Both the position numbers and the translations under genes were made by a program. This document shows, piece by piece, positions 1 through 64,000 of a DNA stretch of 64,000 bases; the first letter of the stretch is position 1; every line of letters starts with the position of its first letter. Under the pieces are notes generated by a model. That model was given only the letters and a program-made list of their open reading frames with translations. It had not been told where the DNA came from and did not search any database. This DNA comes from Planctomycetota bacterium (lineage in GTDB: Bacteria; Planctomycetota; PLA2; JAEUHO01), in NCBI GenBank assembly GCA_965222115.1, contig CBDCTJ010000001.1, forward strand, positions 512,001 to 576,000, given 5' to 3'.

Positions 1-568
1 CTTAGCGATCGCGCTTCTGTTTGCCGCGTTGATCCCCCCACTCATCGGCTGGCTTCCGTTGGCCGTGAGCGGGCTCGCAAGTGTGCTGCTCATGTTTGCC
101 ACGGGCTGCGTATCCAAGTCCGCGATCCGCGAGTCGATGGACTTTCGCATTCTCTTTCTTGTGGCCGGAACCATTCCACTGGGCATGGCGCTCGAGCAAC
201 ACGGTGTTGCGGGGGAGACAGCCAACTGGATCCTCACCCTAGGCGGTCCATTCGGAACGGCAGGTGTGTTGAGCGCACTCTTCGTTATCAGCGCCGTTTT
301 GAGTACCACCAGCAACAACGGAGCCGCGGCCGTGATTCTCTCACCGGTCGCATGGCAAGTTTCTCAATCTTCCGGACTGGCGTTGGAGAAGTCATTGCTT
401 GCCGTGGCATTCGGTACGAGTTGCGCCTACATGCTTCCGTTTGCGCACCAATGCAATCTGATGGTGATGGGTCCGGGTGGTTATCGCACCAAGGACTTTG
501 CCAAAGTTGGACTGGGTATGAGCATCGTGATGGCCGTTATGACCATCGTGATGTTGGTTCTCATCTGA
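1..568 (+). CDS. SLC13/DASS family permease, C-terminal part (5'-truncated by window edge)
   Basis: Hydrophobic ORF open to the left edge; motifs 'SNNGAAAVILSP' and 'PFAHQCNLMVMGPGGYRTKDF' typical of SLC13/TrkA-C permeases. Confidence 0.85.
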   Translation, partial: LAIALLFAALIPPLIGWLPLAVSGLASVLLMFATGCVSKSAIRESMDFRILFLVAGTIPLGMALEQHGVAGETANWILTLGGPFGTAGVLSALFVISAVLSTTSNNGAAAVILSPVAWQVSQSSGLALEKSLLAVAFGTSCAYMLPFAHQCNLMVMGPGGYRTKDFAKVGLGMSIVMAVMTIVMLVLI

Positions 569-789
569 TCTACAATCTCTACGGCCTACGCCGCATCCGA
601 ATCTGAACCTGAATCACTCGCCTAACCCTGCCACGTTCCTCCGCTGGACAAAATTGCGCGCACGCGCCAAGACGTGTAACGACTCCCGTCGATTCGCGAA
701 TCCCCCGGCCCATGCAAGCCTCAGACGCCGTCTTGTAGAAGGACCGTTGCGAAGGGATCACCGGACCGCCATTTCACGCACGACTCGAA

Positions 790-825
790 CCCTCACCCCC
801 ACCCCCTCTCCCAAAGGGAGAGGGG
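790..825. repeat. REP-like palindrome CCCTCACCCC..CCCCTCTCCC-AAA-GGGAGAGGGG
   Basis: Perfect 10-bp stem (803-812/816-825) preceded by CCCTCACCCC, in a convergent intergenic region. Confidence 0.7.
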
Positions 826-863
826 AGCTAAGAACGCAGATAACGGCACCGGCCGGAATCTTC

Positions 864-2522
864 TTACATCCTCTTATACTTCGGTCCGCTCCCACCCTCA
901 CGCGGCGTCCACCTCGGCCCCAACACGTCCGTTGCCTTGCAATCGATGCAGTTAGGTGCATTCACGCGAAAACCCTCGGATGTTGTCTCGTACACGCCGG
1001 CGGGACACATACTCGAATAGAAGTCCTCGGCCATTGGCGAAGCGTGCTCCGCGACGATCAAATGAGACGGAATGTCGTCGCGGGTTTGATTGCCGGACTT
1101 ATAAACGGCGTCCACTTTGCTAAAGGTGCGCTCATTATCGGGGACAAACGGTTCTGCGCGGGCGAGCACTTTGGGCTCCGCTGCATCTTCTTCGACGTCG
1201 ATTCTGCTTCCAAAGAGCGCACCCTTGGTGGCGATCATGGCGCCTGATAATGCGCCGCCCTTCACGAAGCCCTTCTTGAACGCAAGACGCACATTGCGAG
1301 TCTCGTGCATGTCTTCCAGGATGTAGCTATCGCGAACGGCGGCGTCGTACGACCCAAGCGCTGCGCGTGAGGTGTCGCCCTTCTTGAGCGCGTCGAAGAT
1401 GGTGCGCGCCGCCAACATGCCGGAATGCATGGCGTAGTGAATGCCCTTGAGCGACGGTACATCAACAAATCCTGCCGCGTCGCCCACCACCAAGACGCCA
1501 TCGCCGTGGAGTCGTTCAGGGAGCGAGTGGAATCCGCCTTCGGGAATGGTCTTGGCGCCCCACTCCACCATTTCGCCGCCTTCTAGCAGTTTGTCGAGCA
1601 ACGGATGACGCTTGAGGCGCTGCAAGAGGTGATGCACATCGAGCGACTGCTCGTGATAGTCCATGCCCACAACAAGTCCCAAGGAAACGAGGTTGTCTTC
1701 CATGGGGTACACAAAGCTTCCGCCGAAGGCACTGCGCGGAAGTGGCCAGCCTAACGTGTGAATCATGCGATCCAACGGCTGCTTGGTTTCCCAGAGTTCT
1801 TTAATGCCCAAGGCGAAGATCTGCGGATTGGGGCTCTTGATGCGTTGTTGCTGCATCCATGCCTGCACAAGCGATCCGCGTGTGCCTTCGGAGAGCACCG
1901 TTACGCGCGCCGCTAGGTCGCCGGGCGGTTCGTAACCGGGCCCGGGCGTTCCATCGCGCTTCTCACCAACCGCAACCGTGCGCACACCCGCCACACGATC
2001 CTCGTCCATGAGCAGTGACGCGGCAGGAAAGCCGGTGAACACATTCACACCCAAGCCCTCGGCCTTTTCGCCAAGCCATCGCACGATCTCGCAGATCGAT
2101 GCAATGTAGTTGCCGTGGTTTTTCATCGTTGGCGGCACAGGCATGCGGATCGATTTATCTTCCGTGAGCATGTAGACGCGCTCTTTGCCTACCGGCCGGC
2201 GAAAGGGAAAGTCCTTGTCCGATAGCTCAGGGAATAGCTCGCGCATGGCGCGTGGGTTTACGACCGCGCCCGAGAGGTTGTGCTGACCGACTTCGGCGGC
2301 CTTCTCCAAAACGGCAATCTCGATCTCACCCAAGCCGCCGCCCGCGTCATTGTCCTTCTTGATCAGTCGCGCGAGCTCGATGGCGCCCGCCATGCCTGCA
2401 GGTCCGCCACCCACAAACAATACGTCCATAGGAACGGCGTCGTCACCGGGCGTCTCGCGCACAAGCAACTTATCCATGGGGAGCGGCGCTTGGTGGCGAA
2501 GAGGAATCAACTTAGGAGGCAT
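864..2522 (-). CDS. Electron transfer flavoprotein-ubiquinone oxidoreductase (ETF-QO)
   Basis: GGGPAG FAD motif, 'LSGAV', 'GDAAGF..KGIHYAM', C-terminal 'CPAGVYE...NCIDCK..D...EGGSGP'; ATG at 2522 preferred. Confidence 0.93.
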   Translation of the reverse strand: MPPKLIPLRHQAPLPMDKLLVRETPGDDAVPMDVLFVGGGPAGMAGAIELARLIKKDNDAGGGLGEIEIAVLEKAAEVGQHNLSGAVVNPRAMRELFPELSDKDFPFRRPVGKERVYMLTEDKSIRMPVPPTMKNHGNYIASICEIVRWLGEKAEGLGVNVFTGFPAASLLMDEDRVAGVRTVAVGEKRDGTPGPGYEPPGDLAARVTVLSEGTRGSLVQAWMQQQRIKSPNPQIFALGIKELWETKQPLDRMIHTLGWPLPRSAFGGSFVYPMEDNLVSLGLVVGMDYHEQSLDVHHLLQRLKRHPLLDKLLEGGEMVEWGAKTIPEGGFHSLPERLHGDGVLVVGDAAGFVDVPSLKGIHYAMHSGMLAARTIFDALKKGDTSRAALGSYDAAVRDSYILEDMHETRNVRLAFKKGFVKGGALSGAMIATKGALFGSRIDVEEDAAEPKVLARAEPFVPDNERTFSKVDAVYKSGNQTRDDIPSHLIVAEHASPMAEDFYSSMCPAGVYETTSEGFRVNAPNCIDCKATDVLGPRWTPREGGSGPKYKRM

Positions 2523-2566
2523 GAGCGAGTGTCCAACAAGTTGCAACGGGAAGTGAAAACGAATGA

Positions 2567-3874
2567 CTAGCTGACTGCGCGATCCGATACGCCTAGATAG
2601 TGCGAAAGCACGCGAATCATGGGCGCCACGTCACCGGATCCGGCCATCTCACGACACGAATGCATCGACAACATGGGGTTGCCAACGTCCACGGTTCGAA
2701 TGCCGAGCGACGCACTTGCGATGGGTCCAATCGTGGAACCACAACCCATATCATTACGCGACACGAAGTGCTGATAGGACACGCCGGCATCGGTGCAAAG
2801 GCTCGCAAAGTAGCCTCCAGTTCCTGAATCGCTGGCGTACGACTGACCTTGGTTCCATTTGATGACGGGTCCCGCGCCTAGACGCGGCATGTGGGCGGGA
2901 TCGTGTCGATCTTCATAATTTGGATGCACGGCGTGGGCCATGTCACACGACACGAGCGTGCTCATCGCCATGCAACGACGGAGATCTTCGCGACCGCCGG
3001 TCAAGCGCGAGAACACATCGCGCAGGAACGATCCGGCGGCGCCGTCGGCCGTGCGACTGCCCACTTCTTCGTGATCCCAAAGTGCGACAATGCGCGTAAA
3101 TGGCGCCGGCGCGTCGCTTCCGGCGAGCAAGGCCGAAAGCGCGGCATGGCAGGAACCCAGATTATCGAGTCGCGGCGCATTGATGAATACGTCGTCAACA
3201 CCCGCAAGCGACGACGGCTGCGTATCGTAAAGCATTAGATCGTGGGCCAAAATCTGCGAAGGGCGTACGGGAAGTTCTTCGTAACTCTCCACAATGGCGT
3301 CCAACACCATGGATTCCAATGTGGGCGCAGATTGCAATCCGACCAACGGGCGAAGATGGCGCTGCGGATTGAGTTTCAATCCGTCGCTTCGAATCTCGCG
3401 CTGAAGATGGATGGCGAGGTTGGGAACGCGAAAGAGCGGCTTTTCAAGATCCACTAACGCCTCAAAGCGCGCGCCTTCGTCCGTGCGCACCGTGACGCGA
3501 CCGGCAAGCGATAGGTCGCGATCCAACCACGTGTGCAGCAACACACCGCCGTAGGGCTCAATGCCCAACACAGAACAACCGCCGCGCACGCCGTCGGGAT
3601 TGGGGCGTATGCGCAAGTTGGGTGAGTCGGTGTGGGCTCCAATGACATTGCACCCGGCCTCAACGATGGGCTCTTCGCCAACATGAAAGGCGATGATCGA
3701 GCCCTCATTGCGAATGACATAGGCCTGCGTGCCGGGCTGGATGTCCCACGGATCCTGCTCCACGATGCGGACGTAGCCCGCGGCATCCAAGCGCCGGGCC
3801 ACCTCTTCCACCGCGTGATACGGCGTGGGCGAGGCATCAATGAAACGAAGCAGATCGCGTGCGGATTCGAGCAT
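2567..3874 (-). CDS. apeB: M18 family aminopeptidase
   Basis: 'SPTPYHAV', 'GAHTDSP', 'RLDNL', 'DHEEVGS', 'DMAHAVHPNY', 'CGSTIGP', 'MHSCRE'. Confidence 0.93.
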   Translation of the reverse strand: MLESARDLLRFIDASPTPYHAVEEVARRLDAAGYVRIVEQDPWDIQPGTQAYVIRNEGSIIAFHVGEEPIVEAGCNVIGAHTDSPNLRIRPNPDGVRGGCSVLGIEPYGGVLLHTWLDRDLSLAGRVTVRTDEGARFEALVDLEKPLFRVPNLAIHLQREIRSDGLKLNPQRHLRPLVGLQSAPTLESMVLDAIVESYEELPVRPSQILAHDLMLYDTQPSSLAGVDDVFINAPRLDNLGSCHAALSALLAGSDAPAPFTRIVALWDHEEVGSRTADGAAGSFLRDVFSRLTGGREDLRRCMAMSTLVSCDMAHAVHPNYEDRHDPAHMPRLGAGPVIKWNQGQSYASDSGTGGYFASLCTDAGVSYQHFVSRNDMGCGSTIGPIASASLGIRTVDVGNPMLSMHSCREMAGSGDVAPMIRVLSHYLGVSDRAVS

Positions 3875-3948
3875 GAGGCGCAAGATAGCTCAAAACACGT
3901 TCGCGCCATGGGCATATCGCGGCGCGCCAACAGAGATCGGCCACGTGG

Positions 3949-5166
3949 CTACAGCGCGGTGCGGCAGCGAGGGCACTCCGTGACGCGTGAGGCAAGTTCC
4001 GGCGGAACCTTGAGGATCGCTGAGCAGCCGGGGCACTCACGCTTGGTGTACTTCGACGCGGTAAGAAACGCATCGGAGGCGGCGCGACGACGCTTCACGG
4101 TGGTGTCGAGCTTAGGTTCATCGGCGGGCGGTGCACCAACCAGCGGCGCCACGGTGGACGATTCCGCCAAGGAACGCGCGCCCATCACACTCTTTCCGGT
4201 CATCTTGCGATAGGCCGACTCGTAGGCGCGGTAGCTCACGTCGCCCGATAGACCACGAAGAATGGCTATGCGCTTCTCGATGGGCGGATGCGTCGCAAAA
4301 CTTGAGTTGGCTTGCGCCTTTTCGCCGGCCTTGAGCGGTCGCACGATGTACATCGGCGCCGTCACCTTGCTCTCGTCGGCCAACGCAAGACGCTCGCGGC
4401 CGCCGTAAGCGATCTTCTCAAGTGCCGATGCCAGCCCCTCGGGGTAGCGCGTAAACAATGCGCCCGATGCATCGGCCAAGTACTCCCGCTTGCGAGAAAG
4501 CGCGAAGTAAATCAACTGCGCGAGTAGAGGTGCAAGAATCAACAGCACAAGCGAAATGATCAGTATCACAATTTGTGCTGCGCCGTCCTCCTTGTTGCTG
4601 CTACGCGATCGGCGCCCCCCGCCATGCCACAACACGCGCATGGCAATCTCGGCGATCATGACGATGACACCCATCATGATTCCGGCGGTAGTAATGAGCG
4701 CCACGTCGCGATTCTTAATGTGGCCAAGTTCATGGGCCACGACGCCTTGAAGCTCGGCACGATTCAGTGTGCGTAACAGGCCTGTCGTGACGGCAACCGA
4801 CGCCTTGTCGGGCGACTGACCCGTTGCAAACGCGTTGGGCGACGGATCGTCAACAATGTAGATATCGGGACGCTTGGGTAGTTGCGCCGCGATGGTCATC
4901 TCATCGACAACATTAACGAGCATGGGGTGGTCCTTGCGCTCGATCTTTCGCGCGCGCGCCATGCCCAGCATGATGTTGTCACCCGATGTTTTGGTCGTGA
5001 CCCAAAGGATGAGCCAAAGCACAACGGCGATGACGGCACCGGGGACGAGTCCGCCCTCCCCCAACAGCATGCCGCCGCCCGCGGCGCCCATGGCCACCAG
5101 CAGCGCGCCCATACCGCCAACCACAAAGCGGCTACGGATTTGGTTGGAACGGATTTGTTCCCACAC
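3949..5166 (-). CDS. htpX: HtpX-like M48 zinc metalloprotease with C-terminal zinc ribbon
   Basis: 'PNAFATG', 'HELGH', 'SRKREYLAD', 'THPP..RI'; C-terminal CPGC...CPRC. Confidence 0.9.
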   Translation of the reverse strand: MWEQIRSNQIRSRFVVGGMGALLVAMGAAGGGMLLGEGGLVPGAVIAVVLWLILWVTTKTSGDNIMLGMARARKIERKDHPMLVNVVDEMTIAAQLPKRPDIYIVDDPSPNAFATGQSPDKASVAVTTGLLRTLNRAELQGVVAHELGHIKNRDVALITTAGIMMGVIVMIAEIAMRVLWHGGGRRSRSSNKEDGAAQIVILIISLVLLILAPLLAQLIYFALSRKREYLADASGALFTRYPEGLASALEKIAYGGRERLALADESKVTAPMYIVRPLKAGEKAQANSSFATHPPIEKRIAILRGLSGDVSYRAYESAYRKMTGKSVMGARSLAESSTVAPLVGAPPADEPKLDTTVKRRRAASDAFLTASKYTKRECPGCSAILKVPPELASRVTECPRCRTAL

Positions 5167-5257
5167 GGGCGGCTACCTCGCTTCGACGCGCAAGATTCGA
5201 CACGCTCGACTTCGGTGGTGTCGAGCGTGGTTCAACGAAAGGAAATGCGACGCTGCG

Positions 5258-5836
5258 TTAGAAGCTCACCTTGGGGGCTTCGCGCTCAGCCTGGTCTTCC
5301 AGCTCAAACATCTCGGCCTTCTCAAAGCTTCCGCTAATCATATTTGCGGGAAACGTCTCACGGCGGTTGTTGTACATGGTGGCCGTGTCGTTATAGGCCT
5401 GGCGTGCAAACCCAATGCGATTCTCAGTATGCGTCAACTCTTCTTGAAGTTGCATGAACTGCTCATTGGCTTTCAGGTCGGGGTATTTTTCCGAGAGACC
5501 AAAGAACCCTGTCATGGCGGCGCCAAGCGCGGTTTCTGCACGCGCCACGGCGCCGGGTCCCTGGGTGCGAGCGCCCACAGCCATGTTTCGAGCTTGAATG
5601 ACCTTTTCTAACGTTTCGGCTTCGTGCTTCATGTAGCCCTTGGCGGTCTCAACCATGTTGGGAATCAAGTCGTGGCGGCGCTTCAACTGAACATCGATCT
5701 GCGACCACGCGTTCTTGACAAGGTTGCGCGCGCGCACCAACCCGTTGTAGGTACCGATAAGCCACATGACCGCCAACGCGGCCACACCGATGGCAATCCA
5801 TATCGGTGTCGAAATCTGTGCAAGCTCGTGCATCAC
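5258..5836 (-). CDS. lemA: LemA family protein
   Basis: 'YNGLV..RN...NAWSQIDVQLKRRHDLIPN', 'YPDLKAN', 'FPAN'. Confidence 0.95.
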   Translation of the reverse strand: MMHELAQISTPIWIAIGVAALAVMWLIGTYNGLVRARNLVKNAWSQIDVQLKRRHDLIPNMVETAKGYMKHEAETLEKVIQARNMAVGARTQGPGAVARAETALGAAMTGFFGLSEKYPDLKANEQFMQLQEELTHTENRIGFARQAYNDTATMYNNRRETFPANMISGSFEKAEMFELEDQAEREAPKVSF

Positions 5837-5884
5837 CAGTCACTCCTCTTGCGAGCCGTCCCTACGGGTGCTCGCGGGCTCACG

Positions 5885-6370
5885 CTAGGCGTGGGCCTCT
5901 GACTCTTCGTCAACGGGTTCGACCACCGGACCCGTTGATGAAAATGAACCTAGAAACTCTCGGACTTGAAGAAGCGATTTGTCGCGCTCCCCAAGATGAC
6001 TCAACATGATTTGTTCGAGTTCGCCATGATCGAACCACGTGCCGTGATCCGCTGGGCAGCGATCAAGAATGACGCCCTTATCCGAGGCAGGATCTCGGAC
6101 GTGCTTCATCTTTCGTGAACATCGCGGGCATCGACGGGTGGGGACGCGCGCCCCCCATCGCCGGAAGAATCCTCGCGGCAACTCCTCCAGTCGCAAATCG
6201 AGATCGCGTAACATCTGCGGCGCGCCCACAACGTCAAACAACTGGCGCAGTTCGTCTTCGTCAAACCAGATGCCACAGCGCTCCACGCAGAGGTCGAGTT
6301 CAATATTCTTGAACTCCACAATGATCTGCGGTGTCTTGCATACCGGGCACAACATGAGACGGAAGTTCAC
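5885..6370 (-). CDS. Double zinc-ribbon (zf-TFIIB-like) protein
   Basis: Two 'CPxC...D.C...G.WFD..EL' repeats. Confidence 0.8.
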   Translation of the reverse strand: MNFRLMLCPVCKTPQIIVEFKNIELDLCVERCGIWFDEDELRQLFDVVGAPQMLRDLDLRLEELPRGFFRRWGARVPTRRCPRCSRKMKHVRDPASDKGVILDRCPADHGTWFDHGELEQIMLSHLGERDKSLLQVREFLGSFSSTGPVVEPVDEESEAHA

Positions 6371-6423
6371 CTAACGACGGCGGAAACGGTCGCGCTTCGG
6401 CGCGGCGCACAGCATACCGAATC

Positions 6424-7641
6424 TCACGCCGATGAGGCGCCTCGGGGCAAAATCCAGAGCCCTAAGACGAAGAAAATGGCCACGGCGGCCACCGCGGGAC
6501 GCTGACTGCCCGCCCAGGCCGAGAGTCCACCAAAAAGCAGTGGTCCGGCCACGGATCCGCTGCGTCCGCACAGCGCGTACAGACCGAAATACTCTGCCTC
6601 CCGACCCTGCGGTGTGAGTCGCGCCATCTCCGCCCGCGATGTGGCTTGGATGGCACCGAGGCCCAGGCCGGCCAGCGCCGAAACCACAAAGAATGCCGGC
6701 TTGTTGGTTGCGAAAAACGCACCCACAACCACGCCCAACCACCAAATCAGTAGTACGCGCAACACGGGACGGGGACCGAATTGATCGGCAGGTCTCGCCG
6801 CAAGGTGGGCGCCAACCAATGCAGTGACCTGAACGAGTGCCCAGAGGATGACATTCTCCGTCATCGAAAAGCCAAGCGTGTGTGCGGCGTATACCGCCGC
6901 AAAGTGAACGGCGGTTGTGACGCCGTCCATGTAGCAAAAGTACGCGCATAAGAACCGACGCAGATCCGGTACACGCCACACGTGGCGAATGGTTGACAGC
7001 GTTGCGCGCATGCCTTGCATCCCCGCACGTATGGCTACGCCCGACGTTGGTTCGTCGGCCGGCATGTGTCGAAGCATGGGAATTGCGGCGAGCGCCCATT
7101 GCAGCGCCAACGCGATCCAGATCCAGGTGAGCAGTCCATTCGAAGCGAGCGGCGCGGCGATCCCGAGTGCAACCAACGACCCGACATAGCCTACGGAAAA
7201 GCCACGCGCCGACAGGCGACCCAAGCGATCTCGCGTGGTGAGCTCGGGCAAGTATGCGTTGTAAAAAACGGCGGCGGCTTCATAGGCGTAGTTGGCGAGA
7301 AGCGCGATCACGAAGCCGAAGATCGCCATGCCCGGCTTCACGAACGAAAACAGGAGCACGCAGCCAATCGCAATCGCAGTGAAGATCAGCCACAGTCGTT
7401 TCCGACGGCCCGATGCATCGGCAATGCCGCCCAAGAATGGCGCGGTGATAGCGACAAGCGTCATCGAAACGGCGATGAGCACACCCAACCACGCACTTCC
7501 CTCCGTACCCCCCACCACATGCCTGGTGAAATAGGTCGCGAAGATCGACGGAAAGAGCACGGCGTAGGCGGAGTTGCCAAAGTCGTAGGAACACCACGCC
7601 TTGGCTTGGGCGCTCCAGCGCGGTGTCGCGGCGTCCTTCAT
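6424..7641 (-). CDS. MFS transporter (UMF1/Atg22 family)
   Basis: 'AWCSYDFGNSAY', 'FYNAYLP', 'GYVGS', 'EYFGLYA'; many TM segments; ATG at 7641 preferred. Confidence 0.88.
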   Translation of the reverse strand: MKDAATPRWSAQAKAWCSYDFGNSAYAVLFPSIFATYFTRHVVGGTEGSAWLGVLIAVSMTLVAITAPFLGGIADASGRRKRLWLIFTAIAIGCVLLFSFVKPGMAIFGFVIALLANYAYEAAAVFYNAYLPELTTRDRLGRLSARGFSVGYVGSLVALGIAAPLASNGLLTWIWIALALQWALAAIPMLRHMPADEPTSGVAIRAGMQGMRATLSTIRHVWRVPDLRRFLCAYFCYMDGVTTAVHFAAVYAAHTLGFSMTENVILWALVQVTALVGAHLAARPADQFGPRPVLRVLLIWWLGVVVGAFFATNKPAFFVVSALAGLGLGAIQATSRAEMARLTPQGREAEYFGLYALCGRSGSVAGPLLFGGLSAWAGSQRPAVAAVAIFFVLGLWILPRGASSA

Positions 7642-7852
7642 GGACCAACCCACGTGCCCGCCGAATCCAAGGAACATGCGAAATCGCCCCTCAAGGCAGT
7701 GATGCCTGGATGGGGCAGGTGCACCTGAACGCAGTACGATTGGGGGTCTGGCATGCCGATTAGGATCATTCAAGCCTGCGCTGACCGAGGAGTCGGAAGG
7801 CGACAGTGCCCATGCAAACTACCAACGCGACCCTCGAGGAGATGCATTCGCC

Positions 7853-8908
7853 ATGACGAATTCGATTTGCAGCCGCGGCGGCAACTATCGCGACGAATTG
7901 ATGGCCACGGCAAAGGCAATGGTAGCACCGGGCAAAGGCATTCTCGCTGCCGACGAAAGCACACCCACCATCAAGAAGCGCTTTGACAGCATTGGCGTGG
8001 AGTCCACCGAGACGAACCGCCGCGACTATCGCCAACTGCTGTTTACCACCGACGGTGCCGCCGACAACATCAGTGGCGTCATCCTCTTTGACGAGACGCT
8101 TCGCCAATCTGCAGCCGACGGCACGCCCTTCGTCAGGTTGCTGGGCAGCAAGGGCATGATCCCCGGCATCAAAGTCGACAAAGGCGCCAAGCCGCTCGCG
8201 GGATGCCCCGGTGAAAAGGTCACCGAAGGACTCGACGGCCTCCTCGATCGCTGCAAGGAGTACTACGAGATTGGCGCTCGCTTTTCCAAGTGGCGCGCGG
8301 TGATCACCATCGGCGACGAGATTCCTTCGCTCGCTTGCTTTGAAGCCAATGCCCACGCGCTGGCGCGTTACGCTGCGATCTCCCAAGCCGCAGGACTTGT
8401 GCCCATCGTTGAGCCGGAAGTGTTGATGGATGGATCCCACACCATCGAACGCTGCGAAGAGGTCACGTCCAAAGTTCTCGGACTCGTATTCCGCGAACTC
8501 GATGCGCAAAACGTATTGCTCGAAGGCATCGTGCTTAAGCCCAATATGGTGATTTCTGGCACCGACTGCAAGACTCAGGCCTCCGTAGACGACGTCGCCG
8601 CCGCCACCGTCCGCTGTCTCAAGCGGTACGTCCCGGGCGCCGTACCCGGCATTGCATTTCTTTCGGGTGGTCAAACCGAAGAACAAGCAAGCGCCCACCT
8701 CAGTGCCATGAATCGCATCCCCGGCCTTCCGTGGGAACTCAGCTTCTCCTATGGACGCGCGCTCCAAGCCGCGGCCCTCAAAGCGTGGGGTGGCAAAGCC
8801 GAGAATGTTGGCAGCGCACAGAGTGCATTCCGCCATCGCGCGCGGTGCAATGGCAAAGCACGCGACGGGAGCTACACCCCCGACATGGAGAAGGAAGCGG
8901 TTGCGTAG
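7853..8908 (+). CDS. fba: Class I fructose-bisphosphate aldolase
   Basis: 'GKGILAADES', 'GIKVDKG', 'VPIVEPE', 'LKPNMV' Schiff-base Lys, 'FLSGGQ', 'FSYGRALQ'. Confidence 0.96.
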   Translation: MTNSICSRGGNYRDELMATAKAMVAPGKGILAADESTPTIKKRFDSIGVESTETNRRDYRQLLFTTDGAADNISGVILFDETLRQSAADGTPFVRLLGSKGMIPGIKVDKGAKPLAGCPGEKVTEGLDGLLDRCKEYYEIGARFSKWRAVITIGDEIPSLACFEANAHALARYAAISQAAGLVPIVEPEVLMDGSHTIERCEEVTSKVLGLVFRELDAQNVLLEGIVLKPNMVISGTDCKTQASVDDVAAATVRCLKRYVPGAVPGIAFLSGGQTEEQASAHLSAMNRIPGLPWELSFSYGRALQAAALKAWGGKAENVGSAQSAFRHRARCNGKARDGSYTPDMEKEAVA

Positions 8909-9304
8909 GCGTTGAAGGCGACGAGGACATGCTTCGGGTCTAAAGCGGCTCATCTCACGCAGAGGCGCTACGTTGCGGAGGCGCCCTTCGATGCGCACGG
9001 CGCGAATCTTTGATTCGCTAGTGCTTACTCAGGATCTCTGATCCAGGAGCCTTCGGCACTGGATCATCGACAGGAACTCATTAGTGCAGGTGAATTGCGG
9101 GTTTCGGGGGCGCGGCTGGAAGAAAAAGCTCACACGAAGAACGCTAAGAATCGAAGCGCAAGCGTGGCAGCACGTGACTTGGCGAATGCGTGTGGAAACT
9201 GGTTTGGAGCGCCAATGGAGAAGAGAAGAAGACTCTCACCAAGATCGCCAAGCGCAGCCGTTGATGTGAAACTCATGTCTATGTGACCTGTCGATGCGGA
9301 TATG

Positions 9305-9407
9305 GCCCCAACGGGGACAAAGTTGATAGCCCAGGATGAAACTTAGCGGGGCGACGTGAAATCCTGGGTCCAGCATCAACAACAAGATTGGCGCCCTGCA
9401 GGGGCGC
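9305..9407. repeat. Degenerate multi-hairpin REP-like element
   Basis: GCCCCAACGGGGAC; CCCAGGAT...ATCCTGGG; GCGCCCTGCAGGGGCGC in a convergent intergenic region. Confidence 0.5.
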
Positions 9408-9618
9408 AAGCCGCGAGAGCTAACGATAGAAAAGAAAACGAATCTATATGATGCGAAGACACCTCAAGACGCGTGTCGGAGATTCCGAGGGTCGAAGACC
9501 CGATGGAATCGCAGACCCTGAGTAAGCAAGGTGTGGATCAACGATCCACACCGCGCGCATCGAAGGGCCGAACCACAACTAACGCATGTCGAATTGATGC
9601 AACGGGCTACACCAGAGA

Positions 9619-11121
9619 CTATTCCGTTCCTTGCCGACCCACCGCCAGGATCAAATGCGCGTGCGCGATGTGGAGGTCGCGCAATGCGCGAGCGGCATCG
9701 AGTCGAAAGCGAAGCAAGCGGCGTAGCGCATCGAATACGTCGAGGGGAGATGCACCGCCGGTCGCATAGGATGCGGAAGCGTCTTCGTAGACCTGCTGAG
9801 CTTGCTTGAGCTGCACGTCGTGATAGAGATCGCGCAGGCGGCTCGCCGTTTGGAAGTTACTGTGGGCCTGCTGCACGCGGAACTGAGTCTCATCGCGAAC
9901 GGCCGCTAGCGCGTTTTTTGCTGCGCTGAGAGAATCGCGCATCTCGCGCAGGTAAGCGTCTTTGGTGCCAAACCAGGGATCGGGTTTGATCTTTGGACGC
10001 ACGTCAAACGGCTGCTTGGCTCTTTCGCTCCCTCCCGTGGCGTGCGAGACGCCCGCCATCTCGCTAAGTCCGATGGAGAAGGCCGGATAGGTGCCCAATT
10101 CGCCGAGGGCGATCATTGTCTCCATGCGCGCAAGACGAGCATGGGCCTCGCGGATCTTCGGCTGCGTCACCAGCGACGCGCGGATATAGATGGACGCGTT
10201 CGATTCAATCTGGGGCACCGATGACGGCGTCGGTTCACCAAGCGTGCTCTCAAGCGGAACGTGCATGTGTCTCTTGAGATCAGCCGCCAAGATGCGTCCA
10301 TCGCGCTCCAAGGTCTCTACGCGATTATCGAAGTTGGCGATCTCAACCTGGGCCTGCAAGACGGCGCCCTTCTTGCCGATTCCAGACTCGAATCTGCTCC
10401 GCGCCACCGCCTCCAACTGTTTCGTGTACGCCGCCATATGTCTGAGAATCTGGATGGCCTGCCCAACGTAGATCAGTTTCGCAAAGCCGATTCGCGCCTC
10501 GGTGAGCACACGATGCGTAGTCCCTACGTACCGGGCACGCGCCTCCTCCATCGAGTGTCCCACGAGCGCTGCCTTGAGCTCCAACGTACCGGGGAACGGA
10601 AAGTGCTGATCGAGGCGATCACCGGATAGCGGCATACCGATCTTGGTCATGGAGCTTCGCTGAAAACTCGCGTACTGACCGATGATCGCGTCGAGATAGC
10701 TGACCTGCGCATAGCGATTTTTCGTGGCTTCGAGTTTCTCTCGCGCCGCCGCGATAGCGGGATTGCGCATCCATGCCGCCGTGAGCATCACGTTTTCGTC
10801 AATCGGATTTGACAACGACGCCGGGAACGAAGGCTCTTGCGCTACCTGTTGCATCGCCGAATCGGCGGGAGCACCAACGAATGTCGCAAAGGCCCAATCA
10901 CTGTGGTTCTCAAGCCGTTCATTCCACAACGCAAGCGCGCGCTCCACAACATGAGGACCATTTGGTGTCTCCTCAATGCTCGACGCAGGCAGCGTGGCGC
11001 TACCGTTATCCACAAAATGATCAACGGCGAGAGGACGCGGAACTAGGCGGCGCGCGTGGCACGAGGCGACTACGCATGTCGAGAGCGCCAGCAAGACAAA
11101 CGTTGGCACGCGGTACATCAT
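9619..11121 (-). CDS. TolC family outer-membrane efflux lipoprotein (copy 2)
   Basis: Lipobox VVASC, 'RNPAIAAAR', 'QHFPFPG.L.LK', helical OEP repeats; ATGA overlap with upstream gene. Confidence 0.85.
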   Translation of the reverse strand: MMYRVPTFVLLALSTCVVASCHARRLVPRPLAVDHFVDNGSATLPASSIEETPNGPHVVERALALWNERLENHSDWAFATFVGAPADSAMQQVAQEPSFPASLSNPIDENVMLTAAWMRNPAIAAAREKLEATKNRYAQVSYLDAIIGQYASFQRSSMTKIGMPLSGDRLDQHFPFPGTLELKAALVGHSMEEARARYVGTTHRVLTEARIGFAKLIYVGQAIQILRHMAAYTKQLEAVARSRFESGIGKKGAVLQAQVEIANFDNRVETLERDGRILAADLKRHMHVPLESTLGEPTPSSVPQIESNASIYIRASLVTQPKIREAHARLARMETMIALGELGTYPAFSIGLSEMAGVSHATGGSERAKQPFDVRPKIKPDPWFGTKDAYLREMRDSLSAAKNALAAVRDETQFRVQQAHSNFQTASRLRDLYHDVQLKQAQQVYEDASASYATGGASPLDVFDALRRLLRFRLDAARALRDLHIAHAHLILAVGRQGTE

Positions 11122-12560
11122 CGTGTGTTCTCCCCACTTCGCCAGGGATTGAGGCTGATTCCAACAAGCTGTTCCAACCGAGCCACCATCTGCTCGTGGT
11201 CCACCAACGCACGTTGTTCGGCGAGCTGGAAGTTCAGCCACACCATGCGCGCTTCCAACAGCCGCCCAAACAGATCGCGACCTGCCTCTTGTCGCGCTTC
11301 GGCAATGTTGAGCGCCTTCTTTGCCTGGGGGATCAAGGATTCCCGATACAGACGCACGAGACGCTCCGCGTTTTGAAGTCGAACGAACACCTTGCTGATG
11401 CGCGCGTGAACGCTGTCGGTCTCAGCACGAATGGCGTGCTCCGCTGCGTGCCGGAGATAATGGGCCTCCTCTCGCTTGGCCCGATTTTTGGGACCCCAGA
11501 GCGGGACGGTAAATCCGAGACCAATCCCAACTGCGTCGTCACCTTCGCCGGGCGGCGAGCCGATCGCATTCCCGACAAACGAATATTGAATCCCAAGCGA
11601 AAAGTCGGGCACCGCAGCCAGTCGCGCCAATCGTTCTGCGTGCCTAGCACTATGCAGCTTATGGGTCGCAGCTTGAATTTCTTGCCGCCGATCGTGAGCA
11701 AGGTCGTAGAGCTGCTTCCGCTTCATGTGCAGTCGTCGAAACGGGAGCCGGCCTGTGACGAGAACGGATGCGCTGGGATCCTGGGACAAAATCGTATTGA
11801 TCTTAGTCTCTTCGTTTGCCCGGAGTTCTTCCAACGTCACCTTGTCATAGGCTAACTGTGCCAGAGAGGACTGGGCCTTCAGCGTGTCGAACAGGGAAAG
11901 TGTATCCGGCTCACCTACGCCCGTTGCCCCATACATCGTCGATGCCCGGGTCGCAATGTGAGTAGCAAGCTGCTGATTCTGCTCGACAATTTCAATGGCG
12001 CGACGCAGATAGACGAGCTCCGCGTAACTTACCTTGAGCTCAGCAACGACATCGCGAAGGGCAATGTGGTATTCAAGTTCTTTGACCCGTGCCTGCTCCG
12101 TCGCCATCGCGCCTTTGAGTTTGAGCTTGGCCGGGTAGGGGATGACCTGCCGAAACTGAACGGAACGTTGAAGCGGACCCACACGCGTTTGAATCGGCTC
12201 GATCATTTCCGTGTAGGTGAACATAGGATCAGGAAGCGAACTCACATGTATCGGCCGCGCGCGCGCAGCAAGCCACTTCATCCGCGCTCCCGCCAACCGC
12301 GGATTTCGCCGCGCTGCCGTATGGATCATGCGCGTCAACTCGGAATGATGTGTAGTAACCACCGTCGCGCCTCGTGCGCGATTCGCCGTCGTTGCAATAT
12401 GCGGAGTGCTATCCGCTGGAGCTGAGAAGTGAATGGACGGCAACCACACTTGATTCGTATGAATGCTGCGCTGGCAGCCGTTCGCAAACAACAGAACAAC
12501 TGGCAGCACGGTGGCCCAACGGAGGCATCGACAGATCACGGATGAGTCTCCATAATTCAC
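11118..12560 (-). CDS. TolC family outer-membrane efflux lipoprotein (copy 1)
   Basis: Lipobox FANGC, 'RNPRL...LPDPM', 'PDFSLG..Y', 'TVPLW', 'ARLEQLVG'. Confidence 0.88.
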   Translation of the reverse strand: MNYGDSSVICRCLRWATVLPVVLLFANGCQRSIHTNQVWLPSIHFSAPADSTPHIATTANRARGATVVTTHHSELTRMIHTAARRNPRLAGARMKWLAARARPIHVSSLPDPMFTYTEMIEPIQTRVGPLQRSVQFRQVIPYPAKLKLKGAMATEQARVKELEYHIALRDVVAELKVSYAELVYLRRAIEIVEQNQQLATHIATRASTMYGATGVGEPDTLSLFDTLKAQSSLAQLAYDKVTLEELRANEETKINTILSQDPSASVLVTGRLPFRRLHMKRKQLYDLAHDRRQEIQAATHKLHSARHAERLARLAAVPDFSLGIQYSFVGNAIGSPPGEGDDAVGIGLGFTVPLWGPKNRAKREEAHYLRHAAEHAIRAETDSVHARISKVFVRLQNAERLVRLYRESLIPQAKKALNIAEARQEAGRDLFGRLLEARMVWLNFQLAEQRALVDHEQMVARLEQLVGISLNPWRSGENTR

Positions 12561-12590
12561 TACTTCGGCGCTTTGCAGCCTGCCCTCGTG

Positions 12591-13361
12591 TCAATTACCT
12601 GAAGCGAGGTATCCGAAGGTCCAGGGCTCACGACGCATGGCCGTTAAGAAGCGCTCAGGATCTTTGCGGAACTTGGCAACGCACGGCGGGCAACAGAATC
12701 CGATACGCTGGCCTCGATAGGTGACGAATCCACCGCTTTTCGTGACGAGCTTGCCCATGACGGGGCACCGTCCATTGACCGTTCCAGCACTTGCGCGCGC
12801 CGTTCGCAACTGCAGCGCAGTAGGGCCGGGACGGTCGTAGGCATACGCCAGAGGATCCTTCTGCATAAGGCGCATGTATCGAGCAGGATTGGCCTCAAAT
12901 TTTGCTTTGCACGGCGGGCAACAGAATTGAATTCGCTGACCCTTGTGAGTGGACGAGCCACCGCCTTGCACGACGGTTTTCCCCATGACGGGACACCGAC
13001 CATTGGCTGCGCCCGCCTGTCGCTTCGCCTTGCGCATCGCCACGACGGATGGAAATCGCGAGATGTACCAGTACTTGGGTGGATTGAGGCGCATGAGATC
13101 CATGTATCGAGCGGGCTCCGCTTGAAATTTGGCGGCACAACCCTTGCAACAAAACGCGACGCGCTCGCCCCCGTAGGTCATCGCACCACCTTCGGTCGTC
13201 ACCAGCCGACTCCTAATCGGACACAACCCATTGACCGAACCCGCCCGTTGCGCCGCGCCTTGAAGTTGCTGTTTCGTGGGTGCAGGATCTTTCGCGTGGG
13301 CCACGGCGCCAGACCAACACATCGCGCAGGCAAGTGCTGAGACATAGAGAAACGTTTTCAT
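12591..13361 (-). CDS. Secreted protein with three YHS/TRASH-like metal-binding repeats
   Basis: Signal peptide; 3x 'NG.CP.....V...GG..T..G.R..FCC..C.AKF...P.R'. Confidence 0.85.
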   Translation of the reverse strand: MKTFLYVSALACAMCWSGAVAHAKDPAPTKQQLQGAAQRAGSVNGLCPIRSRLVTTEGGAMTYGGERVAFCCKGCAAKFQAEPARYMDLMRLNPPKYWYISRFPSVVAMRKAKRQAGAANGRCPVMGKTVVQGGGSSTHKGQRIQFCCPPCKAKFEANPARYMRLMQKDPLAYAYDRPGPTALQLRTARASAGTVNGRCPVMGKLVTKSGGFVTYRGQRIGFCCPPCVAKFRKDPERFLTAMRREPWTFGYLASGN

Positions 13362-13363
13362 GG

Positions 13364-16300
13364 TTACGTCCTTTCCATGAGTGGATCAAGTGACTGTCCG
13401 GAATTGGGCGGCAACGCGCTGTCGCCAGAAATTCGTGTGCGCCGAATGCGACGCTCTTCCAGTGCGCAATAGGCCATGGGAACGACGAACCACGTAATGG
13501 CTGCAACGATCATGCCGCCGATGGACGGCACGGCCATGGGCCGCATGACATCGCTACCGCGTCCCTCGGTTAGAAAAATCGGAATCAGAGCGAGAATCGT
13601 CGTCACGCTGGTCATGAGCGCCGGACGGATGCGCTTCTGCCCCGCTTCGAGGACGGCTGCACGCACACCTTCAACGGTCGTGGGCTTTCGCTTGGCGATG
13701 ACCTGTTGAATGTAGGTCCCAATCACAATGCCGTCGTCGGCAGCAATGCCAAAGACGGCGATAAATCCAACCCACACCGCTACCGTGAGATAGGCACCGT
13801 AGTAATCCAGCAAAATAAACCCACCCGATAGCGCGACCGGTATGCCCAAAAACACAATGAGTGAAGGACCGAAACGCCCGAAATGCAGGAAGTGCAAGAG
13901 CAGATTGAGTAGCAAGCAAAGGGGAACCAAAATGGAGAGCCGCTTGGCCGCGCGCACCTGATTTTGATAGCGTCCTCGCCAGTCCCAATACACGCCCTTG
14001 GGCAGCGTAAGTTCCCCACGATCGATCATCGCGCGCAGCGTGGCGTCGGCCTCTTCCACCAGTCCAACCTCGTCACGCCCCTCCGCATTGAACATGACGT
14101 ATCCGACGAGCAGTCCGCCCTCACCACGAATCATGCCCGGCCCGGGTGCCACCGCGAAATCGACGACGTCGGACAGCGGTATGTATGCGCCATCAGCGAT
14201 GGGAACGGGCGTACGGCGAATGGCCTCCATGTCTCCGCGCCAGGCGCGCGCGTACCGCACACGAACGGGATACCGTGCACGACCCTCCACACTCTTTGTT
14301 TGTGGCATGCCTCCAAGCGCGACTTCAATCACGCGTTGCACGTCTTCCACGCGCAGCCCATAACGCGACAGCCGTCTTCGATTGGGGCGAATCTCCAGAT
14401 AGGGCTTGCCCATCAACCGAAGTGCGGTCACGTCGGCGGCACCAGGAACGTTTTTAAGTGCCTGTTCAAACCGCAGGGTTGCTTCTTCAATGGCTTCCGA
14501 CGTAGGCCCAAAGATGCGCTGACCGATGGAAGCCTTGATTCCGGATTGCAACATGACAATGCGGGTTTCAATGGGCTGCAGCCAAGACGGAGCCACACCG
14601 GGAATGTCAGTCTTCTGACGAAGTTCCGCGATGAGCTTCTCGCGTGTCATTCCTGGCCGCCAAAGATGCCGCGGTTTCAAGACGAGAATCGTCTCGACCA
14701 TGCCCACAGGGGCGGGATCCAACGCCGTCTCTGCGCGACCCGCCTTGCCGACCACGCGAACGATCTCGGGCACTTCCATCATGCCGCGGTTTTGCGCCAT
14801 CATGACGTCAATGGATTGATTGAGTGAACCGTGCGGCAAAATGCTCGGCATGAAAAGCAGGCCCCCTTCATCCAAGGGCGGCATGAACTCCTTTCCCACG
14901 CCGGGAAATCGTTCGTAGAGAGCGGCGAGCGGCCGAACGCGTTCGGCCTCCACACCAATTTGATTCAAGGTCCACGCCACGGGAGCAAGCACACGTTTGG
15001 CCCCCAGCCACACCATGGATCCCCACAGCACAAGCAAAATCGGTGCGATGGCGAAGAGGATTTTGTTGCGCAAGATCCAACGCAAGACAGGCGTGTAGAC
15101 GGCAACGACACCACGCGCAACCGCATTGTCTTCAAGCGGCGTCAGCGGTTCGCAGAAGGCCTTAAACGCGAGACCGCCAAACAGTAGCGCCGCGATAAGT
15201 CCCAAAACAGTTGGTTGCACACGCAACACCGAATTCATGAGCGAGCCCGGCGCGGCCATCGCGGCATCGGACCAAAAGTAGATGCAGGCCCCCGCCACCC
15301 CGCCGATAAGTCCAGCAATGAACGCCGCCGGCGAACGGCGCAGTCGACCGGGCTTTAGCACGTAGTGGGCCAGGACAGGCACCAAGGTCATCGACACGAG
15401 CAACGCAGACGCCAAAGCGAACGACTTGGTCCACGCGAGCGGACGAAACAACTTCCCCTCTTGATCCGTAAGCAGAAACACAGGCAAGAAACTCACCACA
15501 GTGGTCGTAATGGCAGTAAACACGGCGCCTGCAACTTCGCAAGAGGCGTTGTGGATGGCCTTACGGCGACTTATCTGTGGGGGTCGCTCAGTAAGATGGC
15601 GGTGGATGTTCTCCGTCATCACAATGCCCATATCCACCATGGTGCCGATGGCGATGGCGATGCCCGCCAAGCTCATGATGTTGGCGTCCACACCAAACAC
15701 GCGCATGGCCACAAAGGAAATCAACACAGCGGTTGGCAGCGTGATTGCCACCAAAACGCTTGATCGAATGTGAAGCAGAAACAACAGGATGACGATGATG
15801 GTGATGAGTGATTCAAACTGCAGCGTTTCAATCAACGTTGCCTGCGTTTCTTCCACGAGCAAGGTGCGGTCGTAGAAAGGGCGCACCACAGCGCCGGCAG
15901 GCAAGCTTGGACGAAGCCGTTCCAAGGCTTCTTTGATGCGTTCAATAACGTGTAGCGGATTGGCGCCGTAGCGCATCGTCACCACGCCCCCGACCAACTC
16001 GCCATGTTCGTCAGCCAACGCGCCGCGACGAAAGGCCGGCCCAAGCGTCACCGTGGCGACATCGCGGATGCGAATGGGAACGTGCTCGCGTTCCAGTATC
16101 ACGGCCTCTTCCAAGTCTGTGAGGTTCTTGATGAAGCCCACACCGCGGATGACGTTTTCGACACCGGCGTGTTCAACCACTTTGGCTCCGACGTCGAGGT
16201 TGGCACGCTTCACTGCGTGGGCCACATGCTGAAGACTCACACGGTGCGCTCGCAAACGAAGCGGATCGACGTCGATCTGATATTCCTGGACGAATCCGCC

Positions 16301-16927
16301 CACCGACGCCACTTCGGCAACACCCTCCACCGTTTGCAACGCGTAACGCACGGTCCAGTCCTGAATCGACCTGAGCGCGGCGAGGTCGTGTGACCCATCA
16401 GGACTTTCAATGGTGTACCAAAACACCTGACCAAGACTGGTGGCATCGGGGCCAAGTGCCGAACGTGCATCGGCGGGCAACTCGCGTTGCGCGACGTTGA
16501 GTCGTTCCAAGACGCGACTGCGCGCCCAGTAGATATCGGTGCCATCTTCAAACACCACATAGATCTGACTAAAGCCAAATCCCGAAATGGACCGCACGTC
16601 GAATACCTGAGGAATGCCTTGCAGAGCTACTGCAAGTGGATAGGTCACTTGGTCTTCCACGTCTTTGGGACTGCGACCGTGCCACGGTGTGTAAACGACG
16701 ACTTGGTTTTCACTGATGTCGGGAATGGCATCCACCGGCACGTCGTCATAGGCATAGAAGCCATAGACCGCCAACCCGGTGATCAAGAGTGCCACCAGCA
16801 TGCGATTGGTGAGCAGCCCGCGGAAGAACCCGCCGAAGTGACCCCCGCCACGCAAATCGCTACCGGATGGATCGTCCGGGTCGGGCGCGGGCGGATTCAA
16901 CCAAGAACGAAACGCAAAACGACCCAT
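13364..16927 (-). CDS. cusA: CusA-type heavy-metal efflux RND permease
   Basis: 'DAIPDISENQV', 'NIMSLAGIAIAIGTMVD', 'KEFMPPLDEG', 'RIRPALMT', 'GSDVMRPMA'. Confidence 0.95.
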   Translation of the reverse strand: MGRFAFRSWLNPPAPDPDDPSGSDLRGGGHFGGFFRGLLTNRMLVALLITGLAVYGFYAYDDVPVDAIPDISENQVVVYTPWHGRSPKDVEDQVTYPLAVALQGIPQVFDVRSISGFGFSQIYVVFEDGTDIYWARSRVLERLNVAQRELPADARSALGPDATSLGQVFWYTIESPDGSHDLAALRSIQDWTVRYALQTVEGVAEVASVGGFVQEYQIDVDPLRLRAHRVSLQHVAHAVKRANLDVGAKVVEHAGVENVIRGVGFIKNLTDLEEAVILEREHVPIRIRDVATVTLGPAFRRGALADEHGELVGGVVTMRYGANPLHVIERIKEALERLRPSLPAGAVVRPFYDRTLLVEETQATLIETLQFESLITIIVILLFLLHIRSSVLVAITLPTAVLISFVAMRVFGVDANIMSLAGIAIAIGTMVDMGIVMTENIHRHLTERPPQISRRKAIHNASCEVAGAVFTAITTTVVSFLPVFLLTDQEGKLFRPLAWTKSFALASALLVSMTLVPVLAHYVLKPGRLRRSPAAFIAGLIGGVAGACIYFWSDAAMAAPGSLMNSVLRVQPTVLGLIAALLFGGLAFKAFCEPLTPLEDNAVARGVVAVYTPVLRWILRNKILFAIAPILLVLWGSMVWLGAKRVLAPVAWTLNQIGVEAERVRPLAALYERFPGVGKEFMPPLDEGGLLFMPSILPHGSLNQSIDVMMAQNRGMMEVPEIVRVVGKAGRAETALDPAPVGMVETILVLKPRHLWRPGMTREKLIAELRQKTDIPGVAPSWLQPIETRIVMLQSGIKASIGQRIFGPTSEAIEEATLRFEQALKNVPGAADVTALRLMGKPYLEIRPNRRRLSRYGLRVEDVQRVIEVALGGMPQTKSVEGRARYPVRVRYARAWRGDMEAIRRTPVPIADGAYIPLSDVVDFAVAPGPGMIRGEGGLLVGYVMFNAEGRDEVGLVEEADATLRAMIDRGELTLPKGVYWDWRGRYQNQVRAAKRLSILVPLCLLLNLLLHFLHFGRFGPSLIVFLGIPVALSGGFILLDYYGAYLTVAVWVGFIAVFGIAADDGIVIGTYIQQVIAKRKPTTVEGVRAAVLEAGQKRIRPALMTSVTTILALIPIFLTEGRGSDVMRPMAVPSIGGMIVAAITWFVVPMAYCALEERRIRRTRISGDSALPPNSGQSLDPLMERT

Positions 16928-16929
16928 CG

Positions 16930-18291
16930 CTAGCCTCCGTGACCCGCATGGGGATCGGCCGGAGCCGCGGCGGCTTCAGGCAACATGAAACTCGGTTTCC
17001 CGGTGAGCTGTAGCTGGCTATCGATCAGAAACTGGCCACGCGTAACGACCTCTTCGTCTTCCTCAAGCCCGTCTAGTACCACGAGAGAATCGCGAATACG
17101 AAAGCCCGTCTTGATCTCTCGCGGTTCGTAGATGGCGGGCCAGCGGTTCTCCCCATTTTCCAACGGCCCCGCTTCCTGCGTCATGACGTAGACGATCTTT
17201 CGATCGCCGCCATCCAACACCGCACTGCGTGGAACAGTGAGGACATGGCCGGGTGGCTGCTTCGCTTTCGGATCGAGAACCTGTCCCCCTCTCGAAAGCG
17301 ACACAAGTACGCTCGCGTCCACGTAGGCACCGGGTTTTAGCCGACCCGTTGGATTGGGAAGATCCACTCGCACGCGAACCACGCGCCGCTTGGTGTCAAG
17401 CAGCGGATCAACAAACGAGATCGTTCCGCGAAACACTTCGCCAGGAAGGCTCGGCACGGCGACCTCGACCCGTTGCCCAACGAAAACGGCGCCTGCATCC
17501 TCTTCGAAAACATCCAACATGGCCCACACCGTTGAGAGATCAACAACGGAGAAGAGATTGCTCCCGGTCTTCACATAGTCGCCCACGCTGACGGATTTTC
17601 CGAAAACCGTGCCCGCAACGTGGGCAACAAGATCAACGTGATCCCGCGCTTTCCCGTCGCGTTCCACAGCCGCAATGAACGACTCCGGCACGCCAAGCAA
17701 CTCGAGCCGGCGCTTGGACGCTTTGTAGATGGATGCCGCGCCTTCAAGGAGGGAGTCGCTCGCCTTGTCGATTTCATCCAGCGCGTGCTTGGCCGAAAGA
17801 AGTTCTTCCTGCGCGGCAACGAGTTCGGGAGCATAGATAGACGCCACACGCTGCCCCTTGACTACCGTATCGCCTGTAAAGTCAACAAAGAGACGCTCAA
17901 GGCGGCCGCCCACCCCCGCCGTCACCTGCGACTCCAATCGTTCATCGCGACGAATATGACCCAACGCCCGCAGGCGGTGGACTCCTTCGGTACGCACGAC
18001 AACCGCAGTACGAACGCCTGCCATGAAACGCTCGCGATGTCCGAGACGTACCTGACGGCCTTCGTCTACGACGGGCTCCATATCCATGCCACACACGGGG
18101 CACGTGCCGGGTGCGTCCTTCATGGTGCAAAACATGGGACAGGCGTACTTTCGACCGTCACCAAGGCTCGCGTCTACCTGATTGGGTGCGTCGCGAAACA
18201 ACCAAGAATGAGGCGTTGCCGCTACGGCAAGGGCGCCCACGCACAAGCCCACCACGAGCCCTATCCAACTACGGTTCACAGGCGCGGACAC
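16930..18291 (-). CDS. cusB: CusB-like RND periplasmic adaptor with N-terminal heavy-metal-binding domain
   Basis: 'YACPM...PGTCPVCGMDM', 'IYAPELVAAQEE', 'DLSTVW', 'GQFLIDS', His tail 'PHAGH'. Confidence 0.9.
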   Translation of the reverse strand: MSAPVNRSWIGLVVGLCVGALAVAATPHSWLFRDAPNQVDASLGDGRKYACPMFCTMKDAPGTCPVCGMDMEPVVDEGRQVRLGHRERFMAGVRTAVVVRTEGVHRLRALGHIRRDERLESQVTAGVGGRLERLFVDFTGDTVVKGQRVASIYAPELVAAQEELLSAKHALDEIDKASDSLLEGAASIYKASKRRLELLGVPESFIAAVERDGKARDHVDLVAHVAGTVFGKSVSVGDYVKTGSNLFSVVDLSTVWAMLDVFEEDAGAVFVGQRVEVAVPSLPGEVFRGTISFVDPLLDTKRRVVRVRVDLPNPTGRLKPGAYVDASVLVSLSRGGQVLDPKAKQPPGHVLTVPRSAVLDGGDRKIVYVMTQEAGPLENGENRWPAIYEPREIKTGFRIRDSLVVLDGLEEDEEVVTRGQFLIDSQLQLTGKPSFMLPEAAAAPADPHAGHGG

Positions 18292-18293
18292 GA

Positions 18294-18749
18294 CTAGTCA
18301 CCCTTCGCATTGGCCAACTCGGCATCGACCCTCTTCAAGTACTTCTCAGGATTCTTCAAGAACAGCGTGTCGCAACCGGGACAACAGAATCCAATTCGAC
18401 GGTCCTTGTAGTCCACGAACACGGCGGGATCGACGGCGTTGCCCATGACCGGACACACGGCGTTCTCAGGCGCACCGCCGGACGCGGAAGCTGCCGATGG
18501 ATCATGGGTCGGCGATTCGTCAGGTGCGGGCGCAGGTGCAGGCGCGGGCGCAGGCGATGATGCCGGAGTCGATTCACCGCCTAACGATGAACCGGACGAA
18601 GGCTGAGGGCCTGGGTGTGCGTGGGCGGCACGCTCAGGCGTCGGCGTGCTCGGCAACTTCTTTTCGTGATCCAACTGAGCGGCCCGAATGAGAAACACCA
18701 CCAGTGCACCCACAATGAGACCCATAAGAAAGAGAGTCGATGTCTTCAC
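18294..18749 (-). CDS. Membrane-anchored YHS-domain protein
   Basis: N-terminal TM, Pro/Ala linker, 'NAVCPVMG...YKDRRIGFCCPGC...F.KNPEKY'; SD AAGGTGAGG upstream. Confidence 0.85.
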   Translation of the reverse strand: MKTSTLFLMGLIVGALVVFLIRAAQLDHEKKLPSTPTPERAAHAHPGPQPSSGSSLGGESTPASSPAPAPAPAPAPDESPTHDPSAASASGGAPENAVCPVMGNAVDPAVFVDYKDRRIGFCCPGCDTLFLKNPEKYLKRVDAELANAKGD

Positions 18750-19006
18750 AATAGTTCCTCACCTTCGAATTCCAATCGACGTCGTTTGGCCAAACGGATA
18801 TGCGCAAGCACGCCGCGCGGTTAGCGCGGATTGGCTAGGAAGTGCGCCAGCACGTAGTCCACGTGCGGCGGTATGTCGCGCCGTTCGATCTGAAGTCCCG
18901 AGCCTCATGGAATCGAAGGCATCAAAACGGGCTATTCAGGTGCGGGGCGAGCGATGGATGCAGCGGAGTTGGGCTGCGGCGCTAGTCCAGCTCGTCCATG
19001 AGCGTG

Positions 19007-19468
19007 CTAAATCAGAAAGACAGTCAATCCCGGTGGTGCAATTCGCCAGGGTGGAAAAGCATCGCTCGTAACACGTCTGCGATTGGCTGACAGCTCAACG
19101 TTGCCAATCAGCGGCGAGGCTGTCGATAGAAAGGCGAGATCAAGATGCGCTAGACGCGCATCGCCGAACGAAACACACTCCGTCGCGTCGAACAGACTCG
19201 TTCGGGTACCTGGGCAGATCGTAGTGCTTGGCTCGTTCCCCGACGGGGAATCCTGGTTAACCGTTCAACAAGGCGCCTTCACGGCCCCGGCGGACCCGTT
19301 CGCAAGCGACGGCGTAGCAGCACCATGCGCCCAGTGTCCACAAGAACGAACGCAGTGTCCACAAGAACGAACATTCTCGGGCCCACACTGGCAGGGGCGG
19401 TACAGATCACCATGCGCGACATTGAGCATCGCAAGCGATAACAGGAGGCTGGAAATTGCGCGGATCAT
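19007..19468 (-). CDS. Cys-rich leader protein (DUF2946/CruR-like layout) with in-frame UGA at codon 68; selenoprotein candidate or nonsense-mutated gene
   Basis: Signal-like N-terminus, CQC and CGHC motifs, 'APC-UGA' at 19265-19267; the frame stays open 85 more codons to 'FPPWRIAPPGLTVFLI' and TAG at 19007-19009. Confidence 0.6.
19332..19372. repeat. 21-bp tandem duplication encoding VRSCGHC/VRSCGHW
   Basis: CAGTGTCCACAAGAACGAAC present at 19332 and 19353. Confidence 0.9.
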
Positions 19469-19478
19469 GAACCTACAC

Positions 19479-19507
19479 ACTATAGGCGAAGCGATGGGGA
19501 ACGCCAA
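19479..19507 (-). promoter_or_regulatory. Sigma70-type promoter for the metal-efflux operon leader
   Basis: Minus strand TTGGCG-17 bp-TATAGT, 10 nt upstream of ATG 19468. Confidence 0.55.
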
Positions 19508-19575
19508 TCGGACGAACGACATCACGCCTTTGTGCCGTGGTTTCCCGAAGTTTTCGAAATATCGCCGTGAGCGAA

Positions 19576-20904
19576 CTAAAAGTCAACCACCACTGACACC
19601 CCAATGATGTCCACTGAGTTCTCCGTATGGCCGACGAGGCGACCTGCGGCAGGCGTGGTGCGATCGACGTCGCCGTCGTCGATGAAGAGATGGGCGTAGC
19701 TGGCGTTAATCTGAATATTGCGGGTGAGTTGATAGCCCACGCCGGCTGCGACCCAAAGGCGATCGTTACCGGGAATGCGAGGCGTGCGAGTTTCGTCGGG
19801 AATCGGCGACTCATCGTAGGCTACGCCAAAACGAAACGTCCAGCAGCGATTGGGCTGGTAAATCAACCCCGCGGAGTAGCGCATGGTGTCGTCCCAGTCG
19901 AGCGCAAGGGAGCTCACGGGCTCCGTGGGGTTCTCGAATTCGATATCGGCCGAGTCGAAACTACTCCAGCCGGTCCACGTAACGTCAGCCAAGAACGACC
20001 ACTTACGGTTGAGCTTGCGGAAGTAGCTCAGGGAAAGCGTGTCGGGCATCGTGATGTCTACGCTGGCATCGGTATCCACGAAACGCGCTCCGCCGATCGC
20101 ATTGGCGATTGCGTCCATGCCTGAAAAATCGGCTTCACCCTCAAGTTCATGCTCGATCTTTGAGCGGTAATGCAAACCGATGCGCGTGCAGCAATCCGGG
20201 TGAACCATGAGACCCACGTTCCACCCAAAGGACCAGTCGTCACCGGTCACGTCAACAAAGCCGTCGTTTTGTTGGGGTGTGAAACCAAGAGCGCCCCCCA
20301 GTTGTGTGGCGTCAATCAGTCCCCCGTCGATGGCGTTTTCAAGTGTGGCCTCCGCGTACTGCACATTGAAGCCAGCCCCGAAGGACCAGTGGCGATTGAG
20401 CTTCACCGCGAAGGCGGGGTTGATATTGATTGTGGTGAGTTCAGAGTTCGTCGCGTGATAACGGCCGATCCAATCCTCGCCCCAGTCACTGCGAAGTCCG
20501 AAAGGGGCGTTCACGCTGATTCCCAGACGAAATCGATCCCCCATCGGCACGACACCAAAGAGACTGGCTACAGGTACGGTCACGCCACCATCGCCGCCGT
20601 CGCCACCCAACAGCGGCGTACCAAGACTACTGATGGACCCCTCATCCTTGAACTTCCCTGAAGGAAAGATGACATGGCCCGAGCCAACCCATTGCCGTCG
20701 TTTCAGCACGGTCATACCCGCGGGGTTCCACCACACCGTACTGGCGTCTTGCGCGGCAGCCGCTTGACCGGCTTGCGCATTGCCAAGACCCGATCCCGTT
20801 TCGACAATGGCAACACCACTGGCAAAGGCCGTGGACCCATAGAGCAGCGCGAGCACAAACGCGAATAGCGATAGCGCTACGCCACCGCGAGTCGAGTGGT
20901 TCAT
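19576..20904 (-). CDS. fadL: FadL/Toluene_X outer-membrane long-chain fatty-acid transporter
   Basis: 'GLGNAQAG.AA.A.DASTVWWNPAGM', 'APFGL', 'TININP', 'RTPRIP..DR.W', C-terminal Phe. Confidence 0.92.
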   Translation of the reverse strand: MNHSTRGGVALSLFAFVLALLYGSTAFASGVAIVETGSGLGNAQAGQAAAAQDASTVWWNPAGMTVLKRRQWVGSGHVIFPSGKFKDEGSISSLGTPLLGGDGGDGGVTVPVASLFGVVPMGDRFRLGISVNAPFGLRSDWGEDWIGRYHATNSELTTININPAFAVKLNRHWSFGAGFNVQYAEATLENAIDGGLIDATQLGGALGFTPQQNDGFVDVTGDDWSFGWNVGLMVHPDCCTRIGLHYRSKIEHELEGEADFSGMDAIANAIGGARFVDTDASVDITMPDTLSLSYFRKLNRKWSFLADVTWTGWSSFDSADIEFENPTEPVSSLALDWDDTMRYSAGLIYQPNRCWTFRFGVAYDESPIPDETRTPRIPGNDRLWVAAGVGYQLTRNIQINASYAHLFIDDGDVDRTTPAAGRLVGHTENSVDIIGVSVVVDF

Positions 20905-21031
20905 GATTGCCCCTCCCAGGCAGAAAAATGAACGCGCCAAGTGCATCTCCCACCATGCACTCGGGCGTTCGCGGCAATCGCACGTAGGATCCACGACGCG
21001 ACCGCCACTCGTAGGAATCGGAGACTTTCGA

Positions 21032-21976
21032 CTGTTTACTCAAGCCGGACCGCCCCGACGCGCGCTTCAACTTGCAATTCTGGCCGGAATCGCACTTCCC
21101 GTACTCGTGTTGTTAGCGCCGATCCCCAAGAGTTCACGCTTCGTCGGCGCATTCACGAACGCCGGTCATCTGGTACTCGGGGCGCTGGTGACGTGGGCGT
21201 TCTACACGTTGTTTCGGCGGCGTCGCGTACGCCGACTTCCGGCGGCAATCGGGGCGTGGCTGCTTGGCTTTCTATTGCTTGGCGTCATGGAAGCGATTCA
21301 GGGGCTCGTCGGCCGCGGGCCGTCGTGGCATGACGTTGCGGCGAACGGACTGGGTTGCGCATTGACGCTCGTTTGGTTGCTGGGCATGAGGGGCAATGGC
21401 GCGCGCGCCAAAATGTGGACCGGATGCATGGCCGGCATGATTTTGCTCGCGGGACTTGCGCGGCCGATTCTTCACGGGATCGATGCATTGCGACAACAAC
21501 ATTCGTTTCCCCTGTTGGCATCCTTTGAGGATCCGCTTGAACTTTCGCGCTGGCGAACGACAGAGAATTGCGTCATTGCCCGCGATACACGGCATGTCAC
21601 GCGCGGCGCAAACGCCTTGCGCGTCGATCTCAGACCGGGTCCGTGGCCCGGAATCACATTCGCGTCACCGCCAAGAGACTTTCGGCGTGAGACATACAAT
21701 GCGCTTGTCTTTGACATTTTCGTGGACGGCAGCAAACCGCTATCATTGACCCTCAAAGCTGCCGACCTTGCGCACAACGAGTCTTACGAAGACGCGTTTC
21801 ACCGCACGAGCACACTCAATCCGGGAGCAAACACAGTTCGCATCACACTCGAAGACATGCGACGTGGCCCGAAGGCTCGCACGTTGAATCTAACGCGAAT
21901 GATGTCGATCCAGATGTTCGTCGAGTCACTCAATGAGCCACGCACGTTCTTTATGGATCATGTGCGGTTGGAGTAG
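21032..21976 (+). CDS. VanZ-like membrane protein with C-terminal carbohydrate-binding-like domain
   Basis: 'NAGHL', 'EAIQGLVGRGPSWHDVAANGLG'; C-terminal 'FP.LASFE..LE..RW...FFMDHVRLE'; start uncertain (CTG 21032 with GGAG, or ATG 20903). Confidence 0.75.
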   Translation: MFTQAGPPRRALQLAILAGIALPVLVLLAPIPKSSRFVGAFTNAGHLVLGALVTWAFYTLFRRRRVRRLPAAIGAWLLGFLLLGVMEAIQGLVGRGPSWHDVAANGLGCALTLVWLLGMRGNGARAKMWTGCMAGMILLAGLARPILHGIDALRQQHSFPLLASFEDPLELSRWRTTENCVIARDTRHVTRGANALRVDLRPGPWPGITFASPPRDFRRETYNALVFDIFVDGSKPLSLTLKAADLAHNESYEDAFHRTSTLNPGANTVRITLEDMRRGPKARTLNLTRMMSIQMFVESLNEPRTFFMDHVRLE

Positions 21977-22065
21977 GCGCGGCCCAATGACTCTATGCAC
22001 GCGCAACCGCTGATCCTTCGGAGCCCCAAATGGCTGCGCCTCACTGGTGCAAAAAATTGAAGTCT

Positions 22066-22101
22066 TGATGCCTATAAGGTGATGCTATGATGTGTAGATG
22101 C
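22066..22101 (+). promoter_or_regulatory. vapBC promoter: extended -10, probably leaderless, with TGATGC operator repeats
   Basis: TGc-TATGAT (22083-22091) 6 nt before ATG 22098; TGATGC-like repeats at 22066, 22080, 22088, 22096. Confidence 0.55.
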
Positions 22102-22364
22102 GGACAACCCTTACCCTCGACGACGCGCTGTACCTCGATCTCAAGCGGGCTGCAGAGGCCTCTGATGCAAGCTTCAAAGACACCGTCAACAAGGCTCTGC
22201 GAGCTGGCTTGGCAGCAATGGGCAATCCACCGAAGCGGAAGAAGCGCTTCCGATCCCCCACGTTTGATCTAGGTCCCCCACTTGTAAACCTCGACAAAGC
22301 GCTCTCGCTGGCCGGGAAACTCGAGAACGAGGAAGTTATTCGAAAAATGCGCACAAGAAAGTGA
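22098..22364 (+). CDS. vapB: VapB-type ribbon-helix-helix antitoxin
   Basis: 'MRTTLTLDD...LK..A......FK..VN.ALRAGL' RHH; 'NLDKAL.LA..LE.EE'. Confidence 0.88.
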   Translation: MRTTLTLDDALYLDLKRAAEASDASFKDTVNKALRAGLAAMGNPPKRKKRFRSPTFDLGPPLVNLDKALSLAGKLENEEVIRKMRTRK

Positions 22365-22486
22365 CGCGGAAAGAGATGCGTTTCATCAAGCGCCGCAATG
22401 ACAGTCAGCGCTGCGACTCCTGCCAACGCAACTACTTCAATCAACCATAGATGCGCTTGCCCATGTCGAGCGTCGAGGTGTAGCCC

Positions 22487-22915
22487 TTGATCATTGTAGA
22501 TGTCAACATACTTCTCTACGCAGTGAATACGCGCGCGAACAAGCACAAGGCGGCGGTGCAATGGTGGGAGGATTCACTCGCTCAGATCACGCCCGTCGGA
22601 GTTCCTTGGATGGTCGTGGTTGGCTTTCTTCGACTGGTCACACACCCCAGCATCATGACCCGTCCTCTCTCCGTAACCGACGCAATCGCAACGATGTCCT
22701 CGTGGCTTGAGCAGCCCCCTGTCCGCACGGTTGTGCCAACGGAAAGGCATTGGCCTATCCTGAGTCACTTGCTGACGGATCTTGGTACGGGAGGAAACAT
22801 CACAAACGACGCACATCTAGCTGCGATGGCGATCGAACACGGCGCAACAGTTTGCTCATGTGATAGTGATTTTATTCGGTTTAAAGGAGTGCGCTGGATC
22901 GACCCGCTCGCATAA
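22487..22915 (+). CDS. vapC: VapC PIN-domain toxin
   Basis: 'IVDVNILLYA', 'FLRLVTHP', 'GN...DAHLAA.AIEHG', 'D.DF.RF.G.RW.DPL'; SD GAGGTG 6 nt before TTG. Confidence 0.92.
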   Translation: MIIVDVNILLYAVNTRANKHKAAVQWWEDSLAQITPVGVPWMVVVGFLRLVTHPSIMTRPLSVTDAIATMSSWLEQPPVRTVVPTERHWPILSHLLTDLGTGGNITNDAHLAAMAIEHGATVCSCDSDFIRFKGVRWIDPLA

Positions 22916-22927
22916 CCCGCGCGTTCC

Positions 22928-23527
22928 TCAGAATAACCACCGCAAGGACCCATACACAGCGCCACCCATTAATGCGTAGCCAACGATGTTATCGAAGAGG
23001 GACGTCCAGAAGTAGCGGCGAGGAAAGCCCATCCAGATGACTTGGGCGCCGAAACCCGCGAAGGTAATGAAGGCACCAAGCGCCGCAGAAAAGATCACCG
23101 TGTCAAGACAACCACTGACACCAAACATGCCTGCCGCAAGCACAATGAGCAATGCCAACACCACGCCTTCCAAGACGTTGTTAAGAAAACCATAGAGAAA
23201 CGTCTTGCCATTCATGCACCCGCCGTCGGGTACGCCGAGCAGCATCGCATTGGGACCGCTCTTCATGCGGGCTTGATAGTCGGGATCCCCCATGCCTTTC
23301 GCGTAGTTCTTGTAGTGGGGCAAGACATAGAACGTGCGTCGTAGCTTGTTCTCACGCAATGCCGCCTCGAGAGGCGCCGGATCGGAAACGGCGTCGAAAT
23401 CGCCGTGGTGGTGCGGCATCGCCATCCATGCGATGGCATTCCAAATGAATCGCACGAGGCCAGCAAGGGCGCCAACAATGAGAACCTCTTTCCAGGGAAT
23501 CACAATCGCTGCAAGTGCTACAGACAT
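22928..23527 (-). CDS. Hypothetical membrane protein (about 4 TM)
   Basis: Clean ORF with hydrophobic segments, 'PHH..DF', SD GAGGTG upstream. Confidence 0.7.
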   Translation of the reverse strand: MSVALAAIVIPWKEVLIVGALAGLVRFIWNAIAWMAMPHHHGDFDAVSDPAPLEAALRENKLRRTFYVLPHYKNYAKGMGDPDYQARMKSGPNAMLLGVPDGGCMNGKTFLYGFLNNVLEGVVLALLIVLAAGMFGVSGCLDTVIFSAALGAFITFAGFGAQVIWMGFPRRYFWTSLFDNIVGYALMGGAVYGSLRWLF

Positions 23528-23563
23528 GCCACCTCTTTCGTTGAAGTCTCGTTTTGGTTTCGG

Positions 23564-24032
23564 TTACTGCGGCCTCGACTCGCCGTAACGTTTCATGTCG
23601 CTGGCGGGCAAAGGCACGGAAACATCCATTGACTGCATGGCGGACGTCTCATTTCGCACCGTAAACTTCACTTCGAGTCCACGGACGTGTGACGAACCCT
23701 CACCGCATTCAGCGAAAACGTAATAGCGACCGGGCACCATCGTCAATGTCGTTTTTTGACCGGTGAAGGGGCGTCGTGCCCACGTGGGCTCGCGCCCCTG
23801 ACTCCGCTCCGCAAGTCGCTCCTGCATCCGAACGAACCGAAAGCGGTAGTCATCCAGGGTTTCCGGCATCGCCACCGTGCGGCCATCGCCCACGTCCGAC
23901 ACAAGGCGAAATCGAACCGCAACCGACCCATACGCTCCCAATCCGTAGCCAATGGGCGCCACCAATCGAACCGTATGCACCCAATACGAGCGAGGCGACG
24001 AGCGAAAGGCACCCTAAACGAATCGAATTCAT
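23564..24032 (-). pseudogene. Frameshifted hypothetical exported/membrane protein
   Basis: ATG 24032 overlaps the upstream stop (ATGA) and encodes a hydrophobic leader; the body continues in another frame after a 1-nt shift near 23966. Confidence 0.5.
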
Positions 24033-24541
24033 AAATCGTGTGACTCTCGCCGCATACGCGCGAGTCGGCGCGCCACGGCAATTTGAGCGGCGTGCCACAC
24101 ATCATGACGCGTGACCATGTGAAGAAACGACGCGACCGTCATGTCACGCGGCAACGCGATCTCAAGATCATCATCCGAAACCTCGGCAATGGCGGCTCGG
24201 AGGTCTTCATGGGCTTCGCGTAGCGCCGTTTGTGTCGCATCAAAGTCAGGCATCGCCTTCCACGGGCGCGGTTCGGGCATGGATGACGTGTGACGCGCAC
24301 GCACAACGTCGGCATAGTGCCGCTTGCAATGGGTCAGATGCGCAACATGCCAAGACACGCTGCCGGGAAGTGGCCAGCCCTCTTCCCGCTCAACATCGTG
24401 GTAGCAGGCATGTTGCCACGTCGCTTCTTCGGTCGTAACGCCCTTAAGTGAGGATTGCACGGACTCCCATGCGTGATCCCATGCGTCATCGAAACCATGC
24501 ACGATGGCCCCGACCGGCGATGATGTGTCATGTGTGGGCAT
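24029..24541 (-). CDS. DinB/YfiT family protein
   Basis: 'L.GVT.EEA.W', 'WHVAHL', 'RHDVWHAAQIA' His triad. Confidence 0.85.
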   Translation of the reverse strand: MPTHDTSSPVGAIVHGFDDAWDHAWESVQSSLKGVTTEEATWQHACYHDVEREEGWPLPGSVSWHVAHLTHCKRHYADVVRARHTSSMPEPRPWKAMPDFDATQTALREAHEDLRAAIAEVSDDDLEIALPRDMTVASFLHMVTRHDVWHAAQIAVARRLARMRRESHDL

Positions 24542-24677
24542 GGCGCGAAGGCCTCCGGTACGTGCGAGCGATCCGCAGGCGAGCCATCGTACGCGCGGAC
24601 CGCCGTTCGTCTTTGCTTGGTCACGCGTTGAGAGATTTCCGATTCGCCACGAGTGGTCCGCACGTAGTCTTTTGGGC

Positions 24678-25523
24678 GTGAAATCCACTTCGGCCACCAA
24701 GAAACGGCGTCTACTGCTTTGGGGCGCGCTCGGCATTGCCCTCGCTGCAGCCGTCACGCTGCTTGTCATGGCCAAGGGCAAAGAAGAAGACAGTGCCAAG
24801 CACTACTACGTTCGTATCCTCAATGAACGAGGACAGCCGGTGCCAACCGCGCGGTGCAGCGTACACAAAGACACGAAAACATGGGAGTGGGACCGCAAGA
24901 GCAGCGTGCTGTTGCTGCCAACGGGGCAAAAGCACTCGGTCATCGTGCATGCGCGCGGGTATCGCATTCGCAGGGTCGCGGGCATCGATCGTGACGGGAG
25001 CATTGAACTCGAACGCGGCATTCCCGTGGCATTCGACATCGAGGGCAATGCGGAGCTTCCCGCAGGGGAACGCGTGGTGCTGCTGCAGATACGTCCCGTG
25101 TTTCAAAGAGATCCCAACGAGAACCCCGCAGTACGCGCCGCGTTTGATGACCTCGTAAAGTTGCTCGACGTGCGCTCACCCGATCTCGGAAAACACCTTG
25201 AACTTCCGCGAGAGGGCTGGGGCTATCCGGTCACAATCGACGCGGCCAAGAAGGGCGTTTTGTTTCCAGATCCCGGCGAGTACACGGTTCACTGGGGTCT
25301 CTTGGATAAGAGCGCCGGCACGTGGTTTACGCTCGACGACGAAGCACAGGTTTCCTTCGAAGTTGCCGAGACTGTCGATCCGCAGAGAGTCATCCTCACG
25401 ATTGATAAAGAAGCCATGCAGGCAACACGTCGCGGCCTGCGACGACGGATCGAAGAAATCGAGCAACGCGAAGCCGACGATGCACAACGACGGGCCGATG
25501 GCGCCCTGCCCAGTGCCGAATAG
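24678..25523 (+). CDS. Hypothetical membrane-anchored protein (carboxypeptidase-regulatory-like beta domain)
   Basis: N-terminal TM, 'VRILNERGQPVPTA', 'VHARGY'; GTG start at 24678. Confidence 0.65.
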   Translation: MKSTSATKKRRLLLWGALGIALAAAVTLLVMAKGKEEDSAKHYYVRILNERGQPVPTARCSVHKDTKTWEWDRKSSVLLLPTGQKHSVIVHARGYRIRRVAGIDRDGSIELERGIPVAFDIEGNAELPAGERVVLLQIRPVFQRDPNENPAVRAAFDDLVKLLDVRSPDLGKHLELPREGWGYPVTIDAAKKGVLFPDPGEYTVHWGLLDKSAGTWFTLDDEAQVSFEVAETVDPQRVILTIDKEAMQATRRGLRRRIEEIEQREADDAQRRADGALPSAE

Positions 25524-25625
25524 CTCCAGCGCACCAGCATCGATTCACAAGCGGGATCCCGACCTACACGTTGCATGACTCGCGGGTGCGATCCGCGCCC
25601 CCTCGGGCCGCGATACGATAAACGT

Positions 25626-26315
25626 ATGAACTCCAACCATCGCATGTGGCTGTTCGGTATGGCCATTGCCGTCTTGATGAGTACCGGGTGCAGCCAATCC
25701 GTCGAACACGGATCAAGTACCGCGCTGCCAACCGCCCATCCAGAACCTGCGGACACTCCTACGGTGCTGCATGCAGTCCCAAGCTCAAACCGAAACCAAG
25801 CGAAGGAGACGCCCGTGTCGAACAAGGAGTTGCCCAAGAGTGAAGCGGCGTGGCGTGAGCGACTCTCGCCCGAGGCGTATCGTGTACTTCGGCAAAAAGG
25901 CACGGAGCGACCGTTTACGGGCAAGTACCTCAAGACGAAGACCGCGGGCACCTATTGTTGCGCGGGGTGCGGCACGCCCATCTTTCGTTCCGATGCGAAG
26001 TTTGACAGCGGCTGTGGATGGCCAAGCTTCTTTGAGCCGCTGGATGGCGCAAAGTTGACGGAAGTACGCGACACGTCGCATGGCATGGTGCGCACTGAAA
26101 TCGTTTGCAAGACCTGCAAGGGTCACTTGGGACACGTGTTTAATGACGGCCCGAAGCCAACGGGCTTGCGCTATTGCATCAACTCGGTATGCCTATCGCT
26201 CTATCCAGACGCGGAACCCTCGAAGACGACCGTCACGAGCAAAGAGGACGACACATCAACGCCGCCGAGCGCCGCCACGCGCACGCCAAACAGCGATCCA
26301 AACACGTCGCGCTAA
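25626..26315 (+). CDS. msrB: Peptide-methionine (R)-S-oxide reductase with lipoprotein-like signal
   Basis: 'GTERPFTG', CxxC pairs, 'SGCGWPSF', '[19 protein letters not shown]'; N-terminal 'LMSTGC'. Confidence 0.95.
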
Positions 26316-26360
26316 ACACGCATAACGCCAGGGGACGACGTGTGGGCAAGGAGGACCCGT

Positions 26361-27020
26361 ATGAATCCAAGAAGCCGTTCGCATTCGATCGACAGGATCC
26401 TACTCCCCATCACTGTGTGTCTCTTGTGCACGTTGCTTGTCTCAAGTGCGGTGTGCTCCGCCAAGGAGGCGCCCGCCAACGCTTTGGTCAACGTACCGTT
26501 GGATGCCATTCAAATAGACGACGGTGATTCGATCCACATTCGCTGGAAGGACGGCGTCGAAACGGTACGATTACTGAGTATTGATGCACCGGAAGTTCAA
26601 CACCTTGAACACAACATTCCACGCGATCAGCCCTACGGTCGCCAAGCGCGCGCCTTTCTGAAGGGCTGCCTCGCCATGTCCGATCGCGCCGAACTGTTGC
26701 GCGCAAAACGCAAAGACCCCTACGGTCGCACGCTGGGCTATTTGTTGCTCAATGGCAAGAACTATAGCGAACTCGTCTTGCGCGCATCGCTGGCCATTGA
26801 CACGTCATCGCGCTACCCGAGTGAAGGTTTCATCCAACACGAAACGGCGTGCAAGCGCGCCGGCCTCGCCGCCGAGCCCGTTCCATTCGAAGATCCAAGC
26901 CGATTTCGTCGTCGCATGCGCAAACTCAGCGACGCCATGAAAGCCGCGGGGACCTATCCCAAGATCGAAAGAGACCGGAAGAACGATTCGGGCAACGCAA
27001 GTCGCCCGAAGTCGAAGTAG
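26361..27020 (+). CDS. Thermonuclease (SNase) family protein, secreted
   Basis: 'DGDSI', 'VRLLSIDAPE', 'DPYGRTLGY'; signal peptide; SD AAGGAGG. Confidence 0.9.
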   Translation: MNPRSRSHSIDRILLPITVCLLCTLLVSSAVCSAKEAPANALVNVPLDAIQIDDGDSIHIRWKDGVETVRLLSIDAPEVQHLEHNIPRDQPYGRQARAFLKGCLAMSDRAELLRAKRKDPYGRTLGYLLLNGKNYSELVLRASLAIDTSSRYPSEGFIQHETACKRAGLAAEPVPFEDPSRFRRRMRKLSDAMKAAGTYPKIERDRKNDSGNASRPKSK

Positions 27021-27063
27021 CACGCGTTGAGATAGAAAAAAGCGCCGCGACGGGGTTCCGCGT

Positions 27064-29085
27064 TCAGAATCCCAAATGGATGGTGACTTCGCTGCCGGGC
27101 GAAACGGCAGTTCCAGCCGGCGGCTCCTGCTTGATTACGCGCGTCTTGAACTTACCCACCTGAATGCGAATACCCTTTTCCTTCACACGCAATCCTGCGG
27201 CTTGTAACAAGTCTTTGGCACGGGATGCCGACTTGCCGCCCACGTTTGGCACCGCGACTTGCGCGGGTTGAATGCCGCCTGTGGTACCCATTGACACGCG
27301 GTAGGCGACGCGAACGGTGGCACCGCGGTGGACGATGGAACCCTTGGGTCGGTCTTGCGCCGTCACAACTGCCTGGACGCCACGCCCAAGGGGCGGGCCA
27401 GTAAGCGCCGCACGCAGCCCGCGCGCCTGCAACAACGCCCGCGCATCGCGCAGCGTGCGCCCCACCAGTTCAGGTACGCGTACGCGTGCCCCTGGGGGAT
27501 TCGGATCAATCGTGCCCCGTCCCTTGCGTACGAGACGGAACGCCACCGTGCTTCCCTTAGCAACGATGGTGCCCGCTTGCGGCGATTGTTCCACTACCAT
27601 ACGCCGTCCTCGACGATCCACGTCGCGGGTATCGCCAAACGACATGTTGAGGCCTTGTTCTTCACAGAACGCACGGGCTACGCGGAAGGGCTTGTTGACG
27701 AAGTCTTGCATCTGCACACGCGCTGGAATGACGAGCGTCAGTGCGCGGCCCGCTCGCATTCGTCTGCCTGCTGCCGGATGCTGCTCCACCACACGATCCA
27801 ACGGTCGATCCGGGTGTTCGCGCTGCACGAGTCGCGGCATGAGCCCCGCACGCAATGCACGAGCTCTCGCGACAGCGATCGACTGGTCTTCACACGACGG
27901 CGCGCGCACGGCGAGGTGAGAGTGGCCATGATGTGATGTCTTACGCGCCAACCCCAGGATCACAAGCCCGCCAGGGCGCAGGGGCGTACCGGGCTCGGGG
28001 AATTGTGCGAGTGCTGTCCCGGGCTCTAGCGGCGACGGCATCCACCGCGGCATCACACGCGCACCAAAGAGGCGGAGCAACGACATGGCGTTGTCTCGGC
28101 TTAGACCTCGCACATCCGGCACTGCCACCGCACGACTGCGCAATCGATCCCTCGGACGGCAGATGGTTACAGTGACAGCACTGGTTGGTGAGACCTTGGT
28201 CCCTGCGGCAACCGATTGCGCCACGACGCAATACGGATCGACCTCGGCAATGCGATCGTTCCAACGCGGCGAAATGCCACACGACCAAAGCAGTTGTTGT
28301 GCTTTGTCAAATTCAAGGCCCGTGAGGTCGGGCATGCGAACGGTGCCCACCGGCGCAGCGTGCTTGCCCGCAACTTGCAACGCGATCGTTGCGCCAGGCA
28401 GTACCTCGGCACCCGAACGCGGATTTTGTGCCGTTACCGTTCCCGGTCGCACGTTGGCATTGAGATCAACGTGTTGGACATCGACGACCAACCCGTAGGC
28501 TTCGGCGATATCGCGCGCCGCTCGAACGCGTCGTCCAATCAATCGGGGCACGATGGTTGGTGGTTGGCACACTTCCAACCGGATATCCCCACGATAGGGA
28601 TGTTTCTTTCCTGCACGGGGCCGTTGACGAAGCACCGTGCCCGCCGCATCGCGGGGACCCGTTGTCTGTACGACTTGCACGACATACACATCGCGAAGTG
28701 CTTCGACGGCTTCGGATTCCTCCATGCCCCGCACATCGGGAACAACCGTTTGCACGAAGGGGCGAATGGCTACTTGAATCGCAACGGTGGCGCCCACATC
28801 AACGTGTGTCCCGGGCTGAGGATCTTGTGCCATGACGGTGTTCGGACGTGCACCAATCCGCGTGGAGATGTCAACAGTGAGCCCCATCTGCTCAAGCAAC
28901 GTGATGGCCTCGCGCCGCGTACGACCAACCACGGACGGCATCTCCATGGTTGATATCACGCCCCCGTGACGCGGTGACCCGCCGCGAGGATTGGCCCATG
29001 CAACGCTGTTCTCGATCAACAACAAGGCAGCGATGCCGATACAGAGGCTTAGGCCAACGTGACCAGGACGAAGAAAACGCAACAT
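27064..29085 (-). CDS. Secreted protein made of about 9 PASTA domains
   Basis: Nine '(V/M)P.(V/L).G.....A...L...G....V..Q.P..G' repeats after a signal peptide; no catalytic domain. Confidence 0.88.
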   Translation of the reverse strand: MLRFLRPGHVGLSLCIGIAALLLIENSVAWANPRGGSPRHGGVISTMEMPSVVGRTRREAITLLEQMGLTVDISTRIGARPNTVMAQDPQPGTHVDVGATVAIQVAIRPFVQTVVPDVRGMEESEAVEALRDVYVVQVVQTTGPRDAAGTVLRQRPRAGKKHPYRGDIRLEVCQPPTIVPRLIGRRVRAARDIAEAYGLVVDVQHVDLNANVRPGTVTAQNPRSGAEVLPGATIALQVAGKHAAPVGTVRMPDLTGLEFDKAQQLLWSCGISPRWNDRIAEVDPYCVVAQSVAAGTKVSPTSAVTVTICRPRDRLRSRAVAVPDVRGLSRDNAMSLLRLFGARVMPRWMPSPLEPGTALAQFPEPGTPLRPGGLVILGLARKTSHHGHSHLAVRAPSCEDQSIAVARARALRAGLMPRLVQREHPDRPLDRVVEQHPAAGRRMRAGRALTLVIPARVQMQDFVNKPFRVARAFCEEQGLNMSFGDTRDVDRRGRRMVVEQSPQAGTIVAKGSTVAFRLVRKGRGTIDPNPPGARVRVPELVGRTLRDARALLQARGLRAALTGPPLGRGVQAVVTAQDRPKGSIVHRGATVRVAYRVSMGTTGGIQPAQVAVPNVGGKSASRAKDLLQAAGLRVKEKGIRIQVGKFKTRVIKQEPPAGTAVSPGSEVTIHLGF

Positions 29086-29259
29086 AGTAGTGCTCCGTGC
29101 GGGCGAGGGGTATCGCGCTGAAATCGAGGCGCTCAGCCAGCGTAGCGTCTTATCATCGTGTCGAGTAGCCACGCGCACGCGCTGGTCGAATTCTCGCGCT
29201 GGTCAAACGGGCGCCCGTTCGATTCGGACGATGATGGACCGCGTCGCCTGGAGGTTGCA

Positions 29260-29805
29260 TTGAAGGCAGATCCGGCACCGTCGCCCGCACCCGTATTTTC
29301 AGAGACCCAACGATTCCGCCAATGGTGGCTGTGGGCACCGCTACTTGTACTGCTAGCCATCGCCAGCTACCTATTCGTCAAGCAAATCATCTTTGGCGAT
29401 CCCCAGGGCAAGACGCCCGCGCCCAACTGGGTGATCTGGACCATGCTGATCACGTCGGTATTTGGTCTCCTTGCCTTGGCGGTGCCCAAGCTCGTCGTAA
29501 ACGTGCAGTCCGACGGCATCTCCGTCACGTTTGCCCCCCTGCGACAGCGCCTATTCAAATGGGACGAGATCCATCGTTACGAAGCCGTGACCTACCGACC
29601 GCTGCGCGAATACGGGGGCTGGGGCTATCGAATTGCAGGTCGCGGCAACCGCGCGCTGTCCGTATCCGGAAATCAGGGTGTGCGTTTGCACGGGAGACAA
29701 GACAATGCACCGGATGGCCGCCCCTGGCAGTTGCTCATTGGTTCGCAGCGATCGAGTGAACTATTTGCGGCCATTCGCCAGTTTCACTCCACGGCGGCCT
29801 CGTAG
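29260..29805 (+). CDS. DUF6141-like / bacterial PH-domain membrane protein
   Basis: 'FSETQRFRQWWLW', 'YRPLREYGGWGYR', 'VSGNQGV', 'LLIGSQR'; SD GGAGG before TTG 29260. Confidence 0.8.
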   Translation: MKADPAPSPAPVFSETQRFRQWWLWAPLLVLLAIASYLFVKQIIFGDPQGKTPAPNWVIWTMLITSVFGLLALAVPKLVVNVQSDGISVTFAPLRQRLFKWDEIHRYEAVTYRPLREYGGWGYRIAGRGNRALSVSGNQGVRLHGRQDNAPDGRPWQLLIGSQRSSELFAAIRQFHSTAAS

Positions 29806-29933
29806 GGTACACGCCTAAAGTTGGTGATACGTGGTACCGCATGGACATATAGCGAACTTGAGTGAAAGATATGTAACGGGGGATTTTGTCATGAATTCGA
29901 ACGAAATGGGCGCATGGATTAGAATCTGGATCC

Positions 29934-29961
29934 TTGACCTTCCCCATCGCATCCATACGCT
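29934..29961 (+). promoter_or_regulatory. Sigma70-type promoter, probably leaderless
   Basis: TTGACC-16 bp-TACGCT, 7 nt before ATG 29969. Confidence 0.45.
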
Positions 29962-29968
29962 AAATCGC

Positions 29969-31615
29969 ATGCAGGCACATCGATATCGCGGTTGGATTAG
30001 GCAACTGAGCACTTGTCGGACGAGTGATGGGCGGGCGAGCAATTGGCGAATTGGGACGCAGCTCCTTTGCACCGCGATGCTCGTATCGATGTTTGTGTCC
30101 CATGCATATGCGGACGTACCCGACACGCCTCATCGGCCGGCGCCCGGTGCTGTACCACCTATCGTAGAGGATCTCGGTAGTCCCCCCGCAGGTTCAGACG
30201 GATTCTCCGGTACGCCATATCTCCCCCCTGGGTCTCATTCACAGCCGCCGGCCAAGCCGTTGCCAACCAACCCCGTGGCGTCACGAACATTTCCAGCACC
30301 ATCAGCGCCCACGGCGGCACCGCCAGTCACCCGGACGCACCATCGACAGCAAGACTTGGATCGTGAAATCGCCGGTCATCTTCAGCACGGGCTGATTGAT
30401 GTAGTTGATCACGTTTCCAAGATGAGCGTCACGCTGATCAGTCGTTCACGGGGCGTGGGAACGTCGGCGCGGCAACCGATTACCGGTGCGGGCTCCGGCG
30501 TTGTCGTTCGCTATCACGGGGTCCATATTCTTACCAATGCGCACGTCGTCGATGGCGATGACACCATGACGGCCATCATGTACGACGGTCGCGAGTATCG
30601 ACTTTCGGTGCGCGCCACCGACAAAAACCTTGACGTCGCGTTGCTGCGATTTGCCGATGGCGATCCCAACTTCCCCTGGGCGGCCAACTTGTCGGAATAC
30701 CCCAGCATGAGGACGGCCGAAGGCGCATGGGTCATTGCAACCGGCAATCCATTCCTCCTCTCCGAAGAGGGCAAAGCCGCCGCGAGCATCGGTGTAGTCA
30801 GCGGTTTTCGGCGCAACGCCAAGCCACCCCACGGTCGGCTGATTCAACACGACGCGGAAATCAACCCTGGCAGTTCGGGCGGTCCCTTGTGGAACGCCAA
30901 AGGGAAGCTGGTCGGACTCAATGGCGCTATTCTCACACGCGCGCGCGTGATCGGCTCGGGGGGACCATCGTTCACCGGCGCATCGGTAGCCATTCCCGTG
31001 GAGGAGATTCGAACCTTTATCGAACGCGTGACCGGCAATGCGCCCATTCGCACCCGTCCTGTTGTTCATCGTCGCAGGATGATTGCCAACAAAACGCTAC
31101 TGGGTAGCGGCGTGCCCATGGCATCGGGGGCCAATCTCGCGCGTCCTGGCACGCTACCCGCACCCCGCGTGACGACCGTGCCGCGCGCTCAGGGCGACAT
31201 CGGTTCGCCGCCCTACTTGGCGCAACCCCATCAACGAATGCCACACGGTGATGCATCCACCGCGCAACAACCATTGGGCGCTCCGATCCCAGCACAGCCC
31301 TATCGCGGCATTCCCGTTCAGGATGACACGCGGCCCATTGGTCTGAATATGGAAGACTATCTAAATGCCGACGGCGCGCATGATGGCGTCGTGGTCAGGC
31401 ATATTCACGGCAATAGCGTGTTTCGAATGCACCCCTCCTACTTCGAACTGTCTCCCGAGGACGTCATTGTGAGCGTCACCGTCACAGGACAGTCGCACGC
31501 CATTCACTCGATCGCACAGTTGATCCAAGTATTGGACTTGCACGGTCCAACCATGATTGAAGCGATTCAAATTCGCCGCTACGGCGCGCTGCAGTACTTG
31601 ATGCCGAGACAGTAA
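29969..31615 (+). CDS. HtrA/S1C trypsin-like serine protease with intact triad, Pro-rich linkers and degenerate PDZ
   Basis: 'TNAHVV', 'DVALL', 'INPGSSGGPL'; start uncertain. Confidence 0.88.
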   Translation: MQAHRYRGWIRQLSTCRTSDGRASNWRIGTQLLCTAMLVSMFVSHAYADVPDTPHRPAPGAVPPIVEDLGSPPAGSDGFSGTPYLPPGSHSQPPAKPLPTNPVASRTFPAPSAPTAAPPVTRTHHRQQDLDREIAGHLQHGLIDVVDHVSKMSVTLISRSRGVGTSARQPITGAGSGVVVRYHGVHILTNAHVVDGDDTMTAIMYDGREYRLSVRATDKNLDVALLRFADGDPNFPWAANLSEYPSMRTAEGAWVIATGNPFLLSEEGKAAASIGVVSGFRRNAKPPHGRLIQHDAEINPGSSGGPLWNAKGKLVGLNGAILTRARVIGSGGPSFTGASVAIPVEEIRTFIERVTGNAPIRTRPVVHRRRMIANKTLLGSGVPMASGANLARPGTLPAPRVTTVPRAQGDIGSPPYLAQPHQRMPHGDASTAQQPLGAPIPAQPYRGIPVQDDTRPIGLNMEDYLNADGAHDGVVVRHIHGNSVFRMHPSYFELSPEDVIVSVTVTGQSHAIHSIAQLIQVLDLHGPTMIEAIQIRRYGALQYLMPRQ

Positions 31616-31701
31616 GGTCTTGAAAGGCCATAACGTCTTGAAAAGCAACAAGGTCTTGAGAGGCGATAAGGTCTGAAAAACGATAAGGTCTTAAGAACAC
31701 G
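31613..31701. repeat. Tandem array of five ~18-bp units (core AAGGTCTTGA)
   Basis: Units start at 31613, 31631, 31649, 31667 and 31684. Confidence 0.85.
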
Positions 31702-31766
31702 AGAGTTTTGAGATCACGGCTCGTTCGCGTGTAGCTTGGGTCCTACGAATTGTAGGAGGTACGCGC

Positions 31767-33644
31767 ATGCATCTTCGCCACGTGGCCGCCGTCGGTCGCC
31801 TCGTTGTCATCCTGGCCGTGTTTTCTGCAATAGCCGGTGCTCCGGGAACGCGTGCCGAGGCCAAGGGCACAACCACCCAAAAGCACGACCCATTGAGCAG
31901 CTTGCAACGCGAGTTCAAGCGGGCCATCAAGCGCGTCAAAGCCGCTACAGTCATCTGCACGCCCATGGGCGCCCGATCAAAGAAACACGGTTTCAGCTCC
32001 GGCGTTCTCGTAACCCCCAATGGGTATGTGCTTTCGGATGGTGACGCCGGACTCGTCTGGACCGGATCAGGAAAAAACGCGTCCAAGTCATGGCAAAGCG
32101 TCATTCGCGTGCGAGTTCCCAACACGACGGGATCCGGATACAACGACTACACAGCCGACGTGCTCTTTCGCGACGGCAAGGTGGACACAAGCCTTGCGCG
32201 CATTCGAGATGCACGTAGCGATTTTCCGTATGTCACGCCCGGGCATAGCGCGCGTGTCAACGTGGGCACCTTTGCCTTCGCACTTGGCAACAATGACGAC
32301 GTGCATGGAAGTGAGTTACCGTCCCTTACAGTTGGCGTTGTTGCGGGGATGGACCCCACCCAAGGCGATCCGGTCGCCGGACCGCACGAATTCCTCTACA
32401 CAACCGCGGCAGTCAACGCAGGAGTGAATGGCGGGCCACTTATTGACATTCGCGGCCAACTCATCGGCACCATCTCCACGTACGTAGATGCCGACAAGCG
32501 CTTTCAATTTCTTGGCAAAGTCATTCCTATGGATCGCATTCGACACGCCATGCGACATGTTCAGGAGGCCAAGCCGCTCTTTCAAACACTTCGCCGCGCG
32601 ACCGATCCTGCACCGCAGGGGGGGGCTTTGGAACGTGTCCTCAGCCGTGCCGCCACACGCGCCTACGCCGCTACCGTGAGTATCAAGGCCACGCGCACAC
32701 GCAAGGTGTCATCTCGCGTGCCCCTCCACGGCCGAACAATCACCCTTGAGCGATACCACGGACCCTTTACGGGCACCATCGTAGGTACACAGGGGCAGAT
32801 CATTACAAGTCTGTACAACCTCACGAACGTAGCGTCCTACGCCGACCCGCTTTGGAAGTCCTCAAGCGCAGATTCGGCCGAAGCGGGTCTTCGTGACATC
32901 ACCGGGCTAGAAGTCACCATTCCCACTGGCGAAACGTTGCCGGCGAAACTTGTAAGCCACGACCGGCGCATTGGAGTCGCCCTACTCCAGGCGGACCTGC
33001 GCACGGTTCCAAGTGCAGCAGCGACATTTGCTCGCGCGCGACTGCCCGCAACGCGAGGCGACGGGACGCAACGCGGCTCCTTTTGCGTGTGTGTGGGAAA
33101 TCCGTTTGGCGCCAACCGACACGCTCAACCGCTCACTAGCGTCGGCATTCTTTCGAAATTGCACTCCATGGCAACGGCAGCAGCATGGCGAGGCCAATGG
33201 CAAACCGATGCAGCCGGTCTGGACGCCAATGCAGGGGGTCCCGCCGTCGATATCGATGGCAACATCATTGGGATGACTCACTTGTGGACGCCTGCCAAGC
33301 ACGGACGCAACTCCGGCATTTCGTTTGTGGTGCCTTGGAAGCGCATTGCCGCCGCATTGCCCAAACTGCAAGCGGGCTACACCCCGCGCAAGCCGCTACT
33401 TGGCATTACGTTTGCCGCGCGTGTGGAGCCGTACGTGAGTCAGGTTACGCCGGGTGGCGCTGCCGATCGCGGCGGAATGCAATCCGGTGACGTGGTGCTC
33501 GCCATCGACCACGCACCCACGCCAACCGCACGGGACGCGCTCCAACACATTCTCTTCCGCGCCGCCGGCGATCCGATGTTGCTGCGCGTGCGCCGTGGAA
33601 ATCAGGAGCTCCACATCAATGTCACGCTCGGCGAGAAACCATAG
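31767..33644 (+). CDS. Secreted protein with two trypsin-like (S1C) domains lacking catalytic residues, plus PDZ
   Basis: 'SSGVLV..NGYVLS', 'NAGVNGGPL', 'GNPFG', 'DANAGGP', PDZ 'LGI...GGAADRGGMQSGDV'; SD AGGAGGT. Confidence 0.85.
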   Translation: MHLRHVAAVGRLVVILAVFSAIAGAPGTRAEAKGTTTQKHDPLSSLQREFKRAIKRVKAATVICTPMGARSKKHGFSSGVLVTPNGYVLSDGDAGLVWTGSGKNASKSWQSVIRVRVPNTTGSGYNDYTADVLFRDGKVDTSLARIRDARSDFPYVTPGHSARVNVGTFAFALGNNDDVHGSELPSLTVGVVAGMDPTQGDPVAGPHEFLYTTAAVNAGVNGGPLIDIRGQLIGTISTYVDADKRFQFLGKVIPMDRIRHAMRHVQEAKPLFQTLRRATDPAPQGGALERVLSRAATRAYAATVSIKATRTRKVSSRVPLHGRTITLERYHGPFTGTIVGTQGQIITSLYNLTNVASYADPLWKSSSADSAEAGLRDITGLEVTIPTGETLPAKLVSHDRRIGVALLQADLRTVPSAAATFARARLPATRGDGTQRGSFCVCVGNPFGANRHAQPLTSVGILSKLHSMATAAAWRGQWQTDAAGLDANAGGPAVDIDGNIIGMTHLWTPAKHGRNSGISFVVPWKRIAAALPKLQAGYTPRKPLLGITFAARVEPYVSQVTPGGAADRGGMQSGDVVLAIDHAPTPTARDALQHILFRAAGDPMLLRVRRGNQELHINVTLGEKP

Positions 33645-33673
33645 TCGAGGCTAACGAGCCGGATGTAGAGGTG

Positions 33674-33747
33674 TGGGCCCAGTAGGACTCGAACCTACGG
33701 CCAATCGATTATGAGTCGACTGCTCTAACCAACTGAGCTATGGGCCC
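33674..33747 (-). tRNA. tRNA-Ile2 (anticodon CAU, lysidine type); CCA not encoded
   Basis: GGGCCCATAGCTCAGTTGGTTAGAGCAGTCGA-CTCATAA-TCGATTGGCCGTAGGTTCGAGTCCTACTGGGCCCA; cloverleaf resembling ileX-type tRNAs more than Met tRNAs. Confidence 0.92.
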
Positions 33748-34006
33748 CCAGGCGTTGCATGCAACATAGGGCCACGCCGCCGCGGCGTCACTAGGAATGG
33801 GCACCGGTCACGCGTCAATTTTCCAGATGGGCGCTCTCTTAGGGCCATGCCGAATCTGAGGCCATGAGGAGGGCGCCAAATCGAGGCATGAAGCGCCCAA
33901 ACGGCTATTAATTGGAGTTGAGCGCGTCTCGACCGAATACTTGTGCAAACGCGATTCTATCCGGTTTCGGTGGTTGACAGGTGTTTTTTGGGCTATAGTG
34001 GGCCTC

Positions 34007-34097
34007 GGAGTCCGGTAGTTGCTCAATAGCGTAAAACTTTCCTTCTCATTCCACACATTTCCCCTTTTCTCCAGAAAGTTACCTCCGGCTCCATTTT
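34007..34097. ncRNA. Candidate small structured RNA
   Basis: Stems GGAG(T)CCGG/CCGGCTCC and AACTTTC/GAAAGTT enclose a 32-nt pyrimidine-rich loop; followed by ATTTT. Confidence 0.3.
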
Positions 34098-34254
34098 CTA
34101 ATCGTTGGGCAACGAACTAGGCGCATCCGATGGACGTGGTGGCCTCGATGTGCCCTGATTGGCCCGCCCTGAGCGAGCGGCTGCTTGGTTGAGTGAAGGG
34201 GAGTTTCAGAACAGAAAACGAGGCGCGGATATGTCCCGCGCGTAAAACGACACG

Positions 34255-35085
34255 GTGAGTGCCGTTCCTCCCGATTCGCAGGCCAATAAAGACGCCTCAA
34301 CCCATACCAACGTTGATGGTTCTTCCGTAAGCGAGCCGGCGACGGAATACAAGCGTACGCCCTACGGCAACGCACGGAAGGGTTCGAGCATTGTGGCGCG
34401 CAATCTGTGTGCGTCGTATCGACAGGGCGACCTGCGCGTACCCGTTCTTCAAGATGCGGCCTTTGACATTCAGGCGGGGAGCTTCACCGCCATCACCGGG
34501 CAGTCCGGTTCAGGCAAAACGACGTTACTATCGCTACTGGGTGCGTTGGAGCGACCCGACAGCGGGACACTAAACGTATTCGGACATGACTTAACCAACG
34601 CGTCCCGAAGGCAACAGTCCACCTATCGACGCGATCTTGTGGGGTTTGTCTTTCAGTCCTTTCACTTGCTTCCATCGCTCACTGCGCTTGAGAACGTCAT
34701 GGCGGGCTTGGAGCCCCTGCATGTCCGTCACAATGAGCGCGTAGCGCGATCACGCGCGGCCCTTGAAGAAGTCGGTCTCATTGACAAGGCGCAGCGACTG
34801 CCTCACCAGATGTCGGGCGGTGAGCAACAACGGGTTGCGGTTGCCCGCGCCGTCGCCAAGCAACCGACCTTGTTGTTGGCCGACGAACCCACAGGCAACC
34901 TGGACGAAGAGGCCTCCGAGCACGTCATGGCGTGCCTCATGCGCAACGTGCGGCAAGACGATTCCTCGCCCACCTTGATTTTGGTGACACATGATGCGGC
35001 CATCGCTGCACGGGCCGAACGCATCCTGGTTGTGCAGCGGCGCCTTGTACACGATGCGGCGCACGTGGATTTGGCGAGCACCTAA
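34255..35085 (+). CDS. ABC transporter ATP-binding protein (LolD/MacB-like)
   Basis: GQSGSGKT, 'GFVFQSFHL', 'MSGGEQQRVAVARA', 'LLADEPTGNLD', 'VTHD'. Confidence 0.93.
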   Translation: MSAVPPDSQANKDASTHTNVDGSSVSEPATEYKRTPYGNARKGSSIVARNLCASYRQGDLRVPVLQDAAFDIQAGSFTAITGQSGSGKTTLLSLLGALERPDSGTLNVFGHDLTNASRRQQSTYRRDLVGFVFQSFHLLPSLTALENVMAGLEPLHVRHNERVARSRAALEEVGLIDKAQRLPHQMSGGEQQRVAVARAVAKQPTLLLADEPTGNLDEEASEHVMACLMRNVRQDDSSPTLILVTHDAAIAARAERILVVQRRLVHDAAHVDLAST

Positions 35086-35089
35086 GGCC

Positions 35090-37456
35090 GTGGGCCCACT
35101 TCATCGACAGGCATGGCGAACGCTGTTTCGCATGCGATGGACGGTTGTGGGACTCGCGTTGCTGGTCGCCATCGTCACCGTACTTGCCGCGGGCGGTTCG
35201 CGTACGGCGAGCATGCTTCGGCATTCGCGCACACAGTGGTTGCACGATCTGCGCGCGGCAGATGTTGAGATTCGTTTCGATCCCGTAGCGCGCGGCATCG
35301 CCACGTCCATCGTTGACAGCGACATTGAAGCGATCGACGAACGATTAGTGACCATCGGCGTCATGCGCAAAGGATTGTCGTCACGTTGGACGCCCGCCGC
35401 ATTGCAACTCATCCCCTCGAAGGGTGATCGCCCGCGCGTAAATCGTGTCAAGTTGCTTCGCGGGCGGTGCCCGCGCCCCAATGAAGCCGCCGCGGTGGTG
35501 GATCGCAGCATGTGTGCGGCGCTCGACGTGAATGTGGGATCGACGATCACGGTTCGCGCGTCGGGGATTGAGCGCACGGTGCCCGTCGTGGGCGTAGCCC
35601 TATCGTGCGAGCACCTCATCACGCCGATCCATCCGCAGTATTCAATTCCACTACAAGGCACATTGGCGGTTCTGGCGGTTTCCGAAGCCGCACTGGCCGA
35701 CACCGACATCGATACCTATCGCTCCAACTCGTTGGTTATCCGCGTGCGGGAGGGCGCCGATCCGCGAGCCGTTGCCGAGCGACTCCTGAAGCGCCCCGAA
35801 CTGTCGGCCGGCAACATCCTGGTACGTGAAGAGCAACCGAGCTACGCCGTTTCGCAAATGCTGATTCGCGTGTTCGACATTTATATGCCAGCCATCTCGC
35901 TGATCTTGTTGTTGCTTGCAACGTCCATCTTGGCCTTCACGTTGTCGCGCGTCGTACGACAGCAGCGACGATCACTTGGAACGCAGCGGGCCTTGGGCTA
36001 TTCGGCGACAGCCATTGCGCGTGCCTTTCTTCCCTTTGCGCTTGCACCGGTTTTGGCGGGCCTCGCATTGGGCATCTTGATTCATGGCGCGTGCGCCCGG
36101 CACTTCTATCGCGCCTATGCCGATTGCATGGGCTATGTCCCCCTTCGCGATCCAGGGCTTGGGTGGCCCGTGGCTATACTCTCCGGCGGAGCGATCCTCA
36201 TCGCAATCGTTGCGTGCATGTTTACAGCAATGCGCATGGCGCGAATACCACCGGCGCGCCTGCTTCGAGACGACGCCTCGATTCCAGCGGGTGGAACCGA
36301 AGACACACACTTTGCCCGCGTGCGGCGATGGTTGCGAATGCCCTCGTCCGTCATCATGGGCATCGCGCATGTGGTTCGCTACCGTTGGACGTCCCTGGTG
36401 ACCATCGTTGTACTGGCAGGGGTGCTCACGGTCATACTCGCCTTCTTGCTGGTTCACATTACGCATGTCCGCGAAATCGATGCGGGCGTTGCACGCATGG
36501 GCCTTGACGCCACCGTCCAATTTCAAAATCCCGTAGCGCTCGATGAACTCACGACCCACGTCAACCCGTCGTTACTCACGATCGAACCCCAGATCACACG
36601 TGTGGCGCTTCTCACGGCCAAGGGTCAAGCACGGTTTCGCCGCGTCATTGGTGCTACGGCGGGTGCATGGGTCGCCGGCCTGAAGATGGCGGCGGGACAT
36701 CGCATGACGTCGAGCGATGTCGATGTAATCATGATCGATCATTGGATCGCAAACAAACAGGGATTGCAGGTAGGCGACCATGTGGAGTTAGCAGCGGGGA
36801 AGAACGCACCCGACGTTGCGACGTGCGAAGTGATCGGCATCATGGAAGGCGTGAGTCAGGGATTCGCTGTGGTACCGCTGGACGTCATGCAGTCTCTCTT
36901 TTTCTTGCCCGATCTAATCACCGATGCGCAGGTCGCTTCAACGCTTGAAGATCAAGAACTTCAAAAGCGCCTATGGACACTTCCCGACGTGGAGACCGTG
37001 CACACCATGTCGCAGGCGCGCAATGCAGTCTCAAAGAACTTTGAGGGCGGCGAAAAAATCCTCACGACGGCCTTGCTGTTGTCGTTGATTTTGGCGGCCG
37101 TCTACCTTGCCATCATTGCCCTCTTGGATGCAGCCGAGCGAGGGCAGGATCTCGCCGTACTTCGTGCCATTGGATGGCGCCCTAGATCCATGTTGGCCGT
37201 CTGCGTCACAGAAGTCATGGCGCGCGGTTTGGGTGCCGTTGCGTTGGCCTTGCCGCTGGCGCCGTTACTTGCACGGTGGCTCCTAGGGCGCATCGCCGAG
37301 GCAAATCATTACCATATGGAACTCAATCACCCGTGGTGGTTGAGCCTGGCCGTAGTGGGATTGGGCCTCATTGTCATACCCCTTGGCGCACTGCCCGCAT
37401 TTCGGAGCGTGATGCGCGTTTCTCCGGCCCAAGCGCTGCGCAATCCGACCGAGTAG
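35090..37456 (+). CDS. FtsX/MacB-like ABC permease (duplicated)
   Basis: Two FtsX modules: 'VRQQRRSLGTQRALGYS', 'ERGQDLAVLRAIGW', C-terminal 'SPAQALR'. Confidence 0.88.
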   Translation: MGPLHRQAWRTLFRMRWTVVGLALLVAIVTVLAAGGSRTASMLRHSRTQWLHDLRAADVEIRFDPVARGIATSIVDSDIEAIDERLVTIGVMRKGLSSRWTPAALQLIPSKGDRPRVNRVKLLRGRCPRPNEAAAVVDRSMCAALDVNVGSTITVRASGIERTVPVVGVALSCEHLITPIHPQYSIPLQGTLAVLAVSEAALADTDIDTYRSNSLVIRVREGADPRAVAERLLKRPELSAGNILVREEQPSYAVSQMLIRVFDIYMPAISLILLLLATSILAFTLSRVVRQQRRSLGTQRALGYSATAIARAFLPFALAPVLAGLALGILIHGACARHFYRAYADCMGYVPLRDPGLGWPVAILSGGAILIAIVACMFTAMRMARIPPARLLRDDASIPAGGTEDTHFARVRRWLRMPSSVIMGIAHVVRYRWTSLVTIVVLAGVLTVILAFLLVHITHVREIDAGVARMGLDATVQFQNPVALDELTTHVNPSLLTIEPQITRVALLTAKGQARFRRVIGATAGAWVAGLKMAAGHRMTSSDVDVIMIDHWIANKQGLQVGDHVELAAGKNAPDVATCEVIGIMEGVSQGFAVVPLDVMQSLFFLPDLITDAQVASTLEDQELQKRLWTLPDVETVHTMSQARNAVSKNFEGGEKILTTALLLSLILAAVYLAIIALLDAAERGQDLAVLRAIGWRPRSMLAVCVTEVMARGLGAVALALPLAPLLARWLLGRIAEANHYHMELNHPWWLSLAVVGLGLIVIPLGALPAFRSVMRVSPAQALRNPTE

Positions 37457-37540
37457 AAGGTCCTCAGGCGCGCGCGTGATCGGCGCGACGCGCCTATTCG
37501 GCTACCATGCGACCTGCGGTACTGCGAAAGGACGCGATTC

Positions 37541-40312
37541 ATGCACACCTTCACAACGCGCATCGGGGCCCGGTCCACGCTCGCGTTCTGCCTGGCAGCG
37601 ATGTTCTTCGTCGCATTCCCTGCCACGCCGCCGCCGGCCCAATCCAAAGAAGCCGAAACGGTCTACGTCAAGCGTCGAAAACTCGGCAAGTGCATTTGCA
37701 ACACGGGACAAGGGTCGTGGCAGTACCTGCGCTCACCCATGCGTCCGCCAGCCGATCCCGTCCGCTGCGGTCTGCTGCTGTCGGGCGGTGATTGCAAGGC
37801 GCGGCCGCGTCCCAAAGGAACCAGTGGTGTGTGTTGGGCGCACCAAAGCAAAGAGTGTTTCTGGAAGCGTCACGCCTATAGCTGGAAGCTGAGCTGCTCA
37901 ACGTGCCTCGTTGATGAGAAGTGCACGTCCTGTAATAAGATGATCGGCGCACCCAACCCCAAGCTGCTCGCAACCATTCAACGCCAACTCAAGATCGAGG
38001 GCCACTCCAAGAAGTCACCGCTCTACCTGGTGATCTCGCCCCACTTTTACGTCGTGACCGACATTCACAAGAAGCTCAAAGTCAAGGTAGATGGCGGCGC
38101 GCCACGCGTGGCCACCGGTCACGAAGTGGCACACCTCTATGCCCAGCGCTGCGAGTTGGCCTACAACGATTTCGAGCACTGGTTTAAGGGGCAAGTCAGA
38201 CAGCCCGGTCTCATGGGCGTCTACCTTATGCGCCGCAAGTCAAGCGCTGAGAAGTTTGCATCCAAATATCTAGGTGGCGCCAATACGGATATGCTGTACG
38301 GCGGCGGCGACACGAAAGTCGCAGGCGGCTTCTGCGGCAATGGGTTTGTGGGTTCGCTCCAGGAGAGCGGCAACGATGACAGTCTGCATGCGTATTGCCG
38401 GCACATGATTGGTCATATTCTCTTCTCGTGTTGGATACACGTGAAACCCCACGAAAAGAACTGTCCTAAGTGGGCGTTTATCGGTGCTGCGCACTTCCTC
38501 GAGAAGCTCCTGGAACCCCATAAGGACCTCGCACATTACTGCTCCAACGAAACGTCGGCGCCCACGGGCCCGGGCAAGAATTGGATGCGACGCGCGGCGG
38601 CGATGGCGGGCAAACGGATCGATCCCATCGAGACATTCTTTGCGCGAAAATCGCTGGGCGCGTTTTCCCATCGAGACCACATTCGTGCGTGGTCCCTGAT
38701 GGAACTTGGACTCAAAGAGGATCAAGACCGCTGGCTGGCCATGTTGGAACTTCTGCGGTATGGCAATGAAGAGGGCTACGCCTTCCAAGAGGCCTACAAA
38801 CTTTCACCCGATCAAGCCAACCAGCGCTGGGCCGATCGACTACGCGGCAAGCGCAAGTCGTTTGGCGAAGTGAAGAGAGATTCGCGTGAGGATCCCGACG
38901 ACCCCGGTCGTCGTGAGCGACAGCGCGTTGCCATGACCGAAGATCCCGATGAACTCGCGGGGCTCATTCGCGGTGTGCATGCCATTAAAGATGTGCGCCT
39001 CGCTGACGCCGTCATCGAACGGCTCACGCATCCCTCCGATTTGGTTCGGGAAACCATCAACCTGGTCTTGGGCCGCACGACCGACGACGCCGTACTGGCT
39101 TTCTTGGCGGAATCGGGATTGACCCATAGCAAGGGTTTGATCCGAGCCGGTGTTGCGCGCGCATTGGGCGATTTGCGCTACACCTTGGCCACGGATGCGT
39201 TCTTGACCATGCTCGATGATTCATTTTGGCTTGCACGGGCAAACGCTGCACGGGCGCTCGCGATCTTCAAGGAAAAGAAGGCCATTCCCAAGCTGCAAGC
39301 AGCGCTTACGGAGAAGCAGCCCAAGGCGTGGATTGCATTTGCCGACGCGCTTGCAACCTTCAAGACACGCAATAAGGAAGCCACCATCGAAACGGCGAAG
39401 CGATTGAGCCACAAGTCGTGGCAACTTCGCGTAACGGCCTGTCGTGCACTGTCGGCCTACGGCACCGACGACTGCATGGACGCGCTGATCAAGCGCTTCA
39501 AATTGGAGCGAGGTCGCTTGGAAGAAGAAATCTATTCCGCGCTCAAGGCGGTCTCACGAGATGACCTTGGCCGCAAGGCGAGCACATGGAGTGATTGGTG
39601 GGATAAGCAGAAAGAGAAGTACGGGGGCCTGGATCCCAACCCACCGCCCATGGTGAAGGAAGACCCGCGCTACGCCAGCCCCAAGAAGATGCGCGAAGAC
39701 GAGCCACACTACTACGGTCGTCGCATCTACTCGAAGGCCGTAGGCTTCGTGTTTGACACAAGTGGCTCGATGGATAAGAACATCCGAATTCCCAAGGGTG
39801 CGTCTACGAAACTCGGCAACATCCCCGTGTCGGGCAAACGTATGGACGTCGCAAAGGCCGTCCTTGCACAAGCAATTCGTAAACTCCACCCTCAAACGAA
39901 GTTCTACTTGGTGTTTTTCTCATCCGACGTGAGACCGTGGAAAAAGAAACTTGTGGCGGCAGGTTCGGCGGGCAAATCCGCGGCGTCGGCCATCATGAAC
40001 GTGCCTGCAGCGGGCGAAACCAACATTCACGGCGCGCTCAAGGCCGCACTTGGCTTACATGAAAAACCCACATTGGCCGCGCGCCTCGACGACATTCCCG
40101 ATACGGTTTATTTCCTCACCGACGGCGCGCCCACGCGCGGCGAAATCACATCGCCGCCCGAGCTGCTCGGCTGGTTTGAAGATCTCAATCGTTTCGCCAA
40201 GGTAGAAATGCACGTGGTCGCCTTTGGCACCCTGGGCGTGGATCTGCCGTTTTTGCGCTCACTTGCCAACATTGGCGGTGGCGACTTTATTCACGTCCCT
40301 GAAGAACGTTGA
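37541..40312 (+). CDS. Secreted Cys-rich / HEAT-repeat / VWA protein
   Basis: Signal peptide; HEAT repeats 'R..AARAL'; VWA MIDAS 'FVFDTSGSM', 'GETN', 'YFLTDG.PT'. Confidence 0.85.
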   Translation: MHTFTTRIGARSTLAFCLAAMFFVAFPATPPPAQSKEAETVYVKRRKLGKCICNTGQGSWQYLRSPMRPPADPVRCGLLLSGGDCKARPRPKGTSGVCWAHQSKECFWKRHAYSWKLSCSTCLVDEKCTSCNKMIGAPNPKLLATIQRQLKIEGHSKKSPLYLVISPHFYVVTDIHKKLKVKVDGGAPRVATGHEVAHLYAQRCELAYNDFEHWFKGQVRQPGLMGVYLMRRKSSAEKFASKYLGGANTDMLYGGGDTKVAGGFCGNGFVGSLQESGNDDSLHAYCRHMIGHILFSCWIHVKPHEKNCPKWAFIGAAHFLEKLLEPHKDLAHYCSNETSAPTGPGKNWMRRAAAMAGKRIDPIETFFARKSLGAFSHRDHIRAWSLMELGLKEDQDRWLAMLELLRYGNEEGYAFQEAYKLSPDQANQRWADRLRGKRKSFGEVKRDSREDPDDPGRRERQRVAMTEDPDELAGLIRGVHAIKDVRLADAVIERLTHPSDLVRETINLVLGRTTDDAVLAFLAESGLTHSKGLIRAGVARALGDLRYTLATDAFLTMLDDSFWLARANAARALAIFKEKKAIPKLQAALTEKQPKAWIAFADALATFKTRNKEATIETAKRLSHKSWQLRVTACRALSAYGTDDCMDALIKRFKLERGRLEEEIYSALKAVSRDDLGRKASTWSDWWDKQKEKYGGLDPNPPPMVKEDPRYASPKKMREDEPHYYGRRIYSKAVGFVFDTSGSMDKNIRIPKGASTKLGNIPVSGKRMDVAKAVLAQAIRKLHPQTKFYLVFFSSDVRPWKKKLVAAGSAGKSAASAIMNVPAAGETNIHGALKAALGLHEKPTLAARLDDIPDTVYFLTDGAPTRGEITSPPELLGWFEDLNRFAKVEMHVVAFGTLGVDLPFLRSLANIGGGDFIHVPEER

Positions 40313-41355
40313 CGCCTTCCACGCCCGACAACCCACCGGACGACGCCATTGAGGCCGAGGATGGCCACGACGTGGTGCTTCCCATCGGTCGCCGCGTTAT
40401 TGGCGAGCATTACCGGCTCATTCGCAAGATTGGCGATGGCGCTTTTGGCATTGTGTACGAAGCCCATCACGCCATTCTCGACCAACGGTTTGCGGTTAAA
40501 GTGCTTCGGCCTGAACTCTGTGCCAATCCAAGGGCCCGGGATCGATTCCTTGACGAAGCCCGTGCGCTGATTCGGTTCTCGCATCGCAACGTTGTCGAAC
40601 TCCGACACGTCGGCGAAGTCGATGACCGCCTCTACATCGTCATGGACTTCGTTCCGGGTATCTCCATCAAACAGTACGTGGCCACGCATGGGCCGTTTTC
40701 AGAACCGGTTGCGCTGAACATCATGGAGCAGGTCCTGGCGGGCCTTGAGGCCGCCCACCGGGCCGGGATCATTCATCGCGATCTCAAGCCGTCCAACCTC
40801 TACCTCATCGCGAAGGCGGATGACGAATTCGACGTGCGCATTCTCGACTTTGGCCTGAGCAAATTGGGTCAAACGCAATCACATCAAGCCATGAATCGAT
40901 CGGTGCCCGGTACGGTCGTGGGTACGCTGGCCTATATGTCGCCCGAACAGTTGCAGGGCGGACGCAACGTGGATCACACGAGCGATATCTTCAGTGCCGG
41001 GCTCGTCTTAATGGAAATGCTGCAAGGGTGCCATCCCTATCCCGATGACAGTGGCATTGTCGTGGCCACCAAGTTCTTACGAGACCCGATTCCTCGCATT
41101 CGACCGCCGTTTAACGAGCTCGTATCGCGCGGCGTGCAGGACGCGATTGGGAAATCGCTTGCGCGCGATCCCCAAGCTCGATTCAGTTCCGCCGCGGCGT
41201 TTTCGTCCGCGCTGCGAACGGATGCACCCCGTACGGATAGGGGCACACGCACGACAAAGCGCTCATCGCAGTGGCTGGCCCTGATTCTTTGGCTGCTCGC
41301 GGCGGGGCTCATTGGACTCGCCGGTGCATGGGCAGCGGGCCTATTGGATCCATGA
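40309..41355 (+). CDS. Hanks-type Ser/Thr protein kinase with C-terminal TM
   Basis: 'IGDGAFGIVY', 'AVK', 'HRDLKPSN', 'DFGL', 'GTLAYMSPEQ', 'SDIFSAG'. Confidence 0.95.
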   Translation: MTPSTPDNPPDDAIEAEDGHDVVLPIGRRVIGEHYRLIRKIGDGAFGIVYEAHHAILDQRFAVKVLRPELCANPRARDRFLDEARALIRFSHRNVVELRHVGEVDDRLYIVMDFVPGISIKQYVATHGPFSEPVALNIMEQVLAGLEAAHRAGIIHRDLKPSNLYLIAKADDEFDVRILDFGLSKLGQTQSHQAMNRSVPGTVVGTLAYMSPEQLQGGRNVDHTSDIFSAGLVLMEMLQGCHPYPDDSGIVVATKFLRDPIPRIRPPFNELVSRGVQDAIGKSLARDPQARFSSAAAFSSALRTDAPRTDRGTRTTKRSSQWLALILWLLAAGLIGLAGAWAAGLLDP

Positions 41356-41376
41356 ACGGGCGTGTAGGCTCTGCCT

Positions 41377-42087
41377 GTGGACCAAAAACTCATTAGGCGC
41401 TATGACTCCAAAGATGGTGCCGCCGCCTATCGCAACAAGTATCGACGATCGCTCTCGCGGCGACTCTCGCATCGCCGCGAAGTGACCATTCTGCGACGTG
41501 CGCTACGACGCGCGGGCGCGCGGGGACACCTACTCGACTGCCCCTGCGGCGCAGGGCGCATGACGCCACACCTGCTTGCGTTTGCGGAGCGAGTCACGTG
41601 TGTAGACCTCGCCGGTGCCATGATCACGGAGGCCCGCCACGCATTGGCTTCCACCATGGCAACGTTTCCCGACCGCATTGCGTTTCAATGCGCTTCTGCC
41701 ATGGACCTACCGTTTCCAGACGACACGTTTCATACATCGGTATGTCACCGTTTGATTCACCACCTGCCAAACGCTAAGGATCGGCATGCCGTGCTGAGCG
41801 AACTGGCCCGCGTATCCTCGGACCGTGTGGTGTGTTCGTTTTCCGACGCGACCACACGCAAGGCGCGTAGCCAAGTGCGACGGGGGGTCACGCGCAATCG
41901 TTACGCGCTCGATCCCAGTGAACTCAAGACGCAAGCGAAGGCCTGTGGCCTCACGATGGTGGGCGCACCCCTGCGCCTCAATACGTTCACGAGTCTGGTG
42001 GCGATTGCCGTGTTTGCTGTGGACAGCGGGGTCCCAGTGGCAACGCGGCACCATGCGCCACACCATGAAGGAGACGTGGTGGATTGA
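41377..42087 (+). CDS. Class I SAM-dependent methyltransferase
   Basis: 'LLDCPCGAGR', 'VD....M', 'LPFPDDTF', 'RLIHH'. Confidence 0.88.
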   Translation: MDQKLIRRYDSKDGAAAYRNKYRRSLSRRLSHRREVTILRRALRRAGARGHLLDCPCGAGRMTPHLLAFAERVTCVDLAGAMITEARHALASTMATFPDRIAFQCASAMDLPFPDDTFHTSVCHRLIHHLPNAKDRHAVLSELARVSSDRVVCSFSDATTRKARSQVRRGVTRNRYALDPSELKTQAKACGLTMVGAPLRLNTFTSLVAIAVFAVDSGVPVATRHHAPHHEGDVVD

Positions 42088-42919
42088 TTCAGCGCGTCGC
42101 GACGCACTCCCCCGCGAGTTACCGCTTACGATTCCCGCGTGGATGCATGCCGCCGCCACCGGCACGTTTCTCTCATCAGATCGCCGCAGCGTTACGCACG
42201 CGCTCATGAACGAGCCCGCACTATTGATTAAGTGGCGCATCCCCAATCCGGCGCACGGATTCAAAAATCGCTGGCGACCGTCGCGCGCCCGACGCGAGGC
42301 GCGCGTGGCCAACGCGCTACTGGCGCATGGCATCGATACACCGCACGCAGTTGCCGCTGCAGAACGCCGACAAGGCCGTGCACTGGTCGCATCCCTGTTC
42401 ATTCGACTGTTTCGATCGGACTGCGTGCCCGTCCTTCAAGCGATCGAGGAAGGGGACGTGGATTCGAATCAGCTCATGGCTTCCCTGCGAGCCTGGCATG
42501 AAACTGGATTTCGACACGGCGACGCCTACCCAAAGAACATGCTTTGGGATCCCGCAAATGCGCAGTTGATGCCGATCGGGTTTCCAGCCGGTCGATTCAC
42601 ACGTGGCGAACGCGCACCCATCGATCGCGCGGCAGCGAAGGACGTCGCCCAGTTGCTCGTTGGACTATGGTTGGCTCGAACGCCGGACATCAGCGCGTCA
42701 CACCTGCCAGAGATGAAGACGCTTTTAGAGACGTCGCTCGGCTCGCGCGAAGACCCATCGTTGTTGTGGAACGCCAGTCAGGCGCGTGTTCAAGCGATCC
42801 TGCGGAAGAAACAAGAACGGCGGCGCACCCGACCTGAGCGAGAGCCCCATGGACCCACGCGACCCCAGCCGCTCGCGCTCGATGGAGGCATTACGGTGGA
42901 CGTACGGGAACTCGATTGA
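42065..42919 (+). CDS. Lipopolysaccharide kinase (Kdo/WaaP/InaA)-like protein
   Basis: 'SRARREA.....L...GI.TP..VA..E', 'H..GF.HGD....N.L'. Confidence 0.75.
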   Translation: MKETWWIDSARRDALPRELPLTIPAWMHAAATGTFLSSDRRSVTHALMNEPALLIKWRIPNPAHGFKNRWRPSRARREARVANALLAHGIDTPHAVAAAERRQGRALVASLFIRLFRSDCVPVLQAIEEGDVDSNQLMASLRAWHETGFRHGDAYPKNMLWDPANAQLMPIGFPAGRFTRGERAPIDRAAAKDVAQLLVGLWLARTPDISASHLPEMKTLLETSLGSREDPSLLWNASQARVQAILRKKQERRRTRPEREPHGPTRPQPLALDGGITVDVRELD

Positions 42920-43254
42920 CGCTTCCTGTAGGGGTTTGATAGTGCTTTGTTTGCATTTCTTGGATGAATCAAGCGCCACGATTCGCCAGCCGCGTAGCCC
43001 CAATTGCCAGCTCGATCCGTGGAATCTCGTCCGTGACCTGACGATTTCTCCCACGCCAACTGCACGTGTCACTGTGTGAGAGATAGGCGCGCGGCCTTCG
43101 CGCGGTAGTGTTCTGCCGACCTTGGACCGTCCTCTACAACGTGCAAGACCGAATCGTCTTTGCGCTCGAGCGCAACGCACGGCGCGGACGCTCTCCTGGG
43201 TCCCTACGCAGAGAACTGGGCCGGCAGAACCATTGGGAGGTGATGTCTCACGAC

Positions 43255-46038
43255 ATGGCGGCGAAGAAGTCATCCACAAAGCGCACCCCGGAGCAACCAA
43301 GCGGCAAACCGTTGGTGATCGTTGAGTCCCCGGCCAAGGCGCGCACGATCTCCAAGTTCCTCGGCGGTGAGTTTGAAGTCCAAGCGTCGATCGGTCACGT
43401 CCGCGACTTACCCTCACGCAGCGCCGACCTCCCGCCCAATCTCAAGGGCAGCAAGTACGGTCGCCTCGGCGTTGATCTCGACAACAATTTCGAGCCCATC
43501 TATGTCGTGCCATCCGAAAAGCGCGACCAGATCAAAATGCTGCGGGAGCTGCTCAAGGAAGCGCCTGAACTCTTGCTCGCCACCGATGAAGACCGCGAGG
43601 GTGAATCGATCTCGTGGCACCTCATGGAAGTGCTCAAACCCAAGGTGCCCGTCAGGCGATTGGTGTTTCACGAGATCACGAAGTCGGCGATTCAAAAGGC
43701 ACTCGATAATGCGCGTGCGATCGATGACGACTTGGTGCGCGCGCAGGAAAGCCGCCGCATCCTGGATCGCCTGTTTGGTTATGAGATTTCACCGGTGCTG
43801 TGGCGAAAGATTCGGCCACGGCTATCGGCAGGACGCGTACAAAGCGTGGCGCTCCGTCTTTTGGTCGAACGCGAGTTGGCCCGCATGGCCTTCGTTCCCT
43901 CCGAGTATTGGGATTTGGCTGCGGAGATGGCGCCGGCCAAAGACAAGCAGGCAGTCTTCCCGGCCGCCCTGCGCAAGTGGCAGGGCAAACCACTGGCCAC
44001 CGGTAAGGATTTCGATCCCAACACCGGCAAACTCAAAAACGAGAAAGCGGTGGTGCTCACGGAGGCCACCGCGAAGCAACTCGCTGAAGACCTACGAACG
44101 CAGACCGCGCGCGTTGCCGACGTCGAAGAAAAGCCCTACTCGCAGAAGCCGTCGCCGCCGTTTACGACCAGCACGTTGCAGCAAGAAGCGGGTCGCAAAC
44201 TTCGGTTTGGTGCGCAGCGCACCATGCGATTGGCGCAGAAACTCTATGAAAACGGTTGCATCACCTATATGCGAACCGACTCGACCATTTTGTCCGGTGA
44301 AGCCATCGACGCCGCGCGTGAACTCATTGGCCGCCAATACGGCAACGACTACTTGCCCACCAAGCCCCGCACCTACAAGACCAAAGTTAAGAATGCCCAG
44401 GAAGCCCACGAAGCCATTCGGCCGGCGGGTTCGTCGTTCAAGCCGATCGATGCCGTGCGCAAGGAGTTTGGCGCTGACGCGGGCAAGCTCTACGAGCTCA
44501 TTTGGAAACGCACCGTCGCGTCTCAAATGAATGACGCCAAGGGCATGCGTGTGCGCGTGCGCATCGAGATTGGCGAAGCGTTGTTTCACGCCTCCGGCAA
44601 GACGATTACCTTCCCCGGTTTCCAACGCGCCTACGTGGAAGGATCCGACGATCCCCTTGCCGAACTCGCCGATCAGGAGAAAATCCTGCCGCCGCTCGCC
44701 GTGGGCGATGAAGTTCACACAAAGTCGCTGGAGGCCAAGGGACACACCACATTCCCGCCCGCGCGCTTTACCGAGGCCAGCTTGGTCAAGGAACTCGATA
44801 CACGCGGCATTGGACGACCCAGCACCTGGGCGAGCATCATTGCCTTGCTACTCACGCGCGAGTACGCCTTCCGCAAAGGCAGCGCACTCTGCCCGAGCTT
44901 CACGGCGTTCGCCGTCATCAACATGCTCAAACAGAACTTCGGCCAAGTACTTGACTACGACTTCACGGCCAACATGGAAGACGATCTCGACGCCATCTCG
45001 CGCGGCGAACTCGATGGCCGCGAATATCTACGCAAGTTCTACTTGGGCAACGGCACGCCCGGGCTGCAGCAACTCGTGCAAGACGGCATTGACAACGTGG
45101 ATCCGCGCAAGGTGTGTGGCATTGCCCTCGGGGCCACCGACGACGGACGCAAGATCGAGCTGCGCGTGGGCCGCTATGGTTTGTTTGTTACCGATGGCGA
45201 GCACAACGCATCGATTCCTGACGACATCGTGCCCGACGAGCTCGAGCTCAAGCAGGCGATTGAGTTTATCGAAGTTGCTAAGCGCGGTCCGGTACCGCTC
45301 GGCGAAGATCCAGAAACCAAGTTGCCGGTTTACGTGAAGAACGGACGCTTCGGTCCCTACGTCCAACGCGGCGACATGGTTGAGGGAGGCGAAAAACCGA
45401 AGATGGTCAGCCTGCTTGATGGCATGGCGCCCGACGCCGTCGATTTGGCCACAGCGCTGCGCCTCCTGGAGCTTCCTCGCAATCTTGGCCGCCATCCCAA
45501 AGCGCCGGAAGGTGAAGACGATCCCGCGAAAACCGACATATTCGCGCATCTCGGTCGTTACGGCCCCTACATCAAATGGGACGCCGAAACGCGCTCGATT
45601 CCCGCCGACATTTCCATCCTCGACATTACGAATGCACAGGCGGTTGAACTTCTAAGCCAGCCTCGCCGCCGCCGCGGTCAGCGCGCACCGGCCAAGCCAT
45701 TGAAGGAACTGGGCGAACACCCAGAGTCGGGCGCACCCGTAAAGATCTTGCCCGGTCGCTTTGGACCGTACGTCACGGATGGCGACGTAAATGCGAGCGT
45801 GCCCAAGGACATGGAACCGTCAGAGGTGACCATGGACGATGCCATCGTGCTGCTCCAAAAGCGCCGTGAACGCATCAAGGCACAGGGCGGCCGCACGCGA
45901 CGGAAGAAAAAGAAGAAGGCCTCACGGAAGAAGAAAGCCAAAAAGAAGGCCTCCAAGAAACGAACCGCCAAGAAGAAGGCGCGCAAGGCGTCAGGGAAGA
46001 AGAAAAAGAAGGCCGCTCGCAAGAAATCGGCGGACTAA
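43255..46038 (+). CDS. topA: DNA topoisomerase I with C-terminal repeats and Lys-rich tail
   Basis: 'LVIVESPAKA', 'ATDEDREGE', 'SAGRVQS', 'ITYMRTDS', 'GIGRPST', 'GRFGPYV' repeats. Confidence 0.97.
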   Translation: MAAKKSSTKRTPEQPSGKPLVIVESPAKARTISKFLGGEFEVQASIGHVRDLPSRSADLPPNLKGSKYGRLGVDLDNNFEPIYVVPSEKRDQIKMLRELLKEAPELLLATDEDREGESISWHLMEVLKPKVPVRRLVFHEITKSAIQKALDNARAIDDDLVRAQESRRILDRLFGYEISPVLWRKIRPRLSAGRVQSVALRLLVERELARMAFVPSEYWDLAAEMAPAKDKQAVFPAALRKWQGKPLATGKDFDPNTGKLKNEKAVVLTEATAKQLAEDLRTQTARVADVEEKPYSQKPSPPFTTSTLQQEAGRKLRFGAQRTMRLAQKLYENGCITYMRTDSTILSGEAIDAARELIGRQYGNDYLPTKPRTYKTKVKNAQEAHEAIRPAGSSFKPIDAVRKEFGADAGKLYELIWKRTVASQMNDAKGMRVRVRIEIGEALFHASGKTITFPGFQRAYVEGSDDPLAELADQEKILPPLAVGDEVHTKSLEAKGHTTFPPARFTEASLVKELDTRGIGRPSTWASIIALLLTREYAFRKGSALCPSFTAFAVINMLKQNFGQVLDYDFTANMEDDLDAISRGELDGREYLRKFYLGNGTPGLQQLVQDGIDNVDPRKVCGIALGATDDGRKIELRVGRYGLFVTDGEHNASIPDDIVPDELELKQAIEFIEVAKRGPVPLGEDPETKLPVYVKNGRFGPYVQRGDMVEGGEKPKMVSLLDGMAPDAVDLATALRLLELPRNLGRHPKAPEGEDDPAKTDIFAHLGRYGPYIKWDAETRSIPADISILDITNAQAVELLSQPRRRRGQRAPAKPLKELGEHPESGAPVKILPGRFGPYVTDGDVNASVPKDMEPSEVTMDDAIVLLQKRRERIKAQGGRTRRKKKKKASRKKKAKKKASKKRTAKKKARKASGKKKKKAARKKSAD

Positions 46039-46144
46039 GAACTCCCGCTCGGCACGCGAGCGCCCGGCCACTTTTTGCCGCGCCTTCGCCCCTCCGGCTA
46101 CCGTACGGTTCACGTCCTACGTTGCCCGATGGAGACCGCCGCAC

Positions 46145-47206
46145 ATGAAGATCGAAGCGATTGAACGCGAAGGCTACGAAAAAATTGCTAAGTGCGAAGA
46201 TCCCGCCTCCGGGCTCCGCGCGGTGATTTCGGTCCACGACACAACGTTGGGACCGGCGCTCGGTGGATTGCGTATGTGGCCCTATGCCTCGTGGGACGAG
46301 GCCGTGTTCGACGTGCTCCGCTTGAGCAAGGGCATGACCTACAAGTCGGCCGTGGCCGACACGGGTCTCGGCGGTGGCAAAAGCGTCATCATCGGCAACC
46401 CAAAGACCGACAAATCTGAAAAACTATTCGAAGCCATGGGCTCGTTTATCGACTCACTGGGCGGAAAGTACATCACCGCCGAAGACGTAGGCACCACGGT
46501 AGACAATATGGTCACGGTGCGCAAGAAGACCAAGTGGGTCACTGGCCTACCGCACGAAATGGAATCAAGCGGTGACCCCTCACCGTGGACCGCACTCGGC
46601 GTCTTTCGTGGCATCAAAGCGTGCCTCGAAGAAGCTGACGGCTCCGACGACTTTGAAGGACGCACCATCGCGATTCAAGGGTGTGGCCACGTGGGTGCGT
46701 TCCTGGCCGACCACCTTGCCAAGGCCGGCGCAAAACTCCTGCTTGCCGACATTTCTCCCGAAAAAGCCGAAGACGTTGCGAAGAAGACCGGTGGCACCGT
46801 TGTTGATCCCGCAAAGATCCTTTCCGTCGAGTGCGACGTGCTTGCACCCTGTGCGCTGGGCGCCGTCGTCAATGACGAAACATTGCCACTCCTCAATACG
46901 AAAATCATCGCAGGTGCCGCCAACAATGTGTTGTTGCGTGAAGAACACGGCCAGCGCCTGCGCGAAGCCGGCATCCTCTATGCACCCGACTACGTCATCA
47001 ATGCCGGCGGCATTATCAATGTGTCCATCGAAGTTGAGCCCACGGGCTACAACGAAGATCGCGCACGGGCCAAGGTGGAGAACATCTACCAAGCCTTGAA
47101 GCGCGTCTTTGAAATCTCCAAGCGCGACGACATTAGCACCAACGAGGCCAGCAATCGCTTGGCCGAGGAACGCCTCAAGCGTCGTCGGGGCGCAGCAACC
47201 CCGTAA
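46145..47206 (+). CDS. ldh: Leucine (Glu/Leu/Phe/Val) dehydrogenase
   Basis: 'HDTTLGPALGG', 'GMTYK', 'GGGK', 'TAEDVGT', 'GDPSP.TA.GV', 'GAANN', 'YAPDYVINAGG'. Confidence 0.95.
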   Translation: MKIEAIEREGYEKIAKCEDPASGLRAVISVHDTTLGPALGGLRMWPYASWDEAVFDVLRLSKGMTYKSAVADTGLGGGKSVIIGNPKTDKSEKLFEAMGSFIDSLGGKYITAEDVGTTVDNMVTVRKKTKWVTGLPHEMESSGDPSPWTALGVFRGIKACLEEADGSDDFEGRTIAIQGCGHVGAFLADHLAKAGAKLLLADISPEKAEDVAKKTGGTVVDPAKILSVECDVLAPCALGAVVNDETLPLLNTKIIAGAANNVLLREEHGQRLREAGILYAPDYVINAGGIINVSIEVEPTGYNEDRARAKVENIYQALKRVFEISKRDDISTNEASNRLAEERLKRRRGAATP

Positions 47207-47226
47207 CGCTAAAAGATACGGACGCT

Positions 47227-47472
47227 AGCCCGGACTATTCATGAAGCGCGCGTCGATGAGTCTCGAAGCCCGCGTCCATCTGCCATTCGCCGCCGAAACG
47301 CGGTACCGCTTGGCGTCTACAGTTTGTTCTCGCGAAGGATTCGGAATCAAGGTCGACGCGGTGGTTCTGAGGCGATGCCAAAGGCATCGTCGAACGGTTC
47401 TCCGCAAAGAGATTGGATACGAAGACCAGCGAGAACCGCGCGATTTACGTAAGTTCATGAATAGTCCGGGCT
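47227..47472. mobile_element. MITE-like element, 246 bp, with perfect 19-bp terminal inverted repeats
   Basis: AGCCCGGACTATTCATGAA (47227-47245) / TTCATGAATAGTCCGGGCT (47454-47472); no transposase. Confidence 0.8.
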
Positions 47473-47485
47473 TGAGAACGACGGA

Positions 47486-48007
47486 TTACAGATGACGGCT
47501 GGGGTCTTCCCCGAGTCCTTCTTCGCCGGTGGCATCCACGATGGAGCGCGCAATCGTGCGTCCCGCGACGAGCGTGGCCACCACGACTGCGCCGGTCCAC
47601 ACCACCACGGCAAGCTTTACGCCCGTGTGCGTGCAGGGGCCGTTGCTAAGCAATACGCCAATCACTGCGATGATGCCGAGCCGACGTCGCCACGTGATGC
47701 CAAAGGGCCTCAGGCCAAGGCACCCCACAGTTGCGCCAGCGGCAAGCAGTGCCCATGCGAGAGCGAGTAGATGGGGCGTATCGAAGCGCGCGCTATCCCA
47801 GACACCAATGAAACGCGGCCCCCACACAGTCGCAGCCACCGCTGCCATGAAAATGGCGATGAGATCGAGACCCAAGAGCCATCGCAGGCCGGCACTGGCC
47901 GCAACCGGTGCCGCATCGGGATAGACCTTGAAACCGGGGCGTGCCATCGGCTGCATGACGTCATCACACACGGGCGTCAGGGCGCCGCAAGATTTGCCGC
48001 CGATCAA
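47486..48007 (-). CDS. Hypothetical membrane protein (about 4 TM)
   Basis: Hydrophobic ORF overlapping the dinG stop; start uncertain. Confidence 0.55.
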   Translation of the reverse strand: MIGGKSCGALTPVCDDVMQPMARPGFKVYPDAAPVAASAGLRWLLGLDLIAIFMAAVAATVWGPRFIGVWDSARFDTPHLLALAWALLAAGATVGCLGLRPFGITWRRRLGIIAVIGVLLSNGPCTHTGVKLAVVVWTGAVVVATLVAGRTIARSIVDATGEEGLGEDPSRHL

Positions 48008-50037
48008 TCGCGATTCCGTTTGGGTGTTATCCGTTCCACCGGGCAGCGCGGCAGACTGTCGAGGAAGATCTGACCATACCGCTTGGTGGCGAGGCGCGAG
48101 TCGAGAATCGTTACCCGGCCCGTATCGACCTTGCTACGAATCAAGCGACCGAATCCCTGCTTCATGCGGATGACCGCCGACGGAAGTGAAAGGGCCTGAA
48201 ACGCACTTTGACCATCGGCTTCAATGCGACGACTTCGCGCTTGCTGCAGTGGATGCGACGGTACGGGAAACGGTAGGCGCGCTATCACCACATGGCGCAA
48301 CGCATCGCCGGGCACGTCCACGCCTTGCCAAAACGACGCGACGCCAAAGAGGACCGCCCCCCCTTCGCGAAACCGTTCCAACAACGCACGCCGGTCGAGG
48401 GACTCGCCCTGCACCAACATGCGCAGCCCCATCGCCTCCACATCATCGCGCACGGCGTCGGCCACGGCGCGCAGGCTGGTGTTGGATGTAAACAGCACAA
48501 GCGTGTCACCATCGGTTGCTTGAATCGATTCAAGTACGGCACTCGGCAGTGCTTCGTGGTACTCCCGCGCTGTGCCCACGGGACTCGGCAAGTCGCCGCG
48601 AATGACCATTTTTGCCTGACTCATGTAATCAAAGGGACTGCCTACCTTGATTTCATGCGCGTTGGTTACGCCCAATCGATTGCGGACGAATGCAAAAGAT
48701 GGCGGCGAACCCACCGTGAGCGTGGCGCTGGTGAGAACGACCGTGGGATACGCCTCCCATAACTGCTCGCGCAATAGGGGCGCTACGTCGATAGGCGCAG
48801 AATGCAGCGCGGGTTGTCCACGCCTACCCGACTCCATCCACCGAACCGCGTTCTTGCCCGAGGGGGCTGACAAGCGTTCCACGTTGCCGGCTAGGTCGCG
48901 CAATGAATCGGCCCGGGCCAGGATTTCCATCACGGTTTCCGTATTGCGCACGGCATTGGCGGCCTTCTTCATGCGCTTGCTCAAGCCCCGCAACGCACCG
49001 CTCAAATCGTCGGGAAGTGTGCATTCGTCGTCGATCACATGCGGACCGCGACGAAGATCCACGGGGGCATCGCGCCCGTCCTCGATGCGATGCACGGCGG
49101 CCTCAAAGTAGGACGTGGTGTCTTGCGCCAACGAAGCCACATCGCGCTTGAGGGTGTCGGCATCCACATGGGCCAAGAGACCGCGCTTGCGCTTTGAGCT
49201 CCAAATGCGACCCAGGTGATAGCGCACGCCACGCGCCGAAAGACGATCCCCGAAATGCTCTGATGCGACGTCGCCCAAGTCGTGGCCTTCATCGATCACA
49301 ACCGCGTCAAGGGCGGGCAAAAACGATGCACCACGCTTGCGCATCGCCAAGTCCGACATCAACACATGGTGATTGACCACCAACAACGCCGCCTCTTGCG
49401 TCTCGCGTCGTCCGCGTTGGTAATGGCACACGTCATAATACGAACATTTCCGTCCCAAGCAGTTGCCGCGTTCGGCGCACACCGCTTCCCACACGGCCGC
49501 GTGCGGGCGAAACGGAACGTCTTGGCGCGTGCCTTCCGTTGTGGTCTTTCCCCACGCAACGATTTGTTTCAGTTGCTCCGTGGCGGTATCGAATTCAAAC
49601 AACGCCTCGGGTTGGTTCGCCGCGCGATGCATCCTTCGCAAGCACAAGTAGTTGTTGCGGCCAATGACCAGCGAGGCTTTGATGTTGAGTCCGAGCGCAT
49701 CAATAAGAAACGGCAAATCTTTCAGTACGAGTTGTTCCTGCAACGCGATCGTACTGGTCGTCACCGCAACCCGGCGCCTTCCCTCGGACGCCCACAGGAG
49801 CAGCGGCACCAAATACCCAAAGGTCTTGCCCACACCGGTACCCGCTTCAATCAGTGCGTGCCCCTCGTCCCACAGCGCGTCGCTCACGACGCGTGCCATT
49901 TCGCGCTGTTGCGGTCGATCCTCGTAACGCTCGGCCTTCAGACCACCCGCGATCGCACCGCCGACGCCCAAAATCTCGTCGAGCGCCGCGTGGCGGGCGG
50001 CGGCGTCGCGGGAGAGGGGCAGGACGGATTTCGGCAT
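48004..50037 (-). CDS. dinG: DinG/YoaA family ATP-dependent helicase with Fe-S cluster
   Basis: 'RPQQ', 'EAGTGVGKT', 'GR.NYLC', 'DEGH', 'TSATL', 'FWQGVDVPG', 'QGFGRLIRS'. Confidence 0.93.
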   Translation of the reverse strand: MPKSVLPLSRDAAARHAALDEILGVGGAIAGGLKAERYEDRPQQREMARVVSDALWDEGHALIEAGTGVGKTFGYLVPLLLWASEGRRRVAVTTSTIALQEQLVLKDLPFLIDALGLNIKASLVIGRNNYLCLRRMHRAANQPEALFEFDTATEQLKQIVAWGKTTTEGTRQDVPFRPHAAVWEAVCAERGNCLGRKCSYYDVCHYQRGRRETQEAALLVVNHHVLMSDLAMRKRGASFLPALDAVVIDEGHDLGDVASEHFGDRLSARGVRYHLGRIWSSKRKRGLLAHVDADTLKRDVASLAQDTTSYFEAAVHRIEDGRDAPVDLRRGPHVIDDECTLPDDLSGALRGLSKRMKKAANAVRNTETVMEILARADSLRDLAGNVERLSAPSGKNAVRWMESGRRGQPALHSAPIDVAPLLREQLWEAYPTVVLTSATLTVGSPPSFAFVRNRLGVTNAHEIKVGSPFDYMSQAKMVIRGDLPSPVGTAREYHEALPSAVLESIQATDGDTLVLFTSNTSLRAVADAVRDDVEAMGLRMLVQGESLDRRALLERFREGGAVLFGVASFWQGVDVPGDALRHVVIARLPFPVPSHPLQQARSRRIEADGQSAFQALSLPSAVIRMKQGFGRLIRSKVDTGRVTILDSRLATKRYGQIFLDSLPRCPVERITPKRNRD

Positions 50038-50231
50038 TTCGGTCCCAAGGAAAATGAGGCAGTCAGCGCCCACAAACGGCGTTCGTCACGGAAGGATCCC
50101 ACACAAGAGCCTCACACGCCTCGATTCTCGGCTGCGCACGCCGCATTCGGTGGCTATCCCACAGCGGATGCTTGTCCCTTTCACGCGAGAAGGGCTATCC
50201 TGTCGGTCTAGCGGAGGAGGACGCAGCCGCC

Positions 50232-50873
50232 ATGAGGACGTATTTCGTCAAGACGCTACCCCTGGGCCTCGCCGTAGGTCTCTCGATTGCGCTGGTCGCG
50301 TGCGCAGCGCCATCGCGCGCCTTCGACACTGGCCAAGTCGGTATCCCGGGATCCTCCGAAACGATTCCCGCCGACATCCCGGCCAACATGGATCGTGGTC
50401 GTTGGATGGTGAACCGCGCCACGAAGGTATGGAAGGTCATGCAGGACCGCGACGGCCAACCGCAGCAACACATCGGCTACGTTCTTGGCAGCCGCTACCG
50501 CCAAATGCGTGGCGGCCCCGAGTTCAAAATGTACAAGGTCACGCGCCTTGACCGCGACGATCAGATAGGCCATGTCGATCAGATGGGCCGGGCCATTCGC
50601 TACGAGCCCAAGCGCAACGGAACCTTTGACGAAGTGCCCGTTGGCAGTTCTTCGCTCGAAGAGAACGTCGGCATGATTTTCGATACCTCAGCACGCGTCA
50701 CCTTGATGCCCACGTCGAAGAACCGCATCGCGTTTGAAGCGTTGGATCTAGACGGTGACGGTTTCCTCCAAGAAAAGGAAACCGAGAAATTCGGGCCGCG
50801 CCTGGACGAAGCCGATCGCAATGGCGACGGCGTGGTGGACTACGAGGAGTTTAAGGACATCGACGTCTTATAA
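50232..50873 (+). CDS. Lipoprotein with C-terminal EF-hand pair
   Basis: Lipobox LVAC; 'DLDGDGFLQEKE' and 'DRNGDGVVDYEE'; SD GGAGG. Confidence 0.8.
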   Translation: MRTYFVKTLPLGLAVGLSIALVACAAPSRAFDTGQVGIPGSSETIPADIPANMDRGRWMVNRATKVWKVMQDRDGQPQQHIGYVLGSRYRQMRGGPEFKMYKVTRLDRDDQIGHVDQMGRAIRYEPKRNGTFDEVPVGSSSLEENVGMIFDTSARVTLMPTSKNRIAFEALDLDGDGFLQEKETEKFGPRLDEADRNGDGVVDYEEFKDIDVL

Positions 50874-50986
50874 CGTCTCAACGTACGTTTGGTTGTAACG
50901 TCTCAACGTACGGCCGGATTCACCGCGCACCCTGCATCCAATCGGCATGCATCCAATCGGCATACGCGCAATCGAATTGCAATTCG
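50871..50986. repeat. Cluster of short direct repeats plus a palindrome
   Basis: TAACGTCTCAACGTACG x2 (50871, 50896); TGCATCCAATCGGCA x2 (50933, 50948); CGAATTGCAATTCG (50973-50986). Confidence 0.8.
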
Positions 50987-50993
50987 CCGACGC

Positions 50994-51533
50994 CTACTCG
51001 CTGGGCGGTTCAATCACCGGCGCCCAGTCGTCGGCTTGGTTCGTATCGTCGTCGGCATCATCACGTTCGTCATGCACTTCTTGGGGCATATCGCTTGGAT
51101 CCGTGCGAGATGCGCTTCCTGCAGGCGCCTCATGCTTCTCGTGTACGGCGTCGGCCCACAAGAGTTCCAGGTCGTAGTGCGCGCGGTGTTCTTCGTCGAA
51201 CACGTGCAGCACCACATCGACGTAGTCCATACAAATCCAATTGCCGTGGTCCTGGCCCGACATGCTGAGCGGCAAGGCCCGTAGGCCACGCTTCATCTCT
51301 TGTCGCACGTGCGACGCCAAGGCACGGTTCTGTCGCGCGCTGCGTCCTGTGACCAACAACAAGTAGTCGGTGTACTGCACCAACGCGCGCACATCGAGTG
51401 AGACGACGTCGGCGCCGCGCATACCGTGGCACAACGCCACCATGCGCGCGAGAATCTCCTCGCTCGTTGCAGCGTGCGCCACGGAGGTGGACTCCGAAGC
51501 GGTCTCGGTCGATGGTGTGGATTTGGCGTTCAT
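50994..51533 (-). CDS. rsfS: Ribosome silencing factor
   Basis: 'D...LDV......DY.L.VTG.S.RQ..A', 'W...DY.DVV.HVF..E.R..YDLE.LW.DA'. Confidence 0.92.
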   Translation of the reverse strand: MNAKSTPSTETASESTSVAHAATSEEILARMVALCHGMRGADVVSLDVRALVQYTDYLLLVTGRSARQNRALASHVRQEMKRGLRALPLSMSGQDHGNWICMDYVDVVLHVFDEEHRAHYDLELLWADAVHEKHEAPAGSASRTDPSDMPQEVHDERDDADDDTNQADDWAPVIEPPSE

Positions 51534-51655
51534 CGGTGGTTTGAACTTTTTGTGTGTGCGAAACCTACAGGGGCAAGCGGGGCAGGGTAGGCGGGGTCCT
51601 CGACGTCCCCAACGAAAGCACCCCCACCGAATGCCGGAACGCTCTCCAGACGCCT

Positions 51656-52573
51656 CTACTTAGCGATTTGTTCCAGTCGTGCGCGCATGCGATCGACGGC
51701 GAGACAGGGCCCAACGGCATCTGCATAGCGCGCGACCGCGGCTTCGGCCGCCACGTACGGACCCGTGAAAAGCACTTCGATGGCTCGGATGCCAACCGAT
51801 AGCACATCGCGCATGGGCACCAAATCCTCAGGCGCCCAGCCAAGGGGCAACTCCGGATTCGGGTCCCCGCGGCCCCATCGAAGGTCGGCAAGTCCCACGT
51901 CTCGCAGCGCGGCAATGCGTCGCATCGTGCCGAGCACGTGTTTCGCTCGCGCAAGGTCGCCTCGCAGTAGCGCATCGGCGGCTACAACCGGAGCAATGCA
52001 AACGAACTGATGTAGCGGTAAGCGTCCGCGTCGAGGCAATTCTTCTGACAACATCACGGACCGATGCAAATGGTCAAATGCCATGTCGTTTCGATCTGGA
52101 ACCGCCGCATCGATTCTCTGGTTGAGATCGCTGTTCACCACGTAGTGGCTCAACAAGAGTTCGGCCGCTCGCCATTCCAAACGGGCACTATCTGGATGCC
52201 GCTTCAGTGCAGCACGTACTCGTGCCAATACATCGCGCCATAAGCGAAAGCGCCGCTCCGGCGATTGAATGTCTTCCAACATGACGCCCGCCTGCACATC
52301 CACAAGGTGTGTCGTGGCCGCGTCGCTGGCGGGATCGAGTTCCACGAGGGTGTTGTAGAGCGCCACGGCATCGTAGGGTCTTCCCTCGCGCCGCAAGCGC
52401 TCGGCGCGCAGGTAGAGCGCGTTCTCCACCAACACGCGGAATCCGCCCAAGGAACGACCAAATGCACTTAGCACCGTCGTTGATTCCTTCGATACGGGAC
52501 GTGCCCGATGGGTGAGCCATGTACCGAGGAGCAGGAGTCCAATACCAAGGAGTATCAAACGGGCGCGGCTCAT
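51656..52573 (-). CDS. Hypothetical membrane-anchored helical (TPR-like) protein
   Basis: N-terminal TM, 'LGGFR......LYLRA', 'LVELDP'; ATGA-coupled to upstream gene. Confidence 0.7.
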   Translation of the reverse strand: MSRARLILLGIGLLLLGTWLTHRARPVSKESTTVLSAFGRSLGGFRVLVENALYLRAERLRREGRPYDAVALYNTLVELDPASDAATTHLVDVQAGVMLEDIQSPERRFRLWRDVLARVRAALKRHPDSARLEWRAAELLLSHYVVNSDLNQRIDAAVPDRNDMAFDHLHRSVMLSEELPRRGRLPLHQFVCIAPVVAADALLRGDLARAKHVLGTMRRIAALRDVGLADLRWGRGDPNPELPLGWAPEDLVPMRDVLSVGIRAIEVLFTGPYVAAEAAVARYADAVGPCLAVDRMRARLEQIAK

Positions 52574-53679
52574 CCGCCTCGCCTCCACGGGGCCACGGCA
52601 ATCATGGCCGTAACAACAAAGTAGAGCAGAGCAGGTGAAAGTGCATTCCACGACACGCTCCCGACACCTCCTTCTACCGTTTCGCGCCAGGACTCGAGAA
52701 TCGGCACTCGCGGCACCAACTGACTCGCCCCATCAATCACGCGGGGCGCCCATCCCGCGATGCCCTCCAATTCCATATCGCCAATCAGTCCGAGCAACGG
52801 CCCTCGCAGGAGCGCGAAAAGCACCAGCACGCAGCCGAGCGTTACGGCGGTCGTGGCCGTGGACACGCGCGAACACCACAGGGCAATCGGTGCCATCGCC
52901 CCCATGCACACGAAAAAGACCAATGCAAGTCGCAAGAACGCGTGAAGCGTGGAAGGGCCCGCCGAGGATTGCTTCACAGACGCAATGCGCAAACGTGCCC
53001 CCGGTGTCTGCATGGTTATCGCAACGCGCTCGGTTTGGGGCGGCACATCGATCGTCATAACGCCCCGAGGAGCGATGGCACGCACTGCCGTCTTACGATC
53101 AACCGAAACGGCCACGTCAACGGACTTGACACCAATCACATAAAAGTAGGGACGCATATCGACCTCAAGACGCGTAGGCGCATCGTGTTTCGCCAATGCC
53201 GTCCACACAATCTCAGACGGTTCATTGTTCGTGGTCAGCGAGCCAAGAAACAGCGGATCACGTTCGAGTGGCAAGGGAACCACGGTGCGCCATGCCGTAG
53301 CACGTCCTGCCGCATGCCCGATGACGGTTGCCAACAAACCCACGGTCACGCAAGCGATAAGAATCAACACCAATGTCGCGATGAGTACCGCCAATCGGTG
53401 TTGCCAGGGCGAGAGGGCGTGCGCGCGAAGCCACGTCGCTCGACCGGCATCTCGATCGGAAGGCAAGAGCGTCCCAATCCGCACAGCAATGAACGACGAT
53501 GCGAGCAACAGGGCCCAGAGCACACCCCACACAAACACGGTATCGCCGTGGCCGATGCGTCGCGCAAGTAGCCCACTCACTCCGAGCGACACCGCGATCA
53601 ATCCGGCAAACACCCACGGGGCCCTACCGCGACAAACGCATCGGAGGTAGTGACTCACCATGGGGAGTACCTCACCCAT
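52570..53679 (-). CDS. Putative ABC-2 type permease
   Basis: Multiple TM, 'LPSDR..G'; directly downstream of an ABC ATPase. Confidence 0.65.
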   Translation of the reverse strand: MGEVLPMVSHYLRCVCRGRAPWVFAGLIAVSLGVSGLLARRIGHGDTVFVWGVLWALLLASSFIAVRIGTLLPSDRDAGRATWLRAHALSPWQHRLAVLIATLVLILIACVTVGLLATVIGHAAGRATAWRTVVPLPLERDPLFLGSLTTNNEPSEIVWTALAKHDAPTRLEVDMRPYFYVIGVKSVDVAVSVDRKTAVRAIAPRGVMTIDVPPQTERVAITMQTPGARLRIASVKQSSAGPSTLHAFLRLALVFFVCMGAMAPIALWCSRVSTATTAVTLGCVLVLFALLRGPLLGLIGDMELEGIAGWAPRVIDGASQLVPRVPILESWRETVEGGVGSVSWNALSPALLYFVVTAMIAVAPWRRGG

Positions 53680-54427
53680 CGTGACCCCGTTCAAAGAGTG
53701 GAAGCAGTGACGCGGAAGGCACGTCGCCCAAGAGTTCATCGGGCGACCCCGACAAAACGATCTTGCCGTGATCCAATACCAGGGCGCGGTCACAGGCTTC
53801 TTCTGCCGTTACCCGATCATGCGTGGAGAGAATCACGGCCGTTTCGTCTTCTACCGCCGTTCGAATCAGATGGACAAGGTCACGAACCCCCAACGGATCT
53901 AGCCCCGACGTGGGTTCATCCAAAATCATGATTCGGGGTCGATGAACCCATGCCGCCGCCATGGCAAGCCGGCGCGCCATGCCACGGGAATACGCGGAGA
54001 CGCGTTGTCGCCAAGCCCGCTGCTCAAGCCCCACGATTGCCAGCGCGTCTTCGACGCGACTGCGACGCTCCCGTCGTGGTCCCACCCCTTGGATGCGCGC
54101 GAAGAGATCCACAGTTTCGAACCCGTTTAGCGTTCCAAAGCGACGTGCTTCTTCCGGAACGTAGGCTGTCTTTGCACGCGCCGCTTTGCGGCCCGGCGCA
54201 CCCCCGAGAACCTCAAGGTCGCCCGACGTGGGCCGATGAATGCCTAGCAAGCAGCGCAGCGTCGTGCTTTTGCCGCTGCCGTTGGCTCCCAGCAATCCCA
54301 AACACTCCCCCGGTACCAATGAAAACGTAATGCCATCCACAGCGCGGACCTCGCGAGGCGCGCGGCCAAAGACCTTGACAAGTGATTTGGCAGACACGGC
54401 GGGCGTGGGCGAGGGGGTTGAATCCAC
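53672..54427 (-). CDS. ABC transporter ATP-binding protein
   Basis: GANGSGKST, 'YSRGMARR', 'ILDEPTSGLDP', 'LSTH'. Confidence 0.93.
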   Translation of the reverse strand: MDSTPSPTPAVSAKSLVKVFGRAPREVRAVDGITFSLVPGECLGLLGANGSGKSTTLRCLLGIHRPTSGDLEVLGGAPGRKAARAKTAYVPEEARRFGTLNGFETVDLFARIQGVGPRRERRSRVEDALAIVGLEQRAWRQRVSAYSRGMARRLAMAAAWVHRPRIMILDEPTSGLDPLGVRDLVHLIRTAVEDETAVILSTHDRVTAEEACDRALVLDHGKIVLSGSPDELLGDVPSASLLPLFERGHDG

Positions 54428-54489
54428 CGAGGGAGTGTAGCCCGTGGGGGCGCGCTGTGGCCGTCTGTGACCCGATGCGTAGTTGAGGT

Positions 54490-54906
54490 ATGAACTCGCC
54501 GTCCACGACCACTACGCCACCACGAGATCGGCGCGCCAATGCGACCCGCGCACTGCAACTGCTCCTGGCACTCCTGATCACCATTCAATTCTTGGGCGCG
54601 TGGCGCACGGCGATCGCCAAGCGCAACACAATCGATGCGCCCGCGCCGCAGCCCCTCGAAATCGTCCCGTCGCGCGACCCGATATGGCGCCTCACGCTAC
54701 TGCCCGGCATCGGATGGAAGCGCGCCAAGGCGATTCGGGCGTGGCGCGATGCAGGACGGCCCATTGCCAATTGGGAGAACTTTGCCGCGGCGAGCGGTGC
54801 CCCCGCTCGCGTCATAAGCAACCTGCAATCGTCGCCCGGAATCCGTGTGCTGTGGCCACCGGTTCCTCCGCCGAAGCGGCCGAAAGCGGGTACGCTGCCT
54901 CGATGA
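54490..54906 (+). CDS. ComEA-like helix-hairpin-helix protein with N-terminal TM
   Basis: 'LTLLPGIG.KRAKAI..WR...' HhH motif. Confidence 0.75.
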   Translation: MNSPSTTTTPPRDRRANATRALQLLLALLITIQFLGAWRTAIAKRNTIDAPAPQPLEIVPSRDPIWRLTLLPGIGWKRAKAIRAWRDAGRPIANWENFAAASGAPARVISNLQSSPGIRVLWPPVPPPKRPKAGTLPR

Positions 54907-55817
54907 GCAACGACTTCACGGTTCTTGATCCCGCGCCGTACACCGACTTTCTAAGGCGCGCTCTCGACGAAGATCACGCCACGCGTGACGTAACTTCGCA
55001 CACATTGATACCGAATGACGGACGAAGGGTCCGCGCGGAACTGCTATGCAAAGAAGACGGTGTCTTGGCAGGTCTCACACTTGTCGAGCCGTGTTTCCAA
55101 ATCTTGGACAAAGACGCACACGTCGATCTCAAGGCCTACGACGGTGATCGAGTGGGCGCGAAGTCTACGGTTGCATGGGTGGAAGCCGAGGCCCGCGCTC
55201 TGCTTGCGGGGGAACGCACTGCGCTCAACATTGTTCGCCATCTGAGTGGCGTGGCCACGCTTACAGCAACGTTTTGCGAACACACCATGGCCACCGGCAC
55301 CAAGATTCACGACACCCGCAAGACCACGCCCGGCTGGCGCACGCTTGAGAAATATGCCGTGCGTTGCGGTGGCGGTCACAACCACCGCTTGAATTTGGAA
55401 GTGGGGGCGATGGTGAAAGAAAACCACCTCGTCGGGGCATACGGATCGACGGGACCTGACGCGATCGCACGCGCGGTGAAAGCGCTACGCGAGGAATTGG
55501 ACGACAACACGTCACTGTGTGTCGAAGTAGAAAACCAACGCGAACTGGAGGCGGTCTTGGAAGCCGCAAAACCGCTCAATAGCGCCTTGGTAATTATGCT
55601 CGACGACTTTGAACTCGGCGACATACGACGTGCGGTCAAAACGGTTCGCGCCTTGCCCGCACCTCGACCTCAACTAGAAGTCACCGGCGGCGTGAATCTC
55701 AAACACGTGGAGGCACTTGCCGCAACAGGCATCAATCGCATTTCCATTGGCGCACTCACACACAGCGCCCCGTCGCTCGACCTGTCGCTGAAGATTCGTA
55801 GCGTCAACGCGCGATAA
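54903..55817 (+). CDS. nadC: Nicotinate-nucleotide pyrophosphorylase (quinolinate phosphoribosyltransferase)
   Basis: 'ERTALN', 'DTRKTTPG.R.LEKYAV..GGG.NHR', 'KENH', 'ISIGALTHSA'. Confidence 0.95.
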   Translation: MSNDFTVLDPAPYTDFLRRALDEDHATRDVTSHTLIPNDGRRVRAELLCKEDGVLAGLTLVEPCFQILDKDAHVDLKAYDGDRVGAKSTVAWVEAEARALLAGERTALNIVRHLSGVATLTATFCEHTMATGTKIHDTRKTTPGWRTLEKYAVRCGGGHNHRLNLEVGAMVKENHLVGAYGSTGPDAIARAVKALREELDDNTSLCVEVENQRELEAVLEAAKPLNSALVIMLDDFELGDIRRAVKTVRALPAPRPQLEVTGGVNLKHVEALAATGINRISIGALTHSAPSLDLSLKIRSVNAR

Positions 55818-55836
55818 GCACCAGACAACACACGCC

Positions 55837-57705
55837 CTACTTGCGAACGCGTTTCCTGCGCGAATCAATCTTCACGGTCTTTCCCATGGCCAGCAGCGCT
55901 GGGTACGCCCGTGCCAACCCTGGAACGTGAATCTCTACCCGCGGCGAAACATCGGTCCGAAAGCGAGCCCGGTAGCGGGCGACGGTAACGTCATTGACGC
56001 GGGCAACCCGTACCCGCTGGAAGTTTGTGCTCGGCCGTTCGTGTCCCGCGAACACCTCTTCGTCCACGTGGAAAGCGCGAACACTTGCGGGCGCCCGCGC
56101 GCTCGGTCCGTGAAGTTCCAGTTCCATTGTGACCCACCCGCGCGCGGGAACACGGACAGTGGCCATGCCACACGAATCCGGAATGAGGGAGCCGAACGCG
56201 GGCGGCGGCCACGTCGCATCCAGCGATAATCGAATGTGAGTCGTCTTCGCAGGTGCAAACGTGATTCGACCATCGTGACTTGTGATGAGTTTCCGCACAT
56301 GGTCTCGGTCTACGCCCGTTTCTCTCGGCAGATCGTCGCCCACCGGAATCAATGAAACAGGCAATGCCGATAGGGGTGCGCCGGCCGCATCGACAAAACG
56401 CAACGTGGTCTTCTTCCGGCGAAACCTGCAGCGCGACATTGCGGTGCCCGGTCGTTGCTCACTGGTAAGTGCGTGGAGAAATGCCACCAAATCTTGGATG
56501 TCCTGTTCACTCGCTTTGAAGCCGGTAACTCGTGGATCCTGCTTGGGGTCGGTGCTGCCACCGGAGGCGTAGTACCTCACTACATCATGCAGCGTTGGAA
56601 ACATGCCGTTGTGCATATACGGCCCTCGACGCGCCACGTCGCGCAAGGTGGGCGTCTTGAAGCTGCGGACGTCACTCCCCTTACCACTTACACGTCGGCG
56701 ACCCGGGTCGTGAAACCCCGGTCGGGCCGAGCGTGTGGGCGCAGAAGCTTCTGCCGCGACTCGATGGCGCCTTTGATCCAATTTGTTCATCCGGCGAACG
56801 GGACTCTCCTTTGTGGCCTTCAGTGATGCGTCGAGCCAGGCAATGCCGGTGTTATGAAAGCCGTAATCAGTAAACAGCGCGTGCGTAGCCGACTTGGCAT
56901 CACCCTTGCGATCCGTGTGGCACTTCACGCAACCCGCGCGGCCACGAAACAGTGCATAGCCCCGCTCGGCGGCTGGAGACCATAACGAATTTCGATCGTC
57001 ACTTCTGTGATCAAAGGGGGCAGGGCCGCTCTTGACGGAGCGGCAATAGGCGCCGAGCGCCTTCGCCATGCGCGGACGCGTGATGCCCATCCCCGAAAAT
57101 ACAGCCTGAAAGGCTTCGTTGTAGCGCGCTCCGTCTCGAAGCACGTCCTGCGCGCGTGGAAGCTGTTGTAGGCGTTCCTTCAGTTTCGAAGCGGCCACCG
57201 ATCGGGAAGCCGCGGAGCGGCCATTCTCTGCAGGCAAACCCATGGCGTCATGCAGCGCAGATAGCGGTCGCACTTTGGGCGTGGAACTCCCGTAGCCCGT
57301 CGTGGGAATCCACGGAAGCCCGATTCGGAAACGGACGAGATCTTCAATGCTATTGAACTCGCCGTCCCAGTGCATGTTGGGCGAGTGCATTACATTGATA
57401 AGCGTCTGGGGATGTCGAACAGTGACCCCTACATCGTCTTCGCTCACCCGCGACGTATCGGAGAAGCCGTGATTAGGATCATGACACGACGCGCAGGCGC
57501 GATGGCCGGTACGACTCACGACCGGATCCACAAACAATCGGCGCCCCAGCTCCACGAGATCGGCGAGGGCACGTCCTTGTTTTCCGGAGGCGCCGGTGCG
57601 CTTTGATGCTTCCCCTGGGGCGGGCACCAACACAAGAAGGATCAAAAGCGTGAGCGCGACTGCGGTGAGCGGATGCCTGTTCGTGTTTAGGCCGTGCAGC
57701 AACAT
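55837..57705 (-). CDS. Diheme cytochrome c peroxidase/MauG family protein (paralog B)
   Basis: CASCH, HWDG, CVKCH, 'FKTPTLRDVA...PYMHNG'; signal peptide; C-terminal extension. Confidence 0.9.
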   Translation of the reverse strand: MLLHGLNTNRHPLTAVALTLLILLVLVPAPGEASKRTGASGKQGRALADLVELGRRLFVDPVVSRTGHRACASCHDPNHGFSDTSRVSEDDVGVTVRHPQTLINVMHSPNMHWDGEFNSIEDLVRFRIGLPWIPTTGYGSSTPKVRPLSALHDAMGLPAENGRSAASRSVAASKLKERLQQLPRAQDVLRDGARYNEAFQAVFSGMGITRPRMAKALGAYCRSVKSGPAPFDHRSDDRNSLWSPAAERGYALFRGRAGCVKCHTDRKGDAKSATHALFTDYGFHNTGIAWLDASLKATKESPVRRMNKLDQRRHRVAAEASAPTRSARPGFHDPGRRRVSGKGSDVRSFKTPTLRDVARRGPYMHNGMFPTLHDVVRYYASGGSTDPKQDPRVTGFKASEQDIQDLVAFLHALTSEQRPGTAMSRCRFRRKKTTLRFVDAAGAPLSALPVSLIPVGDDLPRETGVDRDHVRKLITSHDGRITFAPAKTTHIRLSLDATWPPPAFGSLIPDSCGMATVRVPARGWVTMELELHGPSARAPASVRAFHVDEEVFAGHERPSTNFQRVRVARVNDVTVARYRARFRTDVSPRVEIHVPGLARAYPALLAMGKTVKIDSRRKRVRK

Positions 57706-57739
57706 TGAAAGCTCTCTACGTGGAAACCGGAAGCCGTCC

Positions 57740-59635
57740 CTAGCGCGTGGATTGAACGATGGACACGCGAGCTTTGGGCAGTGCCGTGTCGCGTGAATCG
57801 ACAGAGACGGGCGCCTTGTTACTGAGCTCGACAGGAATGACCTTCTTGCTTCCCGGTACTTGAATTTCCACGTCGGGCGAAACGTCGGTGCGGAACCGAG
57901 CACGATACCGTGCAACCGTGATGTCCCCCACCTTCGCCACACGCGCGAGTTCAAACGTCGTGCAGGGTTCTTCATGCCCCGGAAGGAGATCGACGTCGGT
58001 GTGCAGAGCACGCAAACGTTTTGGCGCCTCATAGACGTCGTCGTGAATCTCTAGATCGAGTCTCACCCAACCATCCACGGGGATCGTAACGGTAGTCGAA
58101 CGACACGAATCCGGTACAAGTGGCCCTGCAATGGGAGGTGGAAATACAGGGTCGAGTACCACGCGTAGATGGGTAGTAGCAGCCGGCGTCACGGAGATTC
58201 GACCCTGTGCGTTGGTGGTCCGCATGCGTTTTTGAGTGCGATCGGGGCCCGCTTCAACCGGCAAATCATCGCCAACGGCGAGCAGCGATACATTGAGGCC
58301 GTCGAGTGCCGTGCCCTTTGTATCCACAAAGCGCAGGGTGACTTCCTTGCGGCGGTGTCGATAGGGCTTCGTGGCAAGACCCGGGCGCGTATCACTGGTC
58401 AACGATTCTAGGAAGGCAACCAAGTCGGAAATGTCCTGCTCGGAGGCCACGAAGCGTTTGATCCTGCGATCCTGCTCGGGATCGGCGCTCCCGCCACGGG
58501 CGTAGTATTTTACTACATCGCGCAGTGTGGGGAACATGCCGTTGTGCATGTACGGAGCACGCACGGCCACGTCACGCAACGATGGGGTCTTGAATGAACG
58601 CATATCGTTGCGACGCGTACTGATGCGCTTACGGCCTGGATCATGGAAGCCGGGTCGCGCAGAGTCGGTGGGTGCCACGCTCTTGGCCGCCAGCCGATGT
58701 CGCTCTTTGACCTTTTCACTGCGTCGCCGAATGGGACTTTTGTCGGTGTCCTTCCATGTGGCATCGAGCCACGCAACACCGGTGTTGCGAAAACCGAAGT
58801 CCGTAAAGATGGGTCGCTTCATCGTTGGGTCCGTGCGCTCCAGCGTGTGGCACTGAACACAACCTGCACGCCCTTTGAAGAGCGCGAACCCCCTGGCGGC
58901 GGATGCTGTCCAGCCGGAGTTACGTGCGCTGCCGTCGCGTGTCTTGTCGCGGAGGTCGAACGGTGCCGAACCGCTTTCAATGGATCGACAGTAGGCGCCC
59001 AACGCCTGTGAAATGCGGGCGCGTGTGACGCGCGTGTCACCAAAGGCTGCCCGTACGGCTTCGCTGTAGCGGCCTGCTTTCTCCAAGACGTCCTGCGCCC
59101 TAGGAAGTCGCGCCAACTTCAAGGTGAGTCTTGACAGCGCGGTGGCCTTCTGGGCATCGGTCATGCCCTCGTGTTCGGGAAGTCCGAGTGCGGAATGCCC
59201 AGCAGTAAGCGGTGCTTGCGTACTGCCATAGCGACCAACCCCTCCCCCAGGAAAACCAATGCGCGACACAACAAGTAGTTCAATGCTCTCAAACTCACCG
59301 TCCCAGTGCACCGAGGGACTGTGTCGGACATTGATGAGCGTTTGCGAGTGGCGAACGGTCTCTCCGACGTCATCTTCACTAAATTGCGATGCGTCAGAAA
59401 AGCCGTGTAGTGGATCGTGACACGACGCGCAACTGCGTTCCCCCGTGCGACTCACGACGGGCTCAAAGAACAGGCGCCGACCCAGCTCGACCAACGCCAC
59501 CTTCGCCGCACCCCGTTTGCGCGCCTCACCTGGCCTCTTGGCAGCCTCCGACGAGTTGGGAACGAATACTAGCAAGCAGCTAACAAATCCGATCGTCACA
59601 AATGGTAGGACCCTCGACGTGCAGAATGGACCCAT
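57740..59635 (-). CDS. Diheme cytochrome c peroxidase/MauG family protein (paralog A)
   Basis: CASCH, HWDG, CVQCH, 'FKTPSLRDVA...PYMHNG'; signal peptide; C-terminal extension. Confidence 0.9.
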   Translation of the reverse strand: MGPFCTSRVLPFVTIGFVSCLLVFVPNSSEAAKRPGEARKRGAAKVALVELGRRLFFEPVVSRTGERSCASCHDPLHGFSDASQFSEDDVGETVRHSQTLINVRHSPSVHWDGEFESIELLVVSRIGFPGGGVGRYGSTQAPLTAGHSALGLPEHEGMTDAQKATALSRLTLKLARLPRAQDVLEKAGRYSEAVRAAFGDTRVTRARISQALGAYCRSIESGSAPFDLRDKTRDGSARNSGWTASAARGFALFKGRAGCVQCHTLERTDPTMKRPIFTDFGFRNTGVAWLDATWKDTDKSPIRRRSEKVKERHRLAAKSVAPTDSARPGFHDPGRKRISTRRNDMRSFKTPSLRDVAVRAPYMHNGMFPTLRDVVKYYARGGSADPEQDRRIKRFVASEQDISDLVAFLESLTSDTRPGLATKPYRHRRKEVTLRFVDTKGTALDGLNVSLLAVGDDLPVEAGPDRTQKRMRTTNAQGRISVTPAATTHLRVVLDPVFPPPIAGPLVPDSCRSTTVTIPVDGWVRLDLEIHDDVYEAPKRLRALHTDVDLLPGHEEPCTTFELARVAKVGDITVARYRARFRTDVSPDVEIQVPGSKKVIPVELSNKAPVSVDSRDTALPKARVSIVQSTR

Positions 59636-59756
59636 GACAATGCTCCAACGCTGTTCACTCGATTCGGGGTCGAATGAGGCTGCCTGTATCTAGGAACGTA
59701 TCGGAGACGCGCTTGCACGGCAATGGGTAGGGCCGATTGGCGAGCTTTGAGGACGC

Positions 59757-60611
59757 TCAAGAACCCCAGGCGCCAGCGAAAATGACCTCCGTCGGTCCCG
59801 TGAGGAAGACCTCGTGCCCCTCGCCCTTCCACGAAACATGCAGCGTTCCGCCCGGCAAGTCAATGGTCACATCGTGATCAGTCCGATCGGTGAGTACGCC
59901 CGCCACGGCCACAGCGCATGCGCCCGTGCCGCACGCATGCGTTTCTCCGGCACCCCGCTCCCACGTGCGCTGCATGATGTGTTTTGGGGAGAGTACTTCA
60001 GCAACCTCGACGTTCGTTCGGTTGGGGAACCACGCATGATGCTCAATGCGCGGCCCCACGTCGGCGAGGGGAAACTCCGTCACATTCTTCACAAACGCCA
60101 CCGTATGGGGATTTCCCATCGATACGGCCGTAATGCGCAATGCGCGGTCCTCAAGGCGGAGCTCCACGTCGACGGCCGATGATGCCCCCCCTTCCATAGG
60201 GATGTCTTTGCGCGTCAGTACAGGAACGCCCATGGACACGGTGACTTGGGTCTCGTCAAGGCGTGTTGCCGTATGCAGGCCGGCCCCCGTTTCAATGCGC
60301 AAGGGGCCATCATAGAATTCACTGACTAAATCGAATTCCCAAGCGAATCGAGCCGCACAACGCAATCCGTTGCCGCACATCTCTGCCTCGGATCCATCAG
60401 GATTGAACATACGCATGCGTAGATCCGCGCGCGTGGACTGGCTCAACATCAACAATCCGTCGGCGCCAATGCCGGTTCGTCGCGCACACATGTCCACAGC
60501 CAACTGGGCTAGATCGCGGTCACCAATATCTTCGTCCGCAATGACGACGTAGTCGTTCTGGCAACCGTGCATCTTGACAAATGCGAGCAGATCCGGAGGG
60601 GCTTCGTCCAT
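59757..60611 (-). CDS. dapF: Diaminopimelate epimerase
   Basis: 'KMHG..NDY', 'GIGADG', 'EMCGNG.RC', 'SMGNPH', 'ERGAGET.ACGTG'. Confidence 0.96.
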   Translation of the reverse strand: MDEAPPDLLAFVKMHGCQNDYVVIADEDIGDRDLAQLAVDMCARRTGIGADGLLMLSQSTRADLRMRMFNPDGSEAEMCGNGLRCAARFAWEFDLVSEFYDGPLRIETGAGLHTATRLDETQVTVSMGVPVLTRKDIPMEGGASSAVDVELRLEDRALRITAVSMGNPHTVAFVKNVTEFPLADVGPRIEHHAWFPNRTNVEVAEVLSPKHIMQRTWERGAGETHACGTGACAVAVAGVLTDRTDHDVTIDLPGGTLHVSWKGEGHEVFLTGPTEVIFAGAWGS

Positions 60612-60783
60612 TGCGTTTCCTCGTGCAATGCCCGAGCGTAAGGGCGAACAACGGGTACTGGCGCCCGCATTCCGCGGGTTCTTGGACGGACCTCAAGTGC
60701 CGCGGGAAGCCCGTCCGATAGGGACTCCGAGTTCGGCGATCGTGGAGGTCCTACGTCCACTCCGCAGCAAGGTGTCATACTGG

Positions 60784-61083
60784 ATGATTGATTCACATCT
60801 CCCGCCCCCCAATCCGCATGTCGGCGTTCGCGTCGGCGAGCACACCTACGCCGCCAAATTGGTCCTGTTGCGCGGGAACCGAGCCTCACTCGCGATGGTG
60901 TCCACACCCTCGGTTCACGAATACGTCGATGTACGCCTGAGTTGGCAGGACGGATCGTCTACCACACTCGGCGCGCGCGTGCGCACGGTGGACACCGAAT
61001 GCAACATTGCGCACCTCGACGTAATTAATGTCGATCGGAATTGGGCGCCGTTCATGGCCTACCTCGGATCCCGCGTCGGGTAG
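60784..61083 (+). CDS. Small hypothetical protein (possible PilZ-like beta barrel)
   Basis: 99-aa beta-rich ORF divergent from dapF; no clear RxxxR motif. Confidence 0.5.
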   Translation: MIDSHLPPPNPHVGVRVGEHTYAAKLVLLRGNRASLAMVSTPSVHEYVDVRLSWQDGSSTTLGARVRTVDTECNIAHLDVINVDRNWAPFMAYLGSRVG

Positions 61084-61367
61084 GTGGGGACGGGGGTCGG
61101 GTCCGAATAACGTGCTGATCGTTGGATGCTCGGCCCTGAACGCCCGTCTCGTTCTCGCGTAGCTCGGCTACGCGGCGGCCTCGACGAACGCACAATCCCG
61201 TCGCCCCAACGATCCGACCGCGATCGAAAGCTCTAGGTGAAGACACATATTGCGCCTCAGGTAGATGGGAACGGGGTTTGGGGTCGAAGAACGTACTGAC
61301 CGCCCAATTGCTCGGTCCTGCACGCCCGTCTCGTTCTTGCGTAGCTCGGCTACGCGACGGCCTCGAC
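61081..61367. repeat. Two tandem ~105-bp copies of a hairpin-bearing REP/MITE-like element
   Basis: 61081-61185 aligns with 61262-61367; both contain GCGTAGC-TCG-GCTACGC. Confidence 0.85.
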
Positions 61368-61462
61368 TGATGATGAGCACAAAAGGGAAACGCACGGGCG
61401 CATGGCCCGGAGCGGCTTCGGGTAGCATTCCGGCCCATTCGAAAGCAACCCGGGAGGGCGCT

Positions 61463-62197
61463 ATGGCGCGCAAAGATGGTCGATCCGCAACCGACGTTCG
61501 GCCGATCGAGATTATTCGCCGCTTTACGACCAACCCACCGGGTTCGGTGCTGTATCGGTGTGGCAATACACATGTGTTCGTCACGGCGATGATCGACGAA
61601 CGCGTCCCCGGTTGGATGGCGGGCCGCGGTAAAGGTTGGGTCACCGCGGAGTACGGCATGCTGCCGGGGTCCACCGGAGACCGAAAGCAGCGTGCACGAA
61701 CGCCACAACGACTCGATGGTCGCACGCAAGAGATACAGCGCCTCGTGGGCCGTGCCCTTCGCTCCGTAACCAACATGAAGGCGCTGGGCGAACGCACGGT
61801 GTGGCTCGACTGCGACGTGATTCAAGCCGATGGCGGCACACGCACCGCATGCATCAATGCGGCCTACATTGCGCTGTGCGATGCCCTGCGAACCTACAAG
61901 TTCAAACGTCCGCTCTCATCCTGGCCGCTCACCGACGTGGTGGGTGCCATCTCGGTTGGCATTGTGGGCGGGGAAGTCCTCACCGACTTGGCCTACAACG
62001 AAGATCACCGCGCCGATGTAGACATGAATGTGGTTGCGACAGCCTCAGGGAAGTTCTTGGAAGTTCAGGGAACTGCTGAGGCCGCCCCCTTTGATCGCGA
62101 CCAACTAGGCAAGATGCTCGATCACGCAAAGACTGGCATCGATCAAGTGTTGACCGCCACGCAAAACGCGCTCAAGACGGCGCCGAGCGATCTGTAA
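61463..62197 (+). CDS. rph: Ribonuclease PH
   Basis: 'GWVTAEYGMLPGST', 'GRTQEIQRL.GR', 'DCDVIQADGGTRTA', 'DMNVV', 'EVQGTAE'. Confidence 0.97.
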   Translation: MARKDGRSATDVRPIEIIRRFTTNPPGSVLYRCGNTHVFVTAMIDERVPGWMAGRGKGWVTAEYGMLPGSTGDRKQRARTPQRLDGRTQEIQRLVGRALRSVTNMKALGERTVWLDCDVIQADGGTRTACINAAYIALCDALRTYKFKRPLSSWPLTDVVGAISVGIVGGEVLTDLAYNEDHRADVDMNVVATASGKFLEVQGTAEAAPFDRDQLGKMLDHAKTGIDQVLTATQNALKTAPSDL

Positions 62198-62206
62198 CCG
62201 GCGCCC

Positions 62207-62839
62207 GTGAATCCTCGCGTCGTCGATCAGCCGATCTACATCGCCACAGGCAATCCTCACAAAGTGCGCGAGATGGCGGCGATCTTGGAACCGCATGGAC
62301 TCACGATCCTTGCGCCCCCGCCACTTCCTCATGTGGAAGAAACAGGGTCAACGTTCGCGGAAAACGCAAGGCTCAAGGCGCGTGCCGCTGCCAACACGCT
62401 TCAAGCGCTGGCACTTAGTGATGATTCAGGACTTTCTGTTGCCTGCCTGGACGACGCACCGGGTGTACGCTCTGCGCGATTCGCCTTGGATCATGGACGG
62501 GGCAAGGAAAGCGATCCACGGGAGGTCCGCGACGCGGCCAACAATGCACTGTTGATCGAGATGCTGAAGAGCCGGGACGCACGAGATCCGGCAGCGGCGT
62601 TTGTTTGTCATGTCGTGCTGGCAGCCCCAGGCGGCGCGATCGTTGCCGAAGCCGAGGGCAGCGTGGCGGGTGTGATTCGCTGGCCGGCGATTCCGGGCGG
62701 TGGATTCGGCTACGACCCGCTCTTTCACCACGTTGAATCAAATCGACGCTTTTCGGAGCTTTCGCCCCAGCAAAAGCACGCCATCAGCCATCGCGGTGAG
62801 GCCCTTCGCGCACTCGTACGTGGCCTGCAGTCGACTTAA
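62207..62839 (+). CDS. rdgB: Non-canonical purine NTP pyrophosphatase (RdgB/HAM1)
   Basis: 'ATGNPHK', 'DDSGL', 'PGVRSAR', 'GFGYDP', 'K..ISHR'. Confidence 0.95.
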
Positions 62840-62940
62840 GTCGCGTTGCCCGGACCCAATCCGCAGCATCGTTGAATAAATCCGGGATACATCGGCACCG
62901 AACGGGCTATCCGCGCGCGCGACTTCTACAATCTCGCGCC

Positions 62941-64000
62941 ATGGCTCGCCAGACCCTCGATCACATTCGCAACTTTGCCATCGTCGCGCATATTGACCAT
63001 GGCAAGTCAACGCTTGCCGACCGACTGCTCGAGCGTACCGGCCTCGTCGATGGTCGCGGTGTGGATGCACCGCAGTTGCTCGATGACCTCGACTTGGAGC
63101 GCGAACGCGGCATCACCATCAAGGCGCGCGCCGTACGTATGAAGTACACCCATGAGGGCAAGGAGTACCTGCTGAATCTGATTGACACACCGGGACACGT
63201 CGATTTCACCTACGAAGTCAGCCGATCGCTTGCAGCGTGCGAGGGCGCGGTGCTGCTTGTGGACGCCACACAAGGTGTGGAAGCTCAGACGGTCGCGAAC
63301 ACCTACCTCGCTGTAGAAGCGGATCTCGAACTTGTGCCCGCACTAAACAAAGTCGATATGCGCGGCGCTCGCCCGGATGAGGTGGCCGAAGAGATTGAAA
63401 ACATCTTGGGCATTGATGCCACCGACGCGGTGCGCTGCTCCGCCAAGACGGGCGAAGGCGTCGATGAACTTCTTCCTAAGATCATCGACTTGATTCCTCC
63501 ACCGGAAGGTGATCCCGACGCGCCACTTCGTGCGCTGCTTTTCGATGCCGTCTACGACACCTACCGCGGTGTCATTATCTACATCCGGCTGATTGACGGC
63601 CGCCTGGAACGCGGCGACAAAATGTTCTTCTTGGGCACCAAAACCACATACGAAGTGACGGAGATCGGCGTGCTTGCACCGGACCGCGTCAAGGTCGACG
63701 CGTTGACGGCCGGTGAATCGGGCTATGTCGTGGCGAGCATCAAAGCGCTGAGCGACGTCACCATTGGCGACACAGTGACGACGTTTCCGCCGCAAGCAAG
63801 CGTTGAGGCGCTCCCTGGCTATAAGCAACCGCAGCCGATGGTGTATTGCGGGCTCTACCCCACGTATCCAAAGGACTTTGAGTCACTACGCAAGGCACTG
63901 CAAACACTCCAACTCAACGACGCTTCATTTACGTTTCAACCCGAAACATCGGAGGCCCTCGGCTTTGGTTTTCGTTGCGGATTCCTCGGACTGCTGCACA
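62941..64000 (+). CDS. lepA: Translation elongation factor 4 (3'-truncated by window edge; missing from the ORF track)
   Basis: Read from sequence: [30 protein letters not shown]...[10 protein letters not shown]...[22 protein letters not shown]...[15 protein letters not shown]. Confidence 0.97.

Follow-up and report, generated by a model that had tools for sequence, protein, structure and literature searches.

We found that a 153-codon gene on the minus strand of the window (the whole 64,000-nt stretch of planctomycete DNA analysed here) belongs to an undescribed protein family, as its probable selenocysteine (Sec) form. Comparison with homologues indicates that its in-frame UGA is very probably decoded as Sec, and our analysis favours a role as a regulatory leader, most likely one that responds to copper and so governs the pump genes that follow (probability about 0.5); granted Sec decoding, the odds of a regulatory leader role stand slightly above even. 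The gene adds a selenoprotein family found in neither Pfam nor NCBIfam: the 32 members matched no Pfam family beyond stray hits at E≥6.6e-4, and the three Sec forms scanned against NCBIfam, with its curated selenoprotein models (SaoC, HgcA, CC/Se motif and others), gave 0 matches at E≤1. A protein atlas returned only unnamed clusters, commonest in Planctomycetota.

The frame runs from the ATG at 19468 and its sole interruption is the TGA at 19267–19265, which immediately follows the Cys codon TGT at 19270–19268. Sec would be residue 68 of 153, and the frame stays open for 85 codons past it; a check of the coordinates thus bore out the TGA after Cys and the open continuation reported in the preliminary description. 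The plausible promoter named there was also located as a −35/−10 pair, a match by consensus only (Table 1); two such promoter-like sites were found compared with 0.4 expected from shuffles, and a terminator-like hairpin at 19609–19588 ends the FadL-like gene upstream of the leader ORF.

Table 1 Features of the leader gene and the operon downstream (window coordinates).
Feature	Position	Strand	Remark
153-codon ORF with in-frame TGA	19007..19468	-	MIRAISS...APC-U-TVNQ...PWRIAPPGLTVFLI; stop TAG 19009-19007; homologues found
TGT-TGA, putative Cys-Sec pair, residues 67-68	19265..19270	-	Cys-Cys in Cys-form homologues
Predicted Sec-type signal peptide, residues 1-20 (...NVAHG|D)	19409..19468	-	alignment; cleavage site by eye, A-x-A/G rule
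Perfect 21-nt tandem duplication repeating VRSCGH, within ORF	19332..19372		inserted sequence, missing from all homologues
SECIS-like element: lower stem 19262-19259 with 19233-19230, upper stem-loop 19250-19236	19230..19262	-	loop G 19244 invariant
Remnant of family C-x-[ILV]-C motif, here T-T-I-C, then PG	19214..19225	-	first Cys lost
Family-defining C-terminal motif PWRIAPPGLTVFLI	19010..19051	-	Trp exactly 12 residues before last residue
Promoter-like −35/−10 pair TTGGCG-17 nt-TATAGT, just 5' of ATG	19479..19507	-	sigma-70-like consensus match only
Intergenic region, 257 nt	18750..19006	-	first 100 nt C-rich, G-poor (39 C, 22 G); possible Rho-loading site
YHS/TRASH-like small membrane-anchored protein	18294..18749	-	PF04945, E 2.9e-5, below gathering score
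CusB-type membrane fusion protein with heavy-metal-binding domain	16930..18291	-	domain match
1187-aa ORF in CusA (RND pump) position	13364..16927	-	assigned by synteny and size
Protein with three YHS/TRASH domains	12591..13361	-	domain match
Two outer-membrane efflux (OEP/TolC-like) genes	9619..12560	-	domain match

The Cys-TGA pair occupies the same alignment column in five genes from three genomes, namely the one in the window and two each in G022 and G418. Because all four genes of the two other genomes repeat the Cys-TGA together with the open frame after it, the hairpin and the C-terminal end, the arrangement is more than chance, and all five genes end in ...GL[TA]VFLI-TAG. The coding sequence on both sides of the UGA is under purifying selection, with dN/dS of 0.21–0.49 downstream vs 0.17–0.39 upstream in six pairs drawn from four of the five Sec-form genes. 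A profile search of 1.84 billion representatives returned 28 matches, among them 23 full-length homologues (127–168 aa), every one with Cys at the Sec column, two C-terminal fragments, and three entries of 52–53 aa that stop exactly at the Cys before the Sec column, as expected of gene calls truncated by a TGA. Three genomic Cys forms carry TGC or TGT at the Sec codon. A Cys-to-stop mutation or a base error, the alternative raised in the preliminary description, was rejected, since the TGA is kept in the five genes and in independently assembled contigs from three runs, where it is identical (0 differences; two samples of one study, possibly the source of the window DNA; a fourth run was without coverage). 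None of 227 pattern matches in a first metagenome scan was a relative; a second scan with a smaller alignment gave one 1022-nt contig, which starts 14 codons after the Sec position and is therefore uninformative on the UGA and the hairpin. Weak matches in G037 and G022:C247 were discarded as noise after their translations showed stops or no likeness, and four weak partial matches in G382, G029, G286 and G335 gave E values of 1.6e-4 to 8e-4.

The available text of PMC1088965 describes bacterial selenoprotein genes as carrying a stable stem-loop directly 3' of the UGA whose small apical loop contains a G, and a stem-loop answering to that wording follows the UGA in all five Sec forms. In the window the upper hairpin reads UUCCCC-GUC-GGGGAA, its loop G lies 20 nt after the A of the UGA, and GGUU is able to pair with AGCC as a lower stem, all in agreement with the coordinates given earlier. 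Alignment of ungapped 40-nt DNA segments showed that the hairpin is conserved among relatives in one common register, with 25/25 cells paired and, when counted with a 5-nt loop, compensatory changes in 2/5 pairs and an invariant G at the second loop position in 5/5 sequences; the changes in the window copy are U-A for G-C and U-A for A-U. The observed covariation score, paired cells, two-sided changed cells and further pair types were matched in 16/500 shuffles, and the number of two-sided changed pairs in 53/500, while every slid register was worse than the observed one. This covariation is thin because it comes from just five Sec-form DNA sequences of related genomes. An apical loop of just 3–5 nt counts against Sec decoding. 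In the selD gene of the same genome, itself of the Sec type, a hairpin likewise follows the UGA, about as far away as here. Rfam gave no match at E≤10 over 18600–19700 of the window, and a search for an FdhA-type selenoprotein for comparison of SECIS elements gave none above the cut-off and none with a TGA.

Of the sel genes that the preliminary description proposed to look for, selA, a full-length selB (346.6 bits, no stops) and selC (tRNA-Sec) are present and open in the window's genome; selD, which has a Sec codon of its own, is frameshifted as assembled, and this counts against Sec decoding. Taken together, the conserved TGA, the Cys of the homologues, the conserved hairpin and the presence of selA, selB and selC support the proposed recoding. 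The selA gene is also found in the Sec-form genomes G022 and G415/G418; it does not separate Sec from Cys forms, as the Cys-form genomes G009, G011 and G012 also carry it.

Among the genomes searched, the family is confined to one family-level lineage of Planctomycetota. From N to C terminus its members show a signal peptide, LLRPCxC, CGxC, C-[C/U], CxIC[PC][GK]PR, a spacer of poorly conserved sequence and fixed length, and an almost invariant PWRxxPEGLxVFLI-stop. The signal peptide of the leader gene is predicted from the family alignment and from an AF2 helix that is confident at residues 2–14 only. Among the 25 full-length members that were parsed, the Trp is without exception 12 positions ahead of the final residue and follows the CxxC cysteine by 51–57 residues, despite the unconserved spacer sequence, from which it follows that CxxC is 64–70 residues from the C terminus. 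The TAG that ends the gene in all eight loci was considered as a sign of RF1-specific stalling and dropped, because TAG ends 49% of the genome's open frames of at least 300 codons and the genes are related.

The description of the gene as the first of a Cus-type operon was borne out by the YHS-like, CusB, CusA, triple-YHS and two OEP genes downstream; the ORFs corresponding to CusA in L031, L032, L033 and L042 match ACR_tran at E≤1e-204. Copper genes are next downstream on the same strand in 8/8 loci with context, with YHS/CusB/CusA in six, OEP plus a multicopper oxidase in one, and only a YHS-like ORF before the contig end in one. In an unsystematic survey of the loci with context, no copper gene was seen upstream on the same strand. 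The intergenic region measures 106–302 nt across the loci and is C-rich and G-poor in 7/8; at the locus in the window, C minus G amounts to +17 per 100 nt, a value reached by 1.8% of the windows along contig C1. Its predicted RNA fold showed no significant structure (z −0.57). One possible anti-SD pairing, with no further support, appears in the intergenic MFE. No metal regulator family was detected among the ORFs tested around the operon.

These observations are best accommodated by a leader acting in cis, like CutF and CruR. SelB would decode the UGA as Sec using the hairpin 17 nt downstream, giving an exported 153-residue peptide with a Cys-Sec pair. The nascent chain may be threaded through SecYEG, where its Cys and Sec ligands would bind periplasmic Cu(I); this binding would alter how long the ribosome pauses at the stop codon, over the conserved C-terminal motif, and the length of the pause would decide whether transcription and translation extend into the YHS-CusB-CusA-OEP genes, either because Rho can or cannot reach the C-rich RNA next to the leader or because the following start site is exposed or hidden. 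We counted in favour of the leader role the copper genes downstream in 8/8 loci, the fixed Trp/CxxC spacing, the lack of a predicted fold, the C-rich intergenic region and the failure to find a metal regulator, and against it the lack of a RAPP or poly-Pro motif, an intergenic RNA without significant structure and an intergenic region longer than that of most CutF-like genes.

The gene could instead encode a genuine selenoprotein that acts as a stable periplasmic copper-binding chaperone or buffer giving Cu(I) to CusB/CusA, a stand-in for CusF rather than a cis-acting leader, whose hydrophobic C terminus would serve as a docking strand or as a ligand for a PDZ-type protease or sensor. We consider this the main rival reading, at clearly less than even odds. 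The signal peptide with its A-x-A/G site, the many conserved Cys together with Sec, and the adjoining YHS/TRASH metal-binding partners would all suit such a protein, as would the metal-handling selenoproteins with CU or CxxU motifs that are tabulated in the available part of PMC13188914. No CusF-type gene (PF11604) was found among the operon proteins scanned, which also fits a stand-in; the 32 family members themselves did not match PF11604 either. The chaperone reading is weakened by a middle third that is unconserved in sequence yet fixed in length, by conservation that is highest in the final 14 residues, with no gap before the stop codon, and by the constant position of the gene ahead of copper genes at the distances given above. 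AF2 predicted no confident fold for the leader protein (mean pLDDT 57, pTM 0.26), a further point against a stable chaperone. Folding of small metal-binding proteins often requires the metal, and the shallow alignment (32 rows) could also explain the AF2 result.

It is very unlikely that the UGA has become a stop in the window organism, with a broken selD leaving no Sec, a peptide of only 67 residues and 85 downstream codons as a recent relic. Several frameshifts in selD as assembled would agree with such decay, as would the state of the window copy, which is the most divergent (37–40% identity), lacks the first of the two Cys in CxIC and contains the 21-nt duplication. Yet the 85 codons past the TGA are free of stops, the copy retains both its C-terminal motif and its hairpin, the latter with compensatory changes, dN/dS downstream of the TGA is 0.21–0.48 against the other copies, and selA, selB and the tRNA-Sec gene are intact. 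The damaged selD lies in the last 1.2 kb of its contig, whose terminal 2.7 kb is generally poor in open frames (the longest has 199 codons, in the lowest 1.2% of windows), and an assembly fault is a plausible cause of the frameshifts.

Less probable still is the DUF2946/CruR-type uORF of the preliminary description, in which a RAPP-like RIAPP would stall only those ribosomes that had read through the UGA: the window copy does read WRIAPPG and its architecture parallels DUF2946, but RIAPP is missing from the family consensus and from the other four Sec forms (RVTPEG, QVTPEG or RQSPPG), the Pfam model matched 0/32 members at E≤1, a six-frame PF11162 search of 40 genomes never matched the leader loci, hhalign against local DUF2946 genes gave a probability of 4.3%, and the genuine DUF2946 genes that this order does possess are at other loci and have RGPP at their ends. 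Likeness to DUF2946 by protein language model was a weak lead (score 0.93, 112 shared features).

The preferred reading, a copper-sensing leader outside DUF2946, retains the general analogy with CruR and CutF that had been drawn, in that a predicted signal peptide (by eye and from the AF2 helix), a Cys metal motif at fixed spacing from a C-terminal motif, and a first position before same-strand copper-homeostasis genes (8/8 loci) are all shared. Neither the C-terminal RAPP of CruR nor the Pro repeat within the last 15 residues by which CutF-like genes are filtered is part of the family motif; PP occurs in some copies (the window and L041) and is absent from L008, L022 and most Cys forms. CutF of Rhodobacter capsulatus (cutFOG), as described in the accessible portions of PMC9973294 and 10.1101/2025.02.05.636593, is likewise small (<150 aa), is exported by means of a Sec-pathway signal peptide, carries a Cys motif that binds copper, and is the first gene ahead of copper genes; like cutF, the paralogue L041 is followed by a multicopper oxidase gene. 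In CutF, about 70 residues separate Cys45 from PPP114-116 (10.1101/2025.02.05.636593), close to the CxxC-to-C-terminus distance in our family, and the reported downstream neighbours of CutF-like genes, OEP, ACR_tran and HlyD_D23 (PMC9973294), are also those found here. Unlike CutF, which is assigned to DUF2946 and stalls on PPP, the leader family has neither a DUF2946 match nor an obligatory poly-Pro, its PWRxxPEGLxVFLI motif extends to the stop codon, and its intergenic regions are longer than those of most CutF-like genes, which measure <100 nt (PMC9973294). The CutF-like lists of PMC9973294, whose available text makes no mention of selenium, could hold Cys forms of the leader family.

CruR (Bp2923) of Bordetella pertussis, a DUF2946 uORF heading a copper-regulated operon, resembles the leader family in the fixed spacing between Cys motif and C-terminal arrest motif, which is 45 from CXXC to RAPP in DUF2946, according to the text of PMC9426467 at hand. 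There, whether the ribosome lets go or stays on determines if Rho terminates transcription between the genes (PMC9426467), and the C-rich, G-poor RNA after our leader stop codon would fit such a rut site; CruR differs in belonging to Proteobacteria and in having a Pfam match. E. coli TnaC shows the same spacing of exactly 12 residues between a critical Trp and the final residue (Trp12 to Pro24); its ribosome stalls while the stop codon occupies the A site, and in this state it keeps Rho away from a rut site immediately 3' of it (available sections of PMC8429421). The leader family motif similarly abuts the stop codon. TnaC is, in contrast, cytoplasmic and 24 residues long, senses free tryptophan and ends in Pro before a UGA read by RF2 (PMC8429421); it has no sequence homology to our family, and the shared Trp spacing is an observation, with any equivalence conjectural. 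The metal-related bacterial selenoproteins listed in the accessible part of PMC13188914 (a MerT-like protein, a P-type ATPase, SaoC, HgcA and a CopZ-family protein, the last three with CU) likewise have Sec in place of a metal-ligand Cys, in CU or CxxU motifs, and Cys-form homologues; those listed there differ in being transporters, chaperones or enzymes, each covered by a Pfam or NCBIfam model of its own, and in that none is a leader ORF.

If the leader reading is true, copper sensing by a nascent chain would reach beyond DUF2946 and into Planctomycetota, with a new candidate arrest motif and a directly testable regulatory link between selenium and copper. A bolder version, which we regard as unlikely, would make the gene the first Sec-containing regulatory nascent peptide, with periplasmic copper sensed by the Cys-Sec pair of a chain threaded through the membrane, a TnaC-like stall (Trp at −12, PEGLxVFLI-stop), the UGA as a second checkpoint, and efflux gated by selenium and copper; only ribosomes supplied with Sec by SelB would then translate the remaining 85 codons and so mask the C-rich RNA before the pump genes. 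The family was unmentioned in the selenoproteome papers searched, and the available part of the review PMC13188914 contained neither Planctomycetes nor leaders. A full-text literature search for selenocysteine together with DUF2946 found nothing, and among the matches listed for selenocysteine in arrest or leader peptides none was on the subject. Gene callers cut such genes at the UGA, and the 52–53-aa stubs sit in public protein collections.

The preliminary description had noted a TGA directly behind a Cys codon in the leader ORF of the Cus-type operon, with 85 further open codons and a total of 153 residues, and this arrangement was present as described, the product with U at the TGA being MIRAISSLLLSLAMLNVAHG / DLYRPCQCGPENVRSCGHC... 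APC-U ...ICPG... PWRIAPPGLTVFLI. We estimate a probability of about 0.88 that this UGA is decoded as selenocysteine, a reading judged by the criteria usually applied to selenoproteins: conservation on both sides of the codon, homologues with Cys in its place, a hairpin resembling a SECIS and a host that uses Sec (PMC1088965 and PMC12013277). Searched in six frames with the 153-residue query, 41 related genomes yielded two full-length matches, both in genome G022 (E 3e-17 and 1.5e-13) and both with a single internal TGA. Of the two genes of genome G418, L031 came from a scan covering one genome per species and L041 from a profile search of the order. All five Sec-form genes, the window's included, read ...APC-TGA... 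with an open frame behind it and ended in ...P[PE]GL[TA]VFLI-TAG, and dN/dS among four of them (six pairs) was 0.17-0.39 before and 0.21-0.49 after the TGA. Among 1.84 billion representative proteins, a profile search gave 28 matches at E<=1e-3; the Sec column was Cys in all 23 that were full length (127-168 aa), 20 of which also had Cys at the preceding residue; three entries of 52-53 aa stopped exactly at ...[AP]PC, as expected of gene calls halted by TGA, and the other two were C-terminal fragments. Genomes G009, G011 and G012 carried three Cys forms without an internal stop. The earlier alternative of a base error was contradicted by separately assembled contigs of three runs (two samples from a single study, from which this DNA may itself derive), which covered the TGA site without a difference. 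G022 and G418 each held two Sec-form paralogues ahead of different copper operons.

The SECIS-like hairpin lay where it had been proposed and recurred in the same register in all Sec forms. Numbered from the T of the TGA, positions 18-22 paired with 28-32 in 5/5 sequences (25/25 cells) and the loop G24 was invariant, while pair 18-32 was G-C in every Sec form but the window's, which had U-A, and pair 19-31 was U-A, A-U, G-U or G-C. The pairing was retained even where the residues encoded by the stem varied (DSPSGN versus TTPEGS). Of 500 column shuffles, 16 reached the observed values for covariation score, paired cells, cells with both sides changed and additional pair types, and 53 reached the number of pairs altered on both sides; all slid registers scored below the observed one. 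This covariation, coming from five related sequences, is supportive of the hairpin and not conclusive. The three Cys forms had folds, as GC-rich RNA does, none of them in the Sec-form register, and Rfam returned no match to the hairpin region. The Sec-type selD genes of the window's own genome (G000) and of G418 each had a hairpin with its loop starting at a similar distance from the gene's own UGA.

Selenocysteine machinery was found in G000 as selA, a full-length selB (346.6 bits against a cut-off of 242; 651-codon open frame) and one tRNA-Sec with anticodon tca. The fourth component, selD, was the weak point: it had the expected GG-U-AAK Sec site with its own in-frame TGA and, as assembled, several frameshifts. 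Since selD ends contig C1 and selA begins contig C7, C1 and C7 are probably neighbours. G418 carried selA next to selD, both intact, and selA was also present in G022 and G415/G418. A further contig of G000, C6 (48116 bases), had a G+C content of 39.7% versus 55-59% in the other six; it may be a mobile element or have entered the bin as a contaminant.

Coordinates of the leader, its operon, selenocysteine genes and Sec-form paralogues (window positions unless a contig or locus is named)
Feature	Position	Strand	Remark
Terminator-like hairpin			3' end of upstream FadL-like gene
Promoter-like pair	19507-19479		upstream of leader ORF
Leader ORF	19468 (ATG) to 19009-19007 (TAG)	minus	153 residues if TGA read as U
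In-frame TGA	19267-19265	minus	directly 3' of TGT Cys codon; 85 further codons open to TAG
Possible lower stem	19262-19259 with 19233-19230	minus	
Upper stem-loop	19250-19236	minus	loop G at 19244
YHS-like gene	18749-18294	minus	
CusB	18291-16930	minus	
ORF in CusA position	16927-13364	minus	1187 aa; counterparts in four related loci match ACR_tran
Triple-YHS protein		minus	3' of CusA-position ORF
Two OEP genes		minus	3' of triple-YHS gene
selD (L003)	C1:654443-655637		<1.2 kb from contig end
selA (L001)	C7:4-1092		contig start
Sec forms of G022	L032:3634-4050; L033:4388-4810		
Sec forms of G418	L031:6001-6432; L041:4322-4735		L041 on G418:C27

The leader ORF belongs to no known family. Pfam and NCBIfam gave no match for the Sec forms, the families searched for all 32 aligned members gave nothing meaningful, a word-indexed search returned 12 proteins (all metagenomic, none with a Pfam domain, and the three named ones each a "hypothetical protein"), and a protein atlas held unnamed clusters, commonest in Planctomycetota. 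Among the genomes searched, the family was confined to the window's own family-level group (6/40 genomes of the order or class), and a sample of 401 genomes of the phylum, with only 9 candidates scored per genome, gave none outside that group. From the N-terminus, the alignment showed a signal peptide whose likely cleavage site is directly followed by LLRPCxC, then CGxC, the C-[C/U] pair whose Sec column is the family's most invariant Cys, CxIC[PC][GK]PR, about 50 residues almost without sequence conservation, and PWRxxPEGLxVFLI as the last residues. Of 27 full-length members the pattern parsed 25, and every one of these had a Trp separated by exactly 12 residues from the last residue and by 51-57 residues from the CxxC cysteine that precedes it; the remaining two were P0006, with the same Trp by eye, and P0023, without it. 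AF2 on the 32-row alignment predicted only the signal-peptide helix (mean pLDDT 57, pTM 0.26). All eight family genes ended in TAG, which supports no conclusion, as TAG is the commonest stop (49%) of long open frames in G000. A perfect 21-nt tandem duplication in the window's leader (19332-19372) gave a second VRSCGH unit seen in no homologue and has the appearance of recent, frame-preserving slippage.

Copper genes followed on the same strand in all eight loci with readable flanks, and the earlier placement of the leader behind a plausible promoter and at the head of a Cus-type operon held. YHS, CusB and CusA genes lay downstream in the window and at L031, L032, L033 and L042. At L044, CusB came after two OEP genes; at L041, a multicopper oxidase was preceded by an unknown ORF and an OEP gene, and at L043 there was a YHS-like ORF alone before the contig end. 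A non-systematic look across the loci saw no same-strand copper gene upstream. The CusB ORFs of L032 and L033 were long (613 and 746 aa) and extended at the N-terminus, in the place that a separate YHS gene takes in the other loci. The gap from leader to next start was about 106-302 nt (starts taken from ORF lists) and held a C-rich, G-poor stretch in 7/8 loci; its first 100 nt in the window had 39 C and 22 G, an excess reached by 1.8% of C1 windows. No CusRS, MerR, CsoR or ECF-type regulator appeared among the ORFs scanned near the operon (at least 220 aa over 864-41355; at least 85 aa over 5.1-9.7 kb and 20.9-24.2 kb).

The family shares its architecture with two leader peptides that sense copper, CutF and CruR, the second of which the preliminary description had invoked: signal peptide, Cys motifs, spacing and position before copper genes are alike. 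CutF has a signal peptide, Cys41xxxCys45 and the C-terminal motif P109EPEGPPPRL118, and Cu on its periplasmically exposed motif slows export, so that the ribosome stalls and the next gene's start site opens (PMC9973294 and 10.1101/2025.02.05.636593). The corresponding distance in CutF, from Cys45 to PPP114-116, is roughly 70 residues, close to the 64-70 that separate the family's CxxC cysteine from the C-terminus. In CruR, 45 residues separate CXXC from RAPP, and the stall decides Rho-dependent termination ahead of the next gene (PMC9426467). The family's Trp, 12 residues from the end, recalls TnaC, in which Trp12 and Pro24 are critical and the ribosome, stalled at the stop codon, keeps Rho off a rut site (PMC8429421). 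The more specific identification with DUF2946/CruR did not survive: membership tests failed, and the true DUF2946 genes of the same order (L049, L050, L052, L053 and L054; CALC ... RGPP) are unlike the family and lie at other loci. With RGPP at the end instead of RAPP, they may carry a local version of the arrest motif of CruR/CutF. The RAPP-like motif of the leader was an accident of the window copy, as the other Sec forms read RVTPEG, QVTPEG or RQSPPG.

Given the CutF/CruR architecture, the CxxC spacing and the TnaC-like Trp position, we propose that the leader acts as a cis-acting copper sensor. With the ribosome at the stop codon, the CxxC cysteine would be just out of the translocon and the C-[C/U] pair a further 17-22 residues out; Cu(I) held by Cys/Sec ligands of the translocating chain would alter ribosome dwell on the terminal motif, which would in turn set continuation into the pump genes via Rho or start-site exposure. 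A selenolate is a softer ligand of lower pKa than a thiolate and withstands irreversible oxidation in the periplasm, and a Sec ligand could thereby make a sharper Cu(I) sensor. We think it improbable that UGA decoding is itself a selenium checkpoint on the operon, in which low selenium would cause termination at codon 68 and leave 255 nt more naked RNA ahead of it. The main alternative to the cis-acting sensor, though less likely than not, would be a stable copper-binding selenoprotein of the periplasm, working for the Cus pump and using its C-terminus as a docking element. It is very unlikely that the UGA is a relic now acting as a stop because selD is broken: selD is frameshifted as assembled, but the terminal 2.7 kb of C1 is as a whole short of open frames (longest 199 codons, the lowest 1.2% of such windows), so a poor contig end is a reasonable, if not proven, source of the frameshifts.

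Sec/Cys families and CutF-type leaders have both been described before, and the variation on them here is a putative leader family outside DUF2946 that carries Sec and ends in a new motif. We found no literature linking selenocysteine with DUF2946, supplementary lists outside the search possibly containing Cys forms; "Planctomycet", "leader" and "signal peptide" are absent from the accessible part of a 2026 selenoproteome review (PMC13188914), as are "selen" and "Planctomyc" from that of PMC9973294, whose supplementary lists may contain Cys forms. Elsewhere in the window, the minus strand at 27064-29178 encodes a 704-aa protein with seven PASTA repeats in which neither a kinase nor a transpeptidase domain scored at E<=1e-5; a Ser/Thr kinase is encoded separately at 40309-41355. 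Just upstream of the Sec-form leader at L032 (152-3066, minus strand), a SMODS/nucleotidyltransferase-like ORF, just under the Pfam gathering scores (25.8 versus 26.5 bits and 20.9 versus 21, respectively), adjoins a ThiF-family ORF, a pair that recalls CBASS-type defence genes.
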